Part shown: positions 1 to 64,000 of the stretch, in pieces
Layout: every line of letters begins with the position of its first letter
Position numbering within the stretch: the stretch's first letter is position 1
Assembly: GCA_031426355.1 (NCBI GenBank)
Contig: JANPLD010000027.1
Coordinates: 18,907-82,906, forward strand
Direction of reading: 5' to 3'
DNA: 64,000 bases
Source of the DNA: Alphaproteobacteria bacterium
Lineage (GTDB): Bacteria > Pseudomonadota > Alphaproteobacteria > Rickettsiales > UBA8987
Program-made: the position numbers and the translations under genes
The notes under the pieces: model-generated
The model's input: the letters and a program-made list of their open reading frames with translations, nothing else
What the model was told of the DNA's origin: nothing
The model's database searches: none

Positions 1-107
1 TATGTAAAAATTTATATACTGACCCATAAAATAAGTGGTTTACACGAAAATGATTTTATTCTAGCCAGTAAGATCGATAAATTAGTTTAATTATAAATAT
101 CATTAAA

Positions 108-572
108 ATGACAATAGAATCAAAATTAAAGGAACTTGGTATTAATATACCTGATGTAGGTAAACCGGTTGCATCTTATGTGCCGTTCACAATTGCAAAT
201 AACATAGTTTATGTTTCAGGTCAGCTTCCTGCTGAGAGCGGAGATATTAAAGTTGCGGGTATTGTTGGAAAGGATGTATCCCTTGAAGACGCTCAAAAAG
301 CTGCAAGAATTTGCGCGATAAATCTTATAGCTGTTGTTAAGGCTGCCTGTAATGGTGACCTTTCTAAAGTTAAAAAGGTTCTCAATTTAACCGTTTTGGT
401 TGCGAGTTCTCCTGATTTTACTTCTCAGCATCTAGTTGCTAATGGTGCCTCTGATCTGTTTGTTGAAGTATTCGGTAATGAAATAGGCTCACATTCCCGC
501 GCGGCATTCGGCATAGCTTCTATTCCACGTAATGGCGCGGTTGAGATTGCCGGCATCTTCGAGATCAGTTAA
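108..572 (+). CDS. RidA/YjgF-family (endoribonuclease L-PSP-like) protein
   Basis: 154-aa ORF. The sequence pattern is typical of the YjgF/YER057c/UK114 fold (VYVSGQLP..., C-terminal RAAFGIASIPRNGAVEI). Confidence 0.8.
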   Translation: MTIESKLKELGINIPDVGKPVASYVPFTIANNIVYVSGQLPAESGDIKVAGIVGKDVSLEDAQKAARICAINLIAVVKAACNGDLSKVKKVLNLTVLVASSPDFTSQHLVANGASDLFVEVFGNEIGSHSRAAFGIASIPRNGAVEIAGIFEIS

Positions 573-573
573 T

Positions 574-1215
574 ATGTTAACAGGCCCCATAATAGAACCA
601 AGATCAGGTAAGGTGTCCCATTTGGTAATTATGCTGCATGGTGTTGGAGCTGATGGTGAAAACCTTATCCAGCTTGCCAATGATTTCAGGGATATACTTC
701 CTGATGCATATTTTGTAGCTCCTAACGGGCCGCAGAAATATAATGTTGGGGAAGGTTTTGTGGGTGATGTGGGATATCAATGGTTCCCGCTTTGGGGGAA
801 ATCACTTCCGGAATTAATTGAAGGGGCGAATAACGCTACAAAAATCCTCAAGGAATATATTGATGGTCTTCTTAAAAAATTAGGTCTGGATTATTCGAAA
901 TTGATATTAATGGGTTTTTCGCAAGGTTCTATAACTGCGGTGCATTCATCAATAATGTTTTCAGAGAAATGTCTGGCGGTTGTTGGTTTTTCAGGAGCGA
1001 TACTGACTGAGAATCAAGTTGCCTCAAAGCCGGATATCTGCCTTATCCATGGTGAGAATGATGATGTGGTGCCATTCCAGCAGACAGTTTTTGCTGAGCG
1101 TAAATTAAAAGCTATTGGTGTAAATGTTGAAATCCATTTGCTGGATAATCTTGGCCACTGGATTGAGGAAAGAGGAATAAAAATTGCGAAGAATTTCCTT
1201 AGAAAGAGGATTTAA
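574..1215 (+). CDS. alpha/beta hydrolase, phospholipase/carboxylesterase family
   Basis: GFSQG nucleophile elbow and an HGxxDxVVP motif. The ORF track starts at 532, which overlaps the upstream gene. The in-frame ATG at 574, just after the RidA stop, is the more likely start. Confidence 0.8.
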   Translation: MLTGPIIEPRSGKVSHLVIMLHGVGADGENLIQLANDFRDILPDAYFVAPNGPQKYNVGEGFVGDVGYQWFPLWGKSLPELIEGANNATKILKEYIDGLLKKLGLDYSKLILMGFSQGSITAVHSSIMFSEKCLAVVGFSGAILTENQVASKPDICLIHGENDDVVPFQQTVFAERKLKAIGVNVEIHLLDNLGHWIEERGIKIAKNFLRKRI

Positions 1216-1219
1216 ATAA

Positions 1220-2017
1220 ATGAAAATAGCTACCTGGAATATTAACTCGGTTCGTTTGCGTTTACCTATAGTTCTCAAATTTCTGAAAGAGCATAATATT
1301 GATGTTCTCTGTTTGCAGGAAACCAAGGCTGAGGATGATAAATTCCCGGCGCTTGATCTGGCGTCTGGCGAATATAAGCATTTATATTTTACTGGGCAAA
1401 AATCGTACAATGGTGTTGCGATAATTTCGCGTATACCATTTAAGCCTAATGATAAGCTTTCTTTAGTTAATGAAGATAAAAGGCATATCTCCGCCCTTTT
1501 TGAGAAGGGCAAGAAGAAGATAGAGCTACATAATATTTATATCCCGGCGGGTGGTGATATTCCTGATCCGGTATTGAATACAAAATTCCAGCATAAGCTG
1601 GATTATAATAGGGAGCTTAAGAAATGGTTCTCTAAGAACCGCACTAAATCAGATAATGTAATAGTTGTTGGTGACCTGAATATTGCACCATATGAGCATG
1701 ATGTGTGGAGCCATAAGCAACTTCTTAATGTTGTATCACATACGCCGATCGAAGTTGAATTGCTTACTGAATTCCGCAAATCCGTAGATTTTGTTGATAT
1801 TGCGCGGGAATTTGTACCGCATAATGAGAAATTATATAGCTGGTGGAGTTATCGTAATCAGGACTGGAAAAAATCTAACCGTGGCCGCAGGCTTGACCAT
1901 ATATGGGTTACTGAGCCGCTTAAATCTTCAGTCAAAAGTTTCTCAATACATAAGGGTGCGCGGGATTTTATCCAGCCATCAGACCATGTTCCGGTAATTA
2001 CCGAGATTGATTTTTGA
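1220..2017 (+). CDS. xthA: exodeoxyribonuclease III
   Basis: 265 aa. N-terminal MKIATWNINSVR, QETK, and C-terminal SDHVPV motifs of the ExoIII/APE1 EEP family. Confidence 0.9.
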   Translation: MKIATWNINSVRLRLPIVLKFLKEHNIDVLCLQETKAEDDKFPALDLASGEYKHLYFTGQKSYNGVAIISRIPFKPNDKLSLVNEDKRHISALFEKGKKKIELHNIYIPAGGDIPDPVLNTKFQHKLDYNRELKKWFSKNRTKSDNVIVVGDLNIAPYEHDVWSHKQLLNVVSHTPIEVELLTEFRKSVDFVDIAREFVPHNEKLYSWWSYRNQDWKKSNRGRRLDHIWVTEPLKSSVKSFSIHKGARDFIQPSDHVPVITEIDF

Positions 2018-2040
2018 ATTTTCTCCGCTAATACAGTCCC

Positions 2041-3753
2041 ATGAACATATATTCCATATACAGAGACAAGATAATTGAAATCTGCGGCAGGTTATTTCCT
2101 GAAGTGGATAAAGCTGCGTTTAAAAATATCGTTGTTGAAAGCCCGAAAGAAGCAAAATTTGGTGATCTGGCTGTCAATGCGGCGATGGTGCTTGCGAAGC
2201 CACTTAGCCAGAAGCCACAGGACATAGCAAATAAAATCCTCGAAGAGATAAATAAACTTCCTGAAGTTCAGAAGGCTGAAATAGCTGGTGCGGGATTTAT
2301 AAATATTACTCTAAAAAATAAGATTTTCTACAAAGTGTTAGAGGTTATTCTTAATAATCCAAATGAGTATGGAAGATCTAATGTCGGGGCAGGGGAGAAA
2401 ATTAATATTGAGTTCCTTTCTGCAAACCCAACTGGCCCAATGCATATAGGGCACGCACGTAATGCGGTTGTTGGTGATGTGCTTTGTAACTTGCTTTCAG
2501 CTACTGGTTATGATGTTGTTCGTGAATATTATGTCAATGACGCAGGTGGACAGATAGAGGTTTTAGCAAAATCTGCATTCCTTCGTTATAAGCAGGCACT
2601 TGGTGTTGATATAGGCGAGATACCAGCGGGATTATATCCGGGTGAATATCTGGTTGATGTTGCTGAAAATTTCAAAAAAATACATGGTAATAAATTCCTG
2701 AATGATGAAAAATATCCTCAGGAATTAAAAGAGTTCGCGATCTCTGAAATGCTTACGCTTATTAAAAGTGACCTTAAAGACCTTGGTGTTCATTTTGATA
2801 TATTTGCTTCTGAGAAAAAGCTTTATGAAGATAAGAAACTTGAAGCTTCGCTTGAGTATTTAAAAGATCAGAATCTGCTTTATCGTGGTATACTGGAAGC
2901 GCCAAAGGGTAAGCCAATTGAAGATTATGAGCCTCGTGAGCAGTTGCTTTTTAAAGCAACGGAATGTGGTGATGATGTTGACAGGCCACTTCAAAAATCT
3001 GATGGTACTTATACTTATTTTTCAGGCGATATAGCTTATCATTTTGATAAAGTTTCGCGTGGATTTAAGAAGCTAGTTCTGGTTCTTGGTGCTGATCATG
3101 GTGGTTATGTTAAGCGTTTAGGTGCGGTTGTATCAGCGCTTTCAAATAAGAAAACGGAGCTGAAAGTTCTGCTTTCGCAATTAGTAAAAGTTGTTGAGAA
3201 TGGTTTGCCTGTGAAGATGTCCAAAAGGGCAGGGAACTTCATAACCATGTCAGAGGTTTTGGAAAAAGTTGGTAAAGATGTTCTGCGTTTTATAATGCTT
3301 ACAAAAAAATCAGATACTGCGCTTGATTTCGATATCAAGAAAGTTGTGGAAACAACTAAAGATAATCCAGTTTTTTATGTGCAATATGCTCATGCGCGTA
3401 TCAATTCAGTAAAAAGGAAAGCGGAAGAATCTAATATAAAAATTGCTGATCCTGATCTTAAATTGCTTTCACACGAGCTTGAGATCTCTCTTATCAAGAA
3501 AATCTCTGAGTTTCCTAAAATAGTTGAATCTTCAGCGCTTCACTATGAACCGCACCGTATAACATTCTATTTATATGAGCTTGCAAGCGAGTTTCACCAG
3601 CTCTGGAATATAGGGAAAGATGAAGGTATCAATTTTGTTGATGAAAAGAACCCGGCCTTGACTGAGGCAAGATTAGCACTAGTTGAAGCTTGTCGTATCA
3701 CTATATCGGGTGGGTTAAGGTTACTTGGTGTTGAACCAGTTGAAAGAATGTAG
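2041..3753 (+). CDS. argS: arginine--tRNA ligase
   Basis: 570 aa. Class I HIGH-type motif (PTGPMHIGHARN), an MSKR (KMSKS-like) motif, and a C-terminal anticodon-binding region ending in M. Confidence 0.95.
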   Translation: MNIYSIYRDKIIEICGRLFPEVDKAAFKNIVVESPKEAKFGDLAVNAAMVLAKPLSQKPQDIANKILEEINKLPEVQKAEIAGAGFINITLKNKIFYKVLEVILNNPNEYGRSNVGAGEKINIEFLSANPTGPMHIGHARNAVVGDVLCNLLSATGYDVVREYYVNDAGGQIEVLAKSAFLRYKQALGVDIGEIPAGLYPGEYLVDVAENFKKIHGNKFLNDEKYPQELKEFAISEMLTLIKSDLKDLGVHFDIFASEKKLYEDKKLEASLEYLKDQNLLYRGILEAPKGKPIEDYEPREQLLFKATECGDDVDRPLQKSDGTYTYFSGDIAYHFDKVSRGFKKLVLVLGADHGGYVKRLGAVVSALSNKKTELKVLLSQLVKVVENGLPVKMSKRAGNFITMSEVLEKVGKDVLRFIMLTKKSDTALDFDIKKVVETTKDNPVFYVQYAHARINSVKRKAEESNIKIADPDLKLLSHELEISLIKKISEFPKIVESSALHYEPHRITFYLYELASEFHQLWNIGKDEGINFVDEKNPALTEARLALVEACRITISGGLRLLGVEPVERM

Positions 3754-3796
3754 TATTGGTTGCCCCTACCATCAGATGGCAATTTAGGAGATTAAA

Positions 3797-4774
3797 ATGG
3801 ATAAGCGCCCTTCAAAAATAACTATAGAGAATGAGGAAAACCAGTCATCATTATTCCTGCCTGTATTTGCAATCGTTGCATTAGGGCTGTTCTTAACTCT
3901 TTGCTGGTATGCCTATAATTATTACATAGATCAGCAGAAGAAGGGAGACGTTTATTATATCAAGGCCGATAAATCCCCTCTTAAAGTTAAGCCTGATAAT
4001 CCGGGTGGTCTAGTTGTTGAAAATCAGGATAAGCAAATATTCAACGCAATGGTTGGTAATGCTGAAAATCTTGATGGTAAAATAAATACTGTTGAAGCTG
4101 AAGAGCCTGCAAGTAAGGAAGATATCGCAAATGCAGTGAAAGTATCTGCAGGTGGTGGCAGTGATGATGAAGTTCCTGAAGAGTTCAAGGACACTGATAC
4201 GCAGATATCAGAAGAAGCCGCTCAGATAAACCTTCCTGGCGCTGACGATAACAAAACAGAAGGTAAAACTATCGGGCAAGCTCCTGTGGTAGTTGATAAT
4301 GAAACCAAGGCTGATGTAAAAGCCGAGCCGGAAGTAACTCCTGAAGTTAAGGTTGAAGCTGTTGATCCGGAAGTTAAAAAAGAAGCTCCTAAAAATGATT
4401 ACGTTGTTACTAAAGAGAAAGATGAAGCAACTGGAGCTAATAAAACTACGGTGACTTTAAAAGCTGATGAAAAGCCTGCTAAAGCTGCGGCTCCTGCGCC
4501 TAAGTCAATGGGTGGTAAGGTTGGTGGCAAAGGTTTTTATGTTCAGATAAGTTCTCATAAGAATATGGCTGACCTTGAAGGTGGCTGGAAGAAATTTTCT
4601 TCTAAATTCTCTTCAGTTTATTCTGGAGTTTCGCGTAATGTTACTGAAGCGACTATTAATGGCGCAAAGTTCTACCGTTTAAGCTTCGGTCCTTATTCAG
4701 ATAGAAATGCAGCAATTGCAAAATGCACAACGCTTAAAGCGCAAAAACAAGATTGCCTGGTGCAGGCATATTAA
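3797..4774 (+). CDS. SPOR domain-containing membrane protein
   Basis: N-terminal TM helix, an acidic Lys/Glu/Pro-rich linker, and a C-terminal SPOR-like module (GFYVQISSHKN...YRLSFGPYSDRNAAIAKC). Confidence 0.75.
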   Translation: MDKRPSKITIENEENQSSLFLPVFAIVALGLFLTLCWYAYNYYIDQQKKGDVYYIKADKSPLKVKPDNPGGLVVENQDKQIFNAMVGNAENLDGKINTVEAEEPASKEDIANAVKVSAGGGSDDEVPEEFKDTDTQISEEAAQINLPGADDNKTEGKTIGQAPVVVDNETKADVKAEPEVTPEVKVEAVDPEVKKEAPKNDYVVTKEKDEATGANKTTVTLKADEKPAKAAAPAPKSMGGKVGGKGFYVQISSHKNMADLEGGWKKFSSKFSSVYSGVSRNVTEATINGAKFYRLSFGPYSDRNAAIAKCTTLKAQKQDCLVQAY

Positions 4775-4779
4775 TAGGG

Positions 4780-4868
4780 CTTAGGGGTTGGGGTTTAGGA
4801 ATTAGAAAATGGATGATATTTCTTCAGTTTTAAAGCCAACCCCTAATCTCCAAACCCTAACCCCCAAG
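4780..4868. repeat. G-rich/C-rich palindromic element (26-nt arms, 37-nt AT-rich spacer) spanning the start of the following CDS
   Basis: The left arm at 4780-4805 (cttaggggttggggtttaggaattag) matches the reverse complement of 4843-4868 at 21/26 positions by manual alignment. The ATG of the next ORF (4809) lies in the spacer. Confidence 0.5.
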
Positions 4869-5951
4869 TCTATCGTCGGTTTTGATACCGGAATAAAAGA
4901 TAATATATATTTTCTTAGTGATGATTTTTTTGAAGGCAAGCTTAGGCCTTACTTGAATTCTATCCTTCCTGATAAAGATTTTAATAAGTCAAAAATTGAA
5001 ATTCCTTCACGTGAAATATTGAAGCTGATAAAGGATTTTCTTAACAATAATAATATTCCTACAAGCTTTACATATGGCGGAACGACCGCAAATATTTTCT
5101 ATAATATCAGCTCCATACTTAATTATTTTAGATCTAATATTGATATAAAATTTGTTGCAACGGGTAAAGAATCCCTTGATGACCTCAAGAAGAAAAATGT
5201 AAAAATCCTTCTTTCTAAAAAAAGTAGTAATTATGCTGAATCAGTTCTGATATATCTTGGTAATAGCCGTTCCAAGCGGACACTTATATATCGCGGTGAC
5301 TTCCAGAAAGTAATATCGGAAAATATTGAAGATGTTAGGTCCCAGGTTTTTCAGGATAATACATTATATATGTTAATGGGTTCCGTTCTTGGTAAAATAG
5401 GTCAGGAGAGTTTTTCAAATATAGTTTCATGTATAAAACAGCTCGGGAACTCCGTATATACGCTTAATCTGCCTACGGACAAAGACACCTCTGTTAAATA
5501 TAATGAGTACCTCTTTGAGCTTATCAGTGGTGCTGCGATAACATTCTCAAATCTTGAGGAGCTATGCTTTCTTTCTGGTTTGAATTTTAGGGAAAAAGAC
5601 TGTTTTGATCTGGGGCAAAATCCCAATGATAATGCTAAATCTGTTTTGAATAGTTTGCAGAGAAATCTCTCGGAGGGTGCTCATGGGCTCATTACTGCGG
5701 GTGAATTTGGAGCGTTTTTAGTGTTTAAAACTGATTATCTATTTATTCCCGCAGTTGAATTTGAAGGGACACCTTATTCAAATGGGGCAGGAGATACTAC
5801 GATAGGTGTTTATATATCTTCTCTTTTGCTTGGTGATAGTCCTGAGATCTCACTGTGGATAGCCATGGAATGCGCTTCCAGCAAGCTTAAGGTCAATTCT
5901 TCAAGGTTGTTTGATATTGGTAAACATTACGCAAAAATTGGCGGCAAATAG
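4809..5951 (+). CDS. PfkB-like sugar/nucleoside kinase family protein (divergent)
   Basis: 380 aa. C-terminal GAGDTTIG motif typical of the PfkB/ribokinase fold, and an N-terminal GGTTAN segment. Otherwise divergent. The first ~20 codons are encoded by the palindromic repeat. Confidence 0.5.
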   Translation: MDDISSVLKPTPNLQTLTPKSIVGFDTGIKDNIYFLSDDFFEGKLRPYLNSILPDKDFNKSKIEIPSREILKLIKDFLNNNNIPTSFTYGGTTANIFYNISSILNYFRSNIDIKFVATGKESLDDLKKKNVKILLSKKSSNYAESVLIYLGNSRSKRTLIYRGDFQKVISENIEDVRSQVFQDNTLYMLMGSVLGKIGQESFSNIVSCIKQLGNSVYTLNLPTDKDTSVKYNEYLFELISGAAITFSNLEELCFLSGLNFREKDCFDLGQNPNDNAKSVLNSLQRNLSEGAHGLITAGEFGAFLVFKTDYLFIPAVEFEGTPYSNGAGDTTIGVYISSLLLGDSPEISLWIAMECASSKLKVNSSRLFDIGKHYAKIGGK

Positions 5952-6123
5952 CGTATTTCAAAGAAGTGTATTTTACGATTCACTTATTATAAAATTTTGA
6001 TATAATAATTACCCTTGTGTTTAGTTATTTAAATTTACCTTAGTGAGAATCTTTAAAATAACCTATTGAAATTCAAGCGCTATAATAAATATCAAAATTT
6101 TTATGATTTTTTTATATTTGTTG

Positions 6124-6152
6124 TTGACTTCAATTTTGGTTACGACTATACA
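6124..6152 (+). promoter_or_regulatory. candidate sigma70-type promoter for the 23S-5S unit
   Basis: TTGACT (6124-6129), 17-nt spacer, TATACA (6147-6152), about 300 nt upstream of the mature 23S 5' end. There is no other support. Confidence 0.3.
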
Positions 6153-6454
6153 CTCGACTCCCAACCGATAGGAAACTAAAAAGTTGGATAGCTTTTTAAA
6201 ATTGTGAATAACGGCATTAGATTGTTGATCAATCAAAAGTTGAGTTGATGTTTGCACTTGAAATATAGTGCGAGACAAACAAATTATCATATGACCTATC
6301 GTTAGGTTGTATGAACAAATAATAATGTATCTGCTTTGTAGAAGTTTAGTTCTGCATTAGATCATTGTAATCTCAAAAATTAATAAGTTTTAGTATTGTG
6401 AATAGCAATGCTGGAACCAGCAAAAAATCGTAATAATTTTTTATGTTTATAAAA

Positions 6455-9266
<2,812 letters not shown>

Positions 9267-9387
9267 TTATATATTTTAATTTACTGAGATTATGATGACT
9301 CTATTGCGGTACTAAAATGCTGCACTGGTAGATACATACATAAACTTTTGTTGATCACTCTAGTAAACTAATGCAAACTCTTTCTTT

Positions 9388-9503
9388 GTCTGGTGGTTAT
9401 GGCTAAGGGGACACACCTGATCCCATCCCGAACTCAGAAGTTAAGCCCTTACGCGCTGATGATACTATGACTTAAGTCATGGGAAAGTAAGTCGCTGCCA
9501 GAC
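9388..9503 (+). rRNA. rrf: 5S ribosomal RNA
   Basis: 116 nt. The terminal helix pairs gtctggtgg with ctgccagac. The conserved CCCATCCCGAACTCAGAAGTTAAGC loop-C/helix III region is present. Confidence 0.9.
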
Positions 9504-9677
9504 TAAAAAAGAGTTTGTTATTAGAGATTTAGATTAATTTAATTGCCGTTATTCACTATTTTAAAAAGACTCATTATCTTTTTCTTTTATTTCATTTCAT
9601 TCGCATTAATTTTACCTTTTTGGTACAATTTTCTACGCCAATTTTATTTGCTCAAATATTATTTAAATTATTTTAAA

Positions 9678-9715
9678 AGGTTTTAAAAAGAAAATAAGGT
9701 TTTAAAAAGAAAATT
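9678..9715. repeat. 19-bp tandem direct repeat (2 copies) in AT-rich spacer
   Basis: aggttttaaaaagaaaata followed by aggttttaaaaagaaaatt, 18/19 identical and head to tail. Confidence 0.6.
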
Positions 9716-9975
9716 AGGATTTACCAAATAAGTTTGGATAAAAGAGAAGGGTAATTTATAAGAATAATGGATTTTTGAGCTTAAAGTCAAAGCTATGCTT
9801 TCAAAAAAATATAAATAAAGTCTACATTTATAAGAAAGCATTATTAAGAAATAAAAAATAAATGTGATTCTGCATATTTTGTTATAACATAACATTAGAT
9901 GTTGATATTTAAATTTTTGAGTTTATATCTTTTGGAATTGGTAGTAATTTGATAATCAATTTTTTGGAGAATAAC

Positions 9976-10242
9976 ATGCATACTCACTCACTTTTCTGGC
10001 ACACTATACACTATCTTCCACTTATCCTTATTATTGCAGCTTTTGTTGCAAGCTTCTTTTCTTCAAAATTAGCTTCTGTTGCTAAAAAATACATTACGGC
10101 TTTTGCTGTGTTTGGATTTTCTGCTCACTTAGTTGATAGTGGTTTTGAATTCGGTCATGCTTTTGAACCTTGCTATGCTTACATCGCTGTAATGGCTGGT
10201 GTTGCGGTTGCTTCAGTTAAAAAAGCTTTCGTTAAAGCTTAA
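9976..10242 (+). CDS. small hydrophobic membrane protein (hypothetical)
   Basis: The ATG at 9976 is preceded by GGAG (9966-9969). The track start at 9949 is a TTG with no RBS. Two or three predicted TM segments. A strong terminator follows. Confidence 0.5.
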   Translation: MHTHSLFWHTIHYLPLILIIAAFVASFFSSKLASVAKKYITAFAVFGFSAHLVDSGFEFGHAFEPCYAYIAVMAGVAVASVKKAFVKA

Positions 10243-10265
10243 TATTGTTTTTTAGAGATATTTAT

Positions 10266-10293
10266 AAGGGCATCTTCGGATGCCCTTTTTTTA
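10266..10293 (+). terminator. Rho-independent terminator
   Basis: The gggcatc and gatgccc arms flank a ttcg loop, followed by a run of 7 T. Confidence 0.75.
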
Positions 10294-10342
10294 TTTTTAA
10301 ATTAGTTTATAAATTTTGTAATAATCAATTTGTTCAATCACA

Positions 10343-11608
10343 ATGCTTCTTTCAGGTTTTATAGTATTATTAATTCTAATTGTAGTTTCAGGGTTTTTCT
10401 CCGCTGCTGAAACTGGTATCACTGCTTCCAGTAAAGCGAAGATCCATAAATTAAAAATGGAAGGTAACAAAAAGGCTAAGTTAATAACAAAACTTCTTAC
10501 TAAAAAAGATCGTCTGATAAGTACTATTCTAGTTGGTAATAATATGGCGAACAGCGCGGCCTCAGCATTTGCGGCAGCTTTAGCGATTAATATTTTTGGT
10601 AACCAGGGTGAAGCTATATTTTATGTAACAATAATTATTACATTAGTAATAATTGTCTTTGCGGAAGTTCTTCCTAAAACTTTTGCCCTTATGTATTCGG
10701 AAAAGGTAGCACTAGGAGTAGCGCCGATAATTTATGTACTTACGAAGATATTATCACCGCTAACTTTTTTTATAGAAAAAGTAGTAAATTATCTGATCCA
10801 GATATTCCATTTAAGAAATCCCGGCTTGCTTCAGGTAGTACACGGTCTTGATGTAATACGTGGTGCAGTTGAACTGCACCACGAGCAGGGCGAAGTTGTG
10901 AAAGAAGATAGGGATATGTTAGGCGGCTTACTCGATCTTGATAACATTGAGGTGTCAGAAATAATGAAGCACCGTAAATATATTGAGGCTTTTGATATTG
11001 AAATGGATTGTGAGGAATTACTCTCAAAGGTTCTATCAAGCCAGTATACCCGTATCCCGGTATATAAAGATAATCCTGATAATATTATTGGTATCCTGCA
11101 TAGTAAAACTTTTATCAAAGCTTTGCATGAGCAGGCTTTGGGAAATATCAATAGTCTTAATATCAGGGAAGTATTGACGGAACCATGGTTTGTACCTGAT
11201 ACTACAACATTACGTGAGCAATTGATCGCTTTCCGCGAAAAACACAGCCATTACGCACTTGTTGTAGATGAATACGGAACTCTACTTGGCCATATAACCC
11301 TTGAGGATGTTTTAGAAGAAATTGTCGGTAATATTGAAGATGAGCATGATAAAAAAATCCGTAAAATAGAAGAGGCGCTTGATGGTTCTTTCATAGTCGA
11401 TGGAACGATCCCTATACGTGATCTTAACCGTGAGCTTGATCTGAATTTCCCATCAGATGATGCTAATACTATTGCGGGTCTAATAATTAATAATGCAGAA
11501 ACAATCCCAACAGTAGGGCAGGCATTCAGTTTTTACGGATATAGGTTTGAGATAATGAAGAAAAAACGTAATCAGGTAACTAAGATAAAGATAAGTAAAG
11601 TTTACTGA
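10343..11608 (+). CDS. HlyC/CorC-family transporter (CNNM/DUF21 TM domain + CBS pair + CorC_HlyC C-terminal domain; TlyC-like)
   Basis: 421 aa. N-terminal SGFFSAAETG motif, AEVLPKT, a central CBS pair, and a C-terminal transporter-associated domain. Confidence 0.9.
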   Translation: MLLSGFIVLLILIVVSGFFSAAETGITASSKAKIHKLKMEGNKKAKLITKLLTKKDRLISTILVGNNMANSAASAFAAALAINIFGNQGEAIFYVTIIITLVIIVFAEVLPKTFALMYSEKVALGVAPIIYVLTKILSPLTFFIEKVVNYLIQIFHLRNPGLLQVVHGLDVIRGAVELHHEQGEVVKEDRDMLGGLLDLDNIEVSEIMKHRKYIEAFDIEMDCEELLSKVLSSQYTRIPVYKDNPDNIIGILHSKTFIKALHEQALGNINSLNIREVLTEPWFVPDTTTLREQLIAFREKHSHYALVVDEYGTLLGHITLEDVLEEIVGNIEDEHDKKIRKIEEALDGSFIVDGTIPIRDLNRELDLNFPSDDANTIAGLIINNAETIPTVGQAFSFYGYRFEIMKKKRNQVTKIKISKVY

Positions 11609-12015
11609 CTATTAGCCGGATAATAACCGTTAGCGCCCATAACAGGTTGTTGATAGTAAGGAAGGTTGTTTTGCATTATAGCGCCATTGTTAAATGTTCC
11701 CGGCGCTGCATATCCAAGTGATCCATAAGGGCTGTTATAAGAAGGCATTGAAGCCTGTTGAACTGGTGGTGGTGCAACTGGTGAAGCGGTGTTACCGATA
11801 TTCCTTCCGGTAGCATAAGGATCAGTAAATAATACTGGAACTGTATTTTGAGTAGGTGCCCTGTTACTAACTGCGAATATAGTACTTTCATCAGCCTGTC
11901 TTGTATACCCCGCAACTGTTGGAGTATAATTTTTATCGACAAGTTCCTGCATGCACGCGGTTGAAGCAAATGCACAGGCTATTGTACAAAAAATATTTAT
12001 TGACTTGTTTGCCAT
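11602..12015 (-). CDS. putative lipoprotein, Pro/Gln/Tyr/Asn-rich (hypothetical)
   Basis: Signal peptide with a lipobox-like AFASTAC, followed by a low-complexity mature part. No recognisable family. Confidence 0.45.
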   Translation of the reverse strand: MANKSINIFCTIACAFASTACMQELVDKNYTPTVAGYTRQADESTIFAVSNRAPTQNTVPVLFTDPYATGRNIGNTASPVAPPPVQQASMPSYNSPYGSLGYAAPGTFNNGAIMQNNLPYYQQPVMGANGYYPANSQ

Positions 12016-12123
12016 ATATTAATATGTAGCTCGTAATAAATGTGCTTTCTATCATATTGAAACTAAACCAAATTCCTATATATCACTTTATTTTACTTTT
12101 TCAATATAAATTGAAGGAAGATC

Positions 12124-13338
12124 ATGTCTAAAATTTCACCTTTTGCCGTTAAATTTCCTGAAGTGCCTGATATAGCTGGGTTATCTATACAAACAGCATG
12201 TACAGGCATGAGATATAAAAAGGATGATCTTCTTTTTATAAAATTTGAAGGGAAAGCTTCTGTTGGTGGAGTGTTTACTAAAAATACCATGCCGGGTGAG
12301 CCTATCATATGGTGCCAGAAAATATTGTCTAAAGGAATTGCTTCTGGCCTTGTAGTGAATTCGGGATATTCTAATGTTTTCTGTGGGCAGAAAGGTGTTG
12401 ATACGGTCAACAAAAGTGCAAAAAAATCTGCTGAAATTTTAAAATGTAATGAAGATGAAGTTTATATTGCATCAACTGGTATAATTGGTCAGCCAGTAAA
12501 AGTTGAGCTTCTTATTGAGGCGCTTGATAAAAAGTTAGCGCCCGCGAGCTGGGAAAAGGCCTGTGTTGCGATAAACACTACAGATACATTCTCAAAAGTC
12601 GTTCATAAAACTGTAGAGATAGATGGCAAAAAAGTAAATATTGTTGGTATTATTAAAGGTTCGGGAATGATAGCGCCAGATATGGCAACCATGCTTGGAT
12701 TTGTATTTACTGATGCGAATATTTCTTCAAAAGTTCTTCAGCAATTACTCAGTGAAGTAACACCTGATACTTATAATTCTATTACGGTGGATAGTGATAC
12801 TTCAACTTCTGATACCATACTTGCATTTGCGACAGGAAAAGTTGGTAACAAAGAAATTGCAGATATCAATGATTCTGAATTCAAAGATTTTAGAACGAAG
12901 TTCTTTGAATTAAATTTGGAGCTGGCAAAATTAGTTGTTAAAGATGGTGAAGGCATTTCCAAATTTGTAACTGTAGAAGTTTCCGGTGCAAAAGATAATG
13001 ATTCTGCAAGGAAAATAGCTCTTGCGATTGCTAATTCCCCTCTGGTTAAAACTGCAATGGCAGGTGAAGATGCTAACTGGGGCAGAGTAATAATGGCTGT
13101 TGGTAAATCAGGTGAACCTGCTAACAGGGATAAAACTTCCATCTGGATTGGTAATCTACAGCCTGCTTTGCAAGGTCAATTAAACCCAGCTTATAAAGAA
13201 GCTAGTGCTGTAGAATATATAAAGAATCCAGAGATTTATATTAAGGCCGATGTTGGAGTTGCTTCGGGTAAAGCGATAGTTTATACTACAGATCTAACTC
13301 ATGGATATATAGAGATTAATGCGGATTACCGAAGTTAA
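12124..13338 (+). CDS. argJ: bifunctional glutamate N-acetyltransferase / amino-acid acetyltransferase
   Basis: 404 aa. Autoproteolytic site context PDMATMLGFVFTDA, and a C-terminal INADYRS ending typical of ArgJ. Confidence 0.9.
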   Translation: MSKISPFAVKFPEVPDIAGLSIQTACTGMRYKKDDLLFIKFEGKASVGGVFTKNTMPGEPIIWCQKILSKGIASGLVVNSGYSNVFCGQKGVDTVNKSAKKSAEILKCNEDEVYIASTGIIGQPVKVELLIEALDKKLAPASWEKACVAINTTDTFSKVVHKTVEIDGKKVNIVGIIKGSGMIAPDMATMLGFVFTDANISSKVLQQLLSEVTPDTYNSITVDSDTSTSDTILAFATGKVGNKEIADINDSEFKDFRTKFFELNLELAKLVVKDGEGISKFVTVEVSGAKDNDSARKIALAIANSPLVKTAMAGEDANWGRVIMAVGKSGEPANRDKTSIWIGNLQPALQGQLNPAYKEASAVEYIKNPEIYIKADVGVASGKAIVYTTDLTHGYIEINADYRS

Positions 13339-13358
13339 GTAAATCATCATAATAAGAA

Positions 13359-14288
13359 ATGTTAAGTGTAGATTTACATAATGAAAGTTCTAGTACGTTG
13401 CTTTTTAAATGTGATTTAACTGAAGTTTTTAATTCAATCAGTGAAGAAATAAGTTATTTAAAGAGTGTGTTTTTAAGCGAAGTTGAAGCGCAAGCAAAAA
13501 AAGAAAACCCATTTGATGTATCTTTTAAATATAATTTTTATGATAGAAATTCAAAAGAATTATTTATAACTGTTTCGGGTAAAAATATTTTAAGAAATAA
13601 AACTGAAGTAGAGTTGCTTACTGGGCTGCATATAAGTAAATCAACAGCAAAATTTTTAACTTTATATGATAAGACTTCCTCGGAATCTAAGTCGTTATCC
13701 AAATATAATCCTAAGTTAAAAAATGTTTTAGAGCCAGAATTTGATCATGATAAAGTTGCTATCCTTGTGAGAAAAGAGGGGGAAACTAAAAACTTTTTAA
13801 GCGATAAGCTAAGCTTCTTTTTAATACCAATGATGAATAATAGTAAAATTGATCTTGCTAAGGTAGAATGTGAAGAAGGTTATCTTTTTATAATGCAAAG
13901 AGGCCCAAGGGGAAAGCAAATTGATTTGCAAAAACTGTCTTTCATACCTAAATCCAAGGATGTTATTATTTATTCAGGCAAGCATAATTATCAAGGTGTG
14001 TCTACAGTTAGAGAAAAACCACAGCCAGTTATTACTTTGAGTAGAACTAAAGATACGAGAAGTTCTATGATTTTTAATTATCCTGAAAATATTAGATCAT
14101 TTAATTTAGAAAATGGTTATAATTTTCTTGCAAGTATGCAAGCTAATGAAAAAATTAGTTTCGATATTGATAAGGACAAATGTGCTATCACTATTACTAG
14201 AGGCAAGAAAGGAGAAGGTTTATATTTTTCTCAATTAGAAGTGGATTTAAGGCTTAAGATGGGTATTCGCCAAAGAAATAAAGGGTGA
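13359..14288 (+). CDS. hypothetical protein (orphan, Lys/Asn/Ser-rich)
   Basis: 309-aa uninterrupted ORF that exactly fills the gap between argJ and argH. No family is recognisable by eye, and it is visibly more AT-rich than its neighbours. Confidence 0.5.
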   Translation: MLSVDLHNESSSTLLFKCDLTEVFNSISEEISYLKSVFLSEVEAQAKKENPFDVSFKYNFYDRNSKELFITVSGKNILRNKTEVELLTGLHISKSTAKFLTLYDKTSSESKSLSKYNPKLKNVLEPEFDHDKVAILVRKEGETKNFLSDKLSFFLIPMMNNSKIDLAKVECEEGYLFIMQRGPRGKQIDLQKLSFIPKSKDVIIYSGKHNYQGVSTVREKPQPVITLSRTKDTRSSMIFNYPENIRSFNLENGYNFLASMQANEKISFDIDKDKCAITITRGKKGEGLYFSQLEVDLRLKMGIRQRNKG

Positions 14289-15668
14289 TTAATTTTTAAC
14301 TTCTGGGCTTGTGCCGCCAAAACTTTTTCTTGATCTTACAGAATTCTCCACGGAAAGAACGTTGTAAATATCATTAGTAATTCCTTTTTCAATATTCTGG
14401 AATTCTTTTAAGCTTAGCTCTTCTAGCTTGCAGTTTTTTTCTTCGGCAAGTTTTACGCATCTTCCAGTAATGTGATGCGCGTCGCGGAAAGGCTTTTTAA
14501 GATTCTTAACTATCCAGTCGGCAATATCAGTCGCTGTGGAAAAGCCCGCAGAAGCAGCTTTATACATATTTTCTTTATTAGGCTTCATGTCGTCAATCAT
14601 TCCACGCATTGCACGAAGACTTAGGATTATACTATCAACCGTATCAAAAACCTGTTCCTTATCTTCCTGCATATCTTTGCTATAGGCAAGAGGCAGGCCT
14701 TTCATGATAACACTAAGTGCGGTAAGTGTGCCAAGTATCCTTCCGGTTTTTGCGCGAACTAATTCTGCTGCGTCAGGGTTTCGCTTTTGCGGCATTATGG
14801 AGCTTCCGGTCGTGAATTTTTCACTGAGAGAAATAAATTTAAAGCCTTGTGAGCACCAGATAACTATCTCTTCCGCGAACCTTGAAAGATTTAACGCGAG
14901 GATATTTGCACATGATAGAAATTCTATTGCGAAATCACGCGATGAAACTGAATCGATGGAATTTGCAGTTGGCCTATCAAACCCAAGTTCTTTTGCGGTG
15001 AAGTGCCTGTCTATAGGGAAGCTTGTTCCGGCTAAAGCTGCTGCGCCCAGTGGGCATTCATTAAGTCTTTTTCTGCAATCATGAAATCTGCTTAGGTCAC
15101 GTGAGACCATTTCAAAATATGCATTTAAATGATGACCGAAAGTTACTGGCTGTGCTGTTTGCAGGTGAGTAAAGCCCGGCATTATCGTGTTTGAATTTTC
15201 TTTAGCTTTCTTTGTGAGAGATTTAAGAAGTAAATTAATTTCAGAAATTATTACATCAATATTATCCCTGACATATAGTCTAAAATCTACTGCTACCTGA
15301 TCATTCCTGCTTCTAGCGGTATGTAGCCTACCTGCGGTATCTCCGATGATTTCTCTTAGGCGAGATTCAATATTCATGTGAATATCTTCAAGCTCTTCCT
15401 TGAAAGTGAATTTGCCTGAATCAATTTCTTTTTCGATCTGCTTCAAGCCTTCGGTAATTTTTTTAACGTCAGCGGCAGAAAGTATATTAGTTTTGGCAAG
15501 CATTTTTGCGTGCGCTATGGAGGCTTGTATATCCTGCTTGTATAATTTTTTGTCGAAAGAGACAGATGCGTTTATCTTCTGTAATACTTCGTCAGGGCCG
15601 TATTTATAGTGTCCACCCCACATTTTATTGGCAAGCTGCGTTTTAGGTTTATTTTTAGTTTTCTTCAT
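14289..15668 (-). CDS. argH: argininosuccinate lyase
   Basis: 459 aa. Fumarate-lyase signature [12 protein letters not shown], and an N-terminal WGGHY-type motif. Confidence 0.95.
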
Positions 15669-15748
15669 AAAATTGACAGAAAATTGACGAATTTGATTTA
15701 TATTTCTTTATACTTATATCAGCTATACCAACAAGCAGGATTTGTAAA

Positions 15749-16456
15749 ATGTTAAAGCTTAGAAAAGCAGATGAACGAGGATATAATAAGATAGACTGGC
15801 TGGAAAGTTATCATAGTTTTTCCTTTGGTGGATATTATGATCCGGCCAATATGGGGCATGGAGTTCTGCGGGTCATTAATGATGATATAATTGAGCCTGA
15901 TACCGGATTTGGTGAGCATGGTCATCGTGATATGGAGATTCTAACTTATGTGATAGAAGGTGCGCTTTCGCACCGCGATTCACTTGGAAATGTTGCTTCA
16001 ATTCAAGCAGGGGAAGTTCAGAGGATGAGTGCGGGCAGGGGAATTCGCCATAGTGAATTCAATGGTTCAAAGACCGATAAAGTAAGGCTTCTGCAGATAT
16101 GGTTTTTGACCGGAGAAGATGGGATACCTCCTTCATATGAACAGAAAATGTTCTCAAGGGAAGATAAGCTTAACAAGCTTTGTCTGCTTGTCTCAAGGGA
16201 AGGTGGTGATAAAGCTATGAAGATCAATCAGGATGTAACTATCTACGCTTCAATTCTGGATAAAGATAAAGAGGTTGAATATAAATTTACTGATGCTGAT
16301 CATTTCGGCTGGATACAGGTAGCGCTTGGCGAAATCGAGGTAAATGGGGTAAAACTCAAAAACGGTGACGGGCTTGCTATTGAGAAGGAAGCCTCTATAA
16401 AAATAAGATCTAAAGAGAATGGTTCAGAATTTGTACTATTCGAATATATAAAATAA
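15749..16456 (+). CDS. pirin family protein
   Basis: 235 aa. Cupin metal-binding region GFGEHGHRDMEILTYV. Confidence 0.85.
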   Translation: MLKLRKADERGYNKIDWLESYHSFSFGGYYDPANMGHGVLRVINDDIIEPDTGFGEHGHRDMEILTYVIEGALSHRDSLGNVASIQAGEVQRMSAGRGIRHSEFNGSKTDKVRLLQIWFLTGEDGIPPSYEQKMFSREDKLNKLCLLVSREGGDKAMKINQDVTIYASILDKDKEVEYKFTDADHFGWIQVALGEIEVNGVKLKNGDGLAIEKEASIKIRSKENGSEFVLFEYIK

Positions 16457-16468
16457 TTAAGGAGATAT

Positions 16469-17038
16469 ATGGCTAAAATAATATTTTTAGCAGGTTCGAG
16501 CCGTAAGGACTCAATGAATAAGAAGCTTGCGAAGGCGGCTTATGAATATGCGAAATCAAAAAGTGCGGATGCGGAGTTTCTTGATCTGAAAAATTATGAA
16601 ATGCCATTATATAATGGTGATCTTGAGGCTGAAAGTGGTCTTCCTGAAAATGCTAAAAAGTTAAAGGCGAAATTTATTGAGTGCAAAGGGTTCTTTATTG
16701 CGTCTCCTGAATATAATAGTTCATTCTCGCCTCTTCTGAAAAACTCACTTGATTGGATCTCACGCAAGCATGAAAAAGATGAAGCTGCTCTTGTTGCATA
16801 TAAAGGTAAAGTTGCGGCTCTTGCTGCTGCATCTCCTGGTGGATATGGCGGTATGCGCGGGCTTGTTCCTTTACGTATGATGCTTGGTAATATTGGTGTT
16901 CATGTACTTCCTGATCAGGTTGCGGTTCCTGCTGCTGATAAGGTTTTTGATGAAGCTGAAAAAATTAATGATGCAAAAACCCAGAAAATGATCGAAGGTT
17001 TAGTTGATAGTTTGATAAATGTTACTGGCAAATTATGA
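16469..17038 (+). CDS. NAD(P)H-dependent FMN reductase family oxidoreductase
   Basis: 189 aa. GSSRKDSMNKKLA P-loop-like flavin site, and a SPEYNSSFSPLLKN motif. Confidence 0.8.
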   Translation: MAKIIFLAGSSRKDSMNKKLAKAAYEYAKSKSADAEFLDLKNYEMPLYNGDLEAESGLPENAKKLKAKFIECKGFFIASPEYNSSFSPLLKNSLDWISRKHEKDEAALVAYKGKVAALAAASPGGYGGMRGLVPLRMMLGNIGVHVLPDQVAVPAADKVFDEAEKINDAKTQKMIEGLVDSLINVTGKL

Positions 17039-17874
17039 GAATAATATTCCTTAATGGTGAATTTCTTCCTATAGAAAAAGCGCATATATCGCCAATGGAT
17101 AGGGGGTTTCTATTCGCTGATGGCATATATGAGGTCTCTGCGGTTTATAATGGTAAGCTGGTGGATAATGATGGGCACTTAAAAAGATTGCAGCGTTCTT
17201 TATCGGAGTTAAAAATAAAACTTCCAATGTCATTGGAAGAGATAGAAAAAAACCAACTTGAATTAATTAAGCAGAACAACCTGACGGAAGGTTTAATATA
17301 TTTGCAAGTTACACGTGGTGTACAGGAGCGTGACTTTAATTATTCTGATGAACTGACGCCAACTTTTATGATGTTCACCCAATCAAAAAAGATAGTTGAT
17401 AGTGATAATGCGAGAAATGGCGTTAAGGTTGTGACTGTTTCTGATATCAGGTGGACAAGGCGTGATATAAAATCTATTGCATTGCTTCCACAGGTGATGG
17501 CAAAAAATGAGGCTCGTGCTCAAGGTGCTTTTGAAGCATTTATGGTTGATGAAAAAGGTTTTATAACTGAGGGCTCATCATCAAATGTTTACATAATTAA
17601 GAATAAAACAATCATCACTAGAAATCTTTCTAATAATATTCTGCACGGGATAACAAGGGCATCGGTACTAAGGCTAGCGAAGGAAAATAGTTTGAAGATA
17701 GATGAAAGGCCATTCTCAGTTGATGAAGCTTTAAATGCTGACGAATCATTTCTTACCAGCGCTACCAATTTTGTTCTTGGCGTGGTTGAGATAAATGGCA
17801 AAAAGCTTGGTGATGGCAGAGTAGGGGAAATGACTTTGAAGCTTTCTGAAATATATCTTAATTCAATTCGCTAA
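17035..17874 (+). CDS. class IV (D-amino-acid / branched-chain) aminotransferase
   Basis: 279 aa. DRGFLFADGIYE, an EGSSSNVY motif, and GITR. Overlaps the upstream gene by 4 nt. Confidence 0.8.
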   Translation: MRIIFLNGEFLPIEKAHISPMDRGFLFADGIYEVSAVYNGKLVDNDGHLKRLQRSLSELKIKLPMSLEEIEKNQLELIKQNNLTEGLIYLQVTRGVQERDFNYSDELTPTFMMFTQSKKIVDSDNARNGVKVVTVSDIRWTRRDIKSIALLPQVMAKNEARAQGAFEAFMVDEKGFITEGSSSNVYIIKNKTIITRNLSNNILHGITRASVLRLAKENSLKIDERPFSVDEALNADESFLTSATNFVLGVVEINGKKLGDGRVGEMTLKLSEIYLNSIR

Positions 17875-18487
17875 GTTTCTTTACGATATCATCAACCGGT
17901 GTTTCGTGAGTAAAATGATCTTTGTATTTTCCATCTTTATCCATGATATAAATGATTGAAGAGTGGTTCATATCATATTTGGCTGGATCTTTTTCTGCGA
18001 TCTTTTCGGCGTATACGCGATAGGCTTGTTTTGCTTTATCTATTTGATCTTGAGTTCCTGTTAAACCAAGTATTGATGGGTCAAAATTTTTCAGGAATTC
18101 GCTGAGCCTTGCCTGGTCATCCCTTTCAGGGTCAGTTGTTATGAATACTGGTTGTATATCTTTTGCTTTATCACCTAATTTATCAATTGCCAGGCTTATA
18201 GAGCTTAATGCGGTAGGGCATATCATCGGACAATTCGTAAAACCAAAATAAACAAGTGAATATTTACCTTTTAAATTTTGTTCAGTAAATTTATTGCCGT
18301 TCTGGTCAGTCAGTTCAAACTCGCCGCCAATGAGCGCTTCGCCTTCATCGGGCTTATCTTTTGTTACTGTGGCAGTTTCTGTAGTATTAGAGTTTGGAAA
18401 ATTAGTTTCATTATTTGATATGTAAAGATTCGCAGCAATCATAATAACCGTTACGCCAATCAATGCTACTTTTGTAGAATTTTTCAT
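17858..18487 (-). CDS. SCO1/SenC family copper chaperone
   Basis: 209 aa. N-terminal TM anchor, FGFTNCPMICP (CxxxC), and a downstream conserved His. Confidence 0.85.
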   Translation of the reverse strand: MKNSTKVALIGVTVIMIAANLYISNNETNFPNSNTTETATVTKDKPDEGEALIGGEFELTDQNGNKFTEQNLKGKYSLVYFGFTNCPMICPTALSSISLAIDKLGDKAKDIQPVFITTDPERDDQARLSEFLKNFDPSILGLTGTQDQIDKAKQAYRVYAEKIAEKDPAKYDMNHSSIIYIMDKDGKYKDHFTHETPVDDIVKKLSELN

Positions 18488-18504
18488 AACTTTCTTATTT
18501 TTTG

Positions 18505-18951
18505 TTACTGGTTTAAGCTGGATTCAAGCATCCAGAGATTTTTCTGGTGAACTTCCGTGCGTGCTACCAGAACATCCGCGCTTAACTGGTCGCCTTCATC
18601 TTCAAGTATTTTTCTAGCCGCAGATAATACTGTTATCATGGTGTTTTCATCAAGAACCAGATTTTTGAGCATCTGCTGAGAAGATAATCCCGTTGTTCTT
18701 TCTTCCTTAATTTTTGAAAGTTCTGCGTATTCGGAAAAGCTTCCAATAGTGTGACCGCCAATCGCTTTGATTCTTTCCGCAATTACATCTATAGCGAGGA
18801 ATTGCTCATTATAGTGAAGTTCAAATAACTGGTGTAATGAAAGGAAGTTTTCTCCCCTTACGTTCCAGTGGTAATTCTGTTTTTTGAGAAGCAGAACATA
18901 TGAATTTGCGAGAACTTCGCTGAGCGCTTTAATATTTTTTGCGTTGGGCAT
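18505..18951 (-). CDS. dps: Dps family DNA-protection/ferritin-like protein
   Basis: 148 aa. NYHWNVRG...FLSLHQLFE ferroxidase-site pattern. Confidence 0.85.
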   Translation of the reverse strand: MPNAKNIKALSEVLANSYVLLLKKQNYHWNVRGENFLSLHQLFELHYNEQFLAIDVIAERIKAIGGHTIGSFSEYAELSKIKEERTTGLSSQQMLKNLVLDENTMITVLSAARKILEDEGDQLSADVLVARTEVHQKNLWMLESSLNQ

Positions 18952-18999
18952 AATTGTTTCCTGTTTATTTCTGATAACAGTAATAGAGGGAATAGAAAA

Positions 19000-20892
19000 T
19001 CAAGCAACTTTCTTTTCTTTTTCTGCTTTTTTAAGATGTACCATTATGGCAGTTGATGCGGCTGGTGTCATGCCAGGTATTCTGCCTGCCGCGCCAATAG
19101 TTGCGGGGCGTATGCGAGCCAATTTTTCACGTACTTCATTAGACAGGCTATCAACTTTTTTATAATCAACCCATTCCGGAATTGAGATTGATTCATCTTT
19201 ACGGAACTGTTTTATTTCTGCTTCCTGCCTCTCTAAATATCCTTTATAAAGCGCTTCAATTTCCATCTGCTGAATTACTTCCTGTGGAAATCCTGAAAGT
19301 TCTAAAGGCCAGATGTTTTTTAATGTCTCAAAGGAAATATCCGGAAATGCGAGGAATTGTAGAGCTGTTCTTCTTATGCCGTCTTGATTTATTTTGATAC
19401 CGTACTTTTCCGCTTCAAAAGGTGTAAGCGTTAAAGACTGCATGGCATGACGGATATTATGCAGTTTTTCAGTTTTTTTAGAGAATGAAATTTCGCGTTC
19501 CTTACCGGCAAACCCACGTTTGATAGCCCTTGGGGTGAGCCTTAAATCAGCGTTGTCAGCGCGGAGAATCAGGCGATATTCTGCGCGAGAAGTGAACATT
19601 CTGTATGGCTCAATTGTGCCAAGTGTGATAAGGTCATCTATAAGAACACCAATATAAGCGTCACTTCTATCGAGAGTAAATTCTTTTTCATTTTTAGAGC
19701 TAAATGCAGCATTCACGCCAGCTATCAAGCCTTGCGCTCCAGCCTCTTCATACCCTGTTGTGCCGTTTATTTGTCCTGCTAAAAATAATCCTGAGATTTT
19801 TTTAGTTTCTAAAGTATTTTTAAGTTCACGCGGGTCGATATAATCATATTCTATTGCATAGCCATATTGAGTTATAACGCAGTTTTCTAAACCTTTGATG
19901 GAGCGCACATAAGCATCCTGAACATCACGTGGAAGTGAGGTTGAAATACCGTTTGGATAAACGAGTTCAGAATCCAAGCCTTCTGGTTCTAAGAAAATCT
20001 GGTGGCGTTCCTTATCGCGGAAACGGTTTATCTTATCTTCGATGGAGGGGCAATAACGTGGGCCAATGCCTTTTATCTCGCCAGAATACATTGCAGATTT
20101 ATGTAAATTATCCGCAATTATTTTATGAGTAGTTTCATTCGTATAAGTGATGTAGCATTTTACTTGAGGAACTTTTACTTCATTAACGATGTATGAAAAT
20201 GGGGTAGGGACCTCATCACCCGGTTGTTCTTCGCAAACTGAATAATCAATTGATGATTTTAGAATGCGGGGTGGTGTTCCGGTTTTTAATCTGCCAAGTT
20301 GGAAGCCAAACCTTTCCAGAGTCTCGGAGAGTTTGATAGATGGTTTTTCCGTTTTATTATCTTCGCCAAATCTTCCTGCCGGGGTTTTTTCATTACCTAT
20401 ATGTATTAGGCCTTTTAGGAATGTTCCGGTGGTTAGAACTATTGACTTACATTCAAATTTTTCACCAGTTTCTGTGATGACCGATCTTACTTTTTCGGTT
20501 TCATCAATTTCAATATCATCAACTGCGCCTTCAAAAATGGTAAGGTTTGGGTAATCAGAAAGCGTTTCTTGCATGGCTTTCTTGTATAATTTTCTATCTG
20601 CCTGCGCTCTTGGACCCCATACTGCCGGGCCTTTTGAGGCGTTCAGCATTTTATAGTGTATGCCGGCTTTATCAATTACTTCGCCCATTACGCCACCAAG
20701 TGCGTCAATTTCCTTAACTAAAGTGCCTTTGGCAACACCGCCGATGGCTGGGTTACAGCTCATCTGGCCGATCGTATCAAATTTATGGCTGATAAGCAGC
20801 GTTTTGGCACCTGCGCGCGCGGAGCCAGCCGCAGCTTCACAGCCTGCATGGCCACCACCAATAACTATCACATCAAATTTATTGCTATTCAT
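19000..20892 (-). CDS. mnmG: tRNA uridine-5-carboxymethylaminomethyl modification enzyme MnmG (GidA)
   Basis: 630 aa. FAD motif [14 protein letters not shown], plus conserved [11 protein letters not shown]. Confidence 0.95.
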
Positions 20893-21024
20893 CAGATTCT
20901 CAAGGGTTTTGAGGGCTTATACTCTAAAAATGCCCTAAAATCAAGGAGCGTTAGCATTTGATTTGCTAATTGAAACATCTGTAAAAATGGGTAATAAGTA
21001 TTGCCTAAATTATATTTTGTTTTT

Positions 21025-22872
21025 ATGTGCGGAATTATTGGTGTTACAGGTAGGGAAGATGCGGCGGAAGTGATAGTTGAAGGGCTACGTCGCCTGGAAT
21101 ATCGCGGTTATGATTCAGCGGGGGTAGCTACCAGTTTTAATGGTAAAATAAACCGTTGCCGTTCTGAAGGTAAAATTAAGAATCTTGAGGCTTCGCTAGC
21201 AAAAACCCCGGTTTTAGGGAAAGTTGGTATAGGGCATACCAGATGGGCAACTCATGGCGCACCTACTGAAAGAAATGCCCATCCGCATGCGACTGAAAAA
21301 GTGGCGGTAGTACATAACGGAATTATTGAGAATTACCTGCATCTCCGCGCTGAGCTACAAAAGCTTGGGGTAGAGTTTTTGAGTGATACCGATACGGAAG
21401 TTATTCCGCAGATCATTACTCAATATTTAAATCAGGGACTTAGTAAAAAAGATTCAGTTTTAAGGGCGGTTGCGAGGTTTGAAGGCGCTTATGCGATAGG
21501 GGTTATATTTTCTGATGATGACAAAACTATTTATGCTGCAAGACATGGTGCGCCTCTGGTTGTTGGTTATGGCAAAGATGAGAATTTTATCGCGTCAGAT
21601 GCGCTTGCTCTTGCTTCATTAACTTCACAAATATGTTATTTGGAAGAGGGTGATGTTGCGGAAATTACACCTGATAAAGTTACTGTTTTTGATAAAAAAG
21701 GTAATGAGGTAAAACGCAAAATAACTCAGTCAAATCTCTCTGCGATAAATATCGGTAAGGAAAATTACCGACACTTTATGCAGAAAGAAATATTTGAGCA
21801 GCCTTCAGTTATTGGTGATAATTTCCATGCGTATTATAACCCCGTTGCGAATACTATAGCAATGCCTAACATGCCGTTTGATCTTTCTCTGATTGAGAAG
21901 GTTACGATAATAGGGTGCGGAACATCTTATTATGCTGGAAAGGTTGCTACATACTGGTTTGAGAAGATCGCAAAAATTCAGGCTGAAGCAGATATAGCAT
22001 CTGAATTCAGGTATCGTGAAGCAATTTTACCGAAGAATGGAATGTGTATTTTCCTTTCGCAATCAGGTGAAACTGCTGATACTTTAGCGGCGCTTAGATA
22101 CGCGAAGTCACAGGGGCAAAAAATTGTTGCGGTTGTAAATGTTACTGAAAGTTCGATTGCGCGTGAGGCAGATTTTGTATTGCCTATTTATAGTGGTCCT
22201 GAAATTGGTGTCGCTTCTACAAAAGCATTTACTGCGCAACTTTGTACACTTGCATATTTAATGCTGAAAACAGCGAAACTTAAGAATCCTGATAAGGTTG
22301 ATATATATAATAATACTGCACGTACCATGCTTGAGATACCTGCGATGATGTCAGCAGTTTTAGAAAAAGATAAAGAGATACAGGAACTGGCTCAGGAACT
22401 TTCTACATATTCTAATCTGATCTATATAGGCCGTGGAGTTTCATATCCTATAGCTCTTGAAGGGGCGTTAAAACTTAAAGAAATATCATATATACATAGT
22501 GAGGCGTTTGCTGGTGGTGAGCTTAAGCACGGGCCAATAGCTTTAGTTGATGAAGGGTTTCCGGTGATCGCAATTGCACCGACTGATGAGTTTTTTGATA
22601 AATCTGCCTCAAATATACGTGAGGTTGCATCAAGGGGCGCGAGGATAATTTTAATATCGGACAAGCTCGGAATTGACGCTTTAAAAGATGTTATTTCTGA
22701 TTCGATTGAGATGCCGGTTATAGATTGCAGCCGCGTTACTTTCATCTGCCAGCTGATCGCTCCTATAATTTATTCCATTCCGATTCAATTACTTGCATAC
22801 CATGTGGCTGTTGCAAAAGGGACGGATGTTGACCAGCCCCGTAACCTCGCAAAAAGCGTTACTGTTGAATAG
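21025..22872 (+). CDS. glmS: glutamine--fructose-6-phosphate aminotransferase (isomerising)
   Basis: Ntn-amidotransferase start MCGIIG at 21025. The track's TTG at 21001 would bury the catalytic Cys. Two SIS domains, and the protein ends in VTVE. Confidence 0.95.
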   Translation: MCGIIGVTGREDAAEVIVEGLRRLEYRGYDSAGVATSFNGKINRCRSEGKIKNLEASLAKTPVLGKVGIGHTRWATHGAPTERNAHPHATEKVAVVHNGIIENYLHLRAELQKLGVEFLSDTDTEVIPQIITQYLNQGLSKKDSVLRAVARFEGAYAIGVIFSDDDKTIYAARHGAPLVVGYGKDENFIASDALALASLTSQICYLEEGDVAEITPDKVTVFDKKGNEVKRKITQSNLSAINIGKENYRHFMQKEIFEQPSVIGDNFHAYYNPVANTIAMPNMPFDLSLIEKVTIIGCGTSYYAGKVATYWFEKIAKIQAEADIASEFRYREAILPKNGMCIFLSQSGETADTLAALRYAKSQGQKIVAVVNVTESSIAREADFVLPIYSGPEIGVASTKAFTAQLCTLAYLMLKTAKLKNPDKVDIYNNTARTMLEIPAMMSAVLEKDKEIQELAQELSTYSNLIYIGRGVSYPIALEGALKLKEISYIHSEAFAGGELKHGPIALVDEGFPVIAIAPTDEFFDKSASNIREVASRGARIILISDKLGIDALKDVISDSIEMPVIDCSRVTFICQLIAPIIYSIPIQLLAYHVAVAKGTDVDQPRNLAKSVTVE

Positions 22873-22978
22873 TGCTATCAAGCATCTTTATGACCTTTTT
22901 ACTTTACCCATAACCAATTTTGTGGTAAGTGTTCGCCGCGATTGCAGGGGAGATGCAACACTTTAAAACGGAGTATTT

Positions 22979-23974
22979 ATGGCTATTTTACACGGAACAA
23001 CAGGTAAAGATAAGCTTCTAGGCACTGTTGATGCAGATGAGATTTATTCAGGTGGTGGCCATGACAGGCTTTATGGTTATGAAGGTGATGACCAATTATT
23101 TATAGAAAATCCTTCTGACAGAACACGCGTATACGGTGGTGCTGGTAATGATACCGTTACTGGAAGTGATGAAAAAGATATAGTATATGGTGAAGAAGGC
23201 AATGACCAGATCGCAGGTGGCGCTGGTGATGACAGGCTTGAAGGCGGCTTAGGTGCTGACCAGATCGCAGGCGGTGATGGTAATGATTTCTTAAAAGCCG
23301 GAAGAGATAATGATGCTGACACTATTGATGGTGGCGCTGGTGATGACAGGATAGTTTTACAAGGTTCTTTTGAAGGCGGAACTGGTGATACTGCTGCAGG
23401 TGGTATTGGTGATGATTATATAAGCGGTAGCAAAGGTAATGATACTATCCTCGGTGAAGATGGTAATGATGGTTTGCTCGGCCGTAGAGGTGATGATTCT
23501 ATTGATGGCGGTGCTGGTGATGACAGGATAAGAGGTAACACTGGTAATGATGACCTTACAGGCGGCATCGGTAATGATAATTTAAAAGGTAATAGAGGTG
23601 ATGATGCTATCAACGGCGGAGACGGTGATGATAGGATCGAAGGTAATAGCGGTAATGATACTATTTTTGGTGGCGAAGGTAATGATGTTATAAAAGGCGG
23701 CAGAGGTGATGACATTATTGATGGTGGCGCGGGTGATGATGATATTTATGGTGCTGCTGGTGATGATGTATTCATATTCACGACCGGAAGCGGTAATGAT
23801 GTTATCCATACATATAGCGCAAGCCATGATAAAATTAATCTTGGTGGCCTAACATTTGCTGATCTTACTATCAGTGATTTAGATGGTGATGCGTTAATTA
23901 CGCTTTCCAGCGGTGAAACCCTCACTTTAATGAATGAGGATTTCTCTGATATAACTTCAGATTATTTCGTCTAG
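22979..23974 (+). CDS. RTX (hemolysin-type calcium-binding repeat) protein
   Basis: 331 aa consisting almost entirely of about two dozen GGxGxDxUx-type nonapeptide repeats (GGAGNDTVTG, GAGDDRLEG, GIGNDNLKG and so on), with a non-repetitive acidic C-terminal ~70 aa. Confidence 0.85.
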   Translation: MAILHGTTGKDKLLGTVDADEIYSGGGHDRLYGYEGDDQLFIENPSDRTRVYGGAGNDTVTGSDEKDIVYGEEGNDQIAGGAGDDRLEGGLGADQIAGGDGNDFLKAGRDNDADTIDGGAGDDRIVLQGSFEGGTGDTAAGGIGDDYISGSKGNDTILGEDGNDGLLGRRGDDSIDGGAGDDRIRGNTGNDDLTGGIGNDNLKGNRGDDAINGGDGDDRIEGNSGNDTIFGGEGNDVIKGGRGDDIIDGGAGDDDIYGAAGDDVFIFTTGSGNDVIHTYSASHDKINLGGLTFADLTISDLDGDALITLSSGETLTLMNEDFSDITSDYFV

Positions 23975-25270
23975 TTATTTAAATTTTATATATTCAACGA
24001 TATTTGAAAGGGAGATAGATTGTTTGTCTCCCTTTTTTCTTTCCGTAACTTCAGCATTGCCATCTTTTAAACCTTTAGGGCCAATGACTATCTGATAAGG
24101 TATTCCTATAAGTTCTGCGGTTGCAAATTTCGAACCTGCGGAATTATCCGTATCATCGTAAAGAACTTCCACAGCTTCGCTGGTTAACTTTTGATAGATA
24201 TCATCACATGCTTTACTGCATTCTGCATCCTGCGCTCGTAGGTTAATTAAAATAACTTTGAATGGGGCAACTGATTCAGGCCATACTATTCCCTTGCCAT
24301 CATGGTGAGCTTCAACAATAGCGCCAACCAGTCGTGATACGCCAATACCATAACAGCCCATCTTAACTATAACATTTTCACCTTTTGAATCCTGAACTTT
24401 TACATTCATGGCTTTGGAATATTTATCACCTAGGTAAAAAATGTGACCAACCTCAATACCCCTAGCACTTTTTACTTTCTCAAGCGGAATAGGGCAGTTG
24501 TTTACGTCATGCATTTCATCAGCTCTTGCATAGAGCGATTTTATTTTTTCAATATCAAAACCTTCGGTTTTATTATTTTCAAAAAGTTCTTCATAAGTCT
24601 CGTCATAATAGATCTGGCTTTCACCTGTATCCGCGATTATCTGGAACTCATGACTTAAATCGCCACCTATCTGCCCGGTTTCAGCCCTGAATGGTATTGC
24701 TTTAAGACCAAGCCTTTTGAAGATACGCAGATAAGTTTCAAACATTAAATTATAAGAATTTATCGCAGCTTGCTCATCAATATCAAAACTGTAAGAATCT
24801 TTCATAAGGAATTCGCGTCCGCGCATAACACCAAAGCGAGGGCGGATCTCATCGCGGAATTTCCACTGTATGTGATAAAGGTTCATTGGAAGGTCTTTAT
24901 AAGACTTCACATTATTACGGAAAAGATCAGTGATAACTTCTTCGTTAGTTGGTCCGTAAATTAGTTTTCTGTCATGCCTGTCAGTTGCAACAAGAGTTTC
25001 TGCGCCGTAACTACCGCGGCCTGATTCTTCCCATAGTTCTGCCGGCTGCATGGTTGGCATGAGAAGTTCATTAGCGCCGCTTTTATCCATTTCCTCACGT
25101 ACGATATTTGCAATGTTGTTGAGAACGCGGAGGCCAAGTGGTAGCCAGTTATATATGCCGCCTGAAAGCTGGCGAATCATTCCGGCGCGTAGCATCAATC
25201 TGTGCGATACTATCTGCGCTTCGCGTGGGTCTTCTTTTAAAATAGGAAGGAGGAATCTTGAAAGTCTCAT
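23975..25270 (-). CDS. proS: proline--tRNA ligase (short alphaproteobacterial type without editing insertion)
   Basis: 431 aa. Class II motifs (MRLSRF..., FRDEIRPRFGVMRGREF, GCYGIGVSR). Confidence 0.95.
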   Translation of the reverse strand: MRLSRFLLPILKEDPREAQIVSHRLMLRAGMIRQLSGGIYNWLPLGLRVLNNIANIVREEMDKSGANELLMPTMQPAELWEESGRGSYGAETLVATDRHDRKLIYGPTNEEVITDLFRNNVKSYKDLPMNLYHIQWKFRDEIRPRFGVMRGREFLMKDSYSFDIDEQAAINSYNLMFETYLRIFKRLGLKAIPFRAETGQIGGDLSHEFQIIADTGESQIYYDETYEELFENNKTEGFDIEKIKSLYARADEMHDVNNCPIPLEKVKSARGIEVGHIFYLGDKYSKAMNVKVQDSKGENVIVKMGCYGIGVSRLVGAIVEAHHDGKGIVWPESVAPFKVILINLRAQDAECSKACDDIYQKLTSEAVEVLYDDTDNSAGSKFATAELIGIPYQIVIGPKGLKDGNAEVTERKKGDKQSISLSNIVEYIKFK

Positions 25271-25339
25271 ATTTCTTTAATTAAATTATGAGGGCCAAGA
25301 TAAAAGAAATGAAATTATGTGCAATAAAGAACTTGAACC

Positions 25340-25726
25340 TTATTTAACTTCAAGCGCTTTTCTTATAGCGTTGTTCTGGGCTTTTTCTACATCTTCACGC
25401 AGGTTTTGCGGCATGTTTTCAGGAAGTGCCTGAGGTGTCATATTATTTGATGAAGAAGCTTTTTCCTCTTCCAGTTTCTTTGCAAGGTTTTCCGGTAATT
25501 GATTATTATATTTTTCCTGCGGCGTAATAGCGCCCTGAATATTAATTGGTTTGCCTTCCACCTGTTTTTCTTTTATTAACCTTCTTCTTTTTTCTTCTAT
25601 AGTAATGATCTCTTCATTACGGGAGCCTATAAATTTTGGCTGGTATGGAGAATCATTGCTTTGCGCCAGAGAAATTGTCGGAGCAATTGAAGCCGTAATT
25701 AAAGAAATTGTAATAAGTTTTTTCAT
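25340..25726 (-). CDS. secreted hypothetical protein (Lys/Glu/Gln-rich)
   Basis: 128 aa. Clear Sec signal peptide (MKKLITISLITASIAPTISLAQS). No recognisable family. Confidence 0.5.
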   Translation of the reverse strand: MKKLITISLITASIAPTISLAQSNDSPYQPKFIGSRNEEIITIEEKRRRLIKEKQVEGKPINIQGAITPQEKYNNQLPENLAKKLEEEKASSSNNMTPQALPENMPQNLREDVEKAQNNAIRKALEVK

Positions 25727-25828
25727 AATTTGATTACCAAGTAAGAGTAAAGCCTATACCTCACTCTTACATTTAGTAGGAAAGGTAGGTAAAATCATTG
25801 TATCATATTTTAGCTAAATATAAAAATA

Positions 25829-26314
25829 TTATTTAGCTGGCGTAGTTGCAGCTGGAGCAGCATTTGTTGGAGTTGTAGTTGTTGGCGTAACGTTATTGTT
25901 TTGTTGCCTTAAAGTGCTCCTGTTTTTTCTCGCCTGAACTCTTTGTTCTGCTTTGTAAGCGCGCATTGCAGCAGAACCGGTCTGATCTGTTTGTGAAGTT
26001 GATTGTGGGTCAGAAGCGGCATCTTCTTTTTGCTGGTTGAGTTCTTTAGCTGCCGGAGTAGTATTTACCGGAGTATTGGAATTTACGTCAGAATCAATAG
26101 TTGTGTTAGTGGTTGTAGAGCCTGCAGCTGGAGTATTAACTGGCTGATTATTATTCGCAGCAGGTGCATTAACCGGGGCAGGGTTGGAAGGTGCAGCATT
26201 AGAAGGGGCGGGATTCGAAGGCGCAGGATTTGCTACTGGAGCGGTATTTTGGGCAAAGCCTTGAGTTGCGGCAATTACAGTGATAAATGCGAAAATAGCT
26301 AATGTTTTTTTCAT
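25829..26314 (-). CDS. secreted low-complexity protein with PAPSN-type tandem repeats
   Basis: 161 aa. Signal peptide (…ATQGFAQN), then NPAPSNPAPSNAAPSNPAPVNAPA encoded by roughly 15-bp tandem DNA repeats at about 26170-26245, then Thr/Asn/Pro-rich sequence. Confidence 0.5.
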   Translation of the reverse strand: MKKTLAIFAFITVIAATQGFAQNTAPVANPAPSNPAPSNAAPSNPAPVNAPAANNNQPVNTPAAGSTTTNTTIDSDVNSNTPVNTTPAAKELNQQKEDAASDPQSTSQTDQTGSAAMRAYKAEQRVQARKNRSTLRQQNNNVTPTTTTPTNAAPAATTPAK

Positions 26315-26460
26315 AAAGAGCCTTTATTGATTAATACTCAAAATATAAGGGATTTACGGGAGTATTCAAATTTAAATTATCATCTCATAATACTCCCTTT
26401 ATCTTTCTTGAAAAATACCCTATATAACTACCTGAAATTAATAACTAACGGGCTAATCTT

Positions 26461-27450
26461 ATGTCTCAAGCAACAGTTAAGGTGCAAAGCACAGACAAAC
26501 ATTTTACTACGCAAGGTCGTGGTAAAACTTATAATAATATAATTGAAACTGTGGGTGATACACCTCTGGTGAAGCTTAATAGAATACCTCAGGAAGCTGG
26601 CGCCAAGGCTGAAATTTATGCTAAACTTGAATTTTTTAACCCTCTTTCTTCTGTTAAAGACAGGCTGGCGCTTTCAATGATCGAAGAAGCTGAAAGAAAA
26701 GGTCGTATAAATAAAGATACGCTTCTTGTAGAACCTACTTCTGGTAATACCGGTATTGCGCTTGCATTCATAGCGGCGGCAAAAGGTTACAAACTTATTC
26801 TCACAATGCCTGAATCTATGAGCTTAGAGCGCAGGAACATGCTTAAAATCATGGGCGCGCAACTTGAGCTTACTGAAGCTGCAAAAGGTATGAAAGGCGC
26901 GATCGCAAGGGCGCAGGAACTTGTTGAGAAAAATCCTAATGCAGTAATGCTCCAACAATTTGAAAATCCTGATAATCCGCTTGTTCACCGTAATACTACG
27001 GCGAATGAGATCTGGAATGATACTAACGGCACTGTTGATATTTTTATAACAGGTGTTGGAACTGGTGGTACATTAACTGGTGTTGCTGAAGTTCTGAAAG
27101 AGAAAAAACCTTCTGTTAAGATAATCGCGGTTGAACCTGAGGATTCTCCGGTTCTTTCTGGTGGTCAGCCTGGTCCTCATAAAATTCAAGGTATTGGCGC
27201 AGGTTTTGTTCCAAAGATCCTTGAAACTGGTTTGATCGATGAAGTAATAAAAATCAGCAATGAAAAATCTTTTGATACAGCTCGTAAACTCTGCAAGTTA
27301 GAAGGTATACCGGCCGGTATTTCATCTGGCGCAACTGTGGCGGCAGCTTTAGAAGTTGCGGCTCGCCCAGAAAATGCAGGTAAAAAGATAGTTGTTATCT
27401 GCGCTTCTTCAGCTGAGCGTTATATGTCAACTGCACTATTTGATTTCTAG
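26461..27450 (+). CDS. cysK: cysteine synthase A (O-acetylserine sulfhydrylase)
   Basis: 329 aa. PLP-lysine context NPLSSVKDR, PTSGNTGIALA, and a GVGTGGTLTG loop. Confidence 0.9.
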   Translation: MSQATVKVQSTDKHFTTQGRGKTYNNIIETVGDTPLVKLNRIPQEAGAKAEIYAKLEFFNPLSSVKDRLALSMIEEAERKGRINKDTLLVEPTSGNTGIALAFIAAAKGYKLILTMPESMSLERRNMLKIMGAQLELTEAAKGMKGAIARAQELVEKNPNAVMLQQFENPDNPLVHRNTTANEIWNDTNGTVDIFITGVGTGGTLTGVAEVLKEKKPSVKIIAVEPEDSPVLSGGQPGPHKIQGIGAGFVPKILETGLIDEVIKISNEKSFDTARKLCKLEGIPAGISSGATVAAALEVAARPENAGKKIVVICASSAERYMSTALFDF

Positions 27451-27505
27451 ATCATTAATTTAATTCTATCCCGCTTGGATTTCCTGGCGGGATATATTCC
27501 TGCTT

Positions 27506-27979
27506 ATGGATAATGAAGATAACTGGAATGAATTTGTAAAAACAGTAAAGAAGCTTTCTGTAAAGAATACTAAAGCTGATATAAAAATTCCTAAGAGGAT
27601 TGAAGTGAAGTCTGCTTCCGAACTTCCATCTTTTAGCTCATATGAGCAATTACCGCAGAGAAAAATAAGAACTATAAAAGCCAGAACAAGATCTGTAAAA
27701 AAAACTCTTGAAGCACTAATTGATCTTCACGGGCTCAATCTGGAAAGCGCTTATAGAGAGCTTGTTGATTTTATAAAATTTTCCCATGCGAATGGTTTTA
27801 AATTTTTGCTAGTAATAACCGGTAAAGCAAAAACCTCACCGCAAAGTACAATACGAAGGGAGCTTCCCTTATGGCTGGAAACTAACGCCCAAATTTCATG
27901 GATGGTCAGGTCATATTCAACGGCAAATAAAGAGCATGGTGGGGAAGGGGCCTTTTATGTGGTTTTAAACCGCGACTAA
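27506..27979 (+). CDS. Smr/MutS2-related small domain protein
   Basis: 157 aa. The C-terminal Smr domain pattern reads IDLHGL...VITGKA...GGEGAFYV. Confidence 0.75.
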   Translation: MDNEDNWNEFVKTVKKLSVKNTKADIKIPKRIEVKSASELPSFSSYEQLPQRKIRTIKARTRSVKKTLEALIDLHGLNLESAYRELVDFIKFSHANGFKFLLVITGKAKTSPQSTIRRELPLWLETNAQISWMVRSYSTANKEHGGEGAFYVVLNRD

Positions 27980-28905
27980 ACTTTACTTACATTTAAACTC
28001 ATCTTGTCTTTTGCAATTTTGATTTTTGCGGGAACGCCAAAATGTATGGCCCAGTTGCGGGTTGTATGACCAATGCCTGAAATTTTGAAGACCGGGATTT
28101 TTACTTCATTAGCAAATTTTTCAAGAATCTTATCTATTAATGGCATATCCATATCAACTTCGCCGCCTTCAAAATCACCGAAGATTATTGCTTTTGCGCC
28201 TTTGCATAGGCCGGACTGTAAAATATGAGTGAGAATCCTATCTACCTGATAAGGCTTTTCATTTATGTCTTCAAAAAGAAGAATCTTGTTTTTTGCTTTT
28301 ATCTGCCACTGTGTACCTATTGAACATTGAACCAGTTTTAAGTTTCCGCCAATTATCGCAGATGTATCTATAGTTTGTGACTTTAGGTTTTTTGATACGG
28401 CGTTTAGTTCAAAATCTCTTTTATATTCTTTACCGAAGATGATATTTTCAATCTGTGAAATGCTTTCCTTATCAATTCTTTCCCTAATGACCTGCCAGAG
28501 GATAGGGCCGTGAACTGTTTTCCATCCCCATTCCTGATTAAGAAAAAAATGGATCGAAGTGATGTCGCTGAATGCAATAAATAATTTTTCCTGTTTTGGC
28601 AGATTTTTTATTTTAGCAAGATATGGAATTATCTGCGGGCTGCCGCTGCCACCTTTTACGCACCATATAGCTTTTGAATCTTCCGCAAAAAGTGCATCTT
28701 TTAATTGTTTGAAGCGTACTTTTTCCGGAGCGGAAGCAATAAGGTCGCCCATCAATAAATCTGTTGGAACCCTTGGAACAAGTCCAAGTGAAACTATATA
28801 TTCCTTTATTTTTTCAACTTCTTTTTCTTTGATGCCATAGGCTGGCGCGAGTATATCAACTATATCGCCTTTTTTGAGAGGTTTATATTTTGCAGGTTTT
28901 TTCAT
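27976..28905 (-). CDS. ldcA: LD-carboxypeptidase (S66 family, muramoyltetrapeptide carboxypeptidase-like)
   Basis: 309 aa. AFSDITS nucleophile-serine context and C-terminal GHT. Its 3' end overlaps the convergent smr gene by 4 nt. Confidence 0.8.
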   Translation of the reverse strand: MKKPAKYKPLKKGDIVDILAPAYGIKEKEVEKIKEYIVSLGLVPRVPTDLLMGDLIASAPEKVRFKQLKDALFAEDSKAIWCVKGGSGSPQIIPYLAKIKNLPKQEKLFIAFSDITSIHFFLNQEWGWKTVHGPILWQVIRERIDKESISQIENIIFGKEYKRDFELNAVSKNLKSQTIDTSAIIGGNLKLVQCSIGTQWQIKAKNKILLFEDINEKPYQVDRILTHILQSGLCKGAKAIIFGDFEGGEVDMDMPLIDKILEKFANEVKIPVFKISGIGHTTRNWAIHFGVPAKIKIAKDKMSLNVSKV

Positions 28906-28906
28906 A

Positions 28907-29281
28907 TTAAGCTCTTAGTATTTTTACTCCATATTCTGCGATAATCTCATCTTTTGTTATCAGTGTCAGGTTTTCGCATATTGCCTGACAGGCAATTATC
29001 CTGTCAAAAGGGTCTTTATGTATATCAGGTAATTTTTCTGTTTCCAGAACGTGATTAAAATTTATTGGAAGAATAGATAGGTTGGAATATTCAATTGCTT
29101 CTTTTAAATTATCTGGGGAATCAAGTTTGTCGGCTTTTTTCTTGATAATAATTTCCCACATGCTTGCAACACTGACAAGATTTTCCTGTGCAGAAACTAT
29201 CTGTTCTTTTATTTCTTTTTTAAGGTAAGGGCTGTCACTTAAAAGCCAAAGCAATATATGCGTATCAAGAAGGAACCTCAT
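28907..29281 (-). CDS. vapC: type II toxin, VapC-family PIN-domain ribonuclease
   Basis: 124 aa. LLDTHILLW (Asp), WEI (Glu) and DPFDR (Asp) give the PIN acidic residue pattern. Its start overlaps the antitoxin stop by 4 nt. Confidence 0.85.
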   Translation of the reverse strand: MRFLLDTHILLWLLSDSPYLKKEIKEQIVSAQENLVSVASMWEIIIKKKADKLDSPDNLKEAIEYSNLSILPINFNHVLETEKLPDIHKDPFDRIIACQAICENLTLITKDEIIAEYGVKILRA

Positions 29282-29508
29282 TCAGCTTCCCCTGAAAAAT
29301 ACTTTGCTATATCTTCAGGTAGCTTGTCAAAATCGTCAGCAATTTTAACTTTTGATTTCCAGAATCCAAATTTTACCTGTTTCTTTTCCAAAGGGGTAAG
29401 TTTAACCATAGGTAGGCCGGATTTGCTTATTATAACTTCTTCGCCATTCATAGCCATGGCTACTAAATGGGACAGTTTAGCTTTTGCTTCATAAATATTG
29501 ATTTGCAT
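29278..29508 (-). CDS. type II antitoxin, Phd/YefM family
   Basis: 76 aa. The N-terminal NIYEAKAKLSHLV...GEEVIISKSGLPMVKLTP pattern is typical of Phd/YefM. Confidence 0.8.
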   Translation of the reverse strand: MQINIYEAKAKLSHLVAMAMNGEEVIISKSGLPMVKLTPLEKKQVKFGFWKSKVKIADDFDKLPEDIAKYFSGEAE

Positions 29509-29562
29509 AAAAATGCCTAACTAAGTTAGTCAGATTATGCTGTATCTATAAGGCAATGTCAA

Positions 29563-30318
29563 TTAGAAAGGTGAAAGTATATCAGCTAACTGATTTCCAA
29601 TACGCGGCTGCTGTATATCAGTGATAACGCCTTTACCGCCATAAGAGATTCTAGCTTCAGCTATTTGGCTATAAATAATCTCATTACTTGGTGTAATATC
29701 TTCAGGTCTGATAACGCCCTGAACAGTTAATTGGCGAACTTCAAAATTAACTCTTACTTCCTGGCTGCCGTAGATCACCATGTTCCCGTTAGGGAGAATA
29801 TCCGTGATAACAGCTGCTACCATGGTATTGATGTTCTCATTCCTGTTTATGGTGCCTTCGCCTTTATTATTTAAGGCACTGTCCTGATCAAGCAGATTTG
29901 CAGGATTCTGGTCATTCCCAAGCAATCCGGCAACTTTAGCGATTTTACCCTGTAGTCCAAAGAATTCAGGTATCTTCACATCGCTTGTCTCAGTTCTTTT
30001 TCTTTCGGTTTTATTACCAAGCTGGGCTTTATCCTGAATGGAAACTCTTACGGTTAAAATATCACCTACTTTTCCTGCGCGTTGATCTTTAAAGAAGGTT
30101 CTTGAATCGCCATCCCATAAGGAATTTGACGATCCGGGGGTAGTTGGCTTGCGGGCAACCATCGGCCATTTTATTGGCGGCGTTTGTGATTGCGGTTGAA
30201 CAGGGTTCATTGGTGGTTCTTTGCCAAGCCATTCCAATCTGTCCATCTGTGATGTTGCGCAGGATGAAGCTAACGCTGCAAATGCTGTGATTGTAATTAT
30301 ATTTAATTTTCTTTTCAT
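29563..30318 (-). CDS. flgH: flagellar L-ring protein
   Basis: 251 aa. Lipoprotein signal (ALASSCA), SLW...R.FF.D.RA..VGDILTV, and the conserved C-terminal YGG.G motif. Confidence 0.9.
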   Translation of the reverse strand: MKRKLNIITITAFAALASSCATSQMDRLEWLGKEPPMNPVQPQSQTPPIKWPMVARKPTTPGSSNSLWDGDSRTFFKDQRAGKVGDILTVRVSIQDKAQLGNKTERKRTETSDVKIPEFFGLQGKIAKVAGLLGNDQNPANLLDQDSALNNKGEGTINRNENINTMVAAVITDILPNGNMVIYGSQEVRVNFEVRQLTVQGVIRPEDITPSNEIIYSQIAEARISYGGKGVITDIQQPRIGNQLADILSPF

Positions 30319-30322
30319 ATAT

Positions 30323-31117
30323 CTACCTGTTAGCTAACACTTCTTCCTGAAAATTTACCAGAGCTGTATTTTGTCTTTCAGCCATAGCCATAAATTCTTT
30401 TCCTGAATCTATATTTTTTAATTTAATTATCTCGCCAACCCTGCCATCACTCATGGCTTGGGCGGTTACTTTAAGTTCCATATTTTTTTCACGATAGATG
30501 GCGATAACAGCTTTACCTTTTTTAATTACGATAGGGTTTTCAACATCTCCTGAAAGTATTTGGGAGCTTCTTGCGATATTCCTTTTTGCCTGTTTACCAA
30601 TTATGTATTTCTCGTTGTCAAGTGCTGAAGAAACAACTTTATTGTCAGGGGTGTGTTTAAAAGCGATATCACTTTCTTCTATCAATGCGCCTTTTCTGAT
30701 AAGAGTTTTTGCAACCGGTATCCTTCTGCTTTCAGTATATTTTCCTGTTGCGATTAGCCTATAAGTTGCCTTTTCAGGTGTAAGTATTGCTTCAAAAAAT
30801 TTTGTTTTATCATCAATAGTAACCTGGCTTACCTCAAGCATATCTTTAATGCCTGATTTTTCAGCTTCATCCAATGAATAAGATTTTTCAGAGCCTTCCC
30901 TTATAAGGTAACCGTATTTTACAGAGAATATATTTCCCTTTGAATTCGTTGAAATGGCTTCAGAAAGTTTTTGCGAAATATCTTTAATTGAAAAACTTTC
31001 AGAAGAATTAAGCTTTTCGTTTGTTTTTTTGTGTACTACTTCAGAGGCTAAAATATTGCCAAAAACTGCAAATACAAATAGTAGACATAAAAATAATTTT
31101 GATAATAGCTTCTTCAT
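30323..31117 (-). CDS. flgA: flagellar basal-body P-ring formation chaperone
   Basis: 264 aa. Signal peptide and a C-terminal SAF/ChapFlgA region (GD.IKLKN..SGK). Its position between flgG and flgH is typical of alphaproteobacteria. Confidence 0.8.
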   Translation of the reverse strand: MKKLLSKLFLCLLFVFAVFGNILASEVVHKKTNEKLNSSESFSIKDISQKLSEAISTNSKGNIFSVKYGYLIREGSEKSYSLDEAEKSGIKDMLEVSQVTIDDKTKFFEAILTPEKATYRLIATGKYTESRRIPVAKTLIRKGALIEESDIAFKHTPDNKVVSSALDNEKYIIGKQAKRNIARSSQILSGDVENPIVIKKGKAVIAIYREKNMELKVTAQAMSDGRVGEIIKLKNIDSGKEFMAMAERQNTALVNFQEEVLANR

Positions 31118-31215
31118 TTAGCGCCCCCTTGGTTTCATCATAAATTTTAACCGGATAATCTTTATCAGCCCTTCCGCATTTAGTAAGTTTCATTTAATCC
31201 CCCAGATTAATTTTA

Positions 31216-32007
31216 TTACCTTACGTTATTTAGCGCTCCAAGCATTTCATCTGATGTCTGAATCACTTTAGAATTAAGTTCATAAGCCCTTTGCGCGGCG
31301 ATAAGTGTAGTAATTTCATAAACCGCATCTACGTTCGAGTTCTCAACAAACCCTTGCTGCACAGTACCAAAGCCAACTGCGCCTGGTGTTCCCGTTATCG
31401 GTGTACCAGAAGCTTCAGATTCCTTAAATGCATTATTACCGATCGGCCTTAAGCCACCTTCATTTATAAAATTCACTAATGTAAATTGCCCAAGCCTTTG
31501 TGGGGTTGCAGAATCATCTGTGGTGACAAAAACTTCACCTTGTACGTTCACTGTGATTTCAGAAGAGTTGTCAGGGATGGTGATAGTAGGATCAACAGTA
31601 AAGCCTTGAGGGTCAACTATCACACCTTGATTGTTAGGTGAGAATCTTCCTGCTCTGGTATAATATTCTGTGCCGTCTGCATCAGTTACCCTGAAATATC
31701 CTTTTCCTTGTATAGCAATATCAAAATCATTGCCTGTCTGTACAACGGTACCTTGCTCAACATTTCTATATATACCTACTGGTTTAACACCAAGACCAAC
31801 CTGCATACCGGTTGGTGGAAGGTTACCGCCTGATGTGCTTTGTACGCCTACGTCGCGGCCAAGGTTCTGGTATAAAAGATCTTGGAATTCACCTATCCTG
31901 CGTTTATAACCGGTGGAGTTCAGGTTGGCTACGTTGTTTGAGATTACCTCAACATTCAACTGCTGAGCGCTCATTCCCGTTGCTGCTATTTGTATTGCTC
32001 TAAGCAT
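31216..32007 (-). CDS. flgG: flagellar basal-body rod protein FlgG
   Basis: 263 aa. N-terminal rod motif ISNNVANLNSTGYKR and C-terminal ENSNVD...MI.AQRAYE. Confidence 0.9.
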   Translation of the reverse strand: MLRAIQIAATGMSAQQLNVEVISNNVANLNSTGYKRRIGEFQDLLYQNLGRDVGVQSTSGGNLPPTGMQVGLGVKPVGIYRNVEQGTVVQTGNDFDIAIQGKGYFRVTDADGTEYYTRAGRFSPNNQGVIVDPQGFTVDPTITIPDNSSEITVNVQGEVFVTTDDSATPQRLGQFTLVNFINEGGLRPIGNNAFKESEASGTPITGTPGAVGFGTVQQGFVENSNVDAVYEITTLIAAQRAYELNSKVIQTSDEMLGALNNVR

Positions 32008-32029
32008 AAATTTTCATACTTTATTTAAG

Positions 32030-32761
32030 TTATTGGGTTCCGGCTATTCTGCTCACAGCATTACGAACCAAAGAATGCTGATCATTAATAATTTTAGCTA
32101 TCTGTTGAACATCACGGCTGACATCGATCAGTTCGGTAAGTTGGTATACAGAATTCACGTTGGAGTTTTCCACCGTGCCCTGTGATATTTTAAAAGTTGT
32201 AGGGTCAGCGGTTTCCGGGCCTTGAGGGCTGGCAAAATAAGTGTTTCCAACTTTTCTCAATTGTGACTGGTCAGCAAAATTAACTATTCCAATGGTACCT
32301 CTTGAAACTCTCAGGTCATTATTAAGGGCTGTTATTTCACCATTACCAGCTATTAATATTTCTGTGTCGTTAGGGTCCATATTAATGGCGCCGCCATCAC
32401 CCTGAACGGCGTAACCTTCAGGTGTTACTATTTGCCCTTCAGCATTCAATGTGAAAGAGCCTGCGCGTGTGAACCTTGGTCCAAGCGGGGTATCAACCTC
32501 AAAAAAACCGTTACCATCTATGGCTACATCAAGTGGCCTGCCAGTAGCGTTGAGTGGCCCTGCCTGCATATCTGAGGCGGTTGTCATCATTGGGGTAGGG
32601 ACAACTTTGCCATTAACTACTGAGTTATCTTTAAGGTAAACTGAAAGGTCAGATTTAAAGCCGTTGGTATTTGCGTTAGCGACATTGTTCGCCAGAACGT
32701 CAAGACGGTCAAAAAGACTTTTCTGTTTTACGTATGCAATTACTTCTGTTTCCATAACCAA
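32030..32761 (-). CDS. flgF: flagellar basal-body rod protein FlgF
   Basis: 243 aa. N-terminal LANNVANANTNGFK and C-terminal GTVENSNVN motifs. The start could be the second Met at 32755. Confidence 0.85.
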   Translation of the reverse strand: MVMETEVIAYVKQKSLFDRLDVLANNVANANTNGFKSDLSVYLKDNSVVNGKVVPTPMMTTASDMQAGPLNATGRPLDVAIDGNGFFEVDTPLGPRFTRAGSFTLNAEGQIVTPEGYAVQGDGGAINMDPNDTEILIAGNGEITALNNDLRVSRGTIGIVNFADQSQLRKVGNTYFASPQGPETADPTTFKISQGTVENSNVNSVYQLTELIDVSRDVQQIAKIINDQHSLVRNAVSRIAGTQ

Positions 32762-33017
32762 CTATGCAAAAATTTCATATAGCCGAATATATAAAGCGGA
32801 AATTATGCCAAAAATTTATGGAGTTTTTATATTGATTGGGAGTGTGTCGGATCGGTAACGGCGCTAATTGTGTTTGAAGTTGCTGGTATTAAATTAAAAC
32901 CAGGAATTTCAGCTTCACTCTTAATAAGAGCTATGTTTAACCCCAGAGATTTAGAATTTTTCCTAAATCCATCTTGTAACTGTTCTATCTTTTTTGAAGA
33001 TTTATCACACAATCTAA

Positions 33018-33218
33018 TTATCGGTGTGGTGAGTCTCCGCCCATATCTATGCCGCCGCCTGTAGATGGTGAGAGATGGTCTCCAGGAGATACATCTGATA
33101 CATTATGCCCTCTATACCAAGAAAAGTCTATATTCCACAAATGCATTTTAACTCCCGCTGATGCAAGCTTGTTAGCTGCTTCCATCTGAACATGTGTACT
33201 AGCTCCACCACCGCTCAT
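33018..33218 (-). CDS. hypothetical small protein (very uncertain)
   Basis: 66-aa ATG-initiated ORF in a 540-bp gap that is otherwise unassigned. Visibly higher G+C than its flanks, with only a weak RBS (AGG). No family is recognisable. Confidence 0.2.
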   Translation of the reverse strand: MSGGGASTHVQMEAANKLASAGVKMHLWNIDFSWYRGHNVSDVSPGDHLSPSTGGGIDMGGDSPHR

Positions 33219-33304
33219 AATACTAACCTAATTAATTATTATATTTATCATTATACTCCATAATCATTAACAAATCATTAACAACTTGAATAAAATTTTA
33301 GGAG

Positions 33305-34420
33305 CTAGATCGAGTCAGGTTGGTGTTTGTATATCTTATTGAATTCTAAATGAAATTCTTCAAACCTATTTTTTTTTATAGCATTTCTCATGTCTTTCAT
33401 AAGGTCCAAATAAAAAGCGAGGTTAGCCTGAGTACAAAGCATGCAACCCAGTATCTCATCAGATTTCATCAAGTGATTTAAATATCCTTTTGAATATTGG
33501 CTTAATGCTTTGTGAGAGCTTGAGGCGTCGATGGGATCTTTATCATCGGCAAATTTTGCATTCTTGATATTTATCGCGCCGTTTTTTGTAAATATCTGTC
33601 CGTTACGCGCATTCCTTGTTGGCAGAACGCAATCAAACATATCTATTCCCCTTGCGACTGCTTCAACCAGATCATCAGGTTTGCCAACACCCATCAGATA
33701 GCGCGGTTTATCTTTCGGCAGCATTGGTGCAGTAAAATCCAGAACACGTAACATTTCTTCCTGGCCTTCACCAACGGCGAGGCCGCCAATTGCCATTCCG
33801 TCAAAATCCATCTGGTTTAAATTTTCTGCTGAAAATTTTCTCAAATCTTCATAGATGCTTCCCTGAACAATTCCAAAAAGGCCGTAACCATTGCGTTTCT
33901 TAAATGATTTTTTACTTCGTTCTGCCCATCTTAATGAAAGCTCCATGGATTTTTTTGCGATATCGTGGGTAGCGGGAAAGGGCGTGCATTCATCAAATAT
34001 CATGGTGATGTCTGAACCGAGCAGATGCTGTATCTCCATTGAGCGTTCAGGAGATATCATATGCGGTGAGCCGTCGATATGAGATTGAAAGCTTACGCCT
34101 TCTTCATTTATTTTTCTTATCTTAGACAGGCTCATTACCTGAAACCCACCTGAATCAGTAAGGATCGGTTTATCCCAGTTCATGAATTTATGAAGCCCGC
34201 CGAATTCCGCAATTCTTTCGGATGTAGGGCGCAAATTCAAATGGTAAGTATTACCTAATATTATTTGAGCGCCAAGGTCATTAAGATCATTAACGGTTGC
34301 AGCTTTTACTGTTCCTGCAGTTCCAACCGGCATGAATATTGGTGTTTCAATATTACCGTGGGCTGTTTCAAGTGTTCCAAAGCGAGCATTGCCCGAAGTT
34401 TTATGTAAGGTGAATTTCAT
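33305..34420 (-). CDS. tgt: tRNA-guanine transglycosylase (queuine tRNA-ribosyltransferase)
   Basis: 371 aa. PIFMPVGT, TDSGGFQ, and a Zn-site C..C..C...H-type region (CMLCTQ...). Confidence 0.95.
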   Translation of the reverse strand: MKFTLHKTSGNARFGTLETAHGNIETPIFMPVGTAGTVKAATVNDLNDLGAQIILGNTYHLNLRPTSERIAEFGGLHKFMNWDKPILTDSGGFQVMSLSKIRKINEEGVSFQSHIDGSPHMISPERSMEIQHLLGSDITMIFDECTPFPATHDIAKKSMELSLRWAERSKKSFKKRNGYGLFGIVQGSIYEDLRKFSAENLNQMDFDGMAIGGLAVGEGQEEMLRVLDFTAPMLPKDKPRYLMGVGKPDDLVEAVARGIDMFDCVLPTRNARNGQIFTKNGAINIKNAKFADDKDPIDASSSHKALSQYSKGYLNHLMKSDEILGCMLCTQANLAFYLDLMKDMRNAIKKNRFEEFHLEFNKIYKHQPDSI

Positions 34421-34507
34421 TAACGGTTTGTTAATCTTTATATGTTAAAAGTTAGTTATCTAGATTCATAACTAACTAATTAAAAATAAAAACTAAAAAG
34501 GGAAACA

Positions 34508-35530
34508 ATGAAAAATGAATTTTTAAAACAAGTAGGTTGGCAGCAGCAACTGCAGAATTCTGAAGAGCCTGTAGAAACCAGAGCGGAACTTCAACTAAGG
34601 CTAATGCAGGTTGAACAGTTATTGGAAAAAAGGAAAGGACTTTATATTGGTGGTTATGTTAAAGGTGAGATTAATGTTATTGATCCAGATAAGTTTCAGA
34701 AAGCAGCAGAAAAGTGGCAAAAAGATTATGAAATAAAGAATGGTCCGGTTGATAAGAAGATATCTGATTTGATAAAAGATAATAATGGGATACTTGATAT
34801 TTTTCTTGAGGAATTAAAAACAGAAACAGCAGCTGCAGTAAAAAATTTTAAAGAACCTGTTAAAGATAAAAATCCAGAGCAAAATAATAAGGTTAAAACG
34901 CAAACGCCGTCTGTTGTTGCTCAAGCACATAAGAGCGAAGTATCTAAACAAGAAATGGTGGTTGAAAGTCCTAAAAAAGCTCTAGAAAATTCTGAAGAAA
35001 CCAGAGAAACTTTGCAGAAAAGGCTTGGCCAGATCAATTCCATACTTGGAAATAAAGAAAAATATACAGGGATGAACGGAGCGGTTCTTGATCTTGAAAA
35101 GTTTCAACAAAAAGCGTTTTTATGGCTTAATAATAATGAAAAAAATGCAGATGATTGGGTGAAAAATAAAATTACTAACTCATCTCGAGAAAGTTTATAT
35201 GTAAATTTTCTTAGCAAAAAAGAAGAGTTGGAAATAGCCCTTAAAGAACCGGAAAAAGCTCCTGTTATAGAGCAAAAAAATCAACCCGCAGCAAATAGCT
35301 TAGTTAGGCCAGAGCCAGATGCTATTACCCATCTTATTTTTGATGCTTTAGTTAATGATGCAAAAACTCCTGAGATAGTTGATAATGATGAGTTTAAAAA
35401 AATAGTGGAAGAAGGAAAAAAATTAAAAGCGGCAATAACAAAGAATGAAGGAAATGGAACAATAGATGTTACTCCGCAAGAGGGTTCTAAACTTAAGAAA
35501 AGAACTTATGAACAAATAAAATTTCATTAA
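34508..35530 (+). CDS. hypothetical Lys/Glu-rich protein with an internal ~85-aa duplication
   Basis: 340 aa with no signal peptide. NSEEPVETRAELQLRL...DPDKFQKAAEKWQKDYE is repeated as NSEETRETLQKRL...DLEKFQQKAFLWLNNNE. Confidence 0.55.
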   Translation: MKNEFLKQVGWQQQLQNSEEPVETRAELQLRLMQVEQLLEKRKGLYIGGYVKGEINVIDPDKFQKAAEKWQKDYEIKNGPVDKKISDLIKDNNGILDIFLEELKTETAAAVKNFKEPVKDKNPEQNNKVKTQTPSVVAQAHKSEVSKQEMVVESPKKALENSEETRETLQKRLGQINSILGNKEKYTGMNGAVLDLEKFQQKAFLWLNNNEKNADDWVKNKITNSSRESLYVNFLSKKEELEIALKEPEKAPVIEQKNQPAANSLVRPEPDAITHLIFDALVNDAKTPEIVDNDEFKKIVEEGKKLKAAITKNEGNGTIDVTPQEGSKLKKRTYEQIKFH

Positions 35531-35667
35531 GTAAGTTTGTTAGTTGTATTAAAAGAAAAAGCTATCTCTGCAGAAGAATTTCTGGAAAAAGAAGGAAAAG
35601 ACAAATCTAAAAATATTGGAAAAGGTCGTAGCAGAAATTAAGCAACATAGTTGATTTATGTAATTAA

Positions 35668-37020
35668 TTATGTTCCTGCTATCGTCATTCCCTCAATCAT
35701 CAGGGTTGGGGCATTTTTGGAATAACGCATGTTAAGATCGTTAGCTGCAGTAAGATTCATAAACATTTCGAGGAGGTTCCCTGCAATGGTTATTTCTGAA
35801 ACGGGATAGGTCAGAACGCCATTCTCGATCCAGAAACCGCTGGCACCTTGGCTGTAATCTCCGGTGATACCATTTACACCCATACCGAAAGCATCAGTCA
35901 CATATAGACCCTGTGTAATATTTTTTATCAGGTCATTAAATGAAATATTCCCGCCTTCCATATACATGTTGGTTGAGGAAGGAGAGGGCTGAGTATTAAT
36001 TCCACGAGATGCTCTGCCGTTAGATTTTAGCCCAAGTTTTTGTGCAGAGCGCAGATCTAATATCCATGTTTTTAAAACTCCATTCTCAATTATGGTAAGT
36101 TTTTCACCTTTGATGCCTTCGGCATCAAATGGCTGGGAACCTAAGCCTTTTGGAAGAAGCGGGTTATCATATATATTGATGTTTTTTGGGAGTATCTGTT
36201 TTTCCATTTTGTCAAACAAGAAACTGGATTCTTTAACTATACTTGCGCCGTTGATAGCTCCAGCAAGGTTCCCGACAAAATCCCTTGAGACCCTTCTATC
36301 AAAAACAATGGGAACTTTCATGGTGTTTATTTTACGCGGATTTAATTTTCTGACTGTCCATTCAGCCGCGCCTTTACCAATATCAGAAGGGTTGCGTAAG
36401 TCGTCACGATGATGGGCGTAAGAATAATCATAATCAGTTTCCATTTCGGTGCCTTCACCTGCGATGGCGGAAACGGAAATATTGTAACCGGATGTTCTAT
36501 ATGACTGTGAAAAACCTTTTGAGGTAAGCATCACTGTTTCTGAGTGTGAATAGCTTGATTCCGCATATTCAGTATTGGTTATACCTTTGGATTCCAGGCA
36601 TGCAGTTTCCGCTTCATTTGCCCAGTTCTTAAGTTCATCAATGGTTGCGCCTTTATTACAATATATCTTCAGGCTTTCAACATCACTATTTTTTGTGAAT
36701 TCATTTTCTTCAGCCAAGCGATATGATCTGTCGGCTGGTGAAAATTTTGCCTGTTCTATAACTTTCTCAACTGTGGCTTTGATATTGTTTTCGAGTAGAT
36801 TATTGGTTGATACGAGAGCGATCTTCTGGCCGTCTTTATCATCCAGAAAAACCCTTATTCCAAGGTCACGCGTTTCAGATGATTCGATCGTTTCAGGTTT
36901 ACCCTTATGCTGACGGTAAGAGATATTAGTTGATTGCACTATCACAACATCTGCGGCACTTGCCCCGCTTTTAAGGGCGTGTTCAATTGTTAGATTCGCT
37001 GCGTTGAGGTTAGTGTTCAT
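35668..37020 (-). CDS. pmbA: TldD/PmbA-family metalloprotease (PmbA-like)
   Basis: 450 aa. The C-terminal region GDYSQGASGFWIENG...ITIAGN is typical of the family. Confidence 0.85.
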   Translation of the reverse strand: MNTNLNAANLTIEHALKSGASAADVVIVQSTNISYRQHKGKPETIESSETRDLGIRVFLDDKDGQKIALVSTNNLLENNIKATVEKVIEQAKFSPADRSYRLAEENEFTKNSDVESLKIYCNKGATIDELKNWANEAETACLESKGITNTEYAESSYSHSETVMLTSKGFSQSYRTSGYNISVSAIAGEGTEMETDYDYSYAHHRDDLRNPSDIGKGAAEWTVRKLNPRKINTMKVPIVFDRRVSRDFVGNLAGAINGASIVKESSFLFDKMEKQILPKNINIYDNPLLPKGLGSQPFDAEGIKGEKLTIIENGVLKTWILDLRSAQKLGLKSNGRASRGINTQPSPSSTNMYMEGGNISFNDLIKNITQGLYVTDAFGMGVNGITGDYSQGASGFWIENGVLTYPVSEITIAGNLLEMFMNLTAANDLNMRYSKNAPTLMIEGMTIAGT

Positions 37021-37400
37021 TTGTTTTTTGAATTATTTTCCATTCCTAAGCCTTTCGCAATATAAGTTAAGGCAAGCGTGTTTATACTTACGCCTTCAAA
37101 TTTTGCGCGGACGGAAAGCTCTTTATGGATTGTTTTAGGAAGTCTCTGAACAAATTTTCCGCTAAAATCATCACCTGGTAAAGTGCTTCCCGGTTTTGGT
37201 ATCTGCCTTTTTAAGTTTTTTGCTGTTTCTATCCATGCCTTAACAGCATCTCTTCCTTCTTCAAGCGTTGCTTTTATTGTATCTCCGTCAGATATGCAGC
37301 CGGGCAGATCGGGGAATTCTATCAAGTATCCCCCCCCGTCTCCTTTTGATAAAGGTTTAATAATGAACGGATATTCAAAATTTGTATCGCTTATTTTCAT
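37017..37400 (-). CDS. hicB: type II antitoxin HicB family (HicB fold + C-terminal RHH-like DNA-binding segment)
   Basis: 127 aa. GGGYLIEFPDLPGCISDGDT...A..EGRDA...WIE. A 4-nt overlap with hicA upstream and a 4-nt overlap with pmbA downstream. Confidence 0.8.
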   Translation of the reverse strand: MKISDTNFEYPFIIKPLSKGDGGGYLIEFPDLPGCISDGDTIKATLEEGRDAVKAWIETAKNLKRQIPKPGSTLPGDDFSGKFVQRLPKTIHKELSVRAKFEGVSINTLALTYIAKGLGMENNSKNK

Positions 37401-37633
37401 TTTTCTATTTCATCAATTAATTTAAGAAGCTTCTTAATATACACCGGTTTTATAGGTCTGCGCGCCGGTATAGTTAAGATATGTACTAGCTTCTGATGAG
37501 AAAAAGTTACATGACTTCCTGAGGTTGTTCTTTTTGCGAAGCCAAAGTGACAAGCTATCCTTTCCACATCTTCAACCCTCCAGTCTTGAGGGTTATTTCT
37601 CATTTTTTCCAGAATTTTCTCTATCTTACTCAT
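37397..37633 (-). CDS. hicA: type II toxin HicA family (YcfA-like mRNA interferase)
   Basis: 78 aa. The SGSHVTFSH...LTIPARRPIKPVYIKKLLKLI pattern is present, and the gene is upstream of and overlaps hicB. Confidence 0.7.
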   Translation of the reverse strand: MSKIEKILEKMRNNPQDWRVEDVERIACHFGFAKRTTSGSHVTFSHQKLVHILTIPARRPIKPVYIKKLLKLIDEIEK

Positions 37634-37635
37634 GA

Positions 37636-37649
37636 TATCATATATGATA
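37636..37649. promoter_or_regulatory. perfect 14-bp palindrome TATCATATATGATA immediately upstream of hicA (candidate operator)
   Basis: The sequence is self-complementary as read directly, and ends 3 nt upstream of the hicA ATG. It is AT-only, so a chance occurrence is plausible. Confidence 0.25.
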
Positions 37650-37663
37650 CTACTCAGTCAATA

Positions 37664-37698
37664 ATAAAAACAAAAATCCCCGCTGGTGTGCGGGGATT
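37664..37698 (-). terminator. Rho-independent terminator downstream of the parvulin gene
   Basis: Minus-strand hairpin aatccccgc / gcggggatt with a 6-nt loop, followed by tttttgttttt. Confidence 0.7.
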
Positions 37699-37727
37699 AT
37701 ATAGTCAAATTTCTGAAAAAATAAAAC

Positions 37728-38726
37728 TTATTTTACTTCGCCAGCAGCAGGTGCTACCGCAGGAGCTGGTTCAGTTGGTGCTACTGCAGAGGGAGCCGGA
37801 GCTGCCGGAGCGGCTGCATCAGTTGCAGCTGTTGTTGCATCAGCTGCCGCTGGAGCTTTTACAAGCTCAACCTGGATCTGGTTTGAAAGGCCTTCAATGT
37901 AATTTTTAACTGATTCAGAACCGAGCTGTTTTTCAATCCTTGGTTTTGCCTGATCGAAAGTTACTATCTCAGCATCTTTCATGTCTTCAACTTTGATGAT
38001 GTGCCAGCCGAATTCAGTTTTAACAGGGCCTGAAGTTTCGTTCTTACCAAGTTTTTTAACTGCGTCAGAGAACTCAACAACAAATTCCTCAGGGAAGATA
38101 TATCCAAGGTCACCACCACGAACTGCCGACTGTTTATCTACAGAAGTAGTTTTTGCGACAGAATCAAAACTTTGTGTTTTAAGTTTTTCTTCAGCGGCTT
38201 TTGCTTCAGCTTCACTTCTCACGAGAATATGTCTTACTTTATATTGCTGAGAGCTTTTTGCTTTGCCAACCAGTTCATCATAAGTTATTTTGATCTTCTC
38301 ATCAGTAACACCTTCAGTTGCGATCTTCTCAAGGAATTTTTCCTTATAGATATTCTCAACAAGGTCATCGATCCTGTTTTGAAGTTCTTTATCGTTCTGA
38401 ACGCCAGCTTCGTATGCTTTTTCAAGGATTTTGCGTTGTACTGCTGCTTCTTTAGTTACAGCTTCAAGGCCTTTTGCATCCATTTTGTTAAGGTCGATCT
38501 GGTCGCCTCTACCTTGCGTAATGAAATTCAGCCTTTCTTTTATTTCCTGTTCTTTTACTTCCCTCCCATCAGCTTTTGCGATAACTTCGCCTTCAAAATT
38601 CCTGGTGATTATCCTTCCGCTAGCTTCCGGTGCTCCGCCAAGACCGATATGATCTTTGTTCTGGAACAGAATTGCGCCTTCAGCAATTGCCGCAAGTGCA
38701 AGTATAGCTATAATAACGTTTTTCAT
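37728..38726 (-). CDS. peptidyl-prolyl cis-trans isomerase, parvulin (PpiC/SurA-like) with Ala/Pro-rich C-terminal tail
   Basis: 332 aa. N-terminal TM/signal anchor, rotamase motifs VRHILV...GGDLGYI...FGWHIIKVED, and a C-terminal APAAADATTAATDAAAPAAPAPS tail. Confidence 0.85.
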   Translation of the reverse strand: MKNVIIAILALAAIAEGAILFQNKDHIGLGGAPEASGRIITRNFEGEVIAKADGREVKEQEIKERLNFITQGRGDQIDLNKMDAKGLEAVTKEAAVQRKILEKAYEAGVQNDKELQNRIDDLVENIYKEKFLEKIATEGVTDEKIKITYDELVGKAKSSQQYKVRHILVRSEAEAKAAEEKLKTQSFDSVAKTTSVDKQSAVRGGDLGYIFPEEFVVEFSDAVKKLGKNETSGPVKTEFGWHIIKVEDMKDAEIVTFDQAKPRIEKQLGSESVKNYIEGLSNQIQVELVKAPAAADATTAATDAAAPAAPAPSAVAPTEPAPAVAPAAGEVK

Positions 38727-38820
38727 GTGATTTAATAGAATGTTGTAATAGTTAAAATCGTGCGTATATTAATCGCAAATTATTAGCATTCAAGAGTTAT
38801 ATATAAGTAAGTAAATTATA

Positions 38821-40884
38821 ATGAGTGATCTATTTTCATTGATGGGCGACCCTACTGATAAAAAAAAGAAGTCAGAAGAGGTAAAAAACGAACTTAAAAA
38901 AGCTCTCGTGCAGACAAAAGTCAAAAAAGATGACTCATACTCTGCTGACGATATTGAAGTTCTGGAAGGGCTTGAGCCTGTGCGTCGACGCCCGGGAATG
39001 TATATTGGCGGTACTGATGAAAATGCGTTGCACCATCTTGCGATAGAAGTTCTTGATAACGCGATGGATGAAGCTGTTGCAGGTCACGCGAAAGAAATCA
39101 CCGTCCACCTGAAAGAAAATAATACGCTTGAGATCATTGATAATGGCCGCGGCATCCCGATTGATGAGCATCCGAAGTTTCCGGGTAAATCTGCGCTTGA
39201 GATCATTCTTACAACGCTTCACTCAGGCGGAAAGTTCAATACTAACGTATATAAAACCTCAGGTGGTCTGCATGGTGTTGGTGTATCTGTTGTTAATGCA
39301 CTCGCAAGTTTCCTTGCGGTAGAAGTTATACGTAACGGCAAATTATACCGTCAGGAATATTCCCGTGGCGCGCCGCAGACAAAACTTAAAGTAGTTTCTG
39401 AAAATATAAAAGGGAAGGGTACTAAAGTAATTTTTACCCCTGATGAAGATATTTTCGGTAAACACAGGTTCAAGGCTGAGAAGCTTTATTCCATGGTGAA
39501 ATCCAAAGCCTACCTTTTTTCGGGCGTAACAATAAACTGGATATGCGAAGCTTCGCTCATAAATTCTGATAAGCCAGTTCCTACCGAAGAAAAAATATGT
39601 TTCAAAAATGGTATCCGTGATTTCATCAATGATATAACTGCCAATGTCGATGTTCTGGGTCGGGATTACTTTTTTGGTGCCAATGAGCTTGCAAATGATA
39701 AAGGCAAAGTTGAGTGGACGATCATCTGGCCAAATATTGACGCTGAAGATGTTGAGGCAACTAGCCATTCATATTGTAATACTATTTCAACGCCTCTTGG
39801 CGGAACACATGAAACGGGCTTTAGAACTGCTATTGCGCGTTCTGTTCGTGAATATGCTGAAAAAACGATTGGTAAAAGATCAGAAAAAATAACTACGGAA
39901 GACGTATTCTCTAATACCATATTTGTTCTGTCGCTTTTCATATCTGAGCCGCAATTTCAAGGGCAAACCAAAGAAAAACTACTTAACCAGGAAGCTGCAA
40001 AACTCGTTGAGAATGCCGTAAAAGACAGGTTCGATAACCTACTTGCTCAAAGCAAAGAGCTTGCAGGAAGTTTGATTGAAACGATAATCAATTATGCGGA
40101 AGACAGGATTTCCCGCAGGATGAAAAAAGATACTGCTCGTAAAACCCTTACTACCAGATTACGTTTACCGGGTAAACTTGCAGATTGTGCCTCTGAAAAT
40201 ATTGATGATACCGAGCTTTTCATTGTGGAAGGTGATTCAGCGGGTGGTTCTGCCAAGCAGGCGCGTGACCGTAATACTCAGGCGATACTCCCAATTCGCG
40301 GTAAAATTCTCAATGTTGCCTCTGCAACTGATGACAAGATCTATGCGAACCAGGAAATAAAAGACCTTGGTATAGCGCTTGGCGTTGGAACTGGCCGTGA
40401 TTTTAAAACATCTGACCTCCGTTACGGTAAAGTTATAATCATGACAGATGCCGACGTTGACGGAGCTCACATTGCAACTTTACTTATGACATTCTTCTAC
40501 CGTTCAATGCGTCCGATGATCGAAGATGGCAGGTTATATCTTGCCAAACCACCGCTCTACAGGCTCAAATCTGGCGACCAGATAATTTACGCTGCTAATG
40601 ATGAAGAGAAAAACAAAATCCAGGCAAAGCTTTCAGAAAATGGCAAGAAAAAACTAGAAATAGGCCGCTTCAAGGGTCTTGGTGAAATGATGCCAGCCCA
40701 GCTTAAAGAAACTACTATGAATCGCAAAACGCGCACGCTTTTAAAAGTTGTCCTTGAAGAAGACCGCTCAATATCCGAAAATATGGTTGAAGACTTAATG
40801 GGCAAAAAGCCCGAAAAACGCTTCGCCTTTATTACCGAAAAAGGTATCGCATCACCTGAGATATTTAAAGAGTTGGATATTTAG
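38821..40884 (+). CDS. parE: DNA topoisomerase IV subunit B
   Basis: 687 aa. GHKL ATPase (VLDNAMDEAVAGHA), Toprim (EGDSAGG, IMTDADVDGAHI), and PGMYIGGTD. The length and the lack of the long GyrB insertion favour ParE over GyrB. Confidence 0.85.
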   Translation: MSDLFSLMGDPTDKKKKSEEVKNELKKALVQTKVKKDDSYSADDIEVLEGLEPVRRRPGMYIGGTDENALHHLAIEVLDNAMDEAVAGHAKEITVHLKENNTLEIIDNGRGIPIDEHPKFPGKSALEIILTTLHSGGKFNTNVYKTSGGLHGVGVSVVNALASFLAVEVIRNGKLYRQEYSRGAPQTKLKVVSENIKGKGTKVIFTPDEDIFGKHRFKAEKLYSMVKSKAYLFSGVTINWICEASLINSDKPVPTEEKICFKNGIRDFINDITANVDVLGRDYFFGANELANDKGKVEWTIIWPNIDAEDVEATSHSYCNTISTPLGGTHETGFRTAIARSVREYAEKTIGKRSEKITTEDVFSNTIFVLSLFISEPQFQGQTKEKLLNQEAAKLVENAVKDRFDNLLAQSKELAGSLIETIINYAEDRISRRMKKDTARKTLTTRLRLPGKLADCASENIDDTELFIVEGDSAGGSAKQARDRNTQAILPIRGKILNVASATDDKIYANQEIKDLGIALGVGTGRDFKTSDLRYGKVIIMTDADVDGAHIATLLMTFFYRSMRPMIEDGRLYLAKPPLYRLKSGDQIIYAANDEEKNKIQAKLSENGKKKLEIGRFKGLGEMMPAQLKETTMNRKTRTLLKVVLEEDRSISENMVEDLMGKKPEKRFAFITEKGIASPEIFKELDI

Positions 40885-40897
40885 TTTTTTTCTATTT

Positions 40898-41061
40898 GTC
40901 ATTGTGAGCGAAAGTCAAAGGCTGAGTGTGGGAATCCAGAAGTAGCGATAATGCGTTTAATACTTTAGGATTGCTTCATTCCCGCGAAAGCGGAAATTCA
41001 CCATGGAAATCAGAGTTCTTACTATTTTTAGGTTGGATACCTGCTTTCGCAGGTATGACTC
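40898..41061. repeat. composite palindromic repeat: a partial element (40898-40972) abutting a full ~89-bp copy of the GTGTCAT...ATGACAC family (40973-41061)
   Basis: The stretch 40973-41061 (gcttcattcccgcgaaagcgg...ggatacctgctttcgcaggtatgactc) is collinear with the copy at 47038-47124. The stretch 40898-40972 begins gtcattgtgagcgaaag...gggaatccagaag, like a left arm of the copy at 42754-42840 read in reverse. Confidence 0.6.
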
Positions 41062-41070
41062 AAGAATCTG

Positions 41071-42696
41071 TTAATATTCCAGAAACTTATTCGTAATTGG
41101 ATATCTCCTATCCCTACCAAAAGGTTTAGAAGAAATTTTTACGCCCGGCGCGCCTTGGCGGCGTTTGTATTCGGCGCGGTCGACGAGTTTTTCCACTTCG
41201 CGTATTGTGTTTGTTTTGAAGCCTTCTTTTTCAATATCCTCAACTGATTTATCAAGTTCGATCATCTCATATAGGATGCTATCAAGAATGGAATATTTTG
41301 GTAGTGTATCTTCATCTTTCTGGCCGGGGCGGAGTTCCGCGCTTGGCGCTTTGGTGATTATCCTGTTCGGGATCAGGTTTATTTTTTTGAGTTTGGTATC
41401 TTGCGGGATGTTGGAATTTCTCCACTTTGCAATTTCGTATACTCTGGTTTTGTACAGATCTTTAATGAGGTTATATCCGCCGCACATATCACCGTATAAA
41501 GTGCAATATCCAGTAGCTATCTCGCTTTTGTTTCCTGTCGAAAGAAGCAGGTAACCAAATTTATTTGAGAGTGCCATTAGCAGAACGCCTCTTATACGTG
41601 CCTGCATATTTTCTTCAGCTAACCCTTGTTTTGTTCCTTTAAAGAACGGCGCAAGTGATTTTTCAAATGCTTTATAAGCTGGCTCAATATCAATATTATC
41701 AAGCTTCACTTTTAGGTTATCAGCAAGTTCTTTTGCATCATCCAGGCTTTCATCAGAAGTATATTTTGAAGGCAGCATAACTGTTTTTACCTTATCACTT
41801 CCGAGCGCATCAGCTGCTATTACTGCTGATATGGCTGAATCTATCCCACCACTTAAACCCAATATTATGCCGGTGAAGTTGTTTTTATGAACATAATCGC
41901 GAAGCGCAAGCATCATCGCCTGATAGATATGTTCAGGCTCATTTATGATCGTTAATTGTTTCGGTTTCGCTTTTTTTACTTCATCAGTATCGAAAATTTT
42001 TACATCTTCGCGGAAGAAATCCATCTGTGCGAAAACTTTGCCGTTGCCCGACATTACAAAGCTACCGCCATCAAATACCAGATCATCATGACCGCAAACC
42101 TGATTAACGTAATATACCGGTATATTGCCACCGCCTTTTACAGCATTAGCGCCTATCTCCATTCTCTTGGCATGCTTGGTGCGCTCAAATGGGGAGGCGT
42201 TCACTGATAAAATAAATTCTGCGCCTTTTAACCCTTCGGCATTTTCCTTGCTCCATGTGTCTTCACATATCAGCATACCGATGGTTTTGCCTTTATACTT
42301 AAATGGCACTGGTTTTTTTCCGCCTTTGAATACGCGTTTTTCATCAAATACGCCGTAATTTGGCAGGTCATATTTATATTGTTTGTGGATTATCTTGCCT
42401 TTGGAAACAATAAGAGCGGCATTATATATATTGCCATTTTCTTTCCATGGGGTGTTGATCAGAATATCTGCTTTGGCATTTTTAGTGGCGGCAATTATCT
42501 TGTCAGTAAAAGCCAGAGATTTCTGAACGAATTCAGGGCGTGCAACCATATCTTCACCGGGATATCCGCATACGCAAAGCTCCGGGAAAACTACCAAGTC
42601 AACATTCTGGTTCTCCTTGAATGTTTTTATTATCTTATCAACGTTGCGGCCAAAATCCCCGACCGTAAAATTCATCTGTGCCAATGCGATTTTCAT
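41071..42696 (-). CDS. nadE: glutamine-dependent NAD+ synthetase (CN-hydrolase domain + NAD synthetase domain)
   Basis: 541 aa. N-terminal nitrilase-like region (FPEL..CGY, ICED) and a C-terminal SGGIDS PP-loop. Confidence 0.9.
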   Translation of the reverse strand: MKIALAQMNFTVGDFGRNVDKIIKTFKENQNVDLVVFPELCVCGYPGEDMVARPEFVQKSLAFTDKIIAATKNAKADILINTPWKENGNIYNAALIVSKGKIIHKQYKYDLPNYGVFDEKRVFKGGKKPVPFKYKGKTIGMLICEDTWSKENAEGLKGAEFILSVNASPFERTKHAKRMEIGANAVKGGGNIPVYYVNQVCGHDDLVFDGGSFVMSGNGKVFAQMDFFREDVKIFDTDEVKKAKPKQLTIINEPEHIYQAMMLALRDYVHKNNFTGIILGLSGGIDSAISAVIAADALGSDKVKTVMLPSKYTSDESLDDAKELADNLKVKLDNIDIEPAYKAFEKSLAPFFKGTKQGLAEENMQARIRGVLLMALSNKFGYLLLSTGNKSEIATGYCTLYGDMCGGYNLIKDLYKTRVYEIAKWRNSNIPQDTKLKKINLIPNRIITKAPSAELRPGQKDEDTLPKYSILDSILYEMIELDKSVEDIEKEGFKTNTIREVEKLVDRAEYKRRQGAPGVKISSKPFGRDRRYPITNKFLEY

Positions 42697-42753
42697 AACT
42701 TCGTTATTTTATTTTTTGAAATTTAATTATACAAAGCTAAGTAATAAAAGAAA

Positions 42754-42840
42754 GTGTCATGCCTGCATAGGTAGGTATCCAGCCAGAACAATATTCTGAA
42801 CTGTAACTTCTCTGGATTCCTGCCTATGCGGCAATGACAC
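42754..42840. repeat. 87-bp palindromic (MITE/RPE-like) repeat, GTGTCAT...ATGACAC family
   Basis: The 29-nt terminal arms are mutually inverted. Each arm matches the arms of the 47038-47124 copy (in reversed orientation) at 24/29 positions by manual alignment, and both copies are exactly 87 bp. Confidence 0.7.
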
Positions 42841-42879
42841 GGAAGTATTTTGTTATTAGATAGGTTTCCTTGGATTTTA

Positions 42880-44442
42880 TCAATGCTTGAAATGTCTTAT
42901 TCCGGTGAATACCATTGCCAGATTGTGTTTATCTGCCGCTTCGATCACTTCATTGTCACGAACTGAGCCACCGGGCTGGATAACTGCTGTTATGCCTTCT
43001 GCCGCAGCTGCTTCCAAGCCATCAGCAAATGGGAAGAATGCATCGGAGGCAAGTACTGAACCTTTGGCGCTCTCAGTATTTTTATTGGTTTCTTTTGCTT
43101 TCCACGCACCGATCCTTGATGAATCTATGCGGCTCATTTGCCCTGCGCCTATACCAATGGTGGAGCCATCTTTAACGTAAACTATCGCGTTTGATTTAAC
43201 ATGTTTGCACACAGTAAATGCGAATATCATATCCTGCAGTTCTTTTTCTGTGGGTTTACGTTTCGTAACGATTTTTAAATTATCAAAATCTGCAACCATG
43301 TCGTCTTTATCCTGTAGCAGGAAACCGCCTCGTATAGCTTGGATCTTAAGCTCTTTCTGATTTGGTTTTACTGTCCAGAGACCAGTTTCAACTACTCTGA
43401 GGTTTTTCTTGGTAGCAAATATCTCTAATGCGTCTTTACTGTAAGATGGCGCGATTATAACTTCGCAGAATATCTTTGCTGCTTTTTCCGCTGTTTTTCC
43501 GTCCACTTCCCTGTTGAATGCGAATATACCGCCAAATGAAGATACCGGGTCGCAGTTAAGTGCTTTGTCAAAAGCCTTATCAAGGTCAGTATCAACCGCA
43601 ACACCACATGGATTGTTGTGTTTTACGATAGCAGCAGCTGGTTCCTTAAATTCATTTACCAACTCATAAGCTGAGTCTGCATCTAGAATATTATTATAGC
43701 TGAGTTCTTTGCCCTGCAAAAATTTTGCATTGGCAACTGAAGGGATTGAATTGTCGGAAATATAAAGTGACGCTCTCTGGTGAGGGTTTTCACCATATCT
43801 CAGCTGAGTTTTCCTTTCTGCTGATATTGCCATTTTCTCAGGGAAAGCAACGCCAATCTGGGAATCAAACCATGTAGAGATAGCGCCGTCATAAACAGCA
43901 GTTCTTGAGAATGCTTCTGCGGCAAGTGCTCTGCTTACATCTTTACTGATAGAGCCGTTATTGCTTTTCATCGTTTCCATTAACCCTGCGTATCTTTCAG
44001 GATTTACAACAACAACAACGAATTTGTGGTTTTTAGCGGCAGAGCGGATCATTGAAGGGCCGCCAATATCAATATTTTCGATCACTTCTTCAAATTCCGC
44101 ACCTTTTTTAACAGTTTCTTCAAAGGCGTAAAGATTCACTACAACCATATCAATTGGCTCAATATCATGTGTGCCCATTGCCTGAATATGCTCCTTATTG
44201 TCACGAACTCCAAGCAGACCACCATGAACTTTCGGGTGGAGGGTTTTTACCCTGCCATCCATAATTTCCGGAAAGCCAGTATATTCGGAGATATCAGTAA
44301 CTTTAACTTTATTATCTTTTAAAGTTTTTGCGGTGCCGCCAGTTGAGATTATCTCAACATTTTGTGACTGCAGGAATTTTGCAAATTCAACTATTCCTAT
44401 CTTATCCGTTACTGAAATTAATGCGCGCTTTATTTTTATCAT
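42880..44442 (-). CDS. purH: bifunctional AICAR formyltransferase / IMP cyclohydrolase
   Basis: 520 aa. N-terminal MGS-like ALISVTDK...GGTA, and a C-terminal ending RHFKH. Confidence 0.95.
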
Positions 44443-44554
44443 ACTAGAATCGTATTTGATATATGTTTAATAATGATTAGTCCTTTGACATTTACACGCT
44501 GTTATAGTTAACTAATTTTTCAGATAAATAGAAAAGATTTAATAAAGGGAAGCT

Positions 44555-45985
44555 TTGGTTTTTGAAAATTACAATTCTGCTGGGTTCTATGATGAGCTTT
44601 TTGATGAGAATCAAAAGGCGAGGGCGGCTGCCATGCCGCTGGTGTGGGATCTTTCCTACGCAACCATGAATGATATCAGAAAAAAGCAGCTAGCTGCTGA
44701 AACCCTGCTGATGCAGACAGGTGTAACCTTTACCGTATATGGTGATAAGCGCTCAACTGAGAAGATAATGCCGTTTGATATCATCCCGCGTATTGTCTCT
44801 TCTTCAGACTGGGATTTTATTGAGAAAGGACTTAAACAACGTATTCAGGCGCTAAACCTATTTCTCGCTGATTGTTATGGTGAGAAGAAAATTTTTGAGG
44901 CTGGATTGATCCCGCCTGATCTTATCTATAAAAGTGAATTCTATATACCGCAGTTACAAGGATTTCGCCCCCCAAAAGATATCTGGGTTCATATCAGCGG
45001 TATTGATCTGGTTCGCGGTGGTGATGGTGAATATTATATATTAGAGGATAATCTCCGCTGCCCTTCAGGTGTTTCTTATGTCCTTGAGAACCGTGAAATA
45101 TTAAAGCGTACTTTTCCGCAGGTGTTCAGTTCTATCAATGTGCGTCCGGTAAGTAATTATCCGAGTGAATTATTTAATGCCTTAAAATACCTTGTGGAAG
45201 AAGTGGAAAACCCGACAATAGTTGTGTTAACGCCAGGTGTTTATAATTCTGCGTATTTTGAGCATTCATATCTTGCCCAGCAGATGGGCGTTGAATTAGT
45301 TGAAGGTTCTGACTTAATAGTGCGTGATGATGTGGTATACATGAAAACCACTAAAGGCCTACAAAAAGTTGATGTTATTTATCGCCGAATCGACGATGAA
45401 TATCTTGATCCGAAATTCTTCCGTCCTGAATCAATGCTTGGTGTTCCGGGTATCATGAGTGCTTACCTTGCCGGTAATGTTGCACTTGTTAATGCCCCGG
45501 GTGTTGGTATTGCAGATGATAAAGTTGTATATTCGTACGTTCCTGAAATAATAAAATTCTATCTTGATGAAGAGCCTATACTTAAAAATGTGCCAACTTA
45601 TCTATGCTGGCGTGAAGAGGACAGGAAATATGTGATAGAAAATATTGAGAAACTTGTTGTAAAAGCTGCAACGCTATCTGGAGGTTATGGACTCCTTATT
45701 GGTCCTCATTCTACTAAAGAGCAACAGCAGGATTTTATAAATAAAATAAATGAAGACCCGAGGAATTATATTGCCCAGCATGTTATTAACCTTTCAACTG
45801 TGCCAACTATCACTGATGAAGGTTTGCAGCCGCGACATGTGGATCTTCGCCCGTATATAATTTATGGTAAGGAAACATATATTTCTCCGGGTGGCCTCAC
45901 AAGGGTGGCGCTTCGTAAAGGTTCGCTAGTTGTTAATTCTTCACAGGGTGGCGGTAGTAAAGACACCTGGGTGGTCGCAGATTAA
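44555..45985 (+). CDS. circularly permuted type-2 ATP-grasp protein (COG2308-type)
   Basis: 476 aa with a TTG start (no upstream ATG in frame). The family-typical N-terminal region reads YDELFDE...GVTFTVYGD...PFDIIPRI...W..IEKGLKQRIQALNLFL.D.Y, and downstream are NAPGVGIADDK and GGGSKDTWV. Confidence 0.8.
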   Translation: MVFENYNSAGFYDELFDENQKARAAAMPLVWDLSYATMNDIRKKQLAAETLLMQTGVTFTVYGDKRSTEKIMPFDIIPRIVSSSDWDFIEKGLKQRIQALNLFLADCYGEKKIFEAGLIPPDLIYKSEFYIPQLQGFRPPKDIWVHISGIDLVRGGDGEYYILEDNLRCPSGVSYVLENREILKRTFPQVFSSINVRPVSNYPSELFNALKYLVEEVENPTIVVLTPGVYNSAYFEHSYLAQQMGVELVEGSDLIVRDDVVYMKTTKGLQKVDVIYRRIDDEYLDPKFFRPESMLGVPGIMSAYLAGNVALVNAPGVGIADDKVVYSYVPEIIKFYLDEEPILKNVPTYLCWREEDRKYVIENIEKLVVKAATLSGGYGLLIGPHSTKEQQQDFINKINEDPRNYIAQHVINLSTVPTITDEGLQPRHVDLRPYIIYGKETYISPGGLTRVALRKGSLVVNSSQGGGSKDTWVVAD

Positions 45986-45997
45986 AAAATAAAAATT

Positions 45998-46924
45998 ATG
46001 TTAAGCAGAGTTGCAGAAAATTTATACTGGTTATCACGTTATATGGAGCGCGCAGAGAATATTGCTCGCCTTATAGATGTGAATTACCACCTTATGCTTG
46101 ATATGCCGCATTCTGATGCGGAGCAGTGGGAACCCATTATAATTTCACTCAATGAAGAAGATGAATATAAGAAAAGATATTCCGGATTTGCGCGTGAAAA
46201 TGTTATCCAGTTCCTTACTTTTGATGAGCAGAACCCGAATTCAATAATATCTTCGGTAAATTCAGCGCGTTTTAATGCCCGTACTGTTCGTGAGTCAATT
46301 TCTCCTGAAATGTGGGAAGAGATAAATAATCTTTATCACTATATTAAGCACTTCAAGGAAGATCAAAATGAGGTTGATGATTATAAAGAATTATACAGGC
46401 ATATAGTTAAAGCTAGCCACTTATTCCTTGGAACAACTGATAGAACCATGATCCATGAAGAAGCATGGAGATTTATTAGATTAGGCCGATTACTTGAACG
46501 TGCTGATAAAACTACCCGCATATTAGATGTAAAATATTTCATACTTCTGCCTTCTGTATATGATGTAAATACTTCCCTTGATGATATCCAATGGGGTGCA
46601 CTCCTTAAATCTGCCAGCGTATTTGAAGCCTATCGCAGAAAGCATAACCGCATAGATTATGATTCAGTTCTGGATTTCCTTATACTTGAGAAAAGACTAC
46701 CGCGTAGTGTTAGATATTGCATTGATGGGGCTTTTAGTACAGCAGCAAAAATATCTCCTAATTTAAAAGGTGAAACATATAATAACCTTTTTAACCTTAC
46801 CAAAGAACTTGCGAACAAATCTGTCGCAGAGATAAAATTCTATGGTCTGCATGAGTATCTTGATCTCCTCCAGCAGAAGATCAACGCCATAGGTGATGGT
46901 GTTTATCAGGATTATTTTTTATAG
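45998..46924 (+). CDS. alpha-E domain-containing protein (COG2307-type)
   Basis: 308 aa. Family-typical N-terminus MLSRVAENLYWLSRYMERAENIARLIDV. It lies 12 nt downstream of the ATP-grasp gene. Confidence 0.8.
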   Translation: MLSRVAENLYWLSRYMERAENIARLIDVNYHLMLDMPHSDAEQWEPIIISLNEEDEYKKRYSGFARENVIQFLTFDEQNPNSIISSVNSARFNARTVRESISPEMWEEINNLYHYIKHFKEDQNEVDDYKELYRHIVKASHLFLGTTDRTMIHEEAWRFIRLGRLLERADKTTRILDVKYFILLPSVYDVNTSLDDIQWGALLKSASVFEAYRRKHNRIDYDSVLDFLILEKRLPRSVRYCIDGAFSTAAKISPNLKGETYNNLFNLTKELANKSVAEIKFYGLHEYLDLLQQKINAIGDGVYQDYFL

Positions 46925-47037
46925 GGTAAAAATTTTTGTTTTTTTAATTATAACAAAAAATAATTAAGAAAGGTTAGTGAGACCAAGATTTTTAGTAGAG
47001 GTTTTACAATCTGAGATTAAATTCTAATTAGATCAAA

Positions 47038-47124
47038 GTGTCATTCCCGCGAAGGCGGGAATCTAGAGAAGTTGTAGTTCTAAATATTATTTAGGCTAGA
47101 TACCTGCCTTCGCAGGTATGACAC
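47038..47124. repeat. 87-bp palindromic (MITE/RPE-like) repeat, GTGTCAT...ATGACAC family
   Basis: gtgtcattcccgcgaaggcgggaatctag ... ctagatacctgccttcgcaggtatgacac. The arms are inverted copies of each other (24/29), and each arm contains its own small GC hairpin. The element lies between convergent genes. Confidence 0.7.
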
Positions 47125-47162
47125 ATTATATTTGTAATTGTATATCTTTCTAAAGTTTTTGG

Positions 47163-50100
47163 TTAAACCCTTCTTAAATCTAAAGTCAGCGGAAAATCAG
47201 GTGATGGTTGGTAAGCTACTGTCTTAACTTTTCTTTTGCTATGTCCAATAGTTTCAAAGCGGCTGATCATGCGACCTTCTGCCTCATTTACGTTTACTGG
47301 CATTTTTTCATAATTTCTGCCACCGGGGTGAACTACATGATATTTACAACCGCCGATAGATATGCCCGTGCTTCTATCAATAACATCAAAAACTAGGGGG
47401 CTATTTACGGGTAGGTTAGGGTGCATAGCATATGGAAGATCCCAGGCCTTGAATCGTAATCCAAATGAAGGTGAATTATCATAGATAGGAGAGCAGTCTA
47501 CGCCATTAACTGTCAGCATGTATTTTTTGCTATCAAGGCCATTAACTTTTATCTGCATCCTTTCAATTGCCGAATCAACGCCGCGGGCAGTTGCGCCGGC
47601 AATAGTTTCTTCACCAAGAACAAGCCAAGGCTCCAAAGCCATGCGGAGTTCAATATTTACGTCTCCAATTTTGGCTTCGCCATACTTTGGAAACCTGAAG
47701 TCATGCTGTGCTAAAAACCATTCTTTTTCAAAAGAATAACCATTAGAATTCAAGTAATTTATTATGCTGGAAAAGTCTTCCCATACAAAATGCGGGAGCA
47801 TGAATTTGTCATGGAGATGAGTACCCCATCGTATTAATTTTCCATCATATGGTTTTTTCCAGAAGCTTGTAACTAATGCCCTGAGCAGAAGGATTTGTAG
47901 TAGATTCATTCTGGAGTGAGGTGTCATTTCGAATCCGCGGAATTCTACTAATCCTAATCTCCCTCTTTCAAGTTCAGGAGTATAAAGCTTATCAATACAT
48001 ATTTCTGTGCGGTGAGTATTGCCCGATGAATCTATAAGTATATTCCTGAGCAGTCTATCTATCAGCCAGAATGGCATTTTTTTATTTTTATCGATCTGTG
48101 AAAGTGCGATCTCAAGTTCATATAGGCTATCATTTCTAGCTTCATCTATCCTTGGTGCCTGTGAGGTTGGGCCCATGAAAATGGATGAGAAAAGATATGA
48201 AAGGCTAGGATGGTTCTGCCAGAATAGTATAATGCTTTTTATCAGGTCTGGTCTTCTAAGAAAAGGCGAGTCAGAAGGTGTTTCACCGCCCATAACTATA
48301 TGGTTACCGCCGCCAGTGCCGATCTTCCTACCATCTACCATGAATTTCTCGGCGGTGAGCTTGCAATATTTTGCTTCCTCATAAATGGTTTCATTTATGA
48401 ATTTTAGGTCATCCCAATTTTTTGCCGGTTGAACATTCACCTCTATTACGCCCGGGTCAGGTGTGATATGAAAATTCTTAGTGCGTGGGTCTCGTGGTGG
48501 TTCATAACCCTCAATTATCACGGGGAGATTCAGGTTCTCCGCAATAGTTTCTATTGCGGCAACTAATTCCAGATAATGTTCAATGTAAAAAAGTGGTGGC
48601 ATGAAAATGTGGATTTTACCTTCCCGAACTTCAACGCAAAGTGAAGTTCTAACATATCCCATCTTATCTTTTGCTAGATATGATAGTTCACTTTCACTTG
48701 TTTTTTTTGAGCTACGCTCTTTTATTTTTTTCTGAATAATTTCGTGGCTGGGAAGATTCTCAAAATCATCAAAATTACTTCTCTCAGGAGGTGTTTCAAT
48801 TGCAGCTTCCTTTACAAAGGGAACTGAATTCAGAGGCAATCTATATCCAATTGGCGAATCACCCGGGATAAGCAGAAGATGTTTGCTCCTGAATTTCCAT
48901 AGGTTGGTTATCCATTTCTTACGTTTGATGGAATAGAGAAGGGGAACAACATAACCTTTTGGTGTGCCAAGGGTTTCTTTATCAAGCTTGAGAAGCCTTT
49001 TAACTTCATCGTCATCTTCAGCCTTTTTGATAAGTTGGCCTGTCAGCGGTAATATTCTTTCCTGAAGCAAATAATAGGGCACGTCTTCATATGCGGGTAA
49101 AATTGCATTTGATGGAAGGCCAAGTCCTTTGCAGATACCATCAATTATTTTTTTAGCGTCAGTTAGTTTATATGAATAATCTTTTGCAGGGTTAGCTATA
49201 AGCGCTTCATTTTTCCAGACAGGCTGATCATCTTTACGCCATTGGCAAAGATAAGCCCAGCGCGGTAAAGATTCCCCGCCATACCATTTTCCCTGACCAA
49301 ATTGAAGAACTGCACCTTTTGAGAATTTATTCTTTAATCTGAATAGTAAATCAATAGCTTTACGTTTTTTTTCATCGCCAAGCGCGGCTGTATTCCATTC
49401 CGGCGCATCACGGTTCTCGTTTGAGACAAAAGTTGGTTCGCCACCTAAAGTTAAGCGTATATCATTCTTTTTGATTTCTTCATCAACCTGTTTTGCGAGT
49501 TCCTCAATATCATTCCACTGTGAATCGCTTAATGGTTTTGTAACGCGTGTCGGTTCGTGTACACGCAGAACTTCCATTTGATAATCAATTGTGCTTTCGC
49601 ACATATCAAGCAGCCCTTCTACTGGCGCAGCGTTAGAAAAATGCGCGGCAGCAGCAAGTGGAATATGTCCTTCACCTGTGAGTAAGCCGGAGGTTGGGTC
49701 AAGCCCTATCCAGCCAGATCCGGGGATATAAATTTCCGTCCATGCGTGAAGGTCGACCACATCTTGCGCAACGCCAACCAAGTCACTATCAACTGGTTTT
49801 TCATCTGGTTTTAACTGGATCAGATATCCTGAAACAAACCTTGCTGCCACACCAAGATGGCGGAAAATATTGCAGAGCAGCCACGCCATATCCCTGCATG
49901 ATCCTGTTCCTAAGGTTAAAGTTTCTTCACATGTGAAAGTATTCTGTTCCAGCCTGATAGTATATTTTAAGCTCTCTGAAATCTTGCGGTTAAGAGCAAC
50001 AATGAAATCTATCGTATTTGTCGATCTTAAATTTTTGTCATTTTTTAATTTCTTAATAAAATTTAATAAGTTTTGGCCGCTTTCAGCAGGGCTTAAATAT

Positions 50101-50447
50101 TGAGCGAGTTCCGTTTTTAAATTCTCTTCATATTGAAAAGGAAAATTTTCATATTTTTTATCAAGGAAGAAATCAAAAGGGTTGATAATCCTGATCTCGG
50201 CTTTTATATCAACTTCAATTTTAAATTCATTCACGCGTTCAGGGAAAACTACATTGGCTATCCAGTTACCATATATGTCCTGGTACCAGTTCAGGAAATG
50301 TTCTTTTGGAAAGATATTCAGTGAATATGACTTAATAGGAATTTTACAATGTGGGGAAGGGCGCAGACGTATCGTCTGAGGCGCCAGATTTATCGGCCTG
50401 TCATATTTATAGTGAGTTACATGTGTTACAGATGTTAGAATGGACAT
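47163..50447 (-). CDS. large transglutaminase-family protein (Bact_transglu_N + transglutaminase core + DUF2126-like C-terminal ~750 aa; COG4196-type)
   Basis: 1094 aa. N-terminal THVTHYKYDRPI...IRLRP, and a Cys-His-Asp triad context (GSCRDMAWLL, DLHAWTEIYIPGSGW, GLDPTSG). The long C-terminal region is typical of ~1100-aa members. Confidence 0.85.
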   Translation of the reverse strand: MSILTSVTHVTHYKYDRPINLAPQTIRLRPSPHCKIPIKSYSLNIFPKEHFLNWYQDIYGNWIANVVFPERVNEFKIEVDIKAEIRIINPFDFFLDKKYENFPFQYEENLKTELAQYLSPAESGQNLLNFIKKLKNDKNLRSTNTIDFIVALNRKISESLKYTIRLEQNTFTCEETLTLGTGSCRDMAWLLCNIFRHLGVAARFVSGYLIQLKPDEKPVDSDLVGVAQDVVDLHAWTEIYIPGSGWIGLDPTSGLLTGEGHIPLAAAAHFSNAAPVEGLLDMCESTIDYQMEVLRVHEPTRVTKPLSDSQWNDIEELAKQVDEEIKKNDIRLTLGGEPTFVSNENRDAPEWNTAALGDEKKRKAIDLLFRLKNKFSKGAVLQFGQGKWYGGESLPRWAYLCQWRKDDQPVWKNEALIANPAKDYSYKLTDAKKIIDGICKGLGLPSNAILPAYEDVPYYLLQERILPLTGQLIKKAEDDDEVKRLLKLDKETLGTPKGYVVPLLYSIKRKKWITNLWKFRSKHLLLIPGDSPIGYRLPLNSVPFVKEAAIETPPERSNFDDFENLPSHEIIQKKIKERSSKKTSESELSYLAKDKMGYVRTSLCVEVREGKIHIFMPPLFYIEHYLELVAAIETIAENLNLPVIIEGYEPPRDPRTKNFHITPDPGVIEVNVQPAKNWDDLKFINETIYEEAKYCKLTAEKFMVDGRKIGTGGGNHIVMGGETPSDSPFLRRPDLIKSIILFWQNHPSLSYLFSSIFMGPTSQAPRIDEARNDSLYELEIALSQIDKNKKMPFWLIDRLLRNILIDSSGNTHRTEICIDKLYTPELERGRLGLVEFRGFEMTPHSRMNLLQILLLRALVTSFWKKPYDGKLIRWGTHLHDKFMLPHFVWEDFSSIINYLNSNGYSFEKEWFLAQHDFRFPKYGEAKIGDVNIELRMALEPWLVLGEETIAGATARGVDSAIERMQIKVNGLDSKKYMLTVNGVDCSPIYDNSPSFGLRFKAWDLPYAMHPNLPVNSPLVFDVIDRSTGISIGGCKYHVVHPGGRNYEKMPVNVNEAEGRMISRFETIGHSKRKVKTVAYQPSPDFPLTLDLRRV

Positions 50448-50711
50448 AATATACTGTTTTGTAATGGGAAAATAATTTTCGGCTATTAATCTTTTATTAA
50501 GCTTTTCTATCTATAATAACTTTATCTTATTCTAAAGAAAAGCAATAGGAGATTGGGTATAAGGAATCCATATTAATTTAATGAAGTTCAAACAGTGGCT
50601 TTGTAATCAAATCTTAAATGAGAAAAACTATAAGAAGGGTAAGTACAATGACAATATAATTGCGGCGACTGGGTTTGATGTGTAATTTATTATTAAATAT
50701 AAATATATAAG

Positions 50712-52655
50712 ATGAAGAATTTTCTATTTGCGGTTTCTCTGGATTGTCCCGCTTCTCCGGCGCTTGGTTTTAAGTGCAAGATAGGGTTTGATGAGAATAA
50801 GAAGAGGCTTAACGGTACGGGGTTTGCGTGGTATCTGGGTGATGATTTTGCTGCGCAGATAGTTAAAGACTGTAACTCTTTTGAAGAGGCGGGCATGCCA
50901 AAAGTTCTTCAGGAATGGCGCAGGTTCCGCTCATCAATTTTCATGATGAATTTTTATGGCGCTTCGTATGATGCAACCCTCCAGAATACTCAGCCGTATG
51001 CAAAGCCCTTGGCAAACCGTGAATGGTCTTGGATGCAGCAGGGGGATTTTGATATGCACGCCTTGCGTGAACTTGCGGGTGATAAAAGGAAAATGATATA
51101 TCAACCGGTTGGCACTACAGATTCTGAGCTGACATTCAGCATAATCCTGAATCGCTGCATTAAAAAAGGATACATGAATTTGAGGGAAGTAGGCTGGAGC
51201 AATCTATATTCATGGTTTGATGAGCTTTCTAAGCTTGGAAGCGCAAATATTGTGGTTTCAGATGGGCAATATCTGGTTGCCTACAGAACTGTAAAAACAG
51301 ACGAGAAACTTTTTTATGCGCGACGTAAACCGCATTTTAAAACTAATGTTCTGAAGTCAGATACTGCGGAGGTTTCTGTGGATTTCAGCAATGGCATAGA
51401 TAAACTGCGTACTCAGGTAGTATTTGCTTCTGAAAAATTATCTGATGAACCTTTGTGGAATGAAGTTATGAAAGGGCAGATGATAGTTTCCGCAAGCGGC
51501 ACTATTGTGTGGGATAGTGCAAAAGACCTTAAAACCTCTTCTATGAAAATTAAAAAACCTGAAAATTTCCTTAACCAGCAGGAGCTCCAACTGGCGGCTT
51601 CTTTAACGACAACAAATAACTCTATGTCTGAACAGAAAGATGGTAATGCTAAACCTATTACAGAGCAATACGATCACCATCCCGAGAACGCCCCTGAGAT
51701 AGAGGACATACTTGAGAATAACTGCGTACCCGTATCGCGTGAGCTTGATTATTATATTTCAAATACCTTACTTAACAAAGGTACGAGGGTTATGAGAGTG
51801 ACGCATGAAACTATTTATACTTATGATAAGCCGATCGAGCGAAGCGAGCATGTATACCGACTTATCCCAATGTATAACCGTTTCCAGCAGTTGCTGGAAT
51901 ATTCGCTTGATGTTGACGTTCCGGCTGAGCGCATGGTTTATCGCGATGTTTATAATAATGATGTTATCCATCTGACCATTGATACGCCATATAGGGAGCT
52001 TAGTATTATAAGCCATAGTACGGTGAGAATACACCGTATTGACCCTGATGATTTCTCGCATCAGCTTCGTAAAACAAAAATACCTTACGCGTGGATGCCA
52101 GGACAAAGACAGACGATGCAGGCGTTTTTAATTCCACCTGAACTTCCTGAAACGCAGATAAGGGAACTTACTGATTACGCAATGAGCTTTGTGCGAAGGA
52201 ATGATTATAATCTTTATGATACGCTGCAGGATATGAACCGCACTATCTATAATGATTTTGAGTATAAGCAGAAGGTCACTGATTTTAATACCAGCGCTTT
52301 TGAGGCTTATGTTCTGAGGCAAGGTGTCTGTCAGGATTTCGCAAATCTGATGATATGTCTGGCGAGGTTGCTTGGTATTCCGGCGCGCTACCGTATGGGT
52401 TACATCTATACTGGCGCTGATTATGGTAATAAGATACAGTCAGAGGCTACTCACGCTTGGGCAGAGCTTTATATACCTTACGTGGGCTGGAGAGGGTTTG
52501 ACCCAACTAACGGTAAGATGGTAGATCAGGATTACATACGCGTTGCGTGCGGCCGTAACTATCTTGATGCGACGCCAACTTCAGGCACTATTTATAAAGG
52601 TGGTGGGAAGGAAACGCTGAGAGTTAATGTAAGGACCGAAGTAGTGGAAGAGTAA
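50712..52655 (+). CDS. fusion protein: degenerate class-II glutamine-amidotransferase-like domain + Bact_transglu_N/transglutaminase-like cysteine peptidase domain
   Basis: 647 aa. The N-terminal ~270 aa resemble YafJ-type GATase-II (NGTGFAWY...) but lack Cys2. From Met361 (nt 51792) onward it reads like a standalone COG1305 protein (MRVTHETIYTY...), with the triad GVCQDFANL, THAWAELYIPYVGW, GFDPTNG. Confidence 0.8.
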   Translation: MKNFLFAVSLDCPASPALGFKCKIGFDENKKRLNGTGFAWYLGDDFAAQIVKDCNSFEEAGMPKVLQEWRRFRSSIFMMNFYGASYDATLQNTQPYAKPLANREWSWMQQGDFDMHALRELAGDKRKMIYQPVGTTDSELTFSIILNRCIKKGYMNLREVGWSNLYSWFDELSKLGSANIVVSDGQYLVAYRTVKTDEKLFYARRKPHFKTNVLKSDTAEVSVDFSNGIDKLRTQVVFASEKLSDEPLWNEVMKGQMIVSASGTIVWDSAKDLKTSSMKIKKPENFLNQQELQLAASLTTTNNSMSEQKDGNAKPITEQYDHHPENAPEIEDILENNCVPVSRELDYYISNTLLNKGTRVMRVTHETIYTYDKPIERSEHVYRLIPMYNRFQQLLEYSLDVDVPAERMVYRDVYNNDVIHLTIDTPYRELSIISHSTVRIHRIDPDDFSHQLRKTKIPYAWMPGQRQTMQAFLIPPELPETQIRELTDYAMSFVRRNDYNLYDTLQDMNRTIYNDFEYKQKVTDFNTSAFEAYVLRQGVCQDFANLMICLARLLGIPARYRMGYIYTGADYGNKIQSEATHAWAELYIPYVGWRGFDPTNGKMVDQDYIRVACGRNYLDATPTSGTIYKGGGKETLRVNVRTEVVEE

Positions 52656-52662
52656 TAGTTAA

Positions 52663-53019
52663 TTATACGTCTTTGTTATTAACCAGCTCTTGCATCTTCT
52701 GGGCGTTGTCGAAGCTTTTGTCGAGCTTGAAGATTAAATCAGGAATATTACGGATCTTGAGCTGTTTACCCATCTGGTATTTAATTCTTTTTGACATAGG
52801 TTGGAGGATATCAACCATTTTTTCTTTATCTTTTCCACTAAGTGGAATGAAATAAACAAAAGCGTTATGAAGGTCAGGCGTAACTTGAACTTCAGACACA
52901 GTAATATTTATCGCCCTAAAACTTATCGGGTCATAGATATCCTGCCTCATGAATATTTCACTAAGGATAGTTTTTATTTCCTGTCCTACTTTCAGCTGTC
53001 TTGTGGAAAATTCTTTCAT
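52663..53019 (-). CDS. rbfA: ribosome-binding factor A
   Basis: 118 aa. The R..RV..E... pattern is present (STRQLKVGQEIKTILSEIF), and the gene is immediately downstream of infB. Confidence 0.9.
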   Translation of the reverse strand: MKEFSTRQLKVGQEIKTILSEIFMRQDIYDPISFRAINITVSEVQVTPDLHNAFVYFIPLSGKDKEKMVDILQPMSKRIKYQMGKQLKIRNIPDLIFKLDKSFDNAQKMQELVNNKDV

Positions 53020-53020
53020 G

Positions 53021-53089
53021 TTTAGTCGTTAGTTTTTAGTCGTTAGTCGCTAGTTAAAGCTTAAAACTAAAGCCTAACGACTAGTGACT
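53021..53089. repeat. structured infB-rbfA spacer: direct repeat ttagtcgttag (x2) plus inverted partner ctaacgacta
   Basis: The direct repeat occurs at 53022-53032 and 53036-53046. The segment 53037-53046 pairs with 53074-53083, and the pairing can be extended with bulges to roughly 20 bp. Confidence 0.45.
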
Positions 53090-53091
53090 TG

Positions 53092-55626
53092 TTATCCCTC
53101 AAATACTCTTTTTTCGCTTACTTTTTCAAATGCCTCGATAACGTCGCCTTCGCGCATATCTTCGTAATTCTCAAATGCCATACCACATTCAAAGCCTTCG
53201 CGTACTTCTGCAACTTCGTCTTTGAAGCGTTTCAGGGTTTTGAGTTTTCCTTCATGGATAACAACGTTGTCACGGATAAGACGAACGCCTGCGCCACGTT
53301 TAACGATACCATCTCTGATACGGCAACCTGCAACTTTACCCGAGCCCGTAACTTTAAACACCTGTAATATCTCAGCATTACCGAGGAACTGCTCACGGAT
53401 GATAGGTGAGAGAAGGCCGGTTATCATGAGTCTGATATCATCAAGTAAGTTATAGATGATGTTGTAGTAGCGGATATCAATTTTCTCCCTTTCAGCCAAT
53501 GCTTTTGCATTTGCTTCAGCACGAACGTTGAACCCTAGAATTATTGCCCTTACTGCGCCTGCAAGCTGAACATCTGATTCGGAGATCGCGCCAGCTGCCT
53601 GATGCAGAACCCTGATACGGACTTCATCACTTTCAATTTTGCCAATAGAGCTTGTAATAGCTTCAACAGAGCCGTGTACGTCACCTTTGATGATGATGTT
53701 AAGTTCTTTCGTGCCTTCTTTCGCAGTTTTGAACATGCCTTCAATACCGCCTGTCGCAGTAGAAAGCGCTTTGTGCCTTTCAACCTGATTAACCTTTTTA
53801 CGGTATTCAACAATATCCCTTGAGGTTTTTTCATTATCAGCTTTCGCGAATACTTCACCGGCTGATGGAACTTCATCAAAACCTAAAACTTCTACAGGTT
53901 TTGAAGGGCCCGCTTCATCAAGCTGAACACCGTGTTCATCAGTGATGGTTTTAACTTTACCAAATGCCGTGCCTGCAACTATGAGGTCACCTTTTCTGAG
54001 GGTACCTTTCTGTATAAGAAGGGTGGCAACTACGCCGCGGCCTTTGTCGATTTTTGCTTCAACGATAGTACCACGTGGTTTCTGTTTTGTAGATGCTTTA
54101 AGCTCAAGCATTTCAGACTGAACAAGTACTGCTGCAAGCAAGCCATCAATATTGAGTTTCTGTTTTGCAGATATCTCAACGCATTGAACTTCACCGCCGA
54201 ATTCTTCGGAAACTAATTCATATTTAAGTAACTCTTCCTTAATTTTACGAGGGTTAGCGCCCGGCTTATCAATTTTGTTTATTGCAACTATTATAGGAGC
54301 GCCAGCTGCCTTGGCATGATTGATCGCTTCAACCGTTTGAGGCATTACACCGTCATCAGCCGCAACAACTAATATAACTATATCTGTAACGTTCGCGCCG
54401 CGTGCACGCATTGCAGTAAATGCCGCGTGGCCTGGTGTATCAATAAATGTGATCTTATCACCTTCCGCAGTGGTAACCTGATAAGCACCAATGTGTTGGG
54501 TGATTCCACCAGCTTCACCTGATACAACATCTGCTTTACGGATAGCATCAAGAAGTGAGGTTTTACCATGATCCACGTGACCCATAACCGTAACAACAGG
54601 TGGGCGTGAGATAAGGTCAGTATCGTCAATTACTTCTTCGCCGAGTGATATCTCAACGTCTGAAGCAGATACGCGTTTTGCAATATGCCCGAATTCAGAG
54701 ACAAGAAGTTCTGCTGTGTCGGTATCTATTTCATCAGAGCCGCGTTTGATGGAACCAAGTTTCATCAGTTCTTTTATCACGTCAGCAACGCGAACGGACA
54801 TTCTGTTCGCAAGTTCCTGTACGGAGATTATTTCCGGGATGATTATTTCTTTTTGTTTGAATTCCTGATCAGCAGAAGAAACAAGTTTCATTCTCTGTTT
54901 CTGTTTTTTCCTCTGCATTGCTGCGAAAGAGCGCACTCTTTCCTCGCCACTATCAATAAGGGCCTGGGAAATGGTTAATTTTCTTGGACCTTTGTCATCA
55001 TCAAATTTTGGTTTACCGGCTGAAGTTTTCTTTCTTTCCTCGATCTCGTTATCCTGATCTTCTTTGGTAACTTTAGCGCCTTTTCTTTTAGGGCTGCCAA
55101 ATTCAGTAGGTTTAACTTCGAACGGGTTTCCTGAAAATACTGCTTTTTCTTTTTTCTCTTTCTGAATGAACTGTCTTTTTGCTTCGTCTCTTTGTTCCTG
55201 AGTGCCTTCTAAAGTTGCGGCGTTAGTAGCATTTTTAACATTGCGCAGTTCTACAGGCTGAGGTGCCGGAGGAGCTTCTTTTTTATCAAAATCAGCTTTA
55301 GGTATCTCAACTTCAACTCTTGTTTTACTAATAATTAATTGTTGTGCCGCTGCTGCAGCTGAATCTTTTCTTCTTTCGTCTGCCTGTTTGATGGCATCAA
55401 GGCGTGCGAGTCTTTCGTGTTCAGTCAGGCCTGAATCATCATTAGTAAGGAAATCATGTTCGCCCCTTTCATTCTTGTTATTGAATGTGCGTGATTTTCT
55501 AACCTCAACAGTAACGGTTTTGCTCTTGCTTCTAGAGAGGGATTGCTTAACTGTTCCGCCTTCTACTTTTTTACCAAGTGAAAGTGATAGTGTTTTCTTG
55601 TTATTATTTCCTGTATTTTCAGTCAT
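53092..55626 (-). CDS. infB: translation initiation factor IF-2
   Basis: 844 aa. G-domain motifs [18 protein letters not shown]. Lys/Glu-rich N-terminal region. Confidence 0.95.
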
Positions 55627-55799
55627 TTAGTATAAGTTTCGTATCGTTTACAAAGAGGGTTTTTAAAAACCCCCGACAAATTAAATTAGAGTGGGTGAAT
55701 TTTCTGGTTCTGGGCTGATTTTTGGCTGTAATCCATTGGTTTGGGGTGCATTATGTATAAAAAACCGCGATAGTCAAACGATTGTTTATGGCCAGTAAC

Positions 55800-56579
55800 T
55801 TACCATTTGGTAACCAATAAAGTCTGTGGTTTTGTCAAATCCTGAATTTCCTTACCTTTTTCGTCCGTAACTTTTGCGCCCGAGCCAAGAAGGATGGGTA
55901 ACAGAGGTACGTAATCATGAACCTTCAAATTCTGTTCATAGATAGTATGGATATGCCCGTTTGCAAGTAGACAGAAATTGTAGCAATCTCCACCGTAAAC
56001 AACGCTGTCTGCTTTTTTTGCAAGGGCTTCGAAGAATTTTTTGCCGGCCGGGTTGAAGTATTGGGGGCCAGTGGTAGCTAGGATTTTGGGGGTGAGGCTT
56101 AAGGGATAAGGGGTAAGGGGTTTTATTTTTTTATTATTGAAATAAGAAACATATTCTTCCTTTTTGCCTTTTGCCTTTTCCCTTACTCCTATCCAGAGTT
56201 CATCTGTAAACGGCGCATAAACCGCTCCAAGGACGGGAACATTATCAACTATCAAGCCAATCATAATTCCCCACATAGGCCTTCCGGCTGAAAAGCTTGC
56301 AGTGCCGTCGATGGGGTCTATCACCCAGGTGAATTTTGATAATATTTTTGATGAGGATTTGGTAAAGCCGAATTCTTCCCCTAAAATTGAATGACCTTTA
56401 TATTTTTTATTTATCTCTTTCCTCAGGAACTGCTCTATTTCCTTGTCAGCTATGGTAACTAGTGAGCCATCTTCCTTGCTTTTTATATCTGCATTAGATT
56501 TGCGGAAATATTTCAGGGCGATCTTACCCGCCTGTTTTAGCAACTGCTCAGTAAATAATTTATATTCAGTCGTGTTCAT
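55800..56579 (-). CDS. inositol monophosphatase family protein (SuhB/HisN-like)
   Basis: 259 aa. Motifs EEFG and WVIDPIDGT, and a C-terminal GGDCY-type region. Confidence 0.85.
   Translation of the reverse strand: MNTTEYKLFTEQLLKQAGKIALKYFRKSNADIKSKEDGSLVTIADKEIEQFLRKEINKKYKGHSILGEEFGFTKSSSKILSKFTWVIDPIDGTASFSAGRPMWGIMIGLIVDNVPVLGAVYAPFTDELWIGVREKAKGKKEEYVSYFNNKKIKPLTPYPLSLTPKILATTGPQYFNPAGKKFFEALAKKADSVVYGGDCYNFCLLANGHIHTIYEQNLKVHDYVPLLPILLGSGAKVTDEKGKEIQDLTKPQTLLVTKW
56085..56189. repeat. G-rich/C-rich palindromic element embedded in frame in the IMPase-family CDS
   Basis: The G-rich arm at 56085-56123 is related to the element at 4780-4868 (27/36 aligned positions with one codon indel). 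An AT-rich spacer follows. The partner arm at 56174-56186 pairs with 56100-56111 (11/12). Confidence 0.4.
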
Positions 56580-56649
56580 TCTAAGCTTTTTGTTTTAATG
56601 ATGATTTATTAGAGGATAATATAGCGCTAGTGCAAGTTATAAATGTTTA

Positions 56650-58830
56650 ATGCTCTCACGGTTTAAAATAATAAATACCATCTTCTCTCCGAGAACTCTG
56701 GCAGTATTGCTTGCGTGCGTGTTCATCGCTGCATCTGCGGCAATGTATAGCCTGTTCTCAAAAAGCTTCACCAACCTTGAGTATAATTTCAAGCTTACCC
56801 CCTTACTGCTTTCAGTGAATGCGGGTATACTTATAATATTGCTGATACTTATCTATAAAAAAATCTCACGCATAAGAAGTGATGCACGTGAAAGTGGAAT
56901 GGGTTCTCGGATGCAGAAGCGTATAGTTCTCATATTTACGCTTCTAACAATTATCCCGACACTTATAACTTCCGGTTTTGCGATATCATTTTTCCTTTAT
57001 GGATTACGCGGGTGGTTTGATGATAAAATAAGCATTGCGCTTAATAATTCAGTAAAAGTAGCTGAGGCATATCTTGGAGAGCATGCGGAAAACCTTAAGG
57101 CTGATTCATATGCCATGTCACGCGACATAACACGTTTTGCTAATGAGCTAATGGAGAACCAGGCTGATTTTAAAACTTACCTTACGGCGCAATCAGGTTG
57201 GAGAGGCCTTACTGATGCTATTGTTTTCCGTAAGAAAGATATTTTAGCCGCTTCTGATGGCACAGTTACATATATGGTAGATTTTGATGCCATTGATGAC
57301 AAAGCTCTGGAACGTGCCGATCATGGTGAGATAGTTCTGACAATGGAGGATGATAACAAGGTTAAGGTTCTCATAAAACTGAAAGGTTTTAATGATACCT
57401 ATTTACTTGTGAGTAAGATCGTTGATGAGAAGGTTCTCAATTATACCAAGCAAACAAGGGATTCAGTTACGGAATATAACCGACTGCGTGATAATGTTGA
57501 TAATCTGCAAGTGCAGTTCATAATTGCGTTCAGCGGAGTTTCAGCGATACTTTTATTCTCATCTATATGGCTAGGATTGATTTTTGCATCACGCGTTATT
57601 GCGCCGCTATATAAACTAAACCGTGCCACTGAACGTGTGCAGTCAGGTGATTTAACAGTTCGCCTTGATGAGAGCATAAAAGATGATGAGATAACAAATC
57701 TCTTCCGCGCGTTTAACCGCATGACAGGAAACCTCCAGAGGAACCAGTTGCAACTGGTTGAAGTAAATCGCCAGATAGACCAGAGAAGTAGAATAATAGA
57801 GGCGGTTTTCTCAGGTGTTAATTCCGGCATAATTGCGCTTGATGAACATAAAAGGGTTCGCATATTCAATGCTTCGTCAGCTGTGGTACTCAAGGTTGAT
57901 GAGCATAATATAGTAGGCAGATATATTGCCGATGTATTCCCAGAAATAACTACTTTCTTTGTTCGCCTGCGTGAGCTGAAAGGGGAAATATTCCAGCAGC
58001 AGATAGATATTAAACGTGATGGCATAATTTCTAATTTGCTCGTCCGTATTGTGACGGAAGAGGCTTCAAAGCAAGTTGAAGGGTATATAATTACCATAGA
58101 TGATATTACCAAACTTGTTAACGCGCAGAGGATGTCTGCATGGAGTGATGTTGCAAGGCGTATTGCGCATGAGATCAAAAACCCGCTTACGCCGATCAAT
58201 CTTTCAGCTGAGCGTATCCGCGTAAAATTTGAAGCTGTGATACCTGAAACTGACAGAGAAAATTTCAATCGTTATATTGATACAATAATAAGGCACGCAG
58301 ATAATATTGAGCGTATCGTTCGTGAATTCTCTGATTTTGCGCGTATGCCGCAGCCGATGTTGGTGCGTAATAATATATGCGAGGCTATTCGTGAGTCAGT
58401 GTTCTCAGAGAAAGTTGTGAATGGAAATATTGATTATGAGATCAATATTCCTGAAGAGGATATTTTTTTTGATTTTGATAAGGAGCAGATATCAAGAGTA
58501 CTTCAGAATACACTTAAAAACGCAGCTGAATCCATGCGCGAAAGTGGTTTAAACGAAGGGCAGGAAAAGGGGCATATTTCCATCTCACTAAAAAGAAATA
58601 AGCATCTTGAGCTTGAGATACTTGATAATGGAAAAGGTTTTGCGCCTGAGCTGCTTAACCGCTTAACGGAGCCTTATGTTACTACTCGCGAGAAGGGAAC
58701 AGGGCTTGGGTTAGCTATAGTTAAAAAGATCATTGATGACCATTCTGCAAGCCTTGAGCTTTCTAATAATGCTTCACCTGAAGGTAAAGTGCTGGGAGCG
58801 CGTGTTCATATTACATTCTTTATGGGTTAG
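56650..58830 (+). CDS. ntrY: NtrY-like sensor histidine kinase (TM + HAMP + PAS + HisKA + HATPase_c)
   Basis: 726 aa. N-terminal multi-TM region, H-box AHEIKNPLTPI, N-box and G-boxes (LDNGKGF, GTGLGLAIV). Confidence 0.85.
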   Translation: MLSRFKIINTIFSPRTLAVLLACVFIAASAAMYSLFSKSFTNLEYNFKLTPLLLSVNAGILIILLILIYKKISRIRSDARESGMGSRMQKRIVLIFTLLTIIPTLITSGFAISFFLYGLRGWFDDKISIALNNSVKVAEAYLGEHAENLKADSYAMSRDITRFANELMENQADFKTYLTAQSGWRGLTDAIVFRKKDILAASDGTVTYMVDFDAIDDKALERADHGEIVLTMEDDNKVKVLIKLKGFNDTYLLVSKIVDEKVLNYTKQTRDSVTEYNRLRDNVDNLQVQFIIAFSGVSAILLFSSIWLGLIFASRVIAPLYKLNRATERVQSGDLTVRLDESIKDDEITNLFRAFNRMTGNLQRNQLQLVEVNRQIDQRSRIIEAVFSGVNSGIIALDEHKRVRIFNASSAVVLKVDEHNIVGRYIADVFPEITTFFVRLRELKGEIFQQQIDIKRDGIISNLLVRIVTEEASKQVEGYIITIDDITKLVNAQRMSAWSDVARRIAHEIKNPLTPINLSAERIRVKFEAVIPETDRENFNRYIDTIIRHADNIERIVREFSDFARMPQPMLVRNNICEAIRESVFSEKVVNGNIDYEINIPEEDIFFDFDKEQISRVLQNTLKNAAESMRESGLNEGQEKGHISISLKRNKHLELEILDNGKGFAPELLNRLTEPYVTTREKGTGLGLAIVKKIIDDHSASLELSNNASPEGKVLGARVHITFFMG

Positions 58831-58878
58831 GTTTTTGTACGCACGTTTGTATGGACAAATATCATTTTATGATATATT

Positions 58879-59175
58879 ATGAAAATAAAGGTTACATCAT
58901 TTAATTGGGATTCCGGTAATATAGAAAAGTGCCAAAAGCATGGCCTTTCTGTAGGGCTTATAGAGTCCTTTTTTAAGCAAAAAGATATTTTTATTGCTCC
59001 TGACGTAAAACATTCAGTTAAAGAGCAAAGATTTATTGCTATAGGAAAAACAAATAATGGTAGGCCGATCTTTGTGGCTTTTGCTTATAGGAAAAATTCT
59101 GTTAGACCCATTAGCGCAAGATATATGCATAATAAGGAGATAAGAAAATATGAAGAAGAGTTTTCCAAAAATTAG
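58879..59175 (+). CDS. brnT: type II toxin BrnT family (DUF497 ribonuclease)
   Basis: 98 aa. FNWDSGNIEKCQKHGLS...EQRFIAIG...RPISARYMHNKE pattern. Confidence 0.8.
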   Translation: MKIKVTSFNWDSGNIEKCQKHGLSVGLIESFFKQKDIFIAPDVKHSVKEQRFIAIGKTNNGRPIFVAFAYRKNSVRPISARYMHNKEIRKYEEEFSKN

Positions 59176-59395
59176 ATCAGATAAGCATGCTGAAGAACTT
59201 TTGGAATCAGATATGTCTGAGTTCTTAAGTAAAAAAAACTTTAAAAAAGTATCGTTTGAGTTTTTGCCAAAGGATAAAAAAGTTAATTTAAGATTTTCTG
59301 ATTCCCTTTTGGTTGCAATAAAAAAGGAAGCTAAAAAGCTTTCTATTCCATATCAGAAATTTATTCGTCAGATACTGGAAAGAGAGGTTTTGTAA
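59150..59395 (+). CDS. brnA: BrnA/CopG-type antitoxin
   Basis: 81 aa. Overlaps the brnT 3' end. The C-terminal RHH-like segment reads VNLRFSDSLLVAIKKEAKKLSIPYQKFIRQILE. Confidence 0.7.
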   Translation: MKKSFPKIRSDKHAEELLESDMSEFLSKKNFKKVSFEFLPKDKKVNLRFSDSLLVAIKKEAKKLSIPYQKFIRQILEREVL

Positions 59396-61369
59396 TTACC
59401 TTATCCTTAACGGTATCACTATCATATCAAGTCCTCTGTTATGAAGGCGGCGTTGGAGGATATAAGCGATCTGGTTGTAAAGGAACTGCAGCATCGGGTT
59501 ATCTTTCTCGTTGATGAGTTTGTTCGTGAAGAAGATGGATTTCGGATACCTTGTTCTTACGTTCTCTGCAAGGTCAGTTAAAGTTCCTATTACGTCTGTG
59601 CTGTAGCGTATTTCATATTCGGAAGGGTATCCAAATTTTCTGGTTATATCAATATATTTTTTAAGCGTAGATCTGGTCTCGCTTTTTAGTTTTTTAAGAT
59701 CTTCCTCGTGGCTGAAATCCTGATGGTCTATTTCTCCAACTGAAACAAATACAAAATTGTTGAACTGGTTAGGGAAGGCCTCATTTATCCATTTGAGGGC
59801 ATATAACCCGCTTGAAGACCTTTCATTAAGTAGGATAACAGCGGTTTGTTTATCGGAATCAAGTTCCGGGCAGATCTCTATACAGTTAATGCTTTCATTA
59901 AAGCTGTCTTCAAGCTTGTCCTCATATTTCCTGATCTTCTTGTCGGTAACATCATAATATTTCCTGATATACAGACAGCATCCTATAAGAGCGCCGGTTA
60001 TGGATATTGTCATCCAGCCACCTTGGAAGAATTTTTCATATACTGTCATTATCAATATCGTTGAGCAGACAATCAGGGCAAGAAGTGGAAGGATTATCCT
60101 TCTGTAGCCACCGCTTACGAGTTTCCTACTCTTGATGTTAAAGAATGTAATGCCAGAGAGGGAAAGGCAGAAAGTTATGAATACGTTGATCGAATAAAGT
60201 ATCACGAGTGTATGCACCACACCTTGTGTTAATATGATTGATACTATTGCGGCTATACCCATTATTATGACGCCATTTCTGGTGACAAGGCGGCTTGAAA
60301 GGGAGCTGAATTGCATTGGCAGCCATCTGTCTGAAGCCATTGCCGCCAGAACGTTAGGGCCGCTTATAAATCCGGTATTGGCTGCAACGAATAATAATCC
60401 TGCTTCGAAAAGAAGAGTGAGGAATACGAAAGGTTGAGAGATATAATAATCGCCAATCTTCCATTCTTCAGTGATGCTGAGGAAGGCAGTCGCATTAAGG
60501 GTCTGCCCGTCAACTTTGTCAACCTCCCATAAGAGGTAAATAAGAATTGTTCCCATCGCCATGAAAGCAAGTGATGCAGCAAGCGCGAACATCGTAGCTT
60601 TTGCAGTTTTAACACGTGGTTCAGCAAGGCTTGTTATGCTGTTTGATACGGCTTCCAAACCTGTATAGGTACCACCGCCAAGTGAAAAGGCCTTGAATAA
60701 TATAAGCGCGCCAGCCAGCCAACCTACGCTGTTGGCAGTTCTTTCAGTTTCTTCAATAGCATTAGGGATAATTCTTTCTAAACCATAAGCGTGACCGAAT
60801 ATTCCGTATAATATTAAAAGTACATGCGTGATGAGAAACCCGATAAAAATAGGCATGAGGATCTTTATAGATTCTCTAAGGCCCCTTAAATTCATATAGG
60901 TAAGCAGCACTATAAGTATACAGATAAGCATAACTTTTGGTATCTGGAATTCATCAGGAACCAAGCTGTATAGGGCATCTACACCTGCAGCTATTGAGAT
61001 AGCAACTGTAAGTACGTAATCAATGACCAGTGCTCCGCCAGCTACAAGGCCGGCCTTGGGAGATAGTAATGTTGAGGCTACTTTATATCCACCGCCGCCA
61101 GAAGGGAATTTCTCAATTATCTGGTTATATGAAAGTGCAATAAGGAATACTGTAAGACCAGTCGCAACTGCAAGTATGATAGCAAGATAGTTATGATCAC
61201 CAAGCGCGAGGAAGGTTTCCTCCGGGCCGTAACATGCCGATGATATACCATCTGCACCAAGGCCTATCCATGCGAATAGAGCTGCTAAAGCTATGTGCTG
61301 TCTACTTTTAGTGTCTAGTGGATCTAGGGGTTTTCCGAAAAAAAAGTTTCTTACGTCCTTACCAGTCAT
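59396..61369 (-). CDS. APC-superfamily permease with ~190-aa cytoplasmic C-terminal domain (KimA-like architecture)
   Basis: 657 aa. An N-terminal GKPL motif followed by about 12 TM segments (…GADGISSACYGPEE…), then a soluble C-terminal domain. Substrate unknown. Confidence 0.75.
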   Translation of the reverse strand: MTGKDVRNFFFGKPLDPLDTKSRQHIALAALFAWIGLGADGISSACYGPEETFLALGDHNYLAIILAVATGLTVFLIALSYNQIIEKFPSGGGGYKVASTLLSPKAGLVAGGALVIDYVLTVAISIAAGVDALYSLVPDEFQIPKVMLICILIVLLTYMNLRGLRESIKILMPIFIGFLITHVLLILYGIFGHAYGLERIIPNAIEETERTANSVGWLAGALILFKAFSLGGGTYTGLEAVSNSITSLAEPRVKTAKATMFALAASLAFMAMGTILIYLLWEVDKVDGQTLNATAFLSITEEWKIGDYYISQPFVFLTLLFEAGLLFVAANTGFISGPNVLAAMASDRWLPMQFSSLSSRLVTRNGVIIMGIAAIVSIILTQGVVHTLVILYSINVFITFCLSLSGITFFNIKSRKLVSGGYRRIILPLLALIVCSTILIMTVYEKFFQGGWMTISITGALIGCCLYIRKYYDVTDKKIRKYEDKLEDSFNESINCIEICPELDSDKQTAVILLNERSSSGLYALKWINEAFPNQFNNFVFVSVGEIDHQDFSHEEDLKKLKSETRSTLKKYIDITRKFGYPSEYEIRYSTDVIGTLTDLAENVRTRYPKSIFFTNKLINEKDNPMLQFLYNQIAYILQRRLHNRGLDMIVIPLRIR

Positions 61370-61390
61370 TAAATAAAATTTTTGGTTATG

Positions 61391-61591
61391 CTATAGGTCG
61401 GTAGTTTTATCTGATTTGTCTTCTATAGCGGCAGGCTTGTTAGCGGTGATTTTATCGGTCTCTTTAAGACCTTCCTTAAAACTCTTTATACCTTTTCCAA
61501 GGTCTCCCATAACTTTTGGCAATTTACCTGCACCAAAAACAACAAGTACTATAAAGGCGATCAAAGCTAATTCTGTTATACCTAGTCCCAT
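61391..61591 (-). CDS. tatA: twin-arginine translocase subunit TatA/E
   Basis: 66 aa. MGLGITELALIAFIVLVVFGAGKLP followed by an amphipathic helix. Confidence 0.85.
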   Translation of the reverse strand: MGLGITELALIAFIVLVVFGAGKLPKVMGDLGKGIKSFKEGLKETDKITANKPAAIEDKSDKTTDL

Positions 61592-61735
61592 ATGAGGCTA
61601 TAAGTTGAGAGGGGATATAAACACCTGTTCAGTATAAAAGACAAGAAAAATGATTTTGTTGACTTAACTTATTGCAAATAAAGATAAATTTTGAATAGTA
61701 GTGGTTTAATCAGGGCTATAATTATAAATATTTAT

Positions 61736-62605
61736 ATGAAAATATTCTCTTACATTGAAAAGGGCATGGAAAAATTTGCCATAGCAGATAACAATAATTT
61801 TATTGAACATAGCGAGGTTATTAAGCACTTTTCAAAATTTTCTGAATTGGTTGATTATGTTCACACAAATTTTGAAGATGTAAAAAGTTCCTTCACAAAA
61901 ATCCCAAAAGAAAAATTAAAAAATATCGAAGATATTAATTATTCGTTGCCGCTTTCAAATACTTCAAAAGTAATATGTGTAGGGCTTAATTATGCTGAGC
62001 ATGCGAAGGAGGGTTTTCAGGAAGTTCATAGTAAATACCCGGTATTTTTCTTACGCCTCAATTCCTCATTTGTTGCACATAAACAAAATTTGATCCTGCC
62101 TAAAGTTTCAAGTAAGTATGATTATGAAGCCGAGCTTGCCATAGTTATAGGAAAAACCGGAAGACATATTCCCGAAGAAAAGGCAGGTGACTATATATTC
62201 GGTTATACTATGGCAAATGATGGTTCAGTTCGTGATTACCAGAAGCGCACACCACAATGGACACTCGGTAAGAATTTTGATTCCACAGGTTCTATCGGGC
62301 CTTATATAATTTCCAAAGATGAACTTCCCAAAAAAGCAAAGGGCTTGAAGATAAAGTCAATCCTCAATGGACAGGTAATGCAGGACGGAACCACAGCGGA
62401 TATGATATATGATGTGAATTATCTTATAGCACAGCTTAGTGAAGTAATGATATTAAACGCAGGGGATATTATCCTTACGGGAACTCCAGCAGGTGTAGGT
62501 TTTGCGCGAAACCCTATGGTTTTCATGAAGGATGGCGATGAGATAATAATTGAGATAGAAAAGCTCGGTAAATTAGTGAATAGGGTAGTGGCCGAGCCTA
62601 AATAA
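61736..62605 (+). CDS. fumarylacetoacetate hydrolase (FAH) family protein
   Basis: Motifs GLNYAEHA, YEAELA.VIGK, TGTPAGVG. The ATG at 61736 is preferred over the track's TTG at 61691. Confidence 0.85.
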   Translation: MKIFSYIEKGMEKFAIADNNNFIEHSEVIKHFSKFSELVDYVHTNFEDVKSSFTKIPKEKLKNIEDINYSLPLSNTSKVICVGLNYAEHAKEGFQEVHSKYPVFFLRLNSSFVAHKQNLILPKVSSKYDYEAELAIVIGKTGRHIPEEKAGDYIFGYTMANDGSVRDYQKRTPQWTLGKNFDSTGSIGPYIISKDELPKKAKGLKIKSILNGQVMQDGTTADMIYDVNYLIAQLSEVMILNAGDIILTGTPAGVGFARNPMVFMKDGDEIIIEIEKLGKLVNRVVAEPK

Positions 62606-62606
62606 A

Positions 62607-63131
62607 TTATTTAATCTTCTTCGCCTGTTTTGTTTTTGAAGCGATAAAATCAGTGAGTGAAAGCAGAACGCCCGATACTACAAAAACCAGATGTATTATC
62701 ACCATCCAGCGTATTTCCCTTTCGTCTGTTTTATCTATATCCATGAATACTTTTAAAAGATGTATCCCTGATATCGCGACGATGGAGGCTATAAGTTTTA
62801 ATTTTAGTGTGGAGAAATCAACCGTTCCCATCCATTCAGGTTTATCTTCATGGTTATTTACGTGCATTTTGGAAACGAAATTCTCATAGCCGGAAAATAT
62901 AACTATGAGTAGAAGGTTACCTGCGAGTGAAAGGTCGATAAGTGAAAGTGCTGCAAGTACAGCATCACTTTGGGTTATATTCTGGATGTTAAGAATTATA
63001 TGAACCAACTCTTCAACGAAACTGTAGAGCAGTATAACTAGTGTCATCATCAAGCCGACATAGAAAGGCGCCATTAACCATCTTCCTGCGAATAAACCGT
63101 TCTCTATGAATTTCTCTGCTTTGTTAACCAT
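62607..63131 (-). CDS. UPF0114 (YqhA) family membrane protein
   Basis: 174 aa. The N-terminal FIENGLFAGRWLMAPFYVGL matches the YqhA pattern (ENAMYASRWLLAPVYFGL). Confidence 0.8.
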   Translation of the reverse strand: MVNKAEKFIENGLFAGRWLMAPFYVGLMMTLVILLYSFVEELVHIILNIQNITQSDAVLAALSLIDLSLAGNLLLIVIFSGYENFVSKMHVNNHEDKPEWMGTVDFSTLKLKLIASIVAISGIHLLKVFMDIDKTDEREIRWMVIIHLVFVVSGVLLSLTDFIASKTKQAKKIK

Positions 63132-63138
63132 GATACCC

Positions 63139-63705
63139 CTATTGTTTTTTAAATTTTTTAGTTATTTCTGCGATCCTTTTACCAAATAATTTTGCAGTTT
63201 CAATATCACCTGATGAAGGAGTGTTTTCTGGCGTGGCATTATCTGATTGTGTCATGAGCCCAAGTGAAGAGCCAACGCGATTTATCTGTTCTGGTTTGCC
63301 ACCATGATCAATTGTATTGGCAGGCATTTCACCCTGGCCAACCCATATCATGCCTTGCTGTGCAGAAAAAACCGTTAAGGTAATTAAAGTATTAAGTTTG
63401 TCGCCGCTTAAAGAATGTGAGTTGGTAAAGCCAGCAGCTATCTTATTTTTCCAGCTCTGGGTGAACCATTTTTTAGACGATGCATCCATGAACTCCTTAA
63501 ATTTTGCAGAAACACTGCCCATATAAGTTGGCGCGCCAAATATAATTCCGTCAAAACCATCAAGCTCATCAAGTTTTGTAATTGCATCATCTGCCGTATA
63601 AATAGTAACATCAGCTTCTGCAGATTTAGCTCCTTCTGCCACAATTTCCGCTACTTTTTTGGTATGTCCGAAGCCGCTATGGTAAATTACTGCTATTTTA
63701 GGCAT
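63139..63705 (-). CDS. flavodoxin-like NAD(P)H:quinone oxidoreductase (WrbA-type)
   Basis: 188 aa. IAVIYHSGFGHTKKVAE, plus the FGAPTYMG flavodoxin signature. Confidence 0.8.
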   Translation of the reverse strand: MPKIAVIYHSGFGHTKKVAEIVAEGAKSAEADVTIYTADDAITKLDELDGFDGIIFGAPTYMGSVSAKFKEFMDASSKKWFTQSWKNKIAAGFTNSHSLSGDKLNTLITLTVFSAQQGMIWVGQGEMPANTIDHGGKPEQINRVGSSLGLMTQSDNATPENTPSSGDIETAKLFGKRIAEITKKFKKQ

Positions 63706-64000
63706 GGTTGAATTCTTGTGTTTGTTTAAATGTTATTAGAGATAAACTAATATTTGTTCAAGTATTAACGGTTTGTTAAGGGTTTTGGTTTATTATAGGG
63801 TAATAAAAACAAGGGATTATGTTACAGCAAATAGGGTTTCAAAGGGAAATGCAAAATGTGCCTGAGGGTAGTTTTAAAATGCCTAATGATAACCAGTACT
63901 TAAGGCCTAGCTCTAATGAAGGTTTCATTATTTATCATGGAAATCAAGCTGTTGAATTTGGCAATTCATCTCAAATCAGAGAGACTATGAATTCTGTTTC

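What the first reader, a model, noticed from the sequence alone, without database searches (positions are those of the whole stretch)
4780..4868. G-rich/C-rich palindromic element that supplies the start codon and first ~20 codons of a PfkB-like gene
In an AT-rich genome this tract is conspicuous. The 26-nt arm at 4780-4805 (cttaggggttggggtttaggaattag) and the arm at 4843-4868 are inverted copies (21/26), separated by a 37-nt AT-rich spacer. The only available start codon of the 380-aa ORF (ATG at 4809, with no further Met for about 190 codons) lies in the spacer, and the C-rich arm is translated as KPTPNLQTLTPK.

A second copy inside another gene encodes almost the same peptide (see the finding at 56085-56189). 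This suggests a mobile palindromic element that tolerates or exploits in-frame insertion, as was described for RPEs in Rickettsia protein-coding genes.
Basis: partly seen in the sequence, partly recalled or inferred. Interest (0 to 1): 0.65.

Follow-up and report, generated by a model that had tools for sequence, protein, structure and literature searches.

The report
Repeat hairpin donates a gene's start
A small hairpin-forming repeat, one of a family that fills the gaps between genes in this uncultured Rickettsiales-like bacterium, landed in front of a sugar-kinase-like gene and now supplies its start codon and first ~20 amino acids, which shows how selfish or structural repeat DNA can be turned into protein sequence.

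Summary
Arms 4780-4805 and 4843-4868 pair at 21/26 across a 37-nt spacer. As RNA the tract folds at -38.6 kcal/mol (z -3.9). ATG 4809, in the loop, is the only ATG/GTG/TTG start ahead of the conserved first strand of the PfkB-like protein.

The tract is an insertion. A congener (G001) has only 23 nt between the SPOR-gene stop and IVGFDTG and no element. Four distant homologues also begin 4-9 residues before that strand. A sister species (67-71% identical protein) carries the element at the same site.

It belongs to a real family. Each arm is about 4.5 tandem heptamers (ATAGGGn-TTAGGGG-TTGGGGn-TTAGGGG-TTAG). Significant arms number 10 in this genome, 21 and 71 in two congeners, and 0-3 in most relatives. 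Copies run from an upstream stop codon to the downstream ATG. Related heptamer hairpins lie in frame inside truB and aroE as genus-specific inserts.

The "second copy" in the IMPase gene is only partly one. Its C-rich arm is similar, but its spacer is ancestral coding sequence and its hairpin is not significant.

The behaviour is RPE-like. By anatomy, however, the element belongs to the little-studied G-rich heptamer-array hairpins (Xanthomonas/Nostoc type; the same design as the arms of PF05635 cassettes), not to RPEs. How it moves is unknown.

The parts
3797..4774 (+). Upstream SPOR-domain gene. Its TAA stop (4772-4774) directly abuts, and shares its last A with, the element's ATAGGG terminus.
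   Evidence: ORF and Pfam SPOR, E 1.4e-11. The C-terminus ..QDCLVQAY* is conserved in G001 and L007.
4774..4806 (+). G-rich 5' arm of about 4.5 heptamers (ATAGGGC TTAGGGG TTGGGGT TTAGGAA TTAG). It holds a Shine-Dalgarno-like AGGA (4797-4800) 8 nt before the ATG, and an in-frame TAG (4803-4805).
   Evidence: Arm-model hit at C27:23680-23712, E 5e-8. nhmmer E 3e-6. Alignment A6. Sequence read.
4806..4842 (+). 37-nt spacer holding ATG 4809-4811. Compared with the closest paralogue (infA-maf copy) it carries about 20 extra nt, AATGGATGATATTTCTTCAG.
   Evidence: ATG GAT GAT is conserved in sister species L007.
4836..4871 (+). C-rich 3' arm, translated as (K)PTPNLQTLTPKS. The one heptamer whose TAA would fall in frame reads CAA (4851-4853).
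   Evidence: Arm-model hit at C27:23742-23772 (-), E 5.4e-5. Frame analysis. In L007 the same unit reads CAG.
4809..5951 (+). PfkB-family (ribokinase-like) kinase gene of unknown substrate. Residues 1-21 come from the element; conserved protein begins at I22 (IVGFDTG).
   Evidence: Pfam PF00294, E 1.8e-15. No NCBIfam model above cut-off. Orthologue alignments A8 and A9.
56085..56189 (-). The proposed second copy, inside the IMPase-family gene 55800-56579. It is an in-frame C-rich heptamer arm (KPLTPYPLSLTPK) plus a purine-rich Lys/Glu/Gly stretch, flanking ancestral coding sequence.
   Evidence: Protein alignment A3. Fold z -1.4. Arm similarity 27/36.

Best explanation
The tract 4774-4871 is one copy of a lineage-specific family of hairpin elements. 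Each arm is about 4.5 tandem G-rich heptamers (ATAGGGn TTAGGGG TTGGGGn TTAGGGG TTAG), paired with its complement.

These elements occupy cistron junctions. The first unit abuts or supplies the upstream stop codon, and the last unit ends 0-5 nt before the downstream ATG.

This copy replaced the 23-nt junction between the SPOR-domain gene and a rare PfkB-family kinase gene. That happened in the common ancestor of this species and a sister species, after the split from congener G001. The original TTG start, 7 codons before the first beta-strand, was lost.

The kinase now starts at an ATG in the enlarged loop, 8 nt after an AGGA in the last G-arm unit. It reads through the C-arm as a 12-residue Pro/Thr/Leu-rich tail. 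Heptamer arrays rotate their TAA through all three frames, so read-through required the one in-frame unit to change to CAA (CAG in the sister species).

Inferred, not shown:
- The stem (-38.6 kcal/mol) sequesters the SD, so initiation probably depends on ribosomes that terminate at the SPOR stop codon. That codon lies 2 nt from the stem base and 34 nt from the ATG, which would allow translational coupling or reinitiation.
- The added tail is a tolerated, disordered N-terminal extension with no function of its own.
For: - Inverted repeat and fold.
- Only start codon, with an upstream in-frame stop.
- Conserved synteny argS-SPOR-pfkB in G001, with only 23 nt between the stop and IVGFDTG and no element. 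The NCBI-annotated G001 protein starts MFEKIKNIVGFDTG.
- Distant homologues P0004, P0006, P0019 and P0057 start 4-9 residues before that strand.
- An independent assembly of a sister species (L007; protein 67-71% identical) has the element at the same site. It keeps ATG GAT GAT, has the same 21-codon length, and has CAG at the in-frame unit.
- Family: four full hairpins and solo arms in this genome. The arms align in heptamer register.
- Arm counts are 10 / 21 / 71 / 19 / 18 in G000, G001, G002, G004 and G008, against 0-3 in 21 other relatives.
- Closest paralogue is C70:2550-2627, where infA's TAG lies inside ATAGGG and the maf ATG overlaps CCTAT|G.
- The infA-maf junction is empty in G002 and filled by a different heptamer hairpin in G001.
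- Three compensatory pairs among the three related copies.
- No promoter-like or terminator-like call at the element, so co-transcription with the SPOR gene is likely.
- In the AF2 model, residues 1-30 have pLDDT below 50.
Against: - There is no transcript, ribosome or peptide data. Only one DNA metagenome holds the sequence.
- Only three orthologues exist, so the direction (gain rather than loss in G001) rests on distant homologues and on the tract being repeat-family sequence.
- A stem of about 25 bp is a plausible RNase III substrate. Cutting both arms would detach the ATG from the coding region.
- The SD role of AGGA and the coupling to SPOR translation are inference.
- In L007 the G-arm is open in frame, so an upstream TTG start cannot be excluded there.
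- The AF2 model is weak (mean pLDDT 60.6, three sequences).
Confidence: 0.72

Rival explanations
1. This is an RPE-type MITE. It would be a non-autonomous transposon with terminal inverted repeats, moved by a transposase in trans, which inserts in frame into genes as RPEs do in Rickettsia.
For: - Multi-copy family with shared termini ATAGG...CCTAT.
- Patchy expansion, with 71 arms in G002.
- Filled and empty sites between congeners.
- In-frame copies in truB, aroE, murD and a glycosyltransferase.
- RPE precedent (PMC10969869).
Against: - No target-site duplication at any of the four full copies.
- The arms are arrays of tandem heptamers, and the heptamer word differs from locus to locus. There are about two dozen hairpins of at least five word types.
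- The same infA-maf junction holds a different word in G001.
- The elements replace the old spacer rather than adding to it.
- Placement is junction-specific, from stop codon to start codon.
- No RAYT reaches the family cut-off. No transposase was linked to the element.
Confidence: 0.15
2. This is the decayed shell of a PF05635 ('23S rRNA intervening-sequence protein', S23p) cassette. A four-helix-bundle gene once sat between the arms, and the loop ATG is the relic of that gene's start codon, now fused to pfkB.
For: - The genome has two PF05635 genes, each enclosed by inverted heptamer arrays at cistron junctions. One arm starts ATAGGG, and an SD plus ATG follow directly after the G-arm.
- Relatives carry such cassettes between petA-petB and sucC-sucD.
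- The G004 cassette reads ..TTTTAGAAATTATGGAG.. against el1's ..ATTAGAAAATGGAT...
- el1's loop is about 20 nt longer than its paralogue's loop.
Against: - None of the 23 PF05635 hits in G000, G001, G002, G003, G004 and G008 has clear TTAGGGG-type arms. The only overlap is one marginal hit (E 0.01) in G004.
- The 9 loop codons are too short to show homology to PF05635.
- The other gene-less copies have loops of 5-15 nt and no ATG.
Confidence: 0.2
3. The hairpin is a non-coding RNA or DNA structure (RNase III site, G-quadruplex/i-motif regulator or attenuator). The open frame through it would be incidental, and PfkB would start elsewhere or be dying.
For: - A long, near-perfect stem.
- Heptamer-type hairpins also sit in the 23S rRNA of this window, at 6579-6662. 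IVS hairpins are cut by RNase III (PMC4990558).
- G-rich heptamer arrays form G4 structures in vitro (PMC4692102).
Against: - There is no other ATG/GTG/TTG before codon 49, yet residues 22-48 are highly conserved, with IVGFDTGIKDNIYF (22-35) identical in G001.
- The frame, the ATG GAT GAT and the 21-codon length are kept in the sister species, and the single in-frame TAA unit is changed in both.
- The catalytic NGAGD motif and 51-71% identity across three species argue for a live gene.
- The el1 G-arm has only three G3+ tracts.
Confidence: 0.1
4. The N-terminal residues are ancestral and the palindrome is chance.
For: None beyond the existence of the ORF.
Against: (orthologues and distant homologues lack the residues). 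(0.07 loci expected by chance). (repeat-family membership).
Confidence: 0.02

Closest known systems
G-rich heptamer repeat arrays of Xanthomonas (GGGAATC) and Nostoc (GGGGA(C/T)T), Rehm et al. 2015, PMC4692102. Also the four-heptamer elements of Geobacter metallireducens, Aklujkar et al. 2009, PMC2700814.
   Same: - Unit of 7 nt with a G-tract.
- Preference for about four units.
[quoted passage not shown]
- Placement between co-oriented ORFs.
- Frequent convergent inverted pairs able to form stem-loops.
- Presence conserved between species while length and sequence vary.
- In Geobacter, occurrence within genes as well as between them.
   Different: - A different heptamer word (TTAGGGG) and a different lineage (a Rickettsiales-like MAG).
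- Here the array pair carries a start codon in its loop and is half translated.
- Those papers report under-representation in coding regions and no donation of a start or an N-terminus.
Rickettsia palindromic elements (RPE), Ogata et al. 2000, as summarised in PMC10969869.
   Same: Palindromic repeat families in a reduced alphaproteobacterial genome that sit in frame inside unrelated housekeeping genes and add a peptide segment tolerated by the fold (here).
   Different: - RPEs are about 150 bp, and each family encodes a conserved peptide.
- The elements here are 75-105 nt with arms made of tandem heptamers.
- Most copies here lie between cistrons, and the peptide similarity comes only from reading similar C-rich heptamers.
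- Sequence homology to RPE consensus sequences could not be tested.
ORF-bearing 23S rRNA intervening sequences / PF05635 (S23p) cassettes, e.g. the Coxiella burnetii IVS, Warrier et al. 2016, PMC4990558.
   Same: A long stem whose arms flank an insert placed in transcribed DNA. In this genome and its relatives, PF05635 genes are enclosed by inverted heptamer arrays at cistron junctions with the same stop-arm ... arm-ATG anatomy.
   Different: - el1 has no PF05635 gene.
- No TTAGGGG-armed PF05635 gene was found in six genomes.
- RNase III excision, the defining behaviour of an IVS, would destroy this mRNA's start.

Membership tests
G-rich heptamer-array inverted repeats (Rehm 2015 type) | Arms are tandem 7-nt units, each with a G-tract, about four units per array | tested here: met
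   Ten arms align in heptamer register as ATAGGGn-TTAGGGG-TTGGGGn-TTAGGGG-TTAG.
G-rich heptamer-array inverted repeats (Rehm 2015 type) | [quoted passage not shown] | tested here: met
   Seen in el1, C70, C68 and C26, and in G002 copies. In all 24 of 24 hairpins the G-rich arm is 5'.
G-rich heptamer-array inverted repeats (Rehm 2015 type) | G-quadruplex formation by the array | not testable with these tools
   The el1 G-arm has three G3+ tracts plus GG. Testing needs CD spectroscopy.
Rickettsia palindromic elements (RPE) | Palindromic repeat inserted in frame in protein-coding genes, adding a peptide | tested here: met
   PfkB N-terminus. truB and aroE genus-specific inserts.
Rickettsia palindromic elements (RPE) | Sequence membership in one of the RPE families (about 150 bp, family-specific conserved peptide) | not testable with these tools
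   No RPE consensus is held. Rfam gave no hit at the element. The size (75-105 nt) and the heptamer arms differ from the published description.
MITE | Terminal inverted repeats flanked by a target-site duplication | tested here: not met
   Termini ATAGG...CCTAT are present, but no direct repeat flanks any of the four full copies. The old spacer is replaced rather than kept.
MITE | A cognate autonomous IS with matching ends | not tested
   No systematic transposase survey was made.
REP/REPIN-RAYT | A RAYT (Y1 transposase, PF01797) gene in the genome | tested here: not met
   Best hit is 20.1 bits, below the 23-bit cut-off, on a small contig.
PF05635 / 23S-IVS cassette | A PF05635 four-helix-bundle gene between the arms | tested here: not met
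   The loop is 37 nt. The two PF05635 genes of the genome are at C118 and C126, with other heptamer words.
PF05635 / 23S-IVS cassette | Inverted heptamer arms at a transcribed junction, with SD plus ATG directly after the 5' arm | tested here: met
PF05635 / 23S-IVS cassette | Excision of the stem-loop from RNA by RNase III | not testable with these tools
   No RNA data are available.
Intrinsic terminator | GC-rich stem directly followed by a U-run | tested here: not met
   No terminator-like call on the + strand at 4774-4871. AAGUCUAUCG follows the stem.

The most novel reading that the evidence does not exclude
Heptamer-armed hairpins may be a cistron-junction device rather than junk. The stem would bring the upstream stop codon and the downstream start codon together at its base, so that terminating ribosomes pass across the hairpin and reinitiate without a Shine-Dalgarno sequence. 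This would be a bacterial counterpart of the short-ORF-plus-stem ribosome shunt of caulimoviruses.

In favour: infA, maf, pilT, pyrG, ftsH and ychF in this genome all have a C-arm and no SD directly before the ATG. In infA the arm replaced the AAGAGG seen in a congener. The stop triplet in every heptamer would end any upstream frame within three units.

On this reading el1 is a variant in which the start moved into the loop.
Probability: 0.1. Interest if true: 0.8.

Novelty: new variant of a known kind. Interest (0 to 1): 0.5.

Why it matters
This is a clean, polarised example of repeat DNA becoming protein-coding. A junction-filling hairpin displaced a gene's own start and now provides SD, ATG and 21 codons. 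The price, losing the one in-frame TAA of a heptamer array, is visible in two species.

It also shows that heptamer-array hairpins, so far described mainly as non-coding G-quadruplex-forming repeats in Xanthomonas, Nostoc and Geobacter, behave in a Rickettsiales-like lineage much as RPEs do in Rickettsia. They expand patchily, turn over at conserved operon junctions, and persist in frame inside essential genes such as truB and aroE.

For annotation, gene starts next to such hairpins need care. The sister-species protein was called with 19 extra residues read from the G-arm.

The strict anatomy invites a test of whether these hairpins affect translational coupling: 24 of 24 hairpins have the G-rich arm 5', and the full TTAGGGG-type copies run from stop codon to start codon.

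Tried and rejected
- **More PfkB orthologues.** Pattern scans of genome contigs and metagenome contigs found none. Only 3 close proteins exist in the 5.8-billion-cluster index.
- **Transcript evidence.** The only run holding the locus is a freshwater-sediment DNA metagenome. Laying its contigs on 4500-5200 returned nothing.
- **Known RNA family.** Rfam finds only 23S and 5S rRNA in 4000-12000.
- **Terminator or promoter at the element.** No call.
- **REPIN-RAYT.** No RAYT above the cut-off.
- **el2 as a full copy.** Rejected. Its spacer is ancestral, and the protein is only about 5 residues longer than in congeners. The fold gives z -1.4. Genome-wide BLAST, nhmmer and the arm model do not link it to el1, although the C-arms align 27/36 pairwise.
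- **Loop ATG as a relic of a PF05635 start.** Could not be tested on 9 codons. No TTAGGGG-armed PF05635 gene was found in six genomes.
- **Strict G/C-tract regex scans.** They missed most copies because the units are degenerate.
- **AF2 model.** With 3 sequences the model is weak (mean pLDDT 60.6). It is used only for the low-confidence N-terminus.

Full report
**1. Observation.** The sequence is as described. Arms 4780-4805 (CTTAGGGGTTGGGGTTTAGGAATTAG) and 4843-4868 are 81% complementary (21/26), with 37 nt between them. In the whole 64-kb window only three loci reach 21/26 with a 3-80 nt spacer, against 0.07 expected from block shuffles. As RNA, 4772-4874 folds into one long stem at -38.6 kcal/mol, with z -3.9 and 0 of 200 shuffles as stable. 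The genome (2.25 Mb, 136 contigs) has 38.6% GC. The arms are 46-50% GC and almost purely G on one side and C on the other.

**2. The gene and its start.** ORF 4809-5951 (380 aa) is a PfkB/ribokinase-superfamily protein (Pfam E 1.8e-15). No NCBIfam model reaches its cut-off, so the substrate is unknown. An in-frame TAG at 4803-4805 closes the frame. After ATG 4809 the next ATG/GTG/TTG is codon 49, and the next Met is residue 188. The conserved protein begins at I22 (IVGFDTGIKDNIYF, identical in the congener), so ATG 4809 in the loop is the only canonical start. An AGGA at 4797-4800, in the last heptamer of the G-arm, lies 8 nt upstream. No promoter-like or terminator-like site separates the gene from the upstream SPOR-domain gene.

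**3. Is the N-terminus inserted?
- The protein is very rare. There are three close sequences among 5.8 billion clusters and eight hits below 1e-10 among 1.84 billion representatives.
- In congener G001 the synteny argS-SPOR-pfkB is kept. There only 23 nt lie between the SPOR stop and ATT GTT GGT (IVG), with no G/C-rich tract. Its annotated protein starts MFEKIKNIVGFDTG.
- Four distant homologues also start 4-9 residues before that strand. A short N-terminus is therefore ancestral.
- An independent assembly from another sample (L007, SRR13608703; protein 67-71% identical) has the element at the same site and reads MDDYSNLKSLTPNPQPLSPKS-IIGFDTG. It keeps ATG GAT GAT and has the same 21 codons.
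- The element was therefore acquired after the split from G001, is old, and is maintained. The gene caller extended the L007 protein by 19 residues through the G-arm, which is an annotation hazard.

**4. Reading through a heptamer array.**
- The C-arm consists of units of the form CCCCTAA. Because 7 = 2x3+1, the TAA rotates through all three frames.
- In the window the five units carry CAA, TAA, CAA, TAA, CAA in frames 1, 2, 0, 1, 2. The only in-frame unit is CAA.
- In L007 four of five units keep TAA. The single changed unit (CAG) is the in-frame one.
- This is the signature expected if the arm is translated.
- Three pairs change on both sides among the three related copies. This is weak evidence that pairing is also kept.

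**5. The family.**
- Loose motif, nhmmer and covariance-model searches find four full hairpins in this genome: el1, C70:2550-2627, C68:36842-36911 and C26:3970-4036. They also find solo arms, for example upstream of infA and ychF.
- Ten arms align in register as ATAGGGn-TTAGGGG-TTGGGGn-TTAGGGG-TTAG.
- The closest paralogue of el1 is the infA-maf copy. It shares the left end ATAGGGCTTAGG, then ATTAGAA, then TTTTAAA(T/G)CCAAC. el1 differs by about 20 extra loop nucleotides (AATGGATGATATTTCTTCAG, which contain the ATG) and by one extra unit.
- The anatomy is strict. infA's stop TAG lies inside ATAGGG, and the maf ATG overlaps the final CCTAT|G. In C68 the upstream TAG is again in ATAGG, and the pyrG ATG follows CCCCTAGATA. 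In C26 the hairpin spans from the stop of a pilY1-like gene to the pilT ATG.
- None of these downstream genes has an SD. Copies in G002 show the same stop-ATAGGG ... CCCTAA-ATG layout.
- A period-7 scan finds about 60 heptamer arrays in the genome and about two dozen tight hairpins. The words include TTGAAGT, TTAGAGT, TAAGGGR, TTAGTCG and TAGTACT. In 24 of 24 hairpins the G-rich arm is 5'.

**6. Turnover and in-frame copies.**
- Arm-model hits at E <= 0.05 number 10 (G000), 21 (G001), 71 (G002), 19 (G004) and 18 (G008), against 0-3 in 21 other genomes of the family and order.
- The infA-maf junction is empty in G002 (12 nt). In G001 it is filled by a hairpin of a different word (GTTAATC type). 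In G010 it is unstructured.
- Full hairpins lie in frame in truB (WELGIRHWELGNQKDQLLTPNSQPL) and aroE (MEVGSGKLEEKNTSNFKPQTSN). Solo arms lie in murD and a glycosyltransferase.
- Alignments show that the truB and aroE segments are present, and diverging, in all three congeners and absent from other genera. The G002 truB insert is itself an arm-model hit.

**7. The cited second copy (56085-56189).**
- Its C-rich arm aligns to el1's at 27/36 with one codon indel (0 of 2000 shuffles). It is read in the same phase, which explains KPLTPYPLSLTPK against KPTPNLQTLTPK.
- The 'spacer' encodes SYFNNKKI, which is homologous to SYYNNKMI in congeners.
- The protein is only about 5 residues longer than theirs.
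- The 'G-arm' is a Lys/Glu/Gly purine run that overlaps the conserved G-x-(R/K)-G.
- The hairpin is not better than shuffles (z -1.4).
- It is best read as an old in-frame solo arm, not as a transposed copy of el1.

**8. How it probably works.**
- Shown: the anatomy, the insertion, the ORF maintenance and the family.
- Inferred: the SPOR stop UAA lies 2 nt before the first paired base (4777) and 34 nt before the AUG. A terminating ribosome would melt the stem base and free the AGGA and AUG that the stem otherwise sequesters. PfkB synthesis would then be coupled to SPOR-gene translation.
- The added residues precede the first beta-strand and have pLDDT below 50 in a weak AF2 model, which fits a tolerated floppy tail.
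- An alternative fate is RNase III cleavage of the ~25-bp stem, as for rRNA intervening sequences. That would separate the AUG from the gene and so act negatively. It cannot be tested here.

**9. Comparison with what is known.**
- The closest description in print is the G-rich heptamer arrays of Xanthomonas and Nostoc: four units, convergent inverted pairs, position after stops and before starts, between co-oriented ORFs. The four-heptamer elements of Geobacter occur within and between genes.
- RPEs share the in-frame behaviour but not the build.
- PF05635 cassettes in this genome and its relatives share the arm design and the junction placement. However, no TTAGGGG-armed PF05635 gene was found.
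- MITE and REPIN criteria (target-site duplication, RAYT) were tested and not met.
- I therefore file el1 as a new variant of the heptamer-array hairpin kind. The new features are the donation of SD, start codon and N-terminal peptide, and the RPE-like spread into housekeeping genes of a Rickettsiales-like lineage.

**10. Limits.** There are no expression data and only three orthologues. The mobility mechanism is unknown, and the coupling model is inference.

Noticed in passing
window 42754-42840 and 47038-47124: Two 87-bp palindromes of a different family (GTGTCAT...ATGACAC, each arm with its own GC mini-hairpin). They were the only other loci in the window to pass the 21/26 inverted-repeat scan. 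A related GTCAT...ATGAC element sits nested in or next to TTAGGGG hairpins in congener G002 (L069, L070).
   Followed up: partly
window 6579-6662 (inside 23S rRNA, 6448-9273): The 23S rRNA carries an ~80-nt extra hairpin near its 5' end whose arms look like heptamer units (CGTTAGT CGTTAAT / GATTAAC AACTAAC). It looks like a gene-less intervening sequence of the same design as the mRNA-junction hairpins.
   Followed up: partly
window 53021-53090: Another heptamer hairpin (TTTAGTC GTTAGTT TTTAGTC GTTAGTC ...) lies directly after the infB stop (infB is 53092-55626, minus strand). It uses the same GTTAGTC-type word as the 23S insert.
   Followed up: partly
G000 C70:2303-2337 (outside the window): A solo C-rich arm (four units) directly precedes the infA ATG. 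It replaces the 5' leader that in congener G001 contains AAGAGG, so the essential infA gene has no recognisable Shine-Dalgarno sequence here.
   Followed up: partly
G001 L060:1720-1805; G002 L061:1718-1735: The same infA-maf junction is filled by a GTTAATC-type heptamer hairpin in G001 and is empty (12 nt) in G002. The same word type flanks a PF05635 gene between sucC and sucD in G002 (L053).
   Followed up: yes
G000 C7:18971-19049 (truB); C110:14804-14874 (aroE); C16:257-312 (murD); C15:20093-20129 (glycosyltransferase): Heptamer hairpins or solo arms are read in frame inside housekeeping genes. The truB and aroE inserts are shared, and diverging, among the three congeners and absent from other genera. 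G001 and G002 have further inserts at other positions of truB and aroE.
   Followed up: yes
window 4809-5951: The PfkB-like kinase is very rare (3 close sequences in 5.8 billion clusters) and has no NCBIfam assignment. It sits between a SPOR-domain gene and the 23S rRNA gene.
   Followed up: partly
G000 C83:1436-1669: A sub-threshold match to the Y1 transposase family (20.1 bits; cut-off 23) on a small contig. It may be a decayed IS200/RAYT-like gene or contamination.
   Followed up: no
G000 C118:45400-45470, 52737-52819, 70022-70057: Copies of another widespread repeat type (CTCTCCC..GGGAGAG hairpin followed by GGTTAGGGTGAGGG) were seen during the G-tract scans.
   Followed up: no

Follow-up and report, generated by a model that had tools for sequence, protein, structure and literature searches.

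What kind of biochemical system is encoded by four large neighbouring genes for ATP-grasp, alpha-E and transglutaminase-like (TGase-like) proteins in a 64,000-nucleotide stretch of DNA from a Rickettsiales bacterium (the window)? An earlier note, made from the sequence alone, had predicted a peptide-ligase locus without known product. The four open reading frames lie where it had placed them: 44555-45985 (+), 45998-46924 (+), 47163-50447 (-) and 50712-52655 (+). The features of the locus are the following.

44555..45985, plus strand: circularly permuted type-2 ATP-grasp ligase, 476 aa (CP_ATPgrasp_2, 3N6X)
45998..46924, plus strand: alpha-E domain protein, 308 aa (Pfam Alpha-E)
47038..47124, no strand: 87-nt palindromic element between the convergent alpha-E and TGase-DUF2126 genes (hairpin fold)
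47163..49607, minus strand: DUF2126 region, putative GS/GCS2-like carboxylate-amine ligase, residues 281-1094 (Pfam DUF2126)
49608..50447, minus strand: N-terminal TGase-like module (Bact_transglu_N + Transglut_core), residues 1-280 of 1094 aa (Pfam, Foldseek)
50448..50711, no strand: divergent intergenic region between the TGase-DUF2126 and GAT-TGase genes, 264 nt (presumed promoters)
50712..51536, plus strand: degenerate class-II (Ntn) glutamine-amidotransferase-like (GAT-like) domain, residues 1-275 (GATase_4, Foldseek)
51537..51779, plus strand: variable linker, predicted disordered, residues 276-356 (pLDDT, alignment)
51780..52655, plus strand: small TGase-like module (Bact_transglu_N + Transglut_core) (Pfam, 3ISR)

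In a profile search all Pfam families named in advance matched the four proteins, with E values from 1e-17 to 0. The ATP-grasp gene has a TTG start with AAGGGAAG just before it. Its product covers the full CP_ATPgrasp_2 profile (1.6e-164), aligns end-to-end with its closest solved relative, PDB 3N6X ('putative glutathionylspermidine synthase', E=2e-164), and shares 53-57% identity with proteobacterial and Bacteroidota plasmid homologues (57% with a RefSeq-annotated one from an Enterobacter plasmid). The alpha-E gene starts, as claimed, 12 nt after the ATP-grasp stop, compared with a median gap of 25 nt over 39 loci; its product covers the full Alpha-E profile (3.4e-96) and carries two ER motifs, YMERAEN and LLERADK. 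A structure database search found no solved structure among the relatives of the alpha-E protein.

Both TGase-like modules appear intact. The motifs predicted for the 1094-aa protein (GSCRD, DLHAW, GLDPT) and for the fusion protein (GVCQD, THAW, GFDPT) were found in the translations, and the corresponding triads fall into invariant alignment columns, C184/H234/D250 among 36 homologues and C540/H581/D597 among 23. The N-terminal module of the 1094-aa protein matches Bact_transglu_N (2.6e-23), Transglut_core (7.6e-17) and, by Foldseek, 3ISR (E=3e-12). The fusion protein matches GATase_4 (4.8e-40), Bact_transglu_N (7e-18) and Transglut_core (4.1e-20); its small TGase module hits 3ISR both by sequence (5e-13) and by fold (1.6e-14), is 29% identical to its 293-aa counterpart in the Enterobacter cluster and corresponds to the COG1305 protein that stands alone in canonical clusters.

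The DUF2126 part of the 1094-aa protein had been recognised, but only as a C-terminal region. The match to Pfam DUF2126 ('putative amidoligase') is very strong (E=0, 1156 bits, residues 281-1092), and the 36-homologue alignment contains dozens of invariant residues, including the motifs GGEPTF, QGKWY, TPDPGVxE, GxGGGNH and GNTHRxE. No ligase in the PDB matches DUF2126 by sequence or profile search. Outside the transglutaminases, the only Foldseek matches were glutamine synthetase (GS) and gamma-glutamylmethylamide synthetase (GmaS), and these were weak (E 0.05-0.5, TM 0.26-0.30). PMC2588565 describes the family as a carboxylate-amine ligase. The weak fold matches, the Pfam description and PMC2588565 point to DUF2126 as a putative second, GS-like ligase of the system.

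The GAT-like domain (pLDDT 80-95 in the model) has the same Ntn amidotransferase fold as YafJ/1TE5 (TM 0.83, E=3.5e-17) and EgtC (TM 0.67), with GFAT, PurF and beta-lactam synthetase also among the Foldseek matches, but unlike YafJ and EgtC it is without Cys1, oxyanion Asn and Arg. At the nucleophile position Asn3 follows Met-Lys in place of the N-terminal Cys (Cys2 of the precursor), QQG stands for HNG, so that the oxyanion Asn is lost, and Tyr replaces the glutamine-binding Arg; the Asp of TDSE is still present. Judged by these residues, the domain looks inactive as an amidotransferase, as the earlier note had supposed. That this is unusual did not hold: the Cys nucleophile is present in 2/137 fusion proteins versus 40/56 stand-alone relatives, and its loss characterises, on the alignments, almost the entire fusion subfamily. 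The window's own clade (P0001-P0010) is the most degenerate at the GATase site, with xQG throughout and Tyr, His or Asn at the Arg position. The GAT-like domain of beta-lactam synthetase likewise has no Cys nucleophile; there it is attached to a synthetase domain and not, as in the window, to a transglutaminase. The linker between the two domains has a pLDDT of about 30 and consists of length-variable, badly aligned columns in the 23-homologue alignment.

The linkage survey was anchored on the rarest protein, the GATase-transglutaminase fusion, and counts refer to 48 fully flanked loci. All four families occurred together at 31 of these, spread over about ten phyla and including Rickettsiales, Caulobacterales, Nitrospinota, Planctomycetota, Myxococcota, Melainabacteria, Chlamydiae and Legionellales. 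The divergent DUF2126/fusion gene pair was found at 39/48 loci (median gap 136 nt), and at 7/48 no member of the three remaining families lay within 10 kb of the fusion gene. Annotated clusters of these families were found in Enterobacter, Ralstonia and Acidithiobacillus. The predicted linkage is seen in many unrelated genomes as well as on annotated plasmids of cultured bacteria. Rosetta-stone fusions join the partners as ATP-grasp + alpha-E (one 803-aa protein at locus L205), TGase + DUF2126 and GAT + TGase. In the closest relative genome the four genes are dispersed but all retained, with a toxin-antitoxin-like pair inserted between the ATP-grasp and alpha-E genes; at locus L003 a GIY-YIG-like ORF is inserted between these two genes.

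The earlier note had named three outcomes that would speak against it, failing HMM matches, misaligned triads and linkage nowhere, and none of them was observed. Altogether, the window carries intact a module of circularly permuted ATP-grasp, alpha-E, transglutaminase and DUF2126 proteins that is widespread in bacteria, a four-family cluster already known to comparative genomics since 2008-2009. The locus represents a real subtype of a known kind, in which the small transglutaminase is fused to a catalytically dead class-II amidotransferase-like domain.

The 87-nt palindrome described previously is present as a single copy in the window (dG -44.3 kcal/mol, z = -6.7 vs shuffles), but it is not unusual: at least 120 metagenome stretches contain its arm motif GTCATTCCNGCGAANGCNGGAATC, frequently as inverted pairs and in several copies on one contig, and the element is a member of a widespread interspersed repeat family. 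A related copy occupies the same junction at L003; none was found there at loci L004 and L037. It is probably not part of the ligase/TGase system. In the divergent intergenic region, scans for sigma-70 and sigma-54 consensus sequences gave nothing above chance.

Searches for further partners were likewise negative. No Pfam match to the proteasome/Anbu family was obtained in the 44 window ORFs scanned, and tblastn with the Acidithiobacillus caldus Anbu-like protein gave 0 matches in the window and 82 related loci. The reported absence of Anbu from the window is thus correct but not peculiar to it (0/82 related loci have Anbu), and is the rule for the fusion subtype. No tag-like small ORF and no fifth conserved family (ORFs of at least 70 aa) was found around the cluster at the flanked loci, where gaps of 25, 37 and 136 nt are too tight, and no transporter or catabolic enzyme is conserved beside it. 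None of the four proteins matched the anti-phage defence families of PADLOC.

In M. tuberculosis, Rv2566-Rv2569c is an example of the COG2308/COG2307/COG1305/COG4196 neighbourhood (Iyer et al. 2009), with Rv2569c as its small-TGase homologue. Other examples of this neighbourhood are Burkholderia cenocepacia I35_5080-83 and the Enterobacter plasmid NZ_CP116251. The earlier assignment of the locus to it agrees with passages in later papers that quote Iyer and Aravind (PMC5666114, PMC6376114, PMC3495828, PMC2588565). Shared are separate, tightly coupled ATP-grasp and alpha-E genes, a large TGase-DUF2126 protein and a small Bact_transglu_N/Transglut_core TGase. In the window, however, the small TGase carries the N-terminal degenerate GAT-like domain and disordered linker, the gene order is A> E> <D G> instead of co-directional, and a sigma-54 promoter is not detectable; the nitrogen link of related clusters may therefore not apply in this organism. 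Unlike the five-gene proteobacterial cluster, the window has no fused ATP-grasp/alpha-E paralogue.

The Anbu operon (ATP-grasp, alpha-E, transglutaminase, Anbu; Valas and Bourne 2008; PMC5666114, PMC6376114) has its first three families in common with the locus, but the window and the 82 related loci lack Anbu, and the DUF2126 ligase protein is present in the window. Also unlike that operon, the Ntn-fold domain of the window is of the amidotransferase and not the proteasome type. In glutathionylspermidine synthetase/amidase (GspSA) a circularly permuted ATP-grasp amide synthetase is combined with a thiol amidase of papain-like Cys-His type, which breaks the bond again. The locus resembles GspSA in this ligase/thiol-amidase logic, by analogy and not by membership: its thiol enzymes are of transglutaminase fold, not CHAP, and sit on separate polypeptides, and GspSA has nothing that corresponds to alpha-E, DUF2126 or the GAT-like domain. 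Provided that DUF2126 is a GS/GCS2-superfamily ligase (PMC2588565), the locus would share this type of enzyme with pupylation (PafA/Dop/Pup/proteasome), and sister subtypes of the cluster have a proteasome homologue associated with them; the window contains no Pup-like ORF, proteasome or PafA/Dop signature.

The literature searched establishes neither a substrate nor a product for any cluster member, in agreement with the earlier note, and shows no modification in vivo. The M. tuberculosis homologues Rv2411c and Rv2567 were still uncharacterised in April 2026 and negative in an unrelated assay (10.64898/2026.04.15.718621). The Yersinia bercovieri ATP-grasp protein released phosphate from ATP, and co-expression of the Yersinia operon proteins did not yield stable complexes (PMC6376114). 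The only biochemical account of a small-TGase homologue describes Rv2569c as a promiscuous, E-64-insensitive protease that degraded several proteins in vitro, which is mechanistically odd (PMC11081392). Some physiology has been described: nitrogen limitation turns on the Burkholderia cluster with strong NtrC/sigma-54 dependence (PMC5491218), growth on nitrate vs ammonium induces the P. putida homologues (PMC8050072), a sigma-54 promoter was predicted in Bradyrhizobium (PMC13207237), and in marine metagenomes domain abundance co-varies with urea-metabolism genes (PMC3597751).

Our preferred reading, to which we give a probability of about one half, is a selectively retained, coupled ligase/thiol-amidase system for both the synthesis and the removal of peptide- or gamma-glutamyl-type amide bonds. 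Two ATP-dependent carboxylate-amine ligases, the ATP-grasp enzyme with its alpha-E partner and the GS-like DUF2126 domain, would form such bonds on a shared substrate via acyl-phosphate intermediates. The two papain-fold Cys-His-Asp TGase-like modules, one tethered to the DUF2126 ligase and the other to the amidotransferase-like domain, would hydrolyse or transfer the same bonds via a thioester. Since the ligases would form the bonds and the TGase modules cleave or transfer them, the system would write and erase an amide-linked modification, by the logic of GspSA and of the Iyer-Aravind model of a peptide-tag ligase and de-tagging peptidase (PMC3495828). Free metabolites would be less likely as substrate than a peptide or protein side chain. 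The amidotransferase-like domain of the window's clade, presumably unable to hydrolyse glutamine, would most likely serve the attached transglutaminase as a binding or regulatory module, and in free-living relatives the module may belong to the nitrogen-limitation response.

For the coupled ligase/thiol-amidase reading we counted the full-length domains, invariant triads, 3N6X alignment, linkage, retention when dispersed, fusions, the GS/GmaS folds and the amidotransferase fold stripped of its catalytic residues, and from the literature the phosphate release in Y. bercovieri, the nitrogen and urea findings and the tag/de-tag hypothesis. Counted against it were the weak DUF2126 fold matches (TM about 0.3) and PDB profile searches that gave no ligase, the missing tag ORF, the lack of stable Yersinia complexes, the Rv2569c protease activity, the negative sigma-54 scan of the window and the 7/48 lone fusion loci.

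Small-molecule nitrogen scavenging would use similar enzymes without any protein substrate: the ligases would gamma-glutamylate or acylate a free amine (a polyamine, methylamine-type compound or amino acid) and the thiol enzymes release it, on the model of the Puu, GmaS/N-methylglutamate, ergothioneine (EgtA/EgtC) and glutathionylspermidine pathways. The best fold relatives, GmaS/GS for DUF2126, EgtC for the GAT-like domain and the 'putative glutathionylspermidine synthase' for ATP-grasp, share this chemistry, the absence of a tag gene would fit, and so would the nitrogen-limitation induction (PMC5491218, PMC8050072) and urea co-variation (PMC3597751) of homologues. However, transglutaminase-fold enzymes characteristically target peptides and proteins, other cluster subtypes have recruited a proteasome homologue (PMC5666114), no neighbouring transporter or catabolic enzyme is conserved, and the GAT-like hydrolase is dead in the clade and without a conserved nucleophile family-wide. 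We regard this explanation as unlikely.

More doubtful still is that the TGase-like modules are themselves the effectors, serving nitrogen mobilisation or protein breakdown as proteases or protein-glutamine deamidases, with the ligases regulatory or accessory. Protein degradation by Rv2569c in vitro (PMC11081392), Anbu in other subtypes (PMC3235984) and the transglutaminase ammonia release under nitrogen starvation discussed in the Anbu papers (PMC6376114) are consistent with it, but the ligases are the most conserved parts (53-57% identity for ATP-grasp, dozens of invariant residues in DUF2126), a ligase is physically fused to a TGase module, and the inhibitor profile of Rv2569c conflicts with the conserved Cys-His-Asp triad. 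Chance juxtaposition or decaying remnants without joint function, as might be suspected in a reduced, repeat-invaded Rickettsiales-like genome from the dispersed genes and toxin-antitoxin-like pair of the closest relative, the GIY-YIG-like insertion at L003 and the palindromic repeat within the cluster, is effectively refuted by the linkage of the same four families over about ten phyla and the retention of all four genes even when dispersed, the window itself having four full-length ORFs with intact invariant residues.

A bolder and rather improbable reading is that the nucleophile-less GAT-like domain is a glutamine or gamma-glutamyl sensor gating the attached TGase, which would make the module a nitrogen-status-controlled reversible protein modification of the glutamylation- or isopeptide-type, with writer and eraser. 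If true, bacteria would have in it a counterpart to tubulin glutamylation or pupylation, and the fact that a reduced Rickettsiales-like genome has kept it would suggest a core role in proteostasis and not a niche metabolic one.

The four adjacent genes of the locus were found exactly where an earlier reading of the sequence alone (hereafter the earlier note) had placed them, and every family that it had named was confirmed by Pfam:

44555-45985, plus strand: ATP-grasp protein (A), 476 aa; CP_ATPgrasp_2, E=1.6e-164
45998-46924, plus strand: alpha-E protein (E), 308 aa; Alpha-E, E=3.4e-96
47163-50447, minus strand: TG-DUF2126 protein (D), 1094 aa; Bact_transglu_N, E=2.6e-23; Transglut_core, E=7.6e-17; DUF2126, E=0 (1156 bits)
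50712-52655, plus strand: GAT-TGase fusion (G), 647 aa; GATase_4, E=4.8e-40; Bact_transglu_N, E=7e-18; Transglut_core, E=4.1e-20

The triad contexts quoted in that note were present in the translations and fell on invariant columns, C184/H234/D250 among 36 TG-DUF2126 homologues and C540/H581/D597 among 23 fusion homologues. The claimed spacing was also correct, as the alpha-E gene starts 12 nt past the ATP-grasp stop codon. The ATP-grasp gene has a TTG start with AAGGGAAG just 5' of it; this start is credible because the product aligns end to end with PDB 3N6X (E=2e-164). The alpha-E translation contains two ER motifs, and profile and sequence searches found no solved relative of this protein. 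Apart from a sub-threshold EgtC match, no NCBIfam model matched any of the four proteins. PADLOC gave no match for any of the four either, and an anti-phage defence identity was rejected. The finding of the earlier note is real and was correctly interpreted.

The window is part of a contig from a public assembly of a sequencing run. The locus sits in a Rickettsiales-like chromosome and not on an island, since the window is rich in housekeeping genes (aminoacyl-tRNA synthetases, gyrB, purH, nadE, infB, rbfA) and also encodes flagellar genes, the closest homologues come from uncultured Rickettsiales MAGs, and the GC content of the AT-rich window, about 39%, is the same across the cluster as in its surroundings. 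A 23S rRNA (6448-9273) and a 5S rRNA (9389-9503) follow a PfkB-family kinase ORF ending at 5951, with no 16S rRNA upstream or adjacent; this 23S-5S pair is a split rRNA operon, an arrangement that is typical of Rickettsiales. No tRNA was detected anywhere in the 64 kb. The window further contains an RTX calcium-binding repeat protein (22979-23974), a flagellar basal-body set (flgH, flgA, flgG, flgF; 29563-32761), notable for a Rickettsiales-like genome, and a HicB-type antitoxin (37017-37400), while two ORFs (13359-14288, 309 aa; 34508-35530, 340 aa) had no Pfam match at E <= 1e-4.

Linkage was surveyed with the GATase-transglutaminase fusion, the rarest component, as anchor, using one genome per species. 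The scan yielded 588 confirmed relatives, and 80 loci were kept. Their sources include Rickettsiales, Caulobacterales (Asticcacaulis in many cases), Hyphomonas, Kiloniella, Sneathiella, Steroidobacteraceae, Legionellales, Nitrospinota, Planctomycetota, Myxococcota and Bradymonadia, as well as Melainabacteria/Vampirovibrionia, Chlamydiae and Spirochaetales. Gene order was counted in the 48 loci flanked by at least 8 kb on each side. All four families were present in 31 of these, so the linkage reported for the window holds in other genomes.

Gene orders in the 48 fully flanked loci
<D G> A> E>: 21 loci
<D G> only: 8 loci
G alone: 7 loci
<D A> E> G>: 4 loci
A> E> <D G>, the order of the window: 3 loci (L003, L004 and one Nitrospinia locus)
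<D G> <E <A: 3 loci
G> <E <A: 1 locus
G> D>: 1 locus

The divergent pair of TG-DUF2126 and GAT-TGase genes, found in 39 of the 48 loci, is the tightest linkage of the cluster. When all ORFs of at least 70 aa in the 80 loci were clustered all against all, just the four families recurred, at 68, 54, 40 and 39 loci; the next family occurred at 10 of the 80 and reflects Asticcacaulis synteny. Neither a conserved fifth gene nor a small tag ORF was found. The intergenic gaps are tight (medians of 25 nt for A to E, 37 nt for G to A and 136 nt between D and G), too short to accommodate a Pup-like tag gene.

The closest relative genome, GCA_964445765.1, has the four genes intact but no longer clustered. 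The fusion gene lies on a separate contig, TG-DUF2126 is 6.5 kb from the ATP-grasp gene, and a toxin-antitoxin-like pair separates the ATP-grasp and alpha-E genes; the purH/ATP-grasp synteny of the window is kept. That all four were retained once dispersed provides independent evidence that they function together, and their persistence in Rickettsiales-like genomes despite the broken cluster argues that this function is not dispensable there. Between the ATP-grasp and alpha-E genes, the comparison locus L003 carries a 101-aa ORF (5178-5483) whose N-terminus looks GIY-YIG-like by eye, and L082 carries two ORFs (21293-21944) with a weak Gp49 match and a dnstrm_HI1420 match that look like a toxin-antitoxin pair. 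We regard both insertions as selfish elements that break the tight A/E coupling without inactivating either gene. These Rickettsiales-like clusters are visibly invaded by such elements, and the four genes are nevertheless intact.

The earlier note had described the two halves of the locus as arranged around a palindrome. The palindrome is a real 87-nt hairpin between the halves (47038-47124, dG -44.3 kcal/mol, z = -6.7), but it is a generic element of the REP/MITE type that sits between two convergent genes, because its arm motif GTCATTCCNGCGAANGCNGGAATC is widespread and the element is absent from the comparison loci L004 and L037. The motif occurs in at least 120 metagenome stretches, and among the matches listed it often forms inverted pairs with 40-60 nt between them, and one contig can carry up to four matches; the metagenomes with members of the repeat family come from soil, sediment, freshwater and the sea. 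Arms of the family (window, L003 at about 6540-6680, L084-L163) are small hairpins of the form GTCATTCC-N-GCGAA-N-GC-N-GGAATC. L003 has a diverged copy at the same alpha-E/TG-DUF2126 junction, differing from the window copy by compensatory changes; L004 has a 10-nt gap at this junction and L037 lacks the element. As these two loci share the gene order, the interspersed repeat was rejected as an organising feature of the system. The palindrome may help to terminate transcription; a scan of the window for intrinsic terminators was not above shuffles and did not call it. In L003 the spacer between the divergent TG-DUF2126 and fusion genes (9876-10000) is full of GGTTACAGGT / ACCTGTAACC palindromic repeats, which belong to a different family.

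The locus belongs to the ATP-grasp/alpha-E/transglutaminase neighbourhood, which was first recognised by Valas and Bourne (PMC3235984) and by Iyer et al. 2009 (through quotations in PMC5666114, PMC6376114 and PMC3495828). Systems of this kind have been in the literature since 2008-2009; those of the canonical type in cultured bacteria include P. putida PP_2685-88 and B. cenocepacia I35_5080-83. The neighbourhood is combinatorial, as three annotated comparators show. An Enterobacter IncFII plasmid has five co-directional genes, for ATP-grasp, alpha-E, a TG-DUF2126 protein of 1114 aa, a fused paralogue of ATP-grasp and alpha-E (803 aa) and a small transglutaminase of 293 aa; a Ralstonia megaplasmid combines TG-DUF2126 with the fused paralogue and the small transglutaminase; and an Acidithiobacillus megaplasmid has a Proteasome-family (Anbu-like) peptidase beside TG-DUF2126, ATP-grasp and alpha-E. 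On the latter (A. caldus, locus L206, 2241-7835) a transglutaminase module (3043-3861) and a DUF2126 part (5307-7835, annotated as 842 aa) lie about 1.4 kb apart, suggesting a disrupted or split TG-DUF2126 gene directly 3' of the peptidase gene. Compared with the first Enterobacter pair, the ATP-grasp and alpha-E proteins of the window are 57% and 35% identical and are encoded by separate genes, and the small transglutaminase has, unlike the stand-alone Enterobacter protein, an additional N-terminal amidotransferase-like domain.

When real examples served as tblastn queries, neither the window nor any of the 82 related loci gave a match to the fused paralogue or to Anbu. The absence of Anbu from the window, listed by the earlier note as unusual, is thus correct for the window and ordinary among its relatives. 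The window represents a coherent, widely distributed subtype: GATase-fused, with four genes, no Anbu and no second ATP-grasp. No description of this subtype was found in the literature searched, which covered Iyer et al. 2009 through quotations, and that paper may mention the GATase fusion; in public databases its proteins bear generic names such as 'class II glutamine amidotransferase' and 'transglutaminase family protein'. TG-DUF2126 itself is a very large, slowly evolving family, with at least 8000 candidates, all those scored at E <= 1e-10, and about 50% identity to the Azospirillum, Pseudomonas and Beggiatoa homologues.

The model of the amidotransferase-like domain (residues 1-275, pLDDT 80-95) matched the YafJ-type protein 1TE5 best (TM 0.83, E=3.5e-17), with EgtC, GFAT and PurF as further matches and beta-lactam synthetase also present. 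All Ntn matches in the top 50 were class-II amidotransferases, with no proteasome, HslV, Anbu or other proteasome-type Ntn hydrolase among them, which speaks against a domain derived from or replacing Anbu; a role as its functional substitute would be pure speculation. An exhaustive search with the domain alone returned 307 representative proteins, of which stand-alone relatives of 230-300 aa (n=56), fusions of at least 560 aa (n=137) and the window clade (P0001-P0010) were compared.

Active-site positions of the amidotransferase-like domain
Nucleophile: Cys2 in 40/56 stand-alone relatives (start MCELLG...); in the 137 fusions Ser 81 (24 at position 2; P0249 and P0262 are examples with Ser2), Gly 16, Asn 12, Pro 8, Cys 2; Asn after Met-Lys in the window clade
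Oxyanion motif: HNG in 47/56 stand-alone and 90/137 fusions; xQG in the window clade (QQG in the window)
Gln-binding Arg position: Arg in 53/56 stand-alone; Arg/Lys in 94/137 fusions; Tyr/His/Asn in the window clade (Tyr in the window)
Asp position: kept in 54/56 stand-alone, 118/137 fusions and 8/10 of the window clade, including the window

The window protein (Asn, QQG, Tyr) is inactive-looking, as the earlier note had said, but this is a lineage-wide trait and not an oddity. Judged by these residues, the domain appears to be a pseudo-enzyme at least in the window's clade, and the Cys nucleophile is missing almost throughout the subfamily; Ser-Ntn activity is conceivable in other clades. Residues 276-356 form a variable, disordered linker according to alignment and model.

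DUF2126 is listed in Pfam as a putative amidoligase, and the Rv2566 family was placed in the carboxylate-amine ligase (GS/GCS2) superfamily by Iyer et al. 2008 (PMC2588565). In the TG-DUF2126 model (pLDDT 77, pTM 0.74) the N-terminal transglutaminase matched 3ISR (E=3e-12), and the other fold matches, all weak (E 0.05-0.5, about 290 columns, TM about 0.3) but consistent across many entries, were exclusively to glutamine synthetases and gamma-glutamylmethylamide synthetases. Sequence and profile searches of the PDB with DUF2126 reached no ligase and no solved relative. Invariant residues of the region include E337, E669, H716, R731, H812, R813 and E815. DUF2126 is a probable ligase.

Among free-living relatives, a Burkholderia cluster depends strongly on NtrC/sigma-54 when nitrogen is limiting (PMC5491218), a sigma-54 promoter is predicted for a Bradyrhizobium homologue (PMC13207237), and in marine metagenomes the cluster domains co-vary with genes of urea metabolism (PMC3597751). 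Scanning the window for TGGCAC-N5-TTGC with at most 2 mismatches gave 48 matches versus 47 expected; the single match in the divergent spacer lacks the invariant GG and so gives no support. A sigma-70 scan of the window was likewise not above shuffles. About 4 kb to the right of the cluster, beyond infB and rbfA, lies an NtrY-type sensor kinase gene (NtrY_N, HAMP, PAS, HisKA, HATPase; within 56650-59395), followed by a BrnT toxin/CopG antitoxin pair and an amino-acid permease, without an NtrX regulator. Given the nitrogen control of homologous clusters elsewhere, its proximity is suggestive, although no sigma-54 promoter was found.

We infer that all catalytic families here act on amide bonds at carboxylates, typically gamma-glutamyl or peptide. 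ATP-grasp and GS-like ligases would form such bonds via acyl-phosphates, transglutaminase-fold Cys-His-Asp modules would transfer or hydrolyse them via thioesters, and class-II amidotransferase-like hydrolases, e.g. EgtC, would cut gamma-glutamyl amides. Each transglutaminase module is tethered to a ligase or encoded beside one, and ATP-grasp and alpha-E also occur as natural fusions. The simplest reading of the locus would be a coupled writer/eraser system, in which the dead amidotransferase-like domain may bind rather than cleave. Glutathionylspermidine synthetase/amidase follows the same writer/eraser logic.

The same writer/eraser logic underlies a proposal of the Aravind laboratory, in which the ATP-grasp protein ligates peptide tags and the transglutaminase-like peptidase reverses this (PMC3495828). 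The Yersinia ATP-grasp protein frees phosphate from ATP, with no complexes and no Anbu activity reported (PMC6376114). Rv2569c was reported to be a promiscuous protease that inhibitors of cysteine proteases do not affect (PMC11081392), which is hard to square with the conserved triad. An unrelated assay was negative for Rv2411c and Rv2567 (10.64898/2026.04.15.718621). A GABA-trehalose preprint, in which the two served as negative controls, was dropped as a lead, and so was a uS11 isoaspartate preprint, in which 'alpha-E119' denotes a residue.

Few bacterial gene clusters without a known product are as widespread as the ATP-grasp/alpha-E/transglutaminase module. The locus itself will not surprise a specialist, and the window does not solve the product question; the comparative work sharpens it, by defining the subtype, quantifying how widely the GATase nucleophile is lost, showing how tightly D and G are paired and listing cultured carriers. 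With four genes and neither Anbu nor a second ATP-grasp paralogue, the GATase-fused subtype is a simpler system to dissect, and its cultured carriers (Asticcacaulis, Kiloniella laminariae, Hyphococcus aureus, Algimonas arctica) make genetics and metabolomics feasible.
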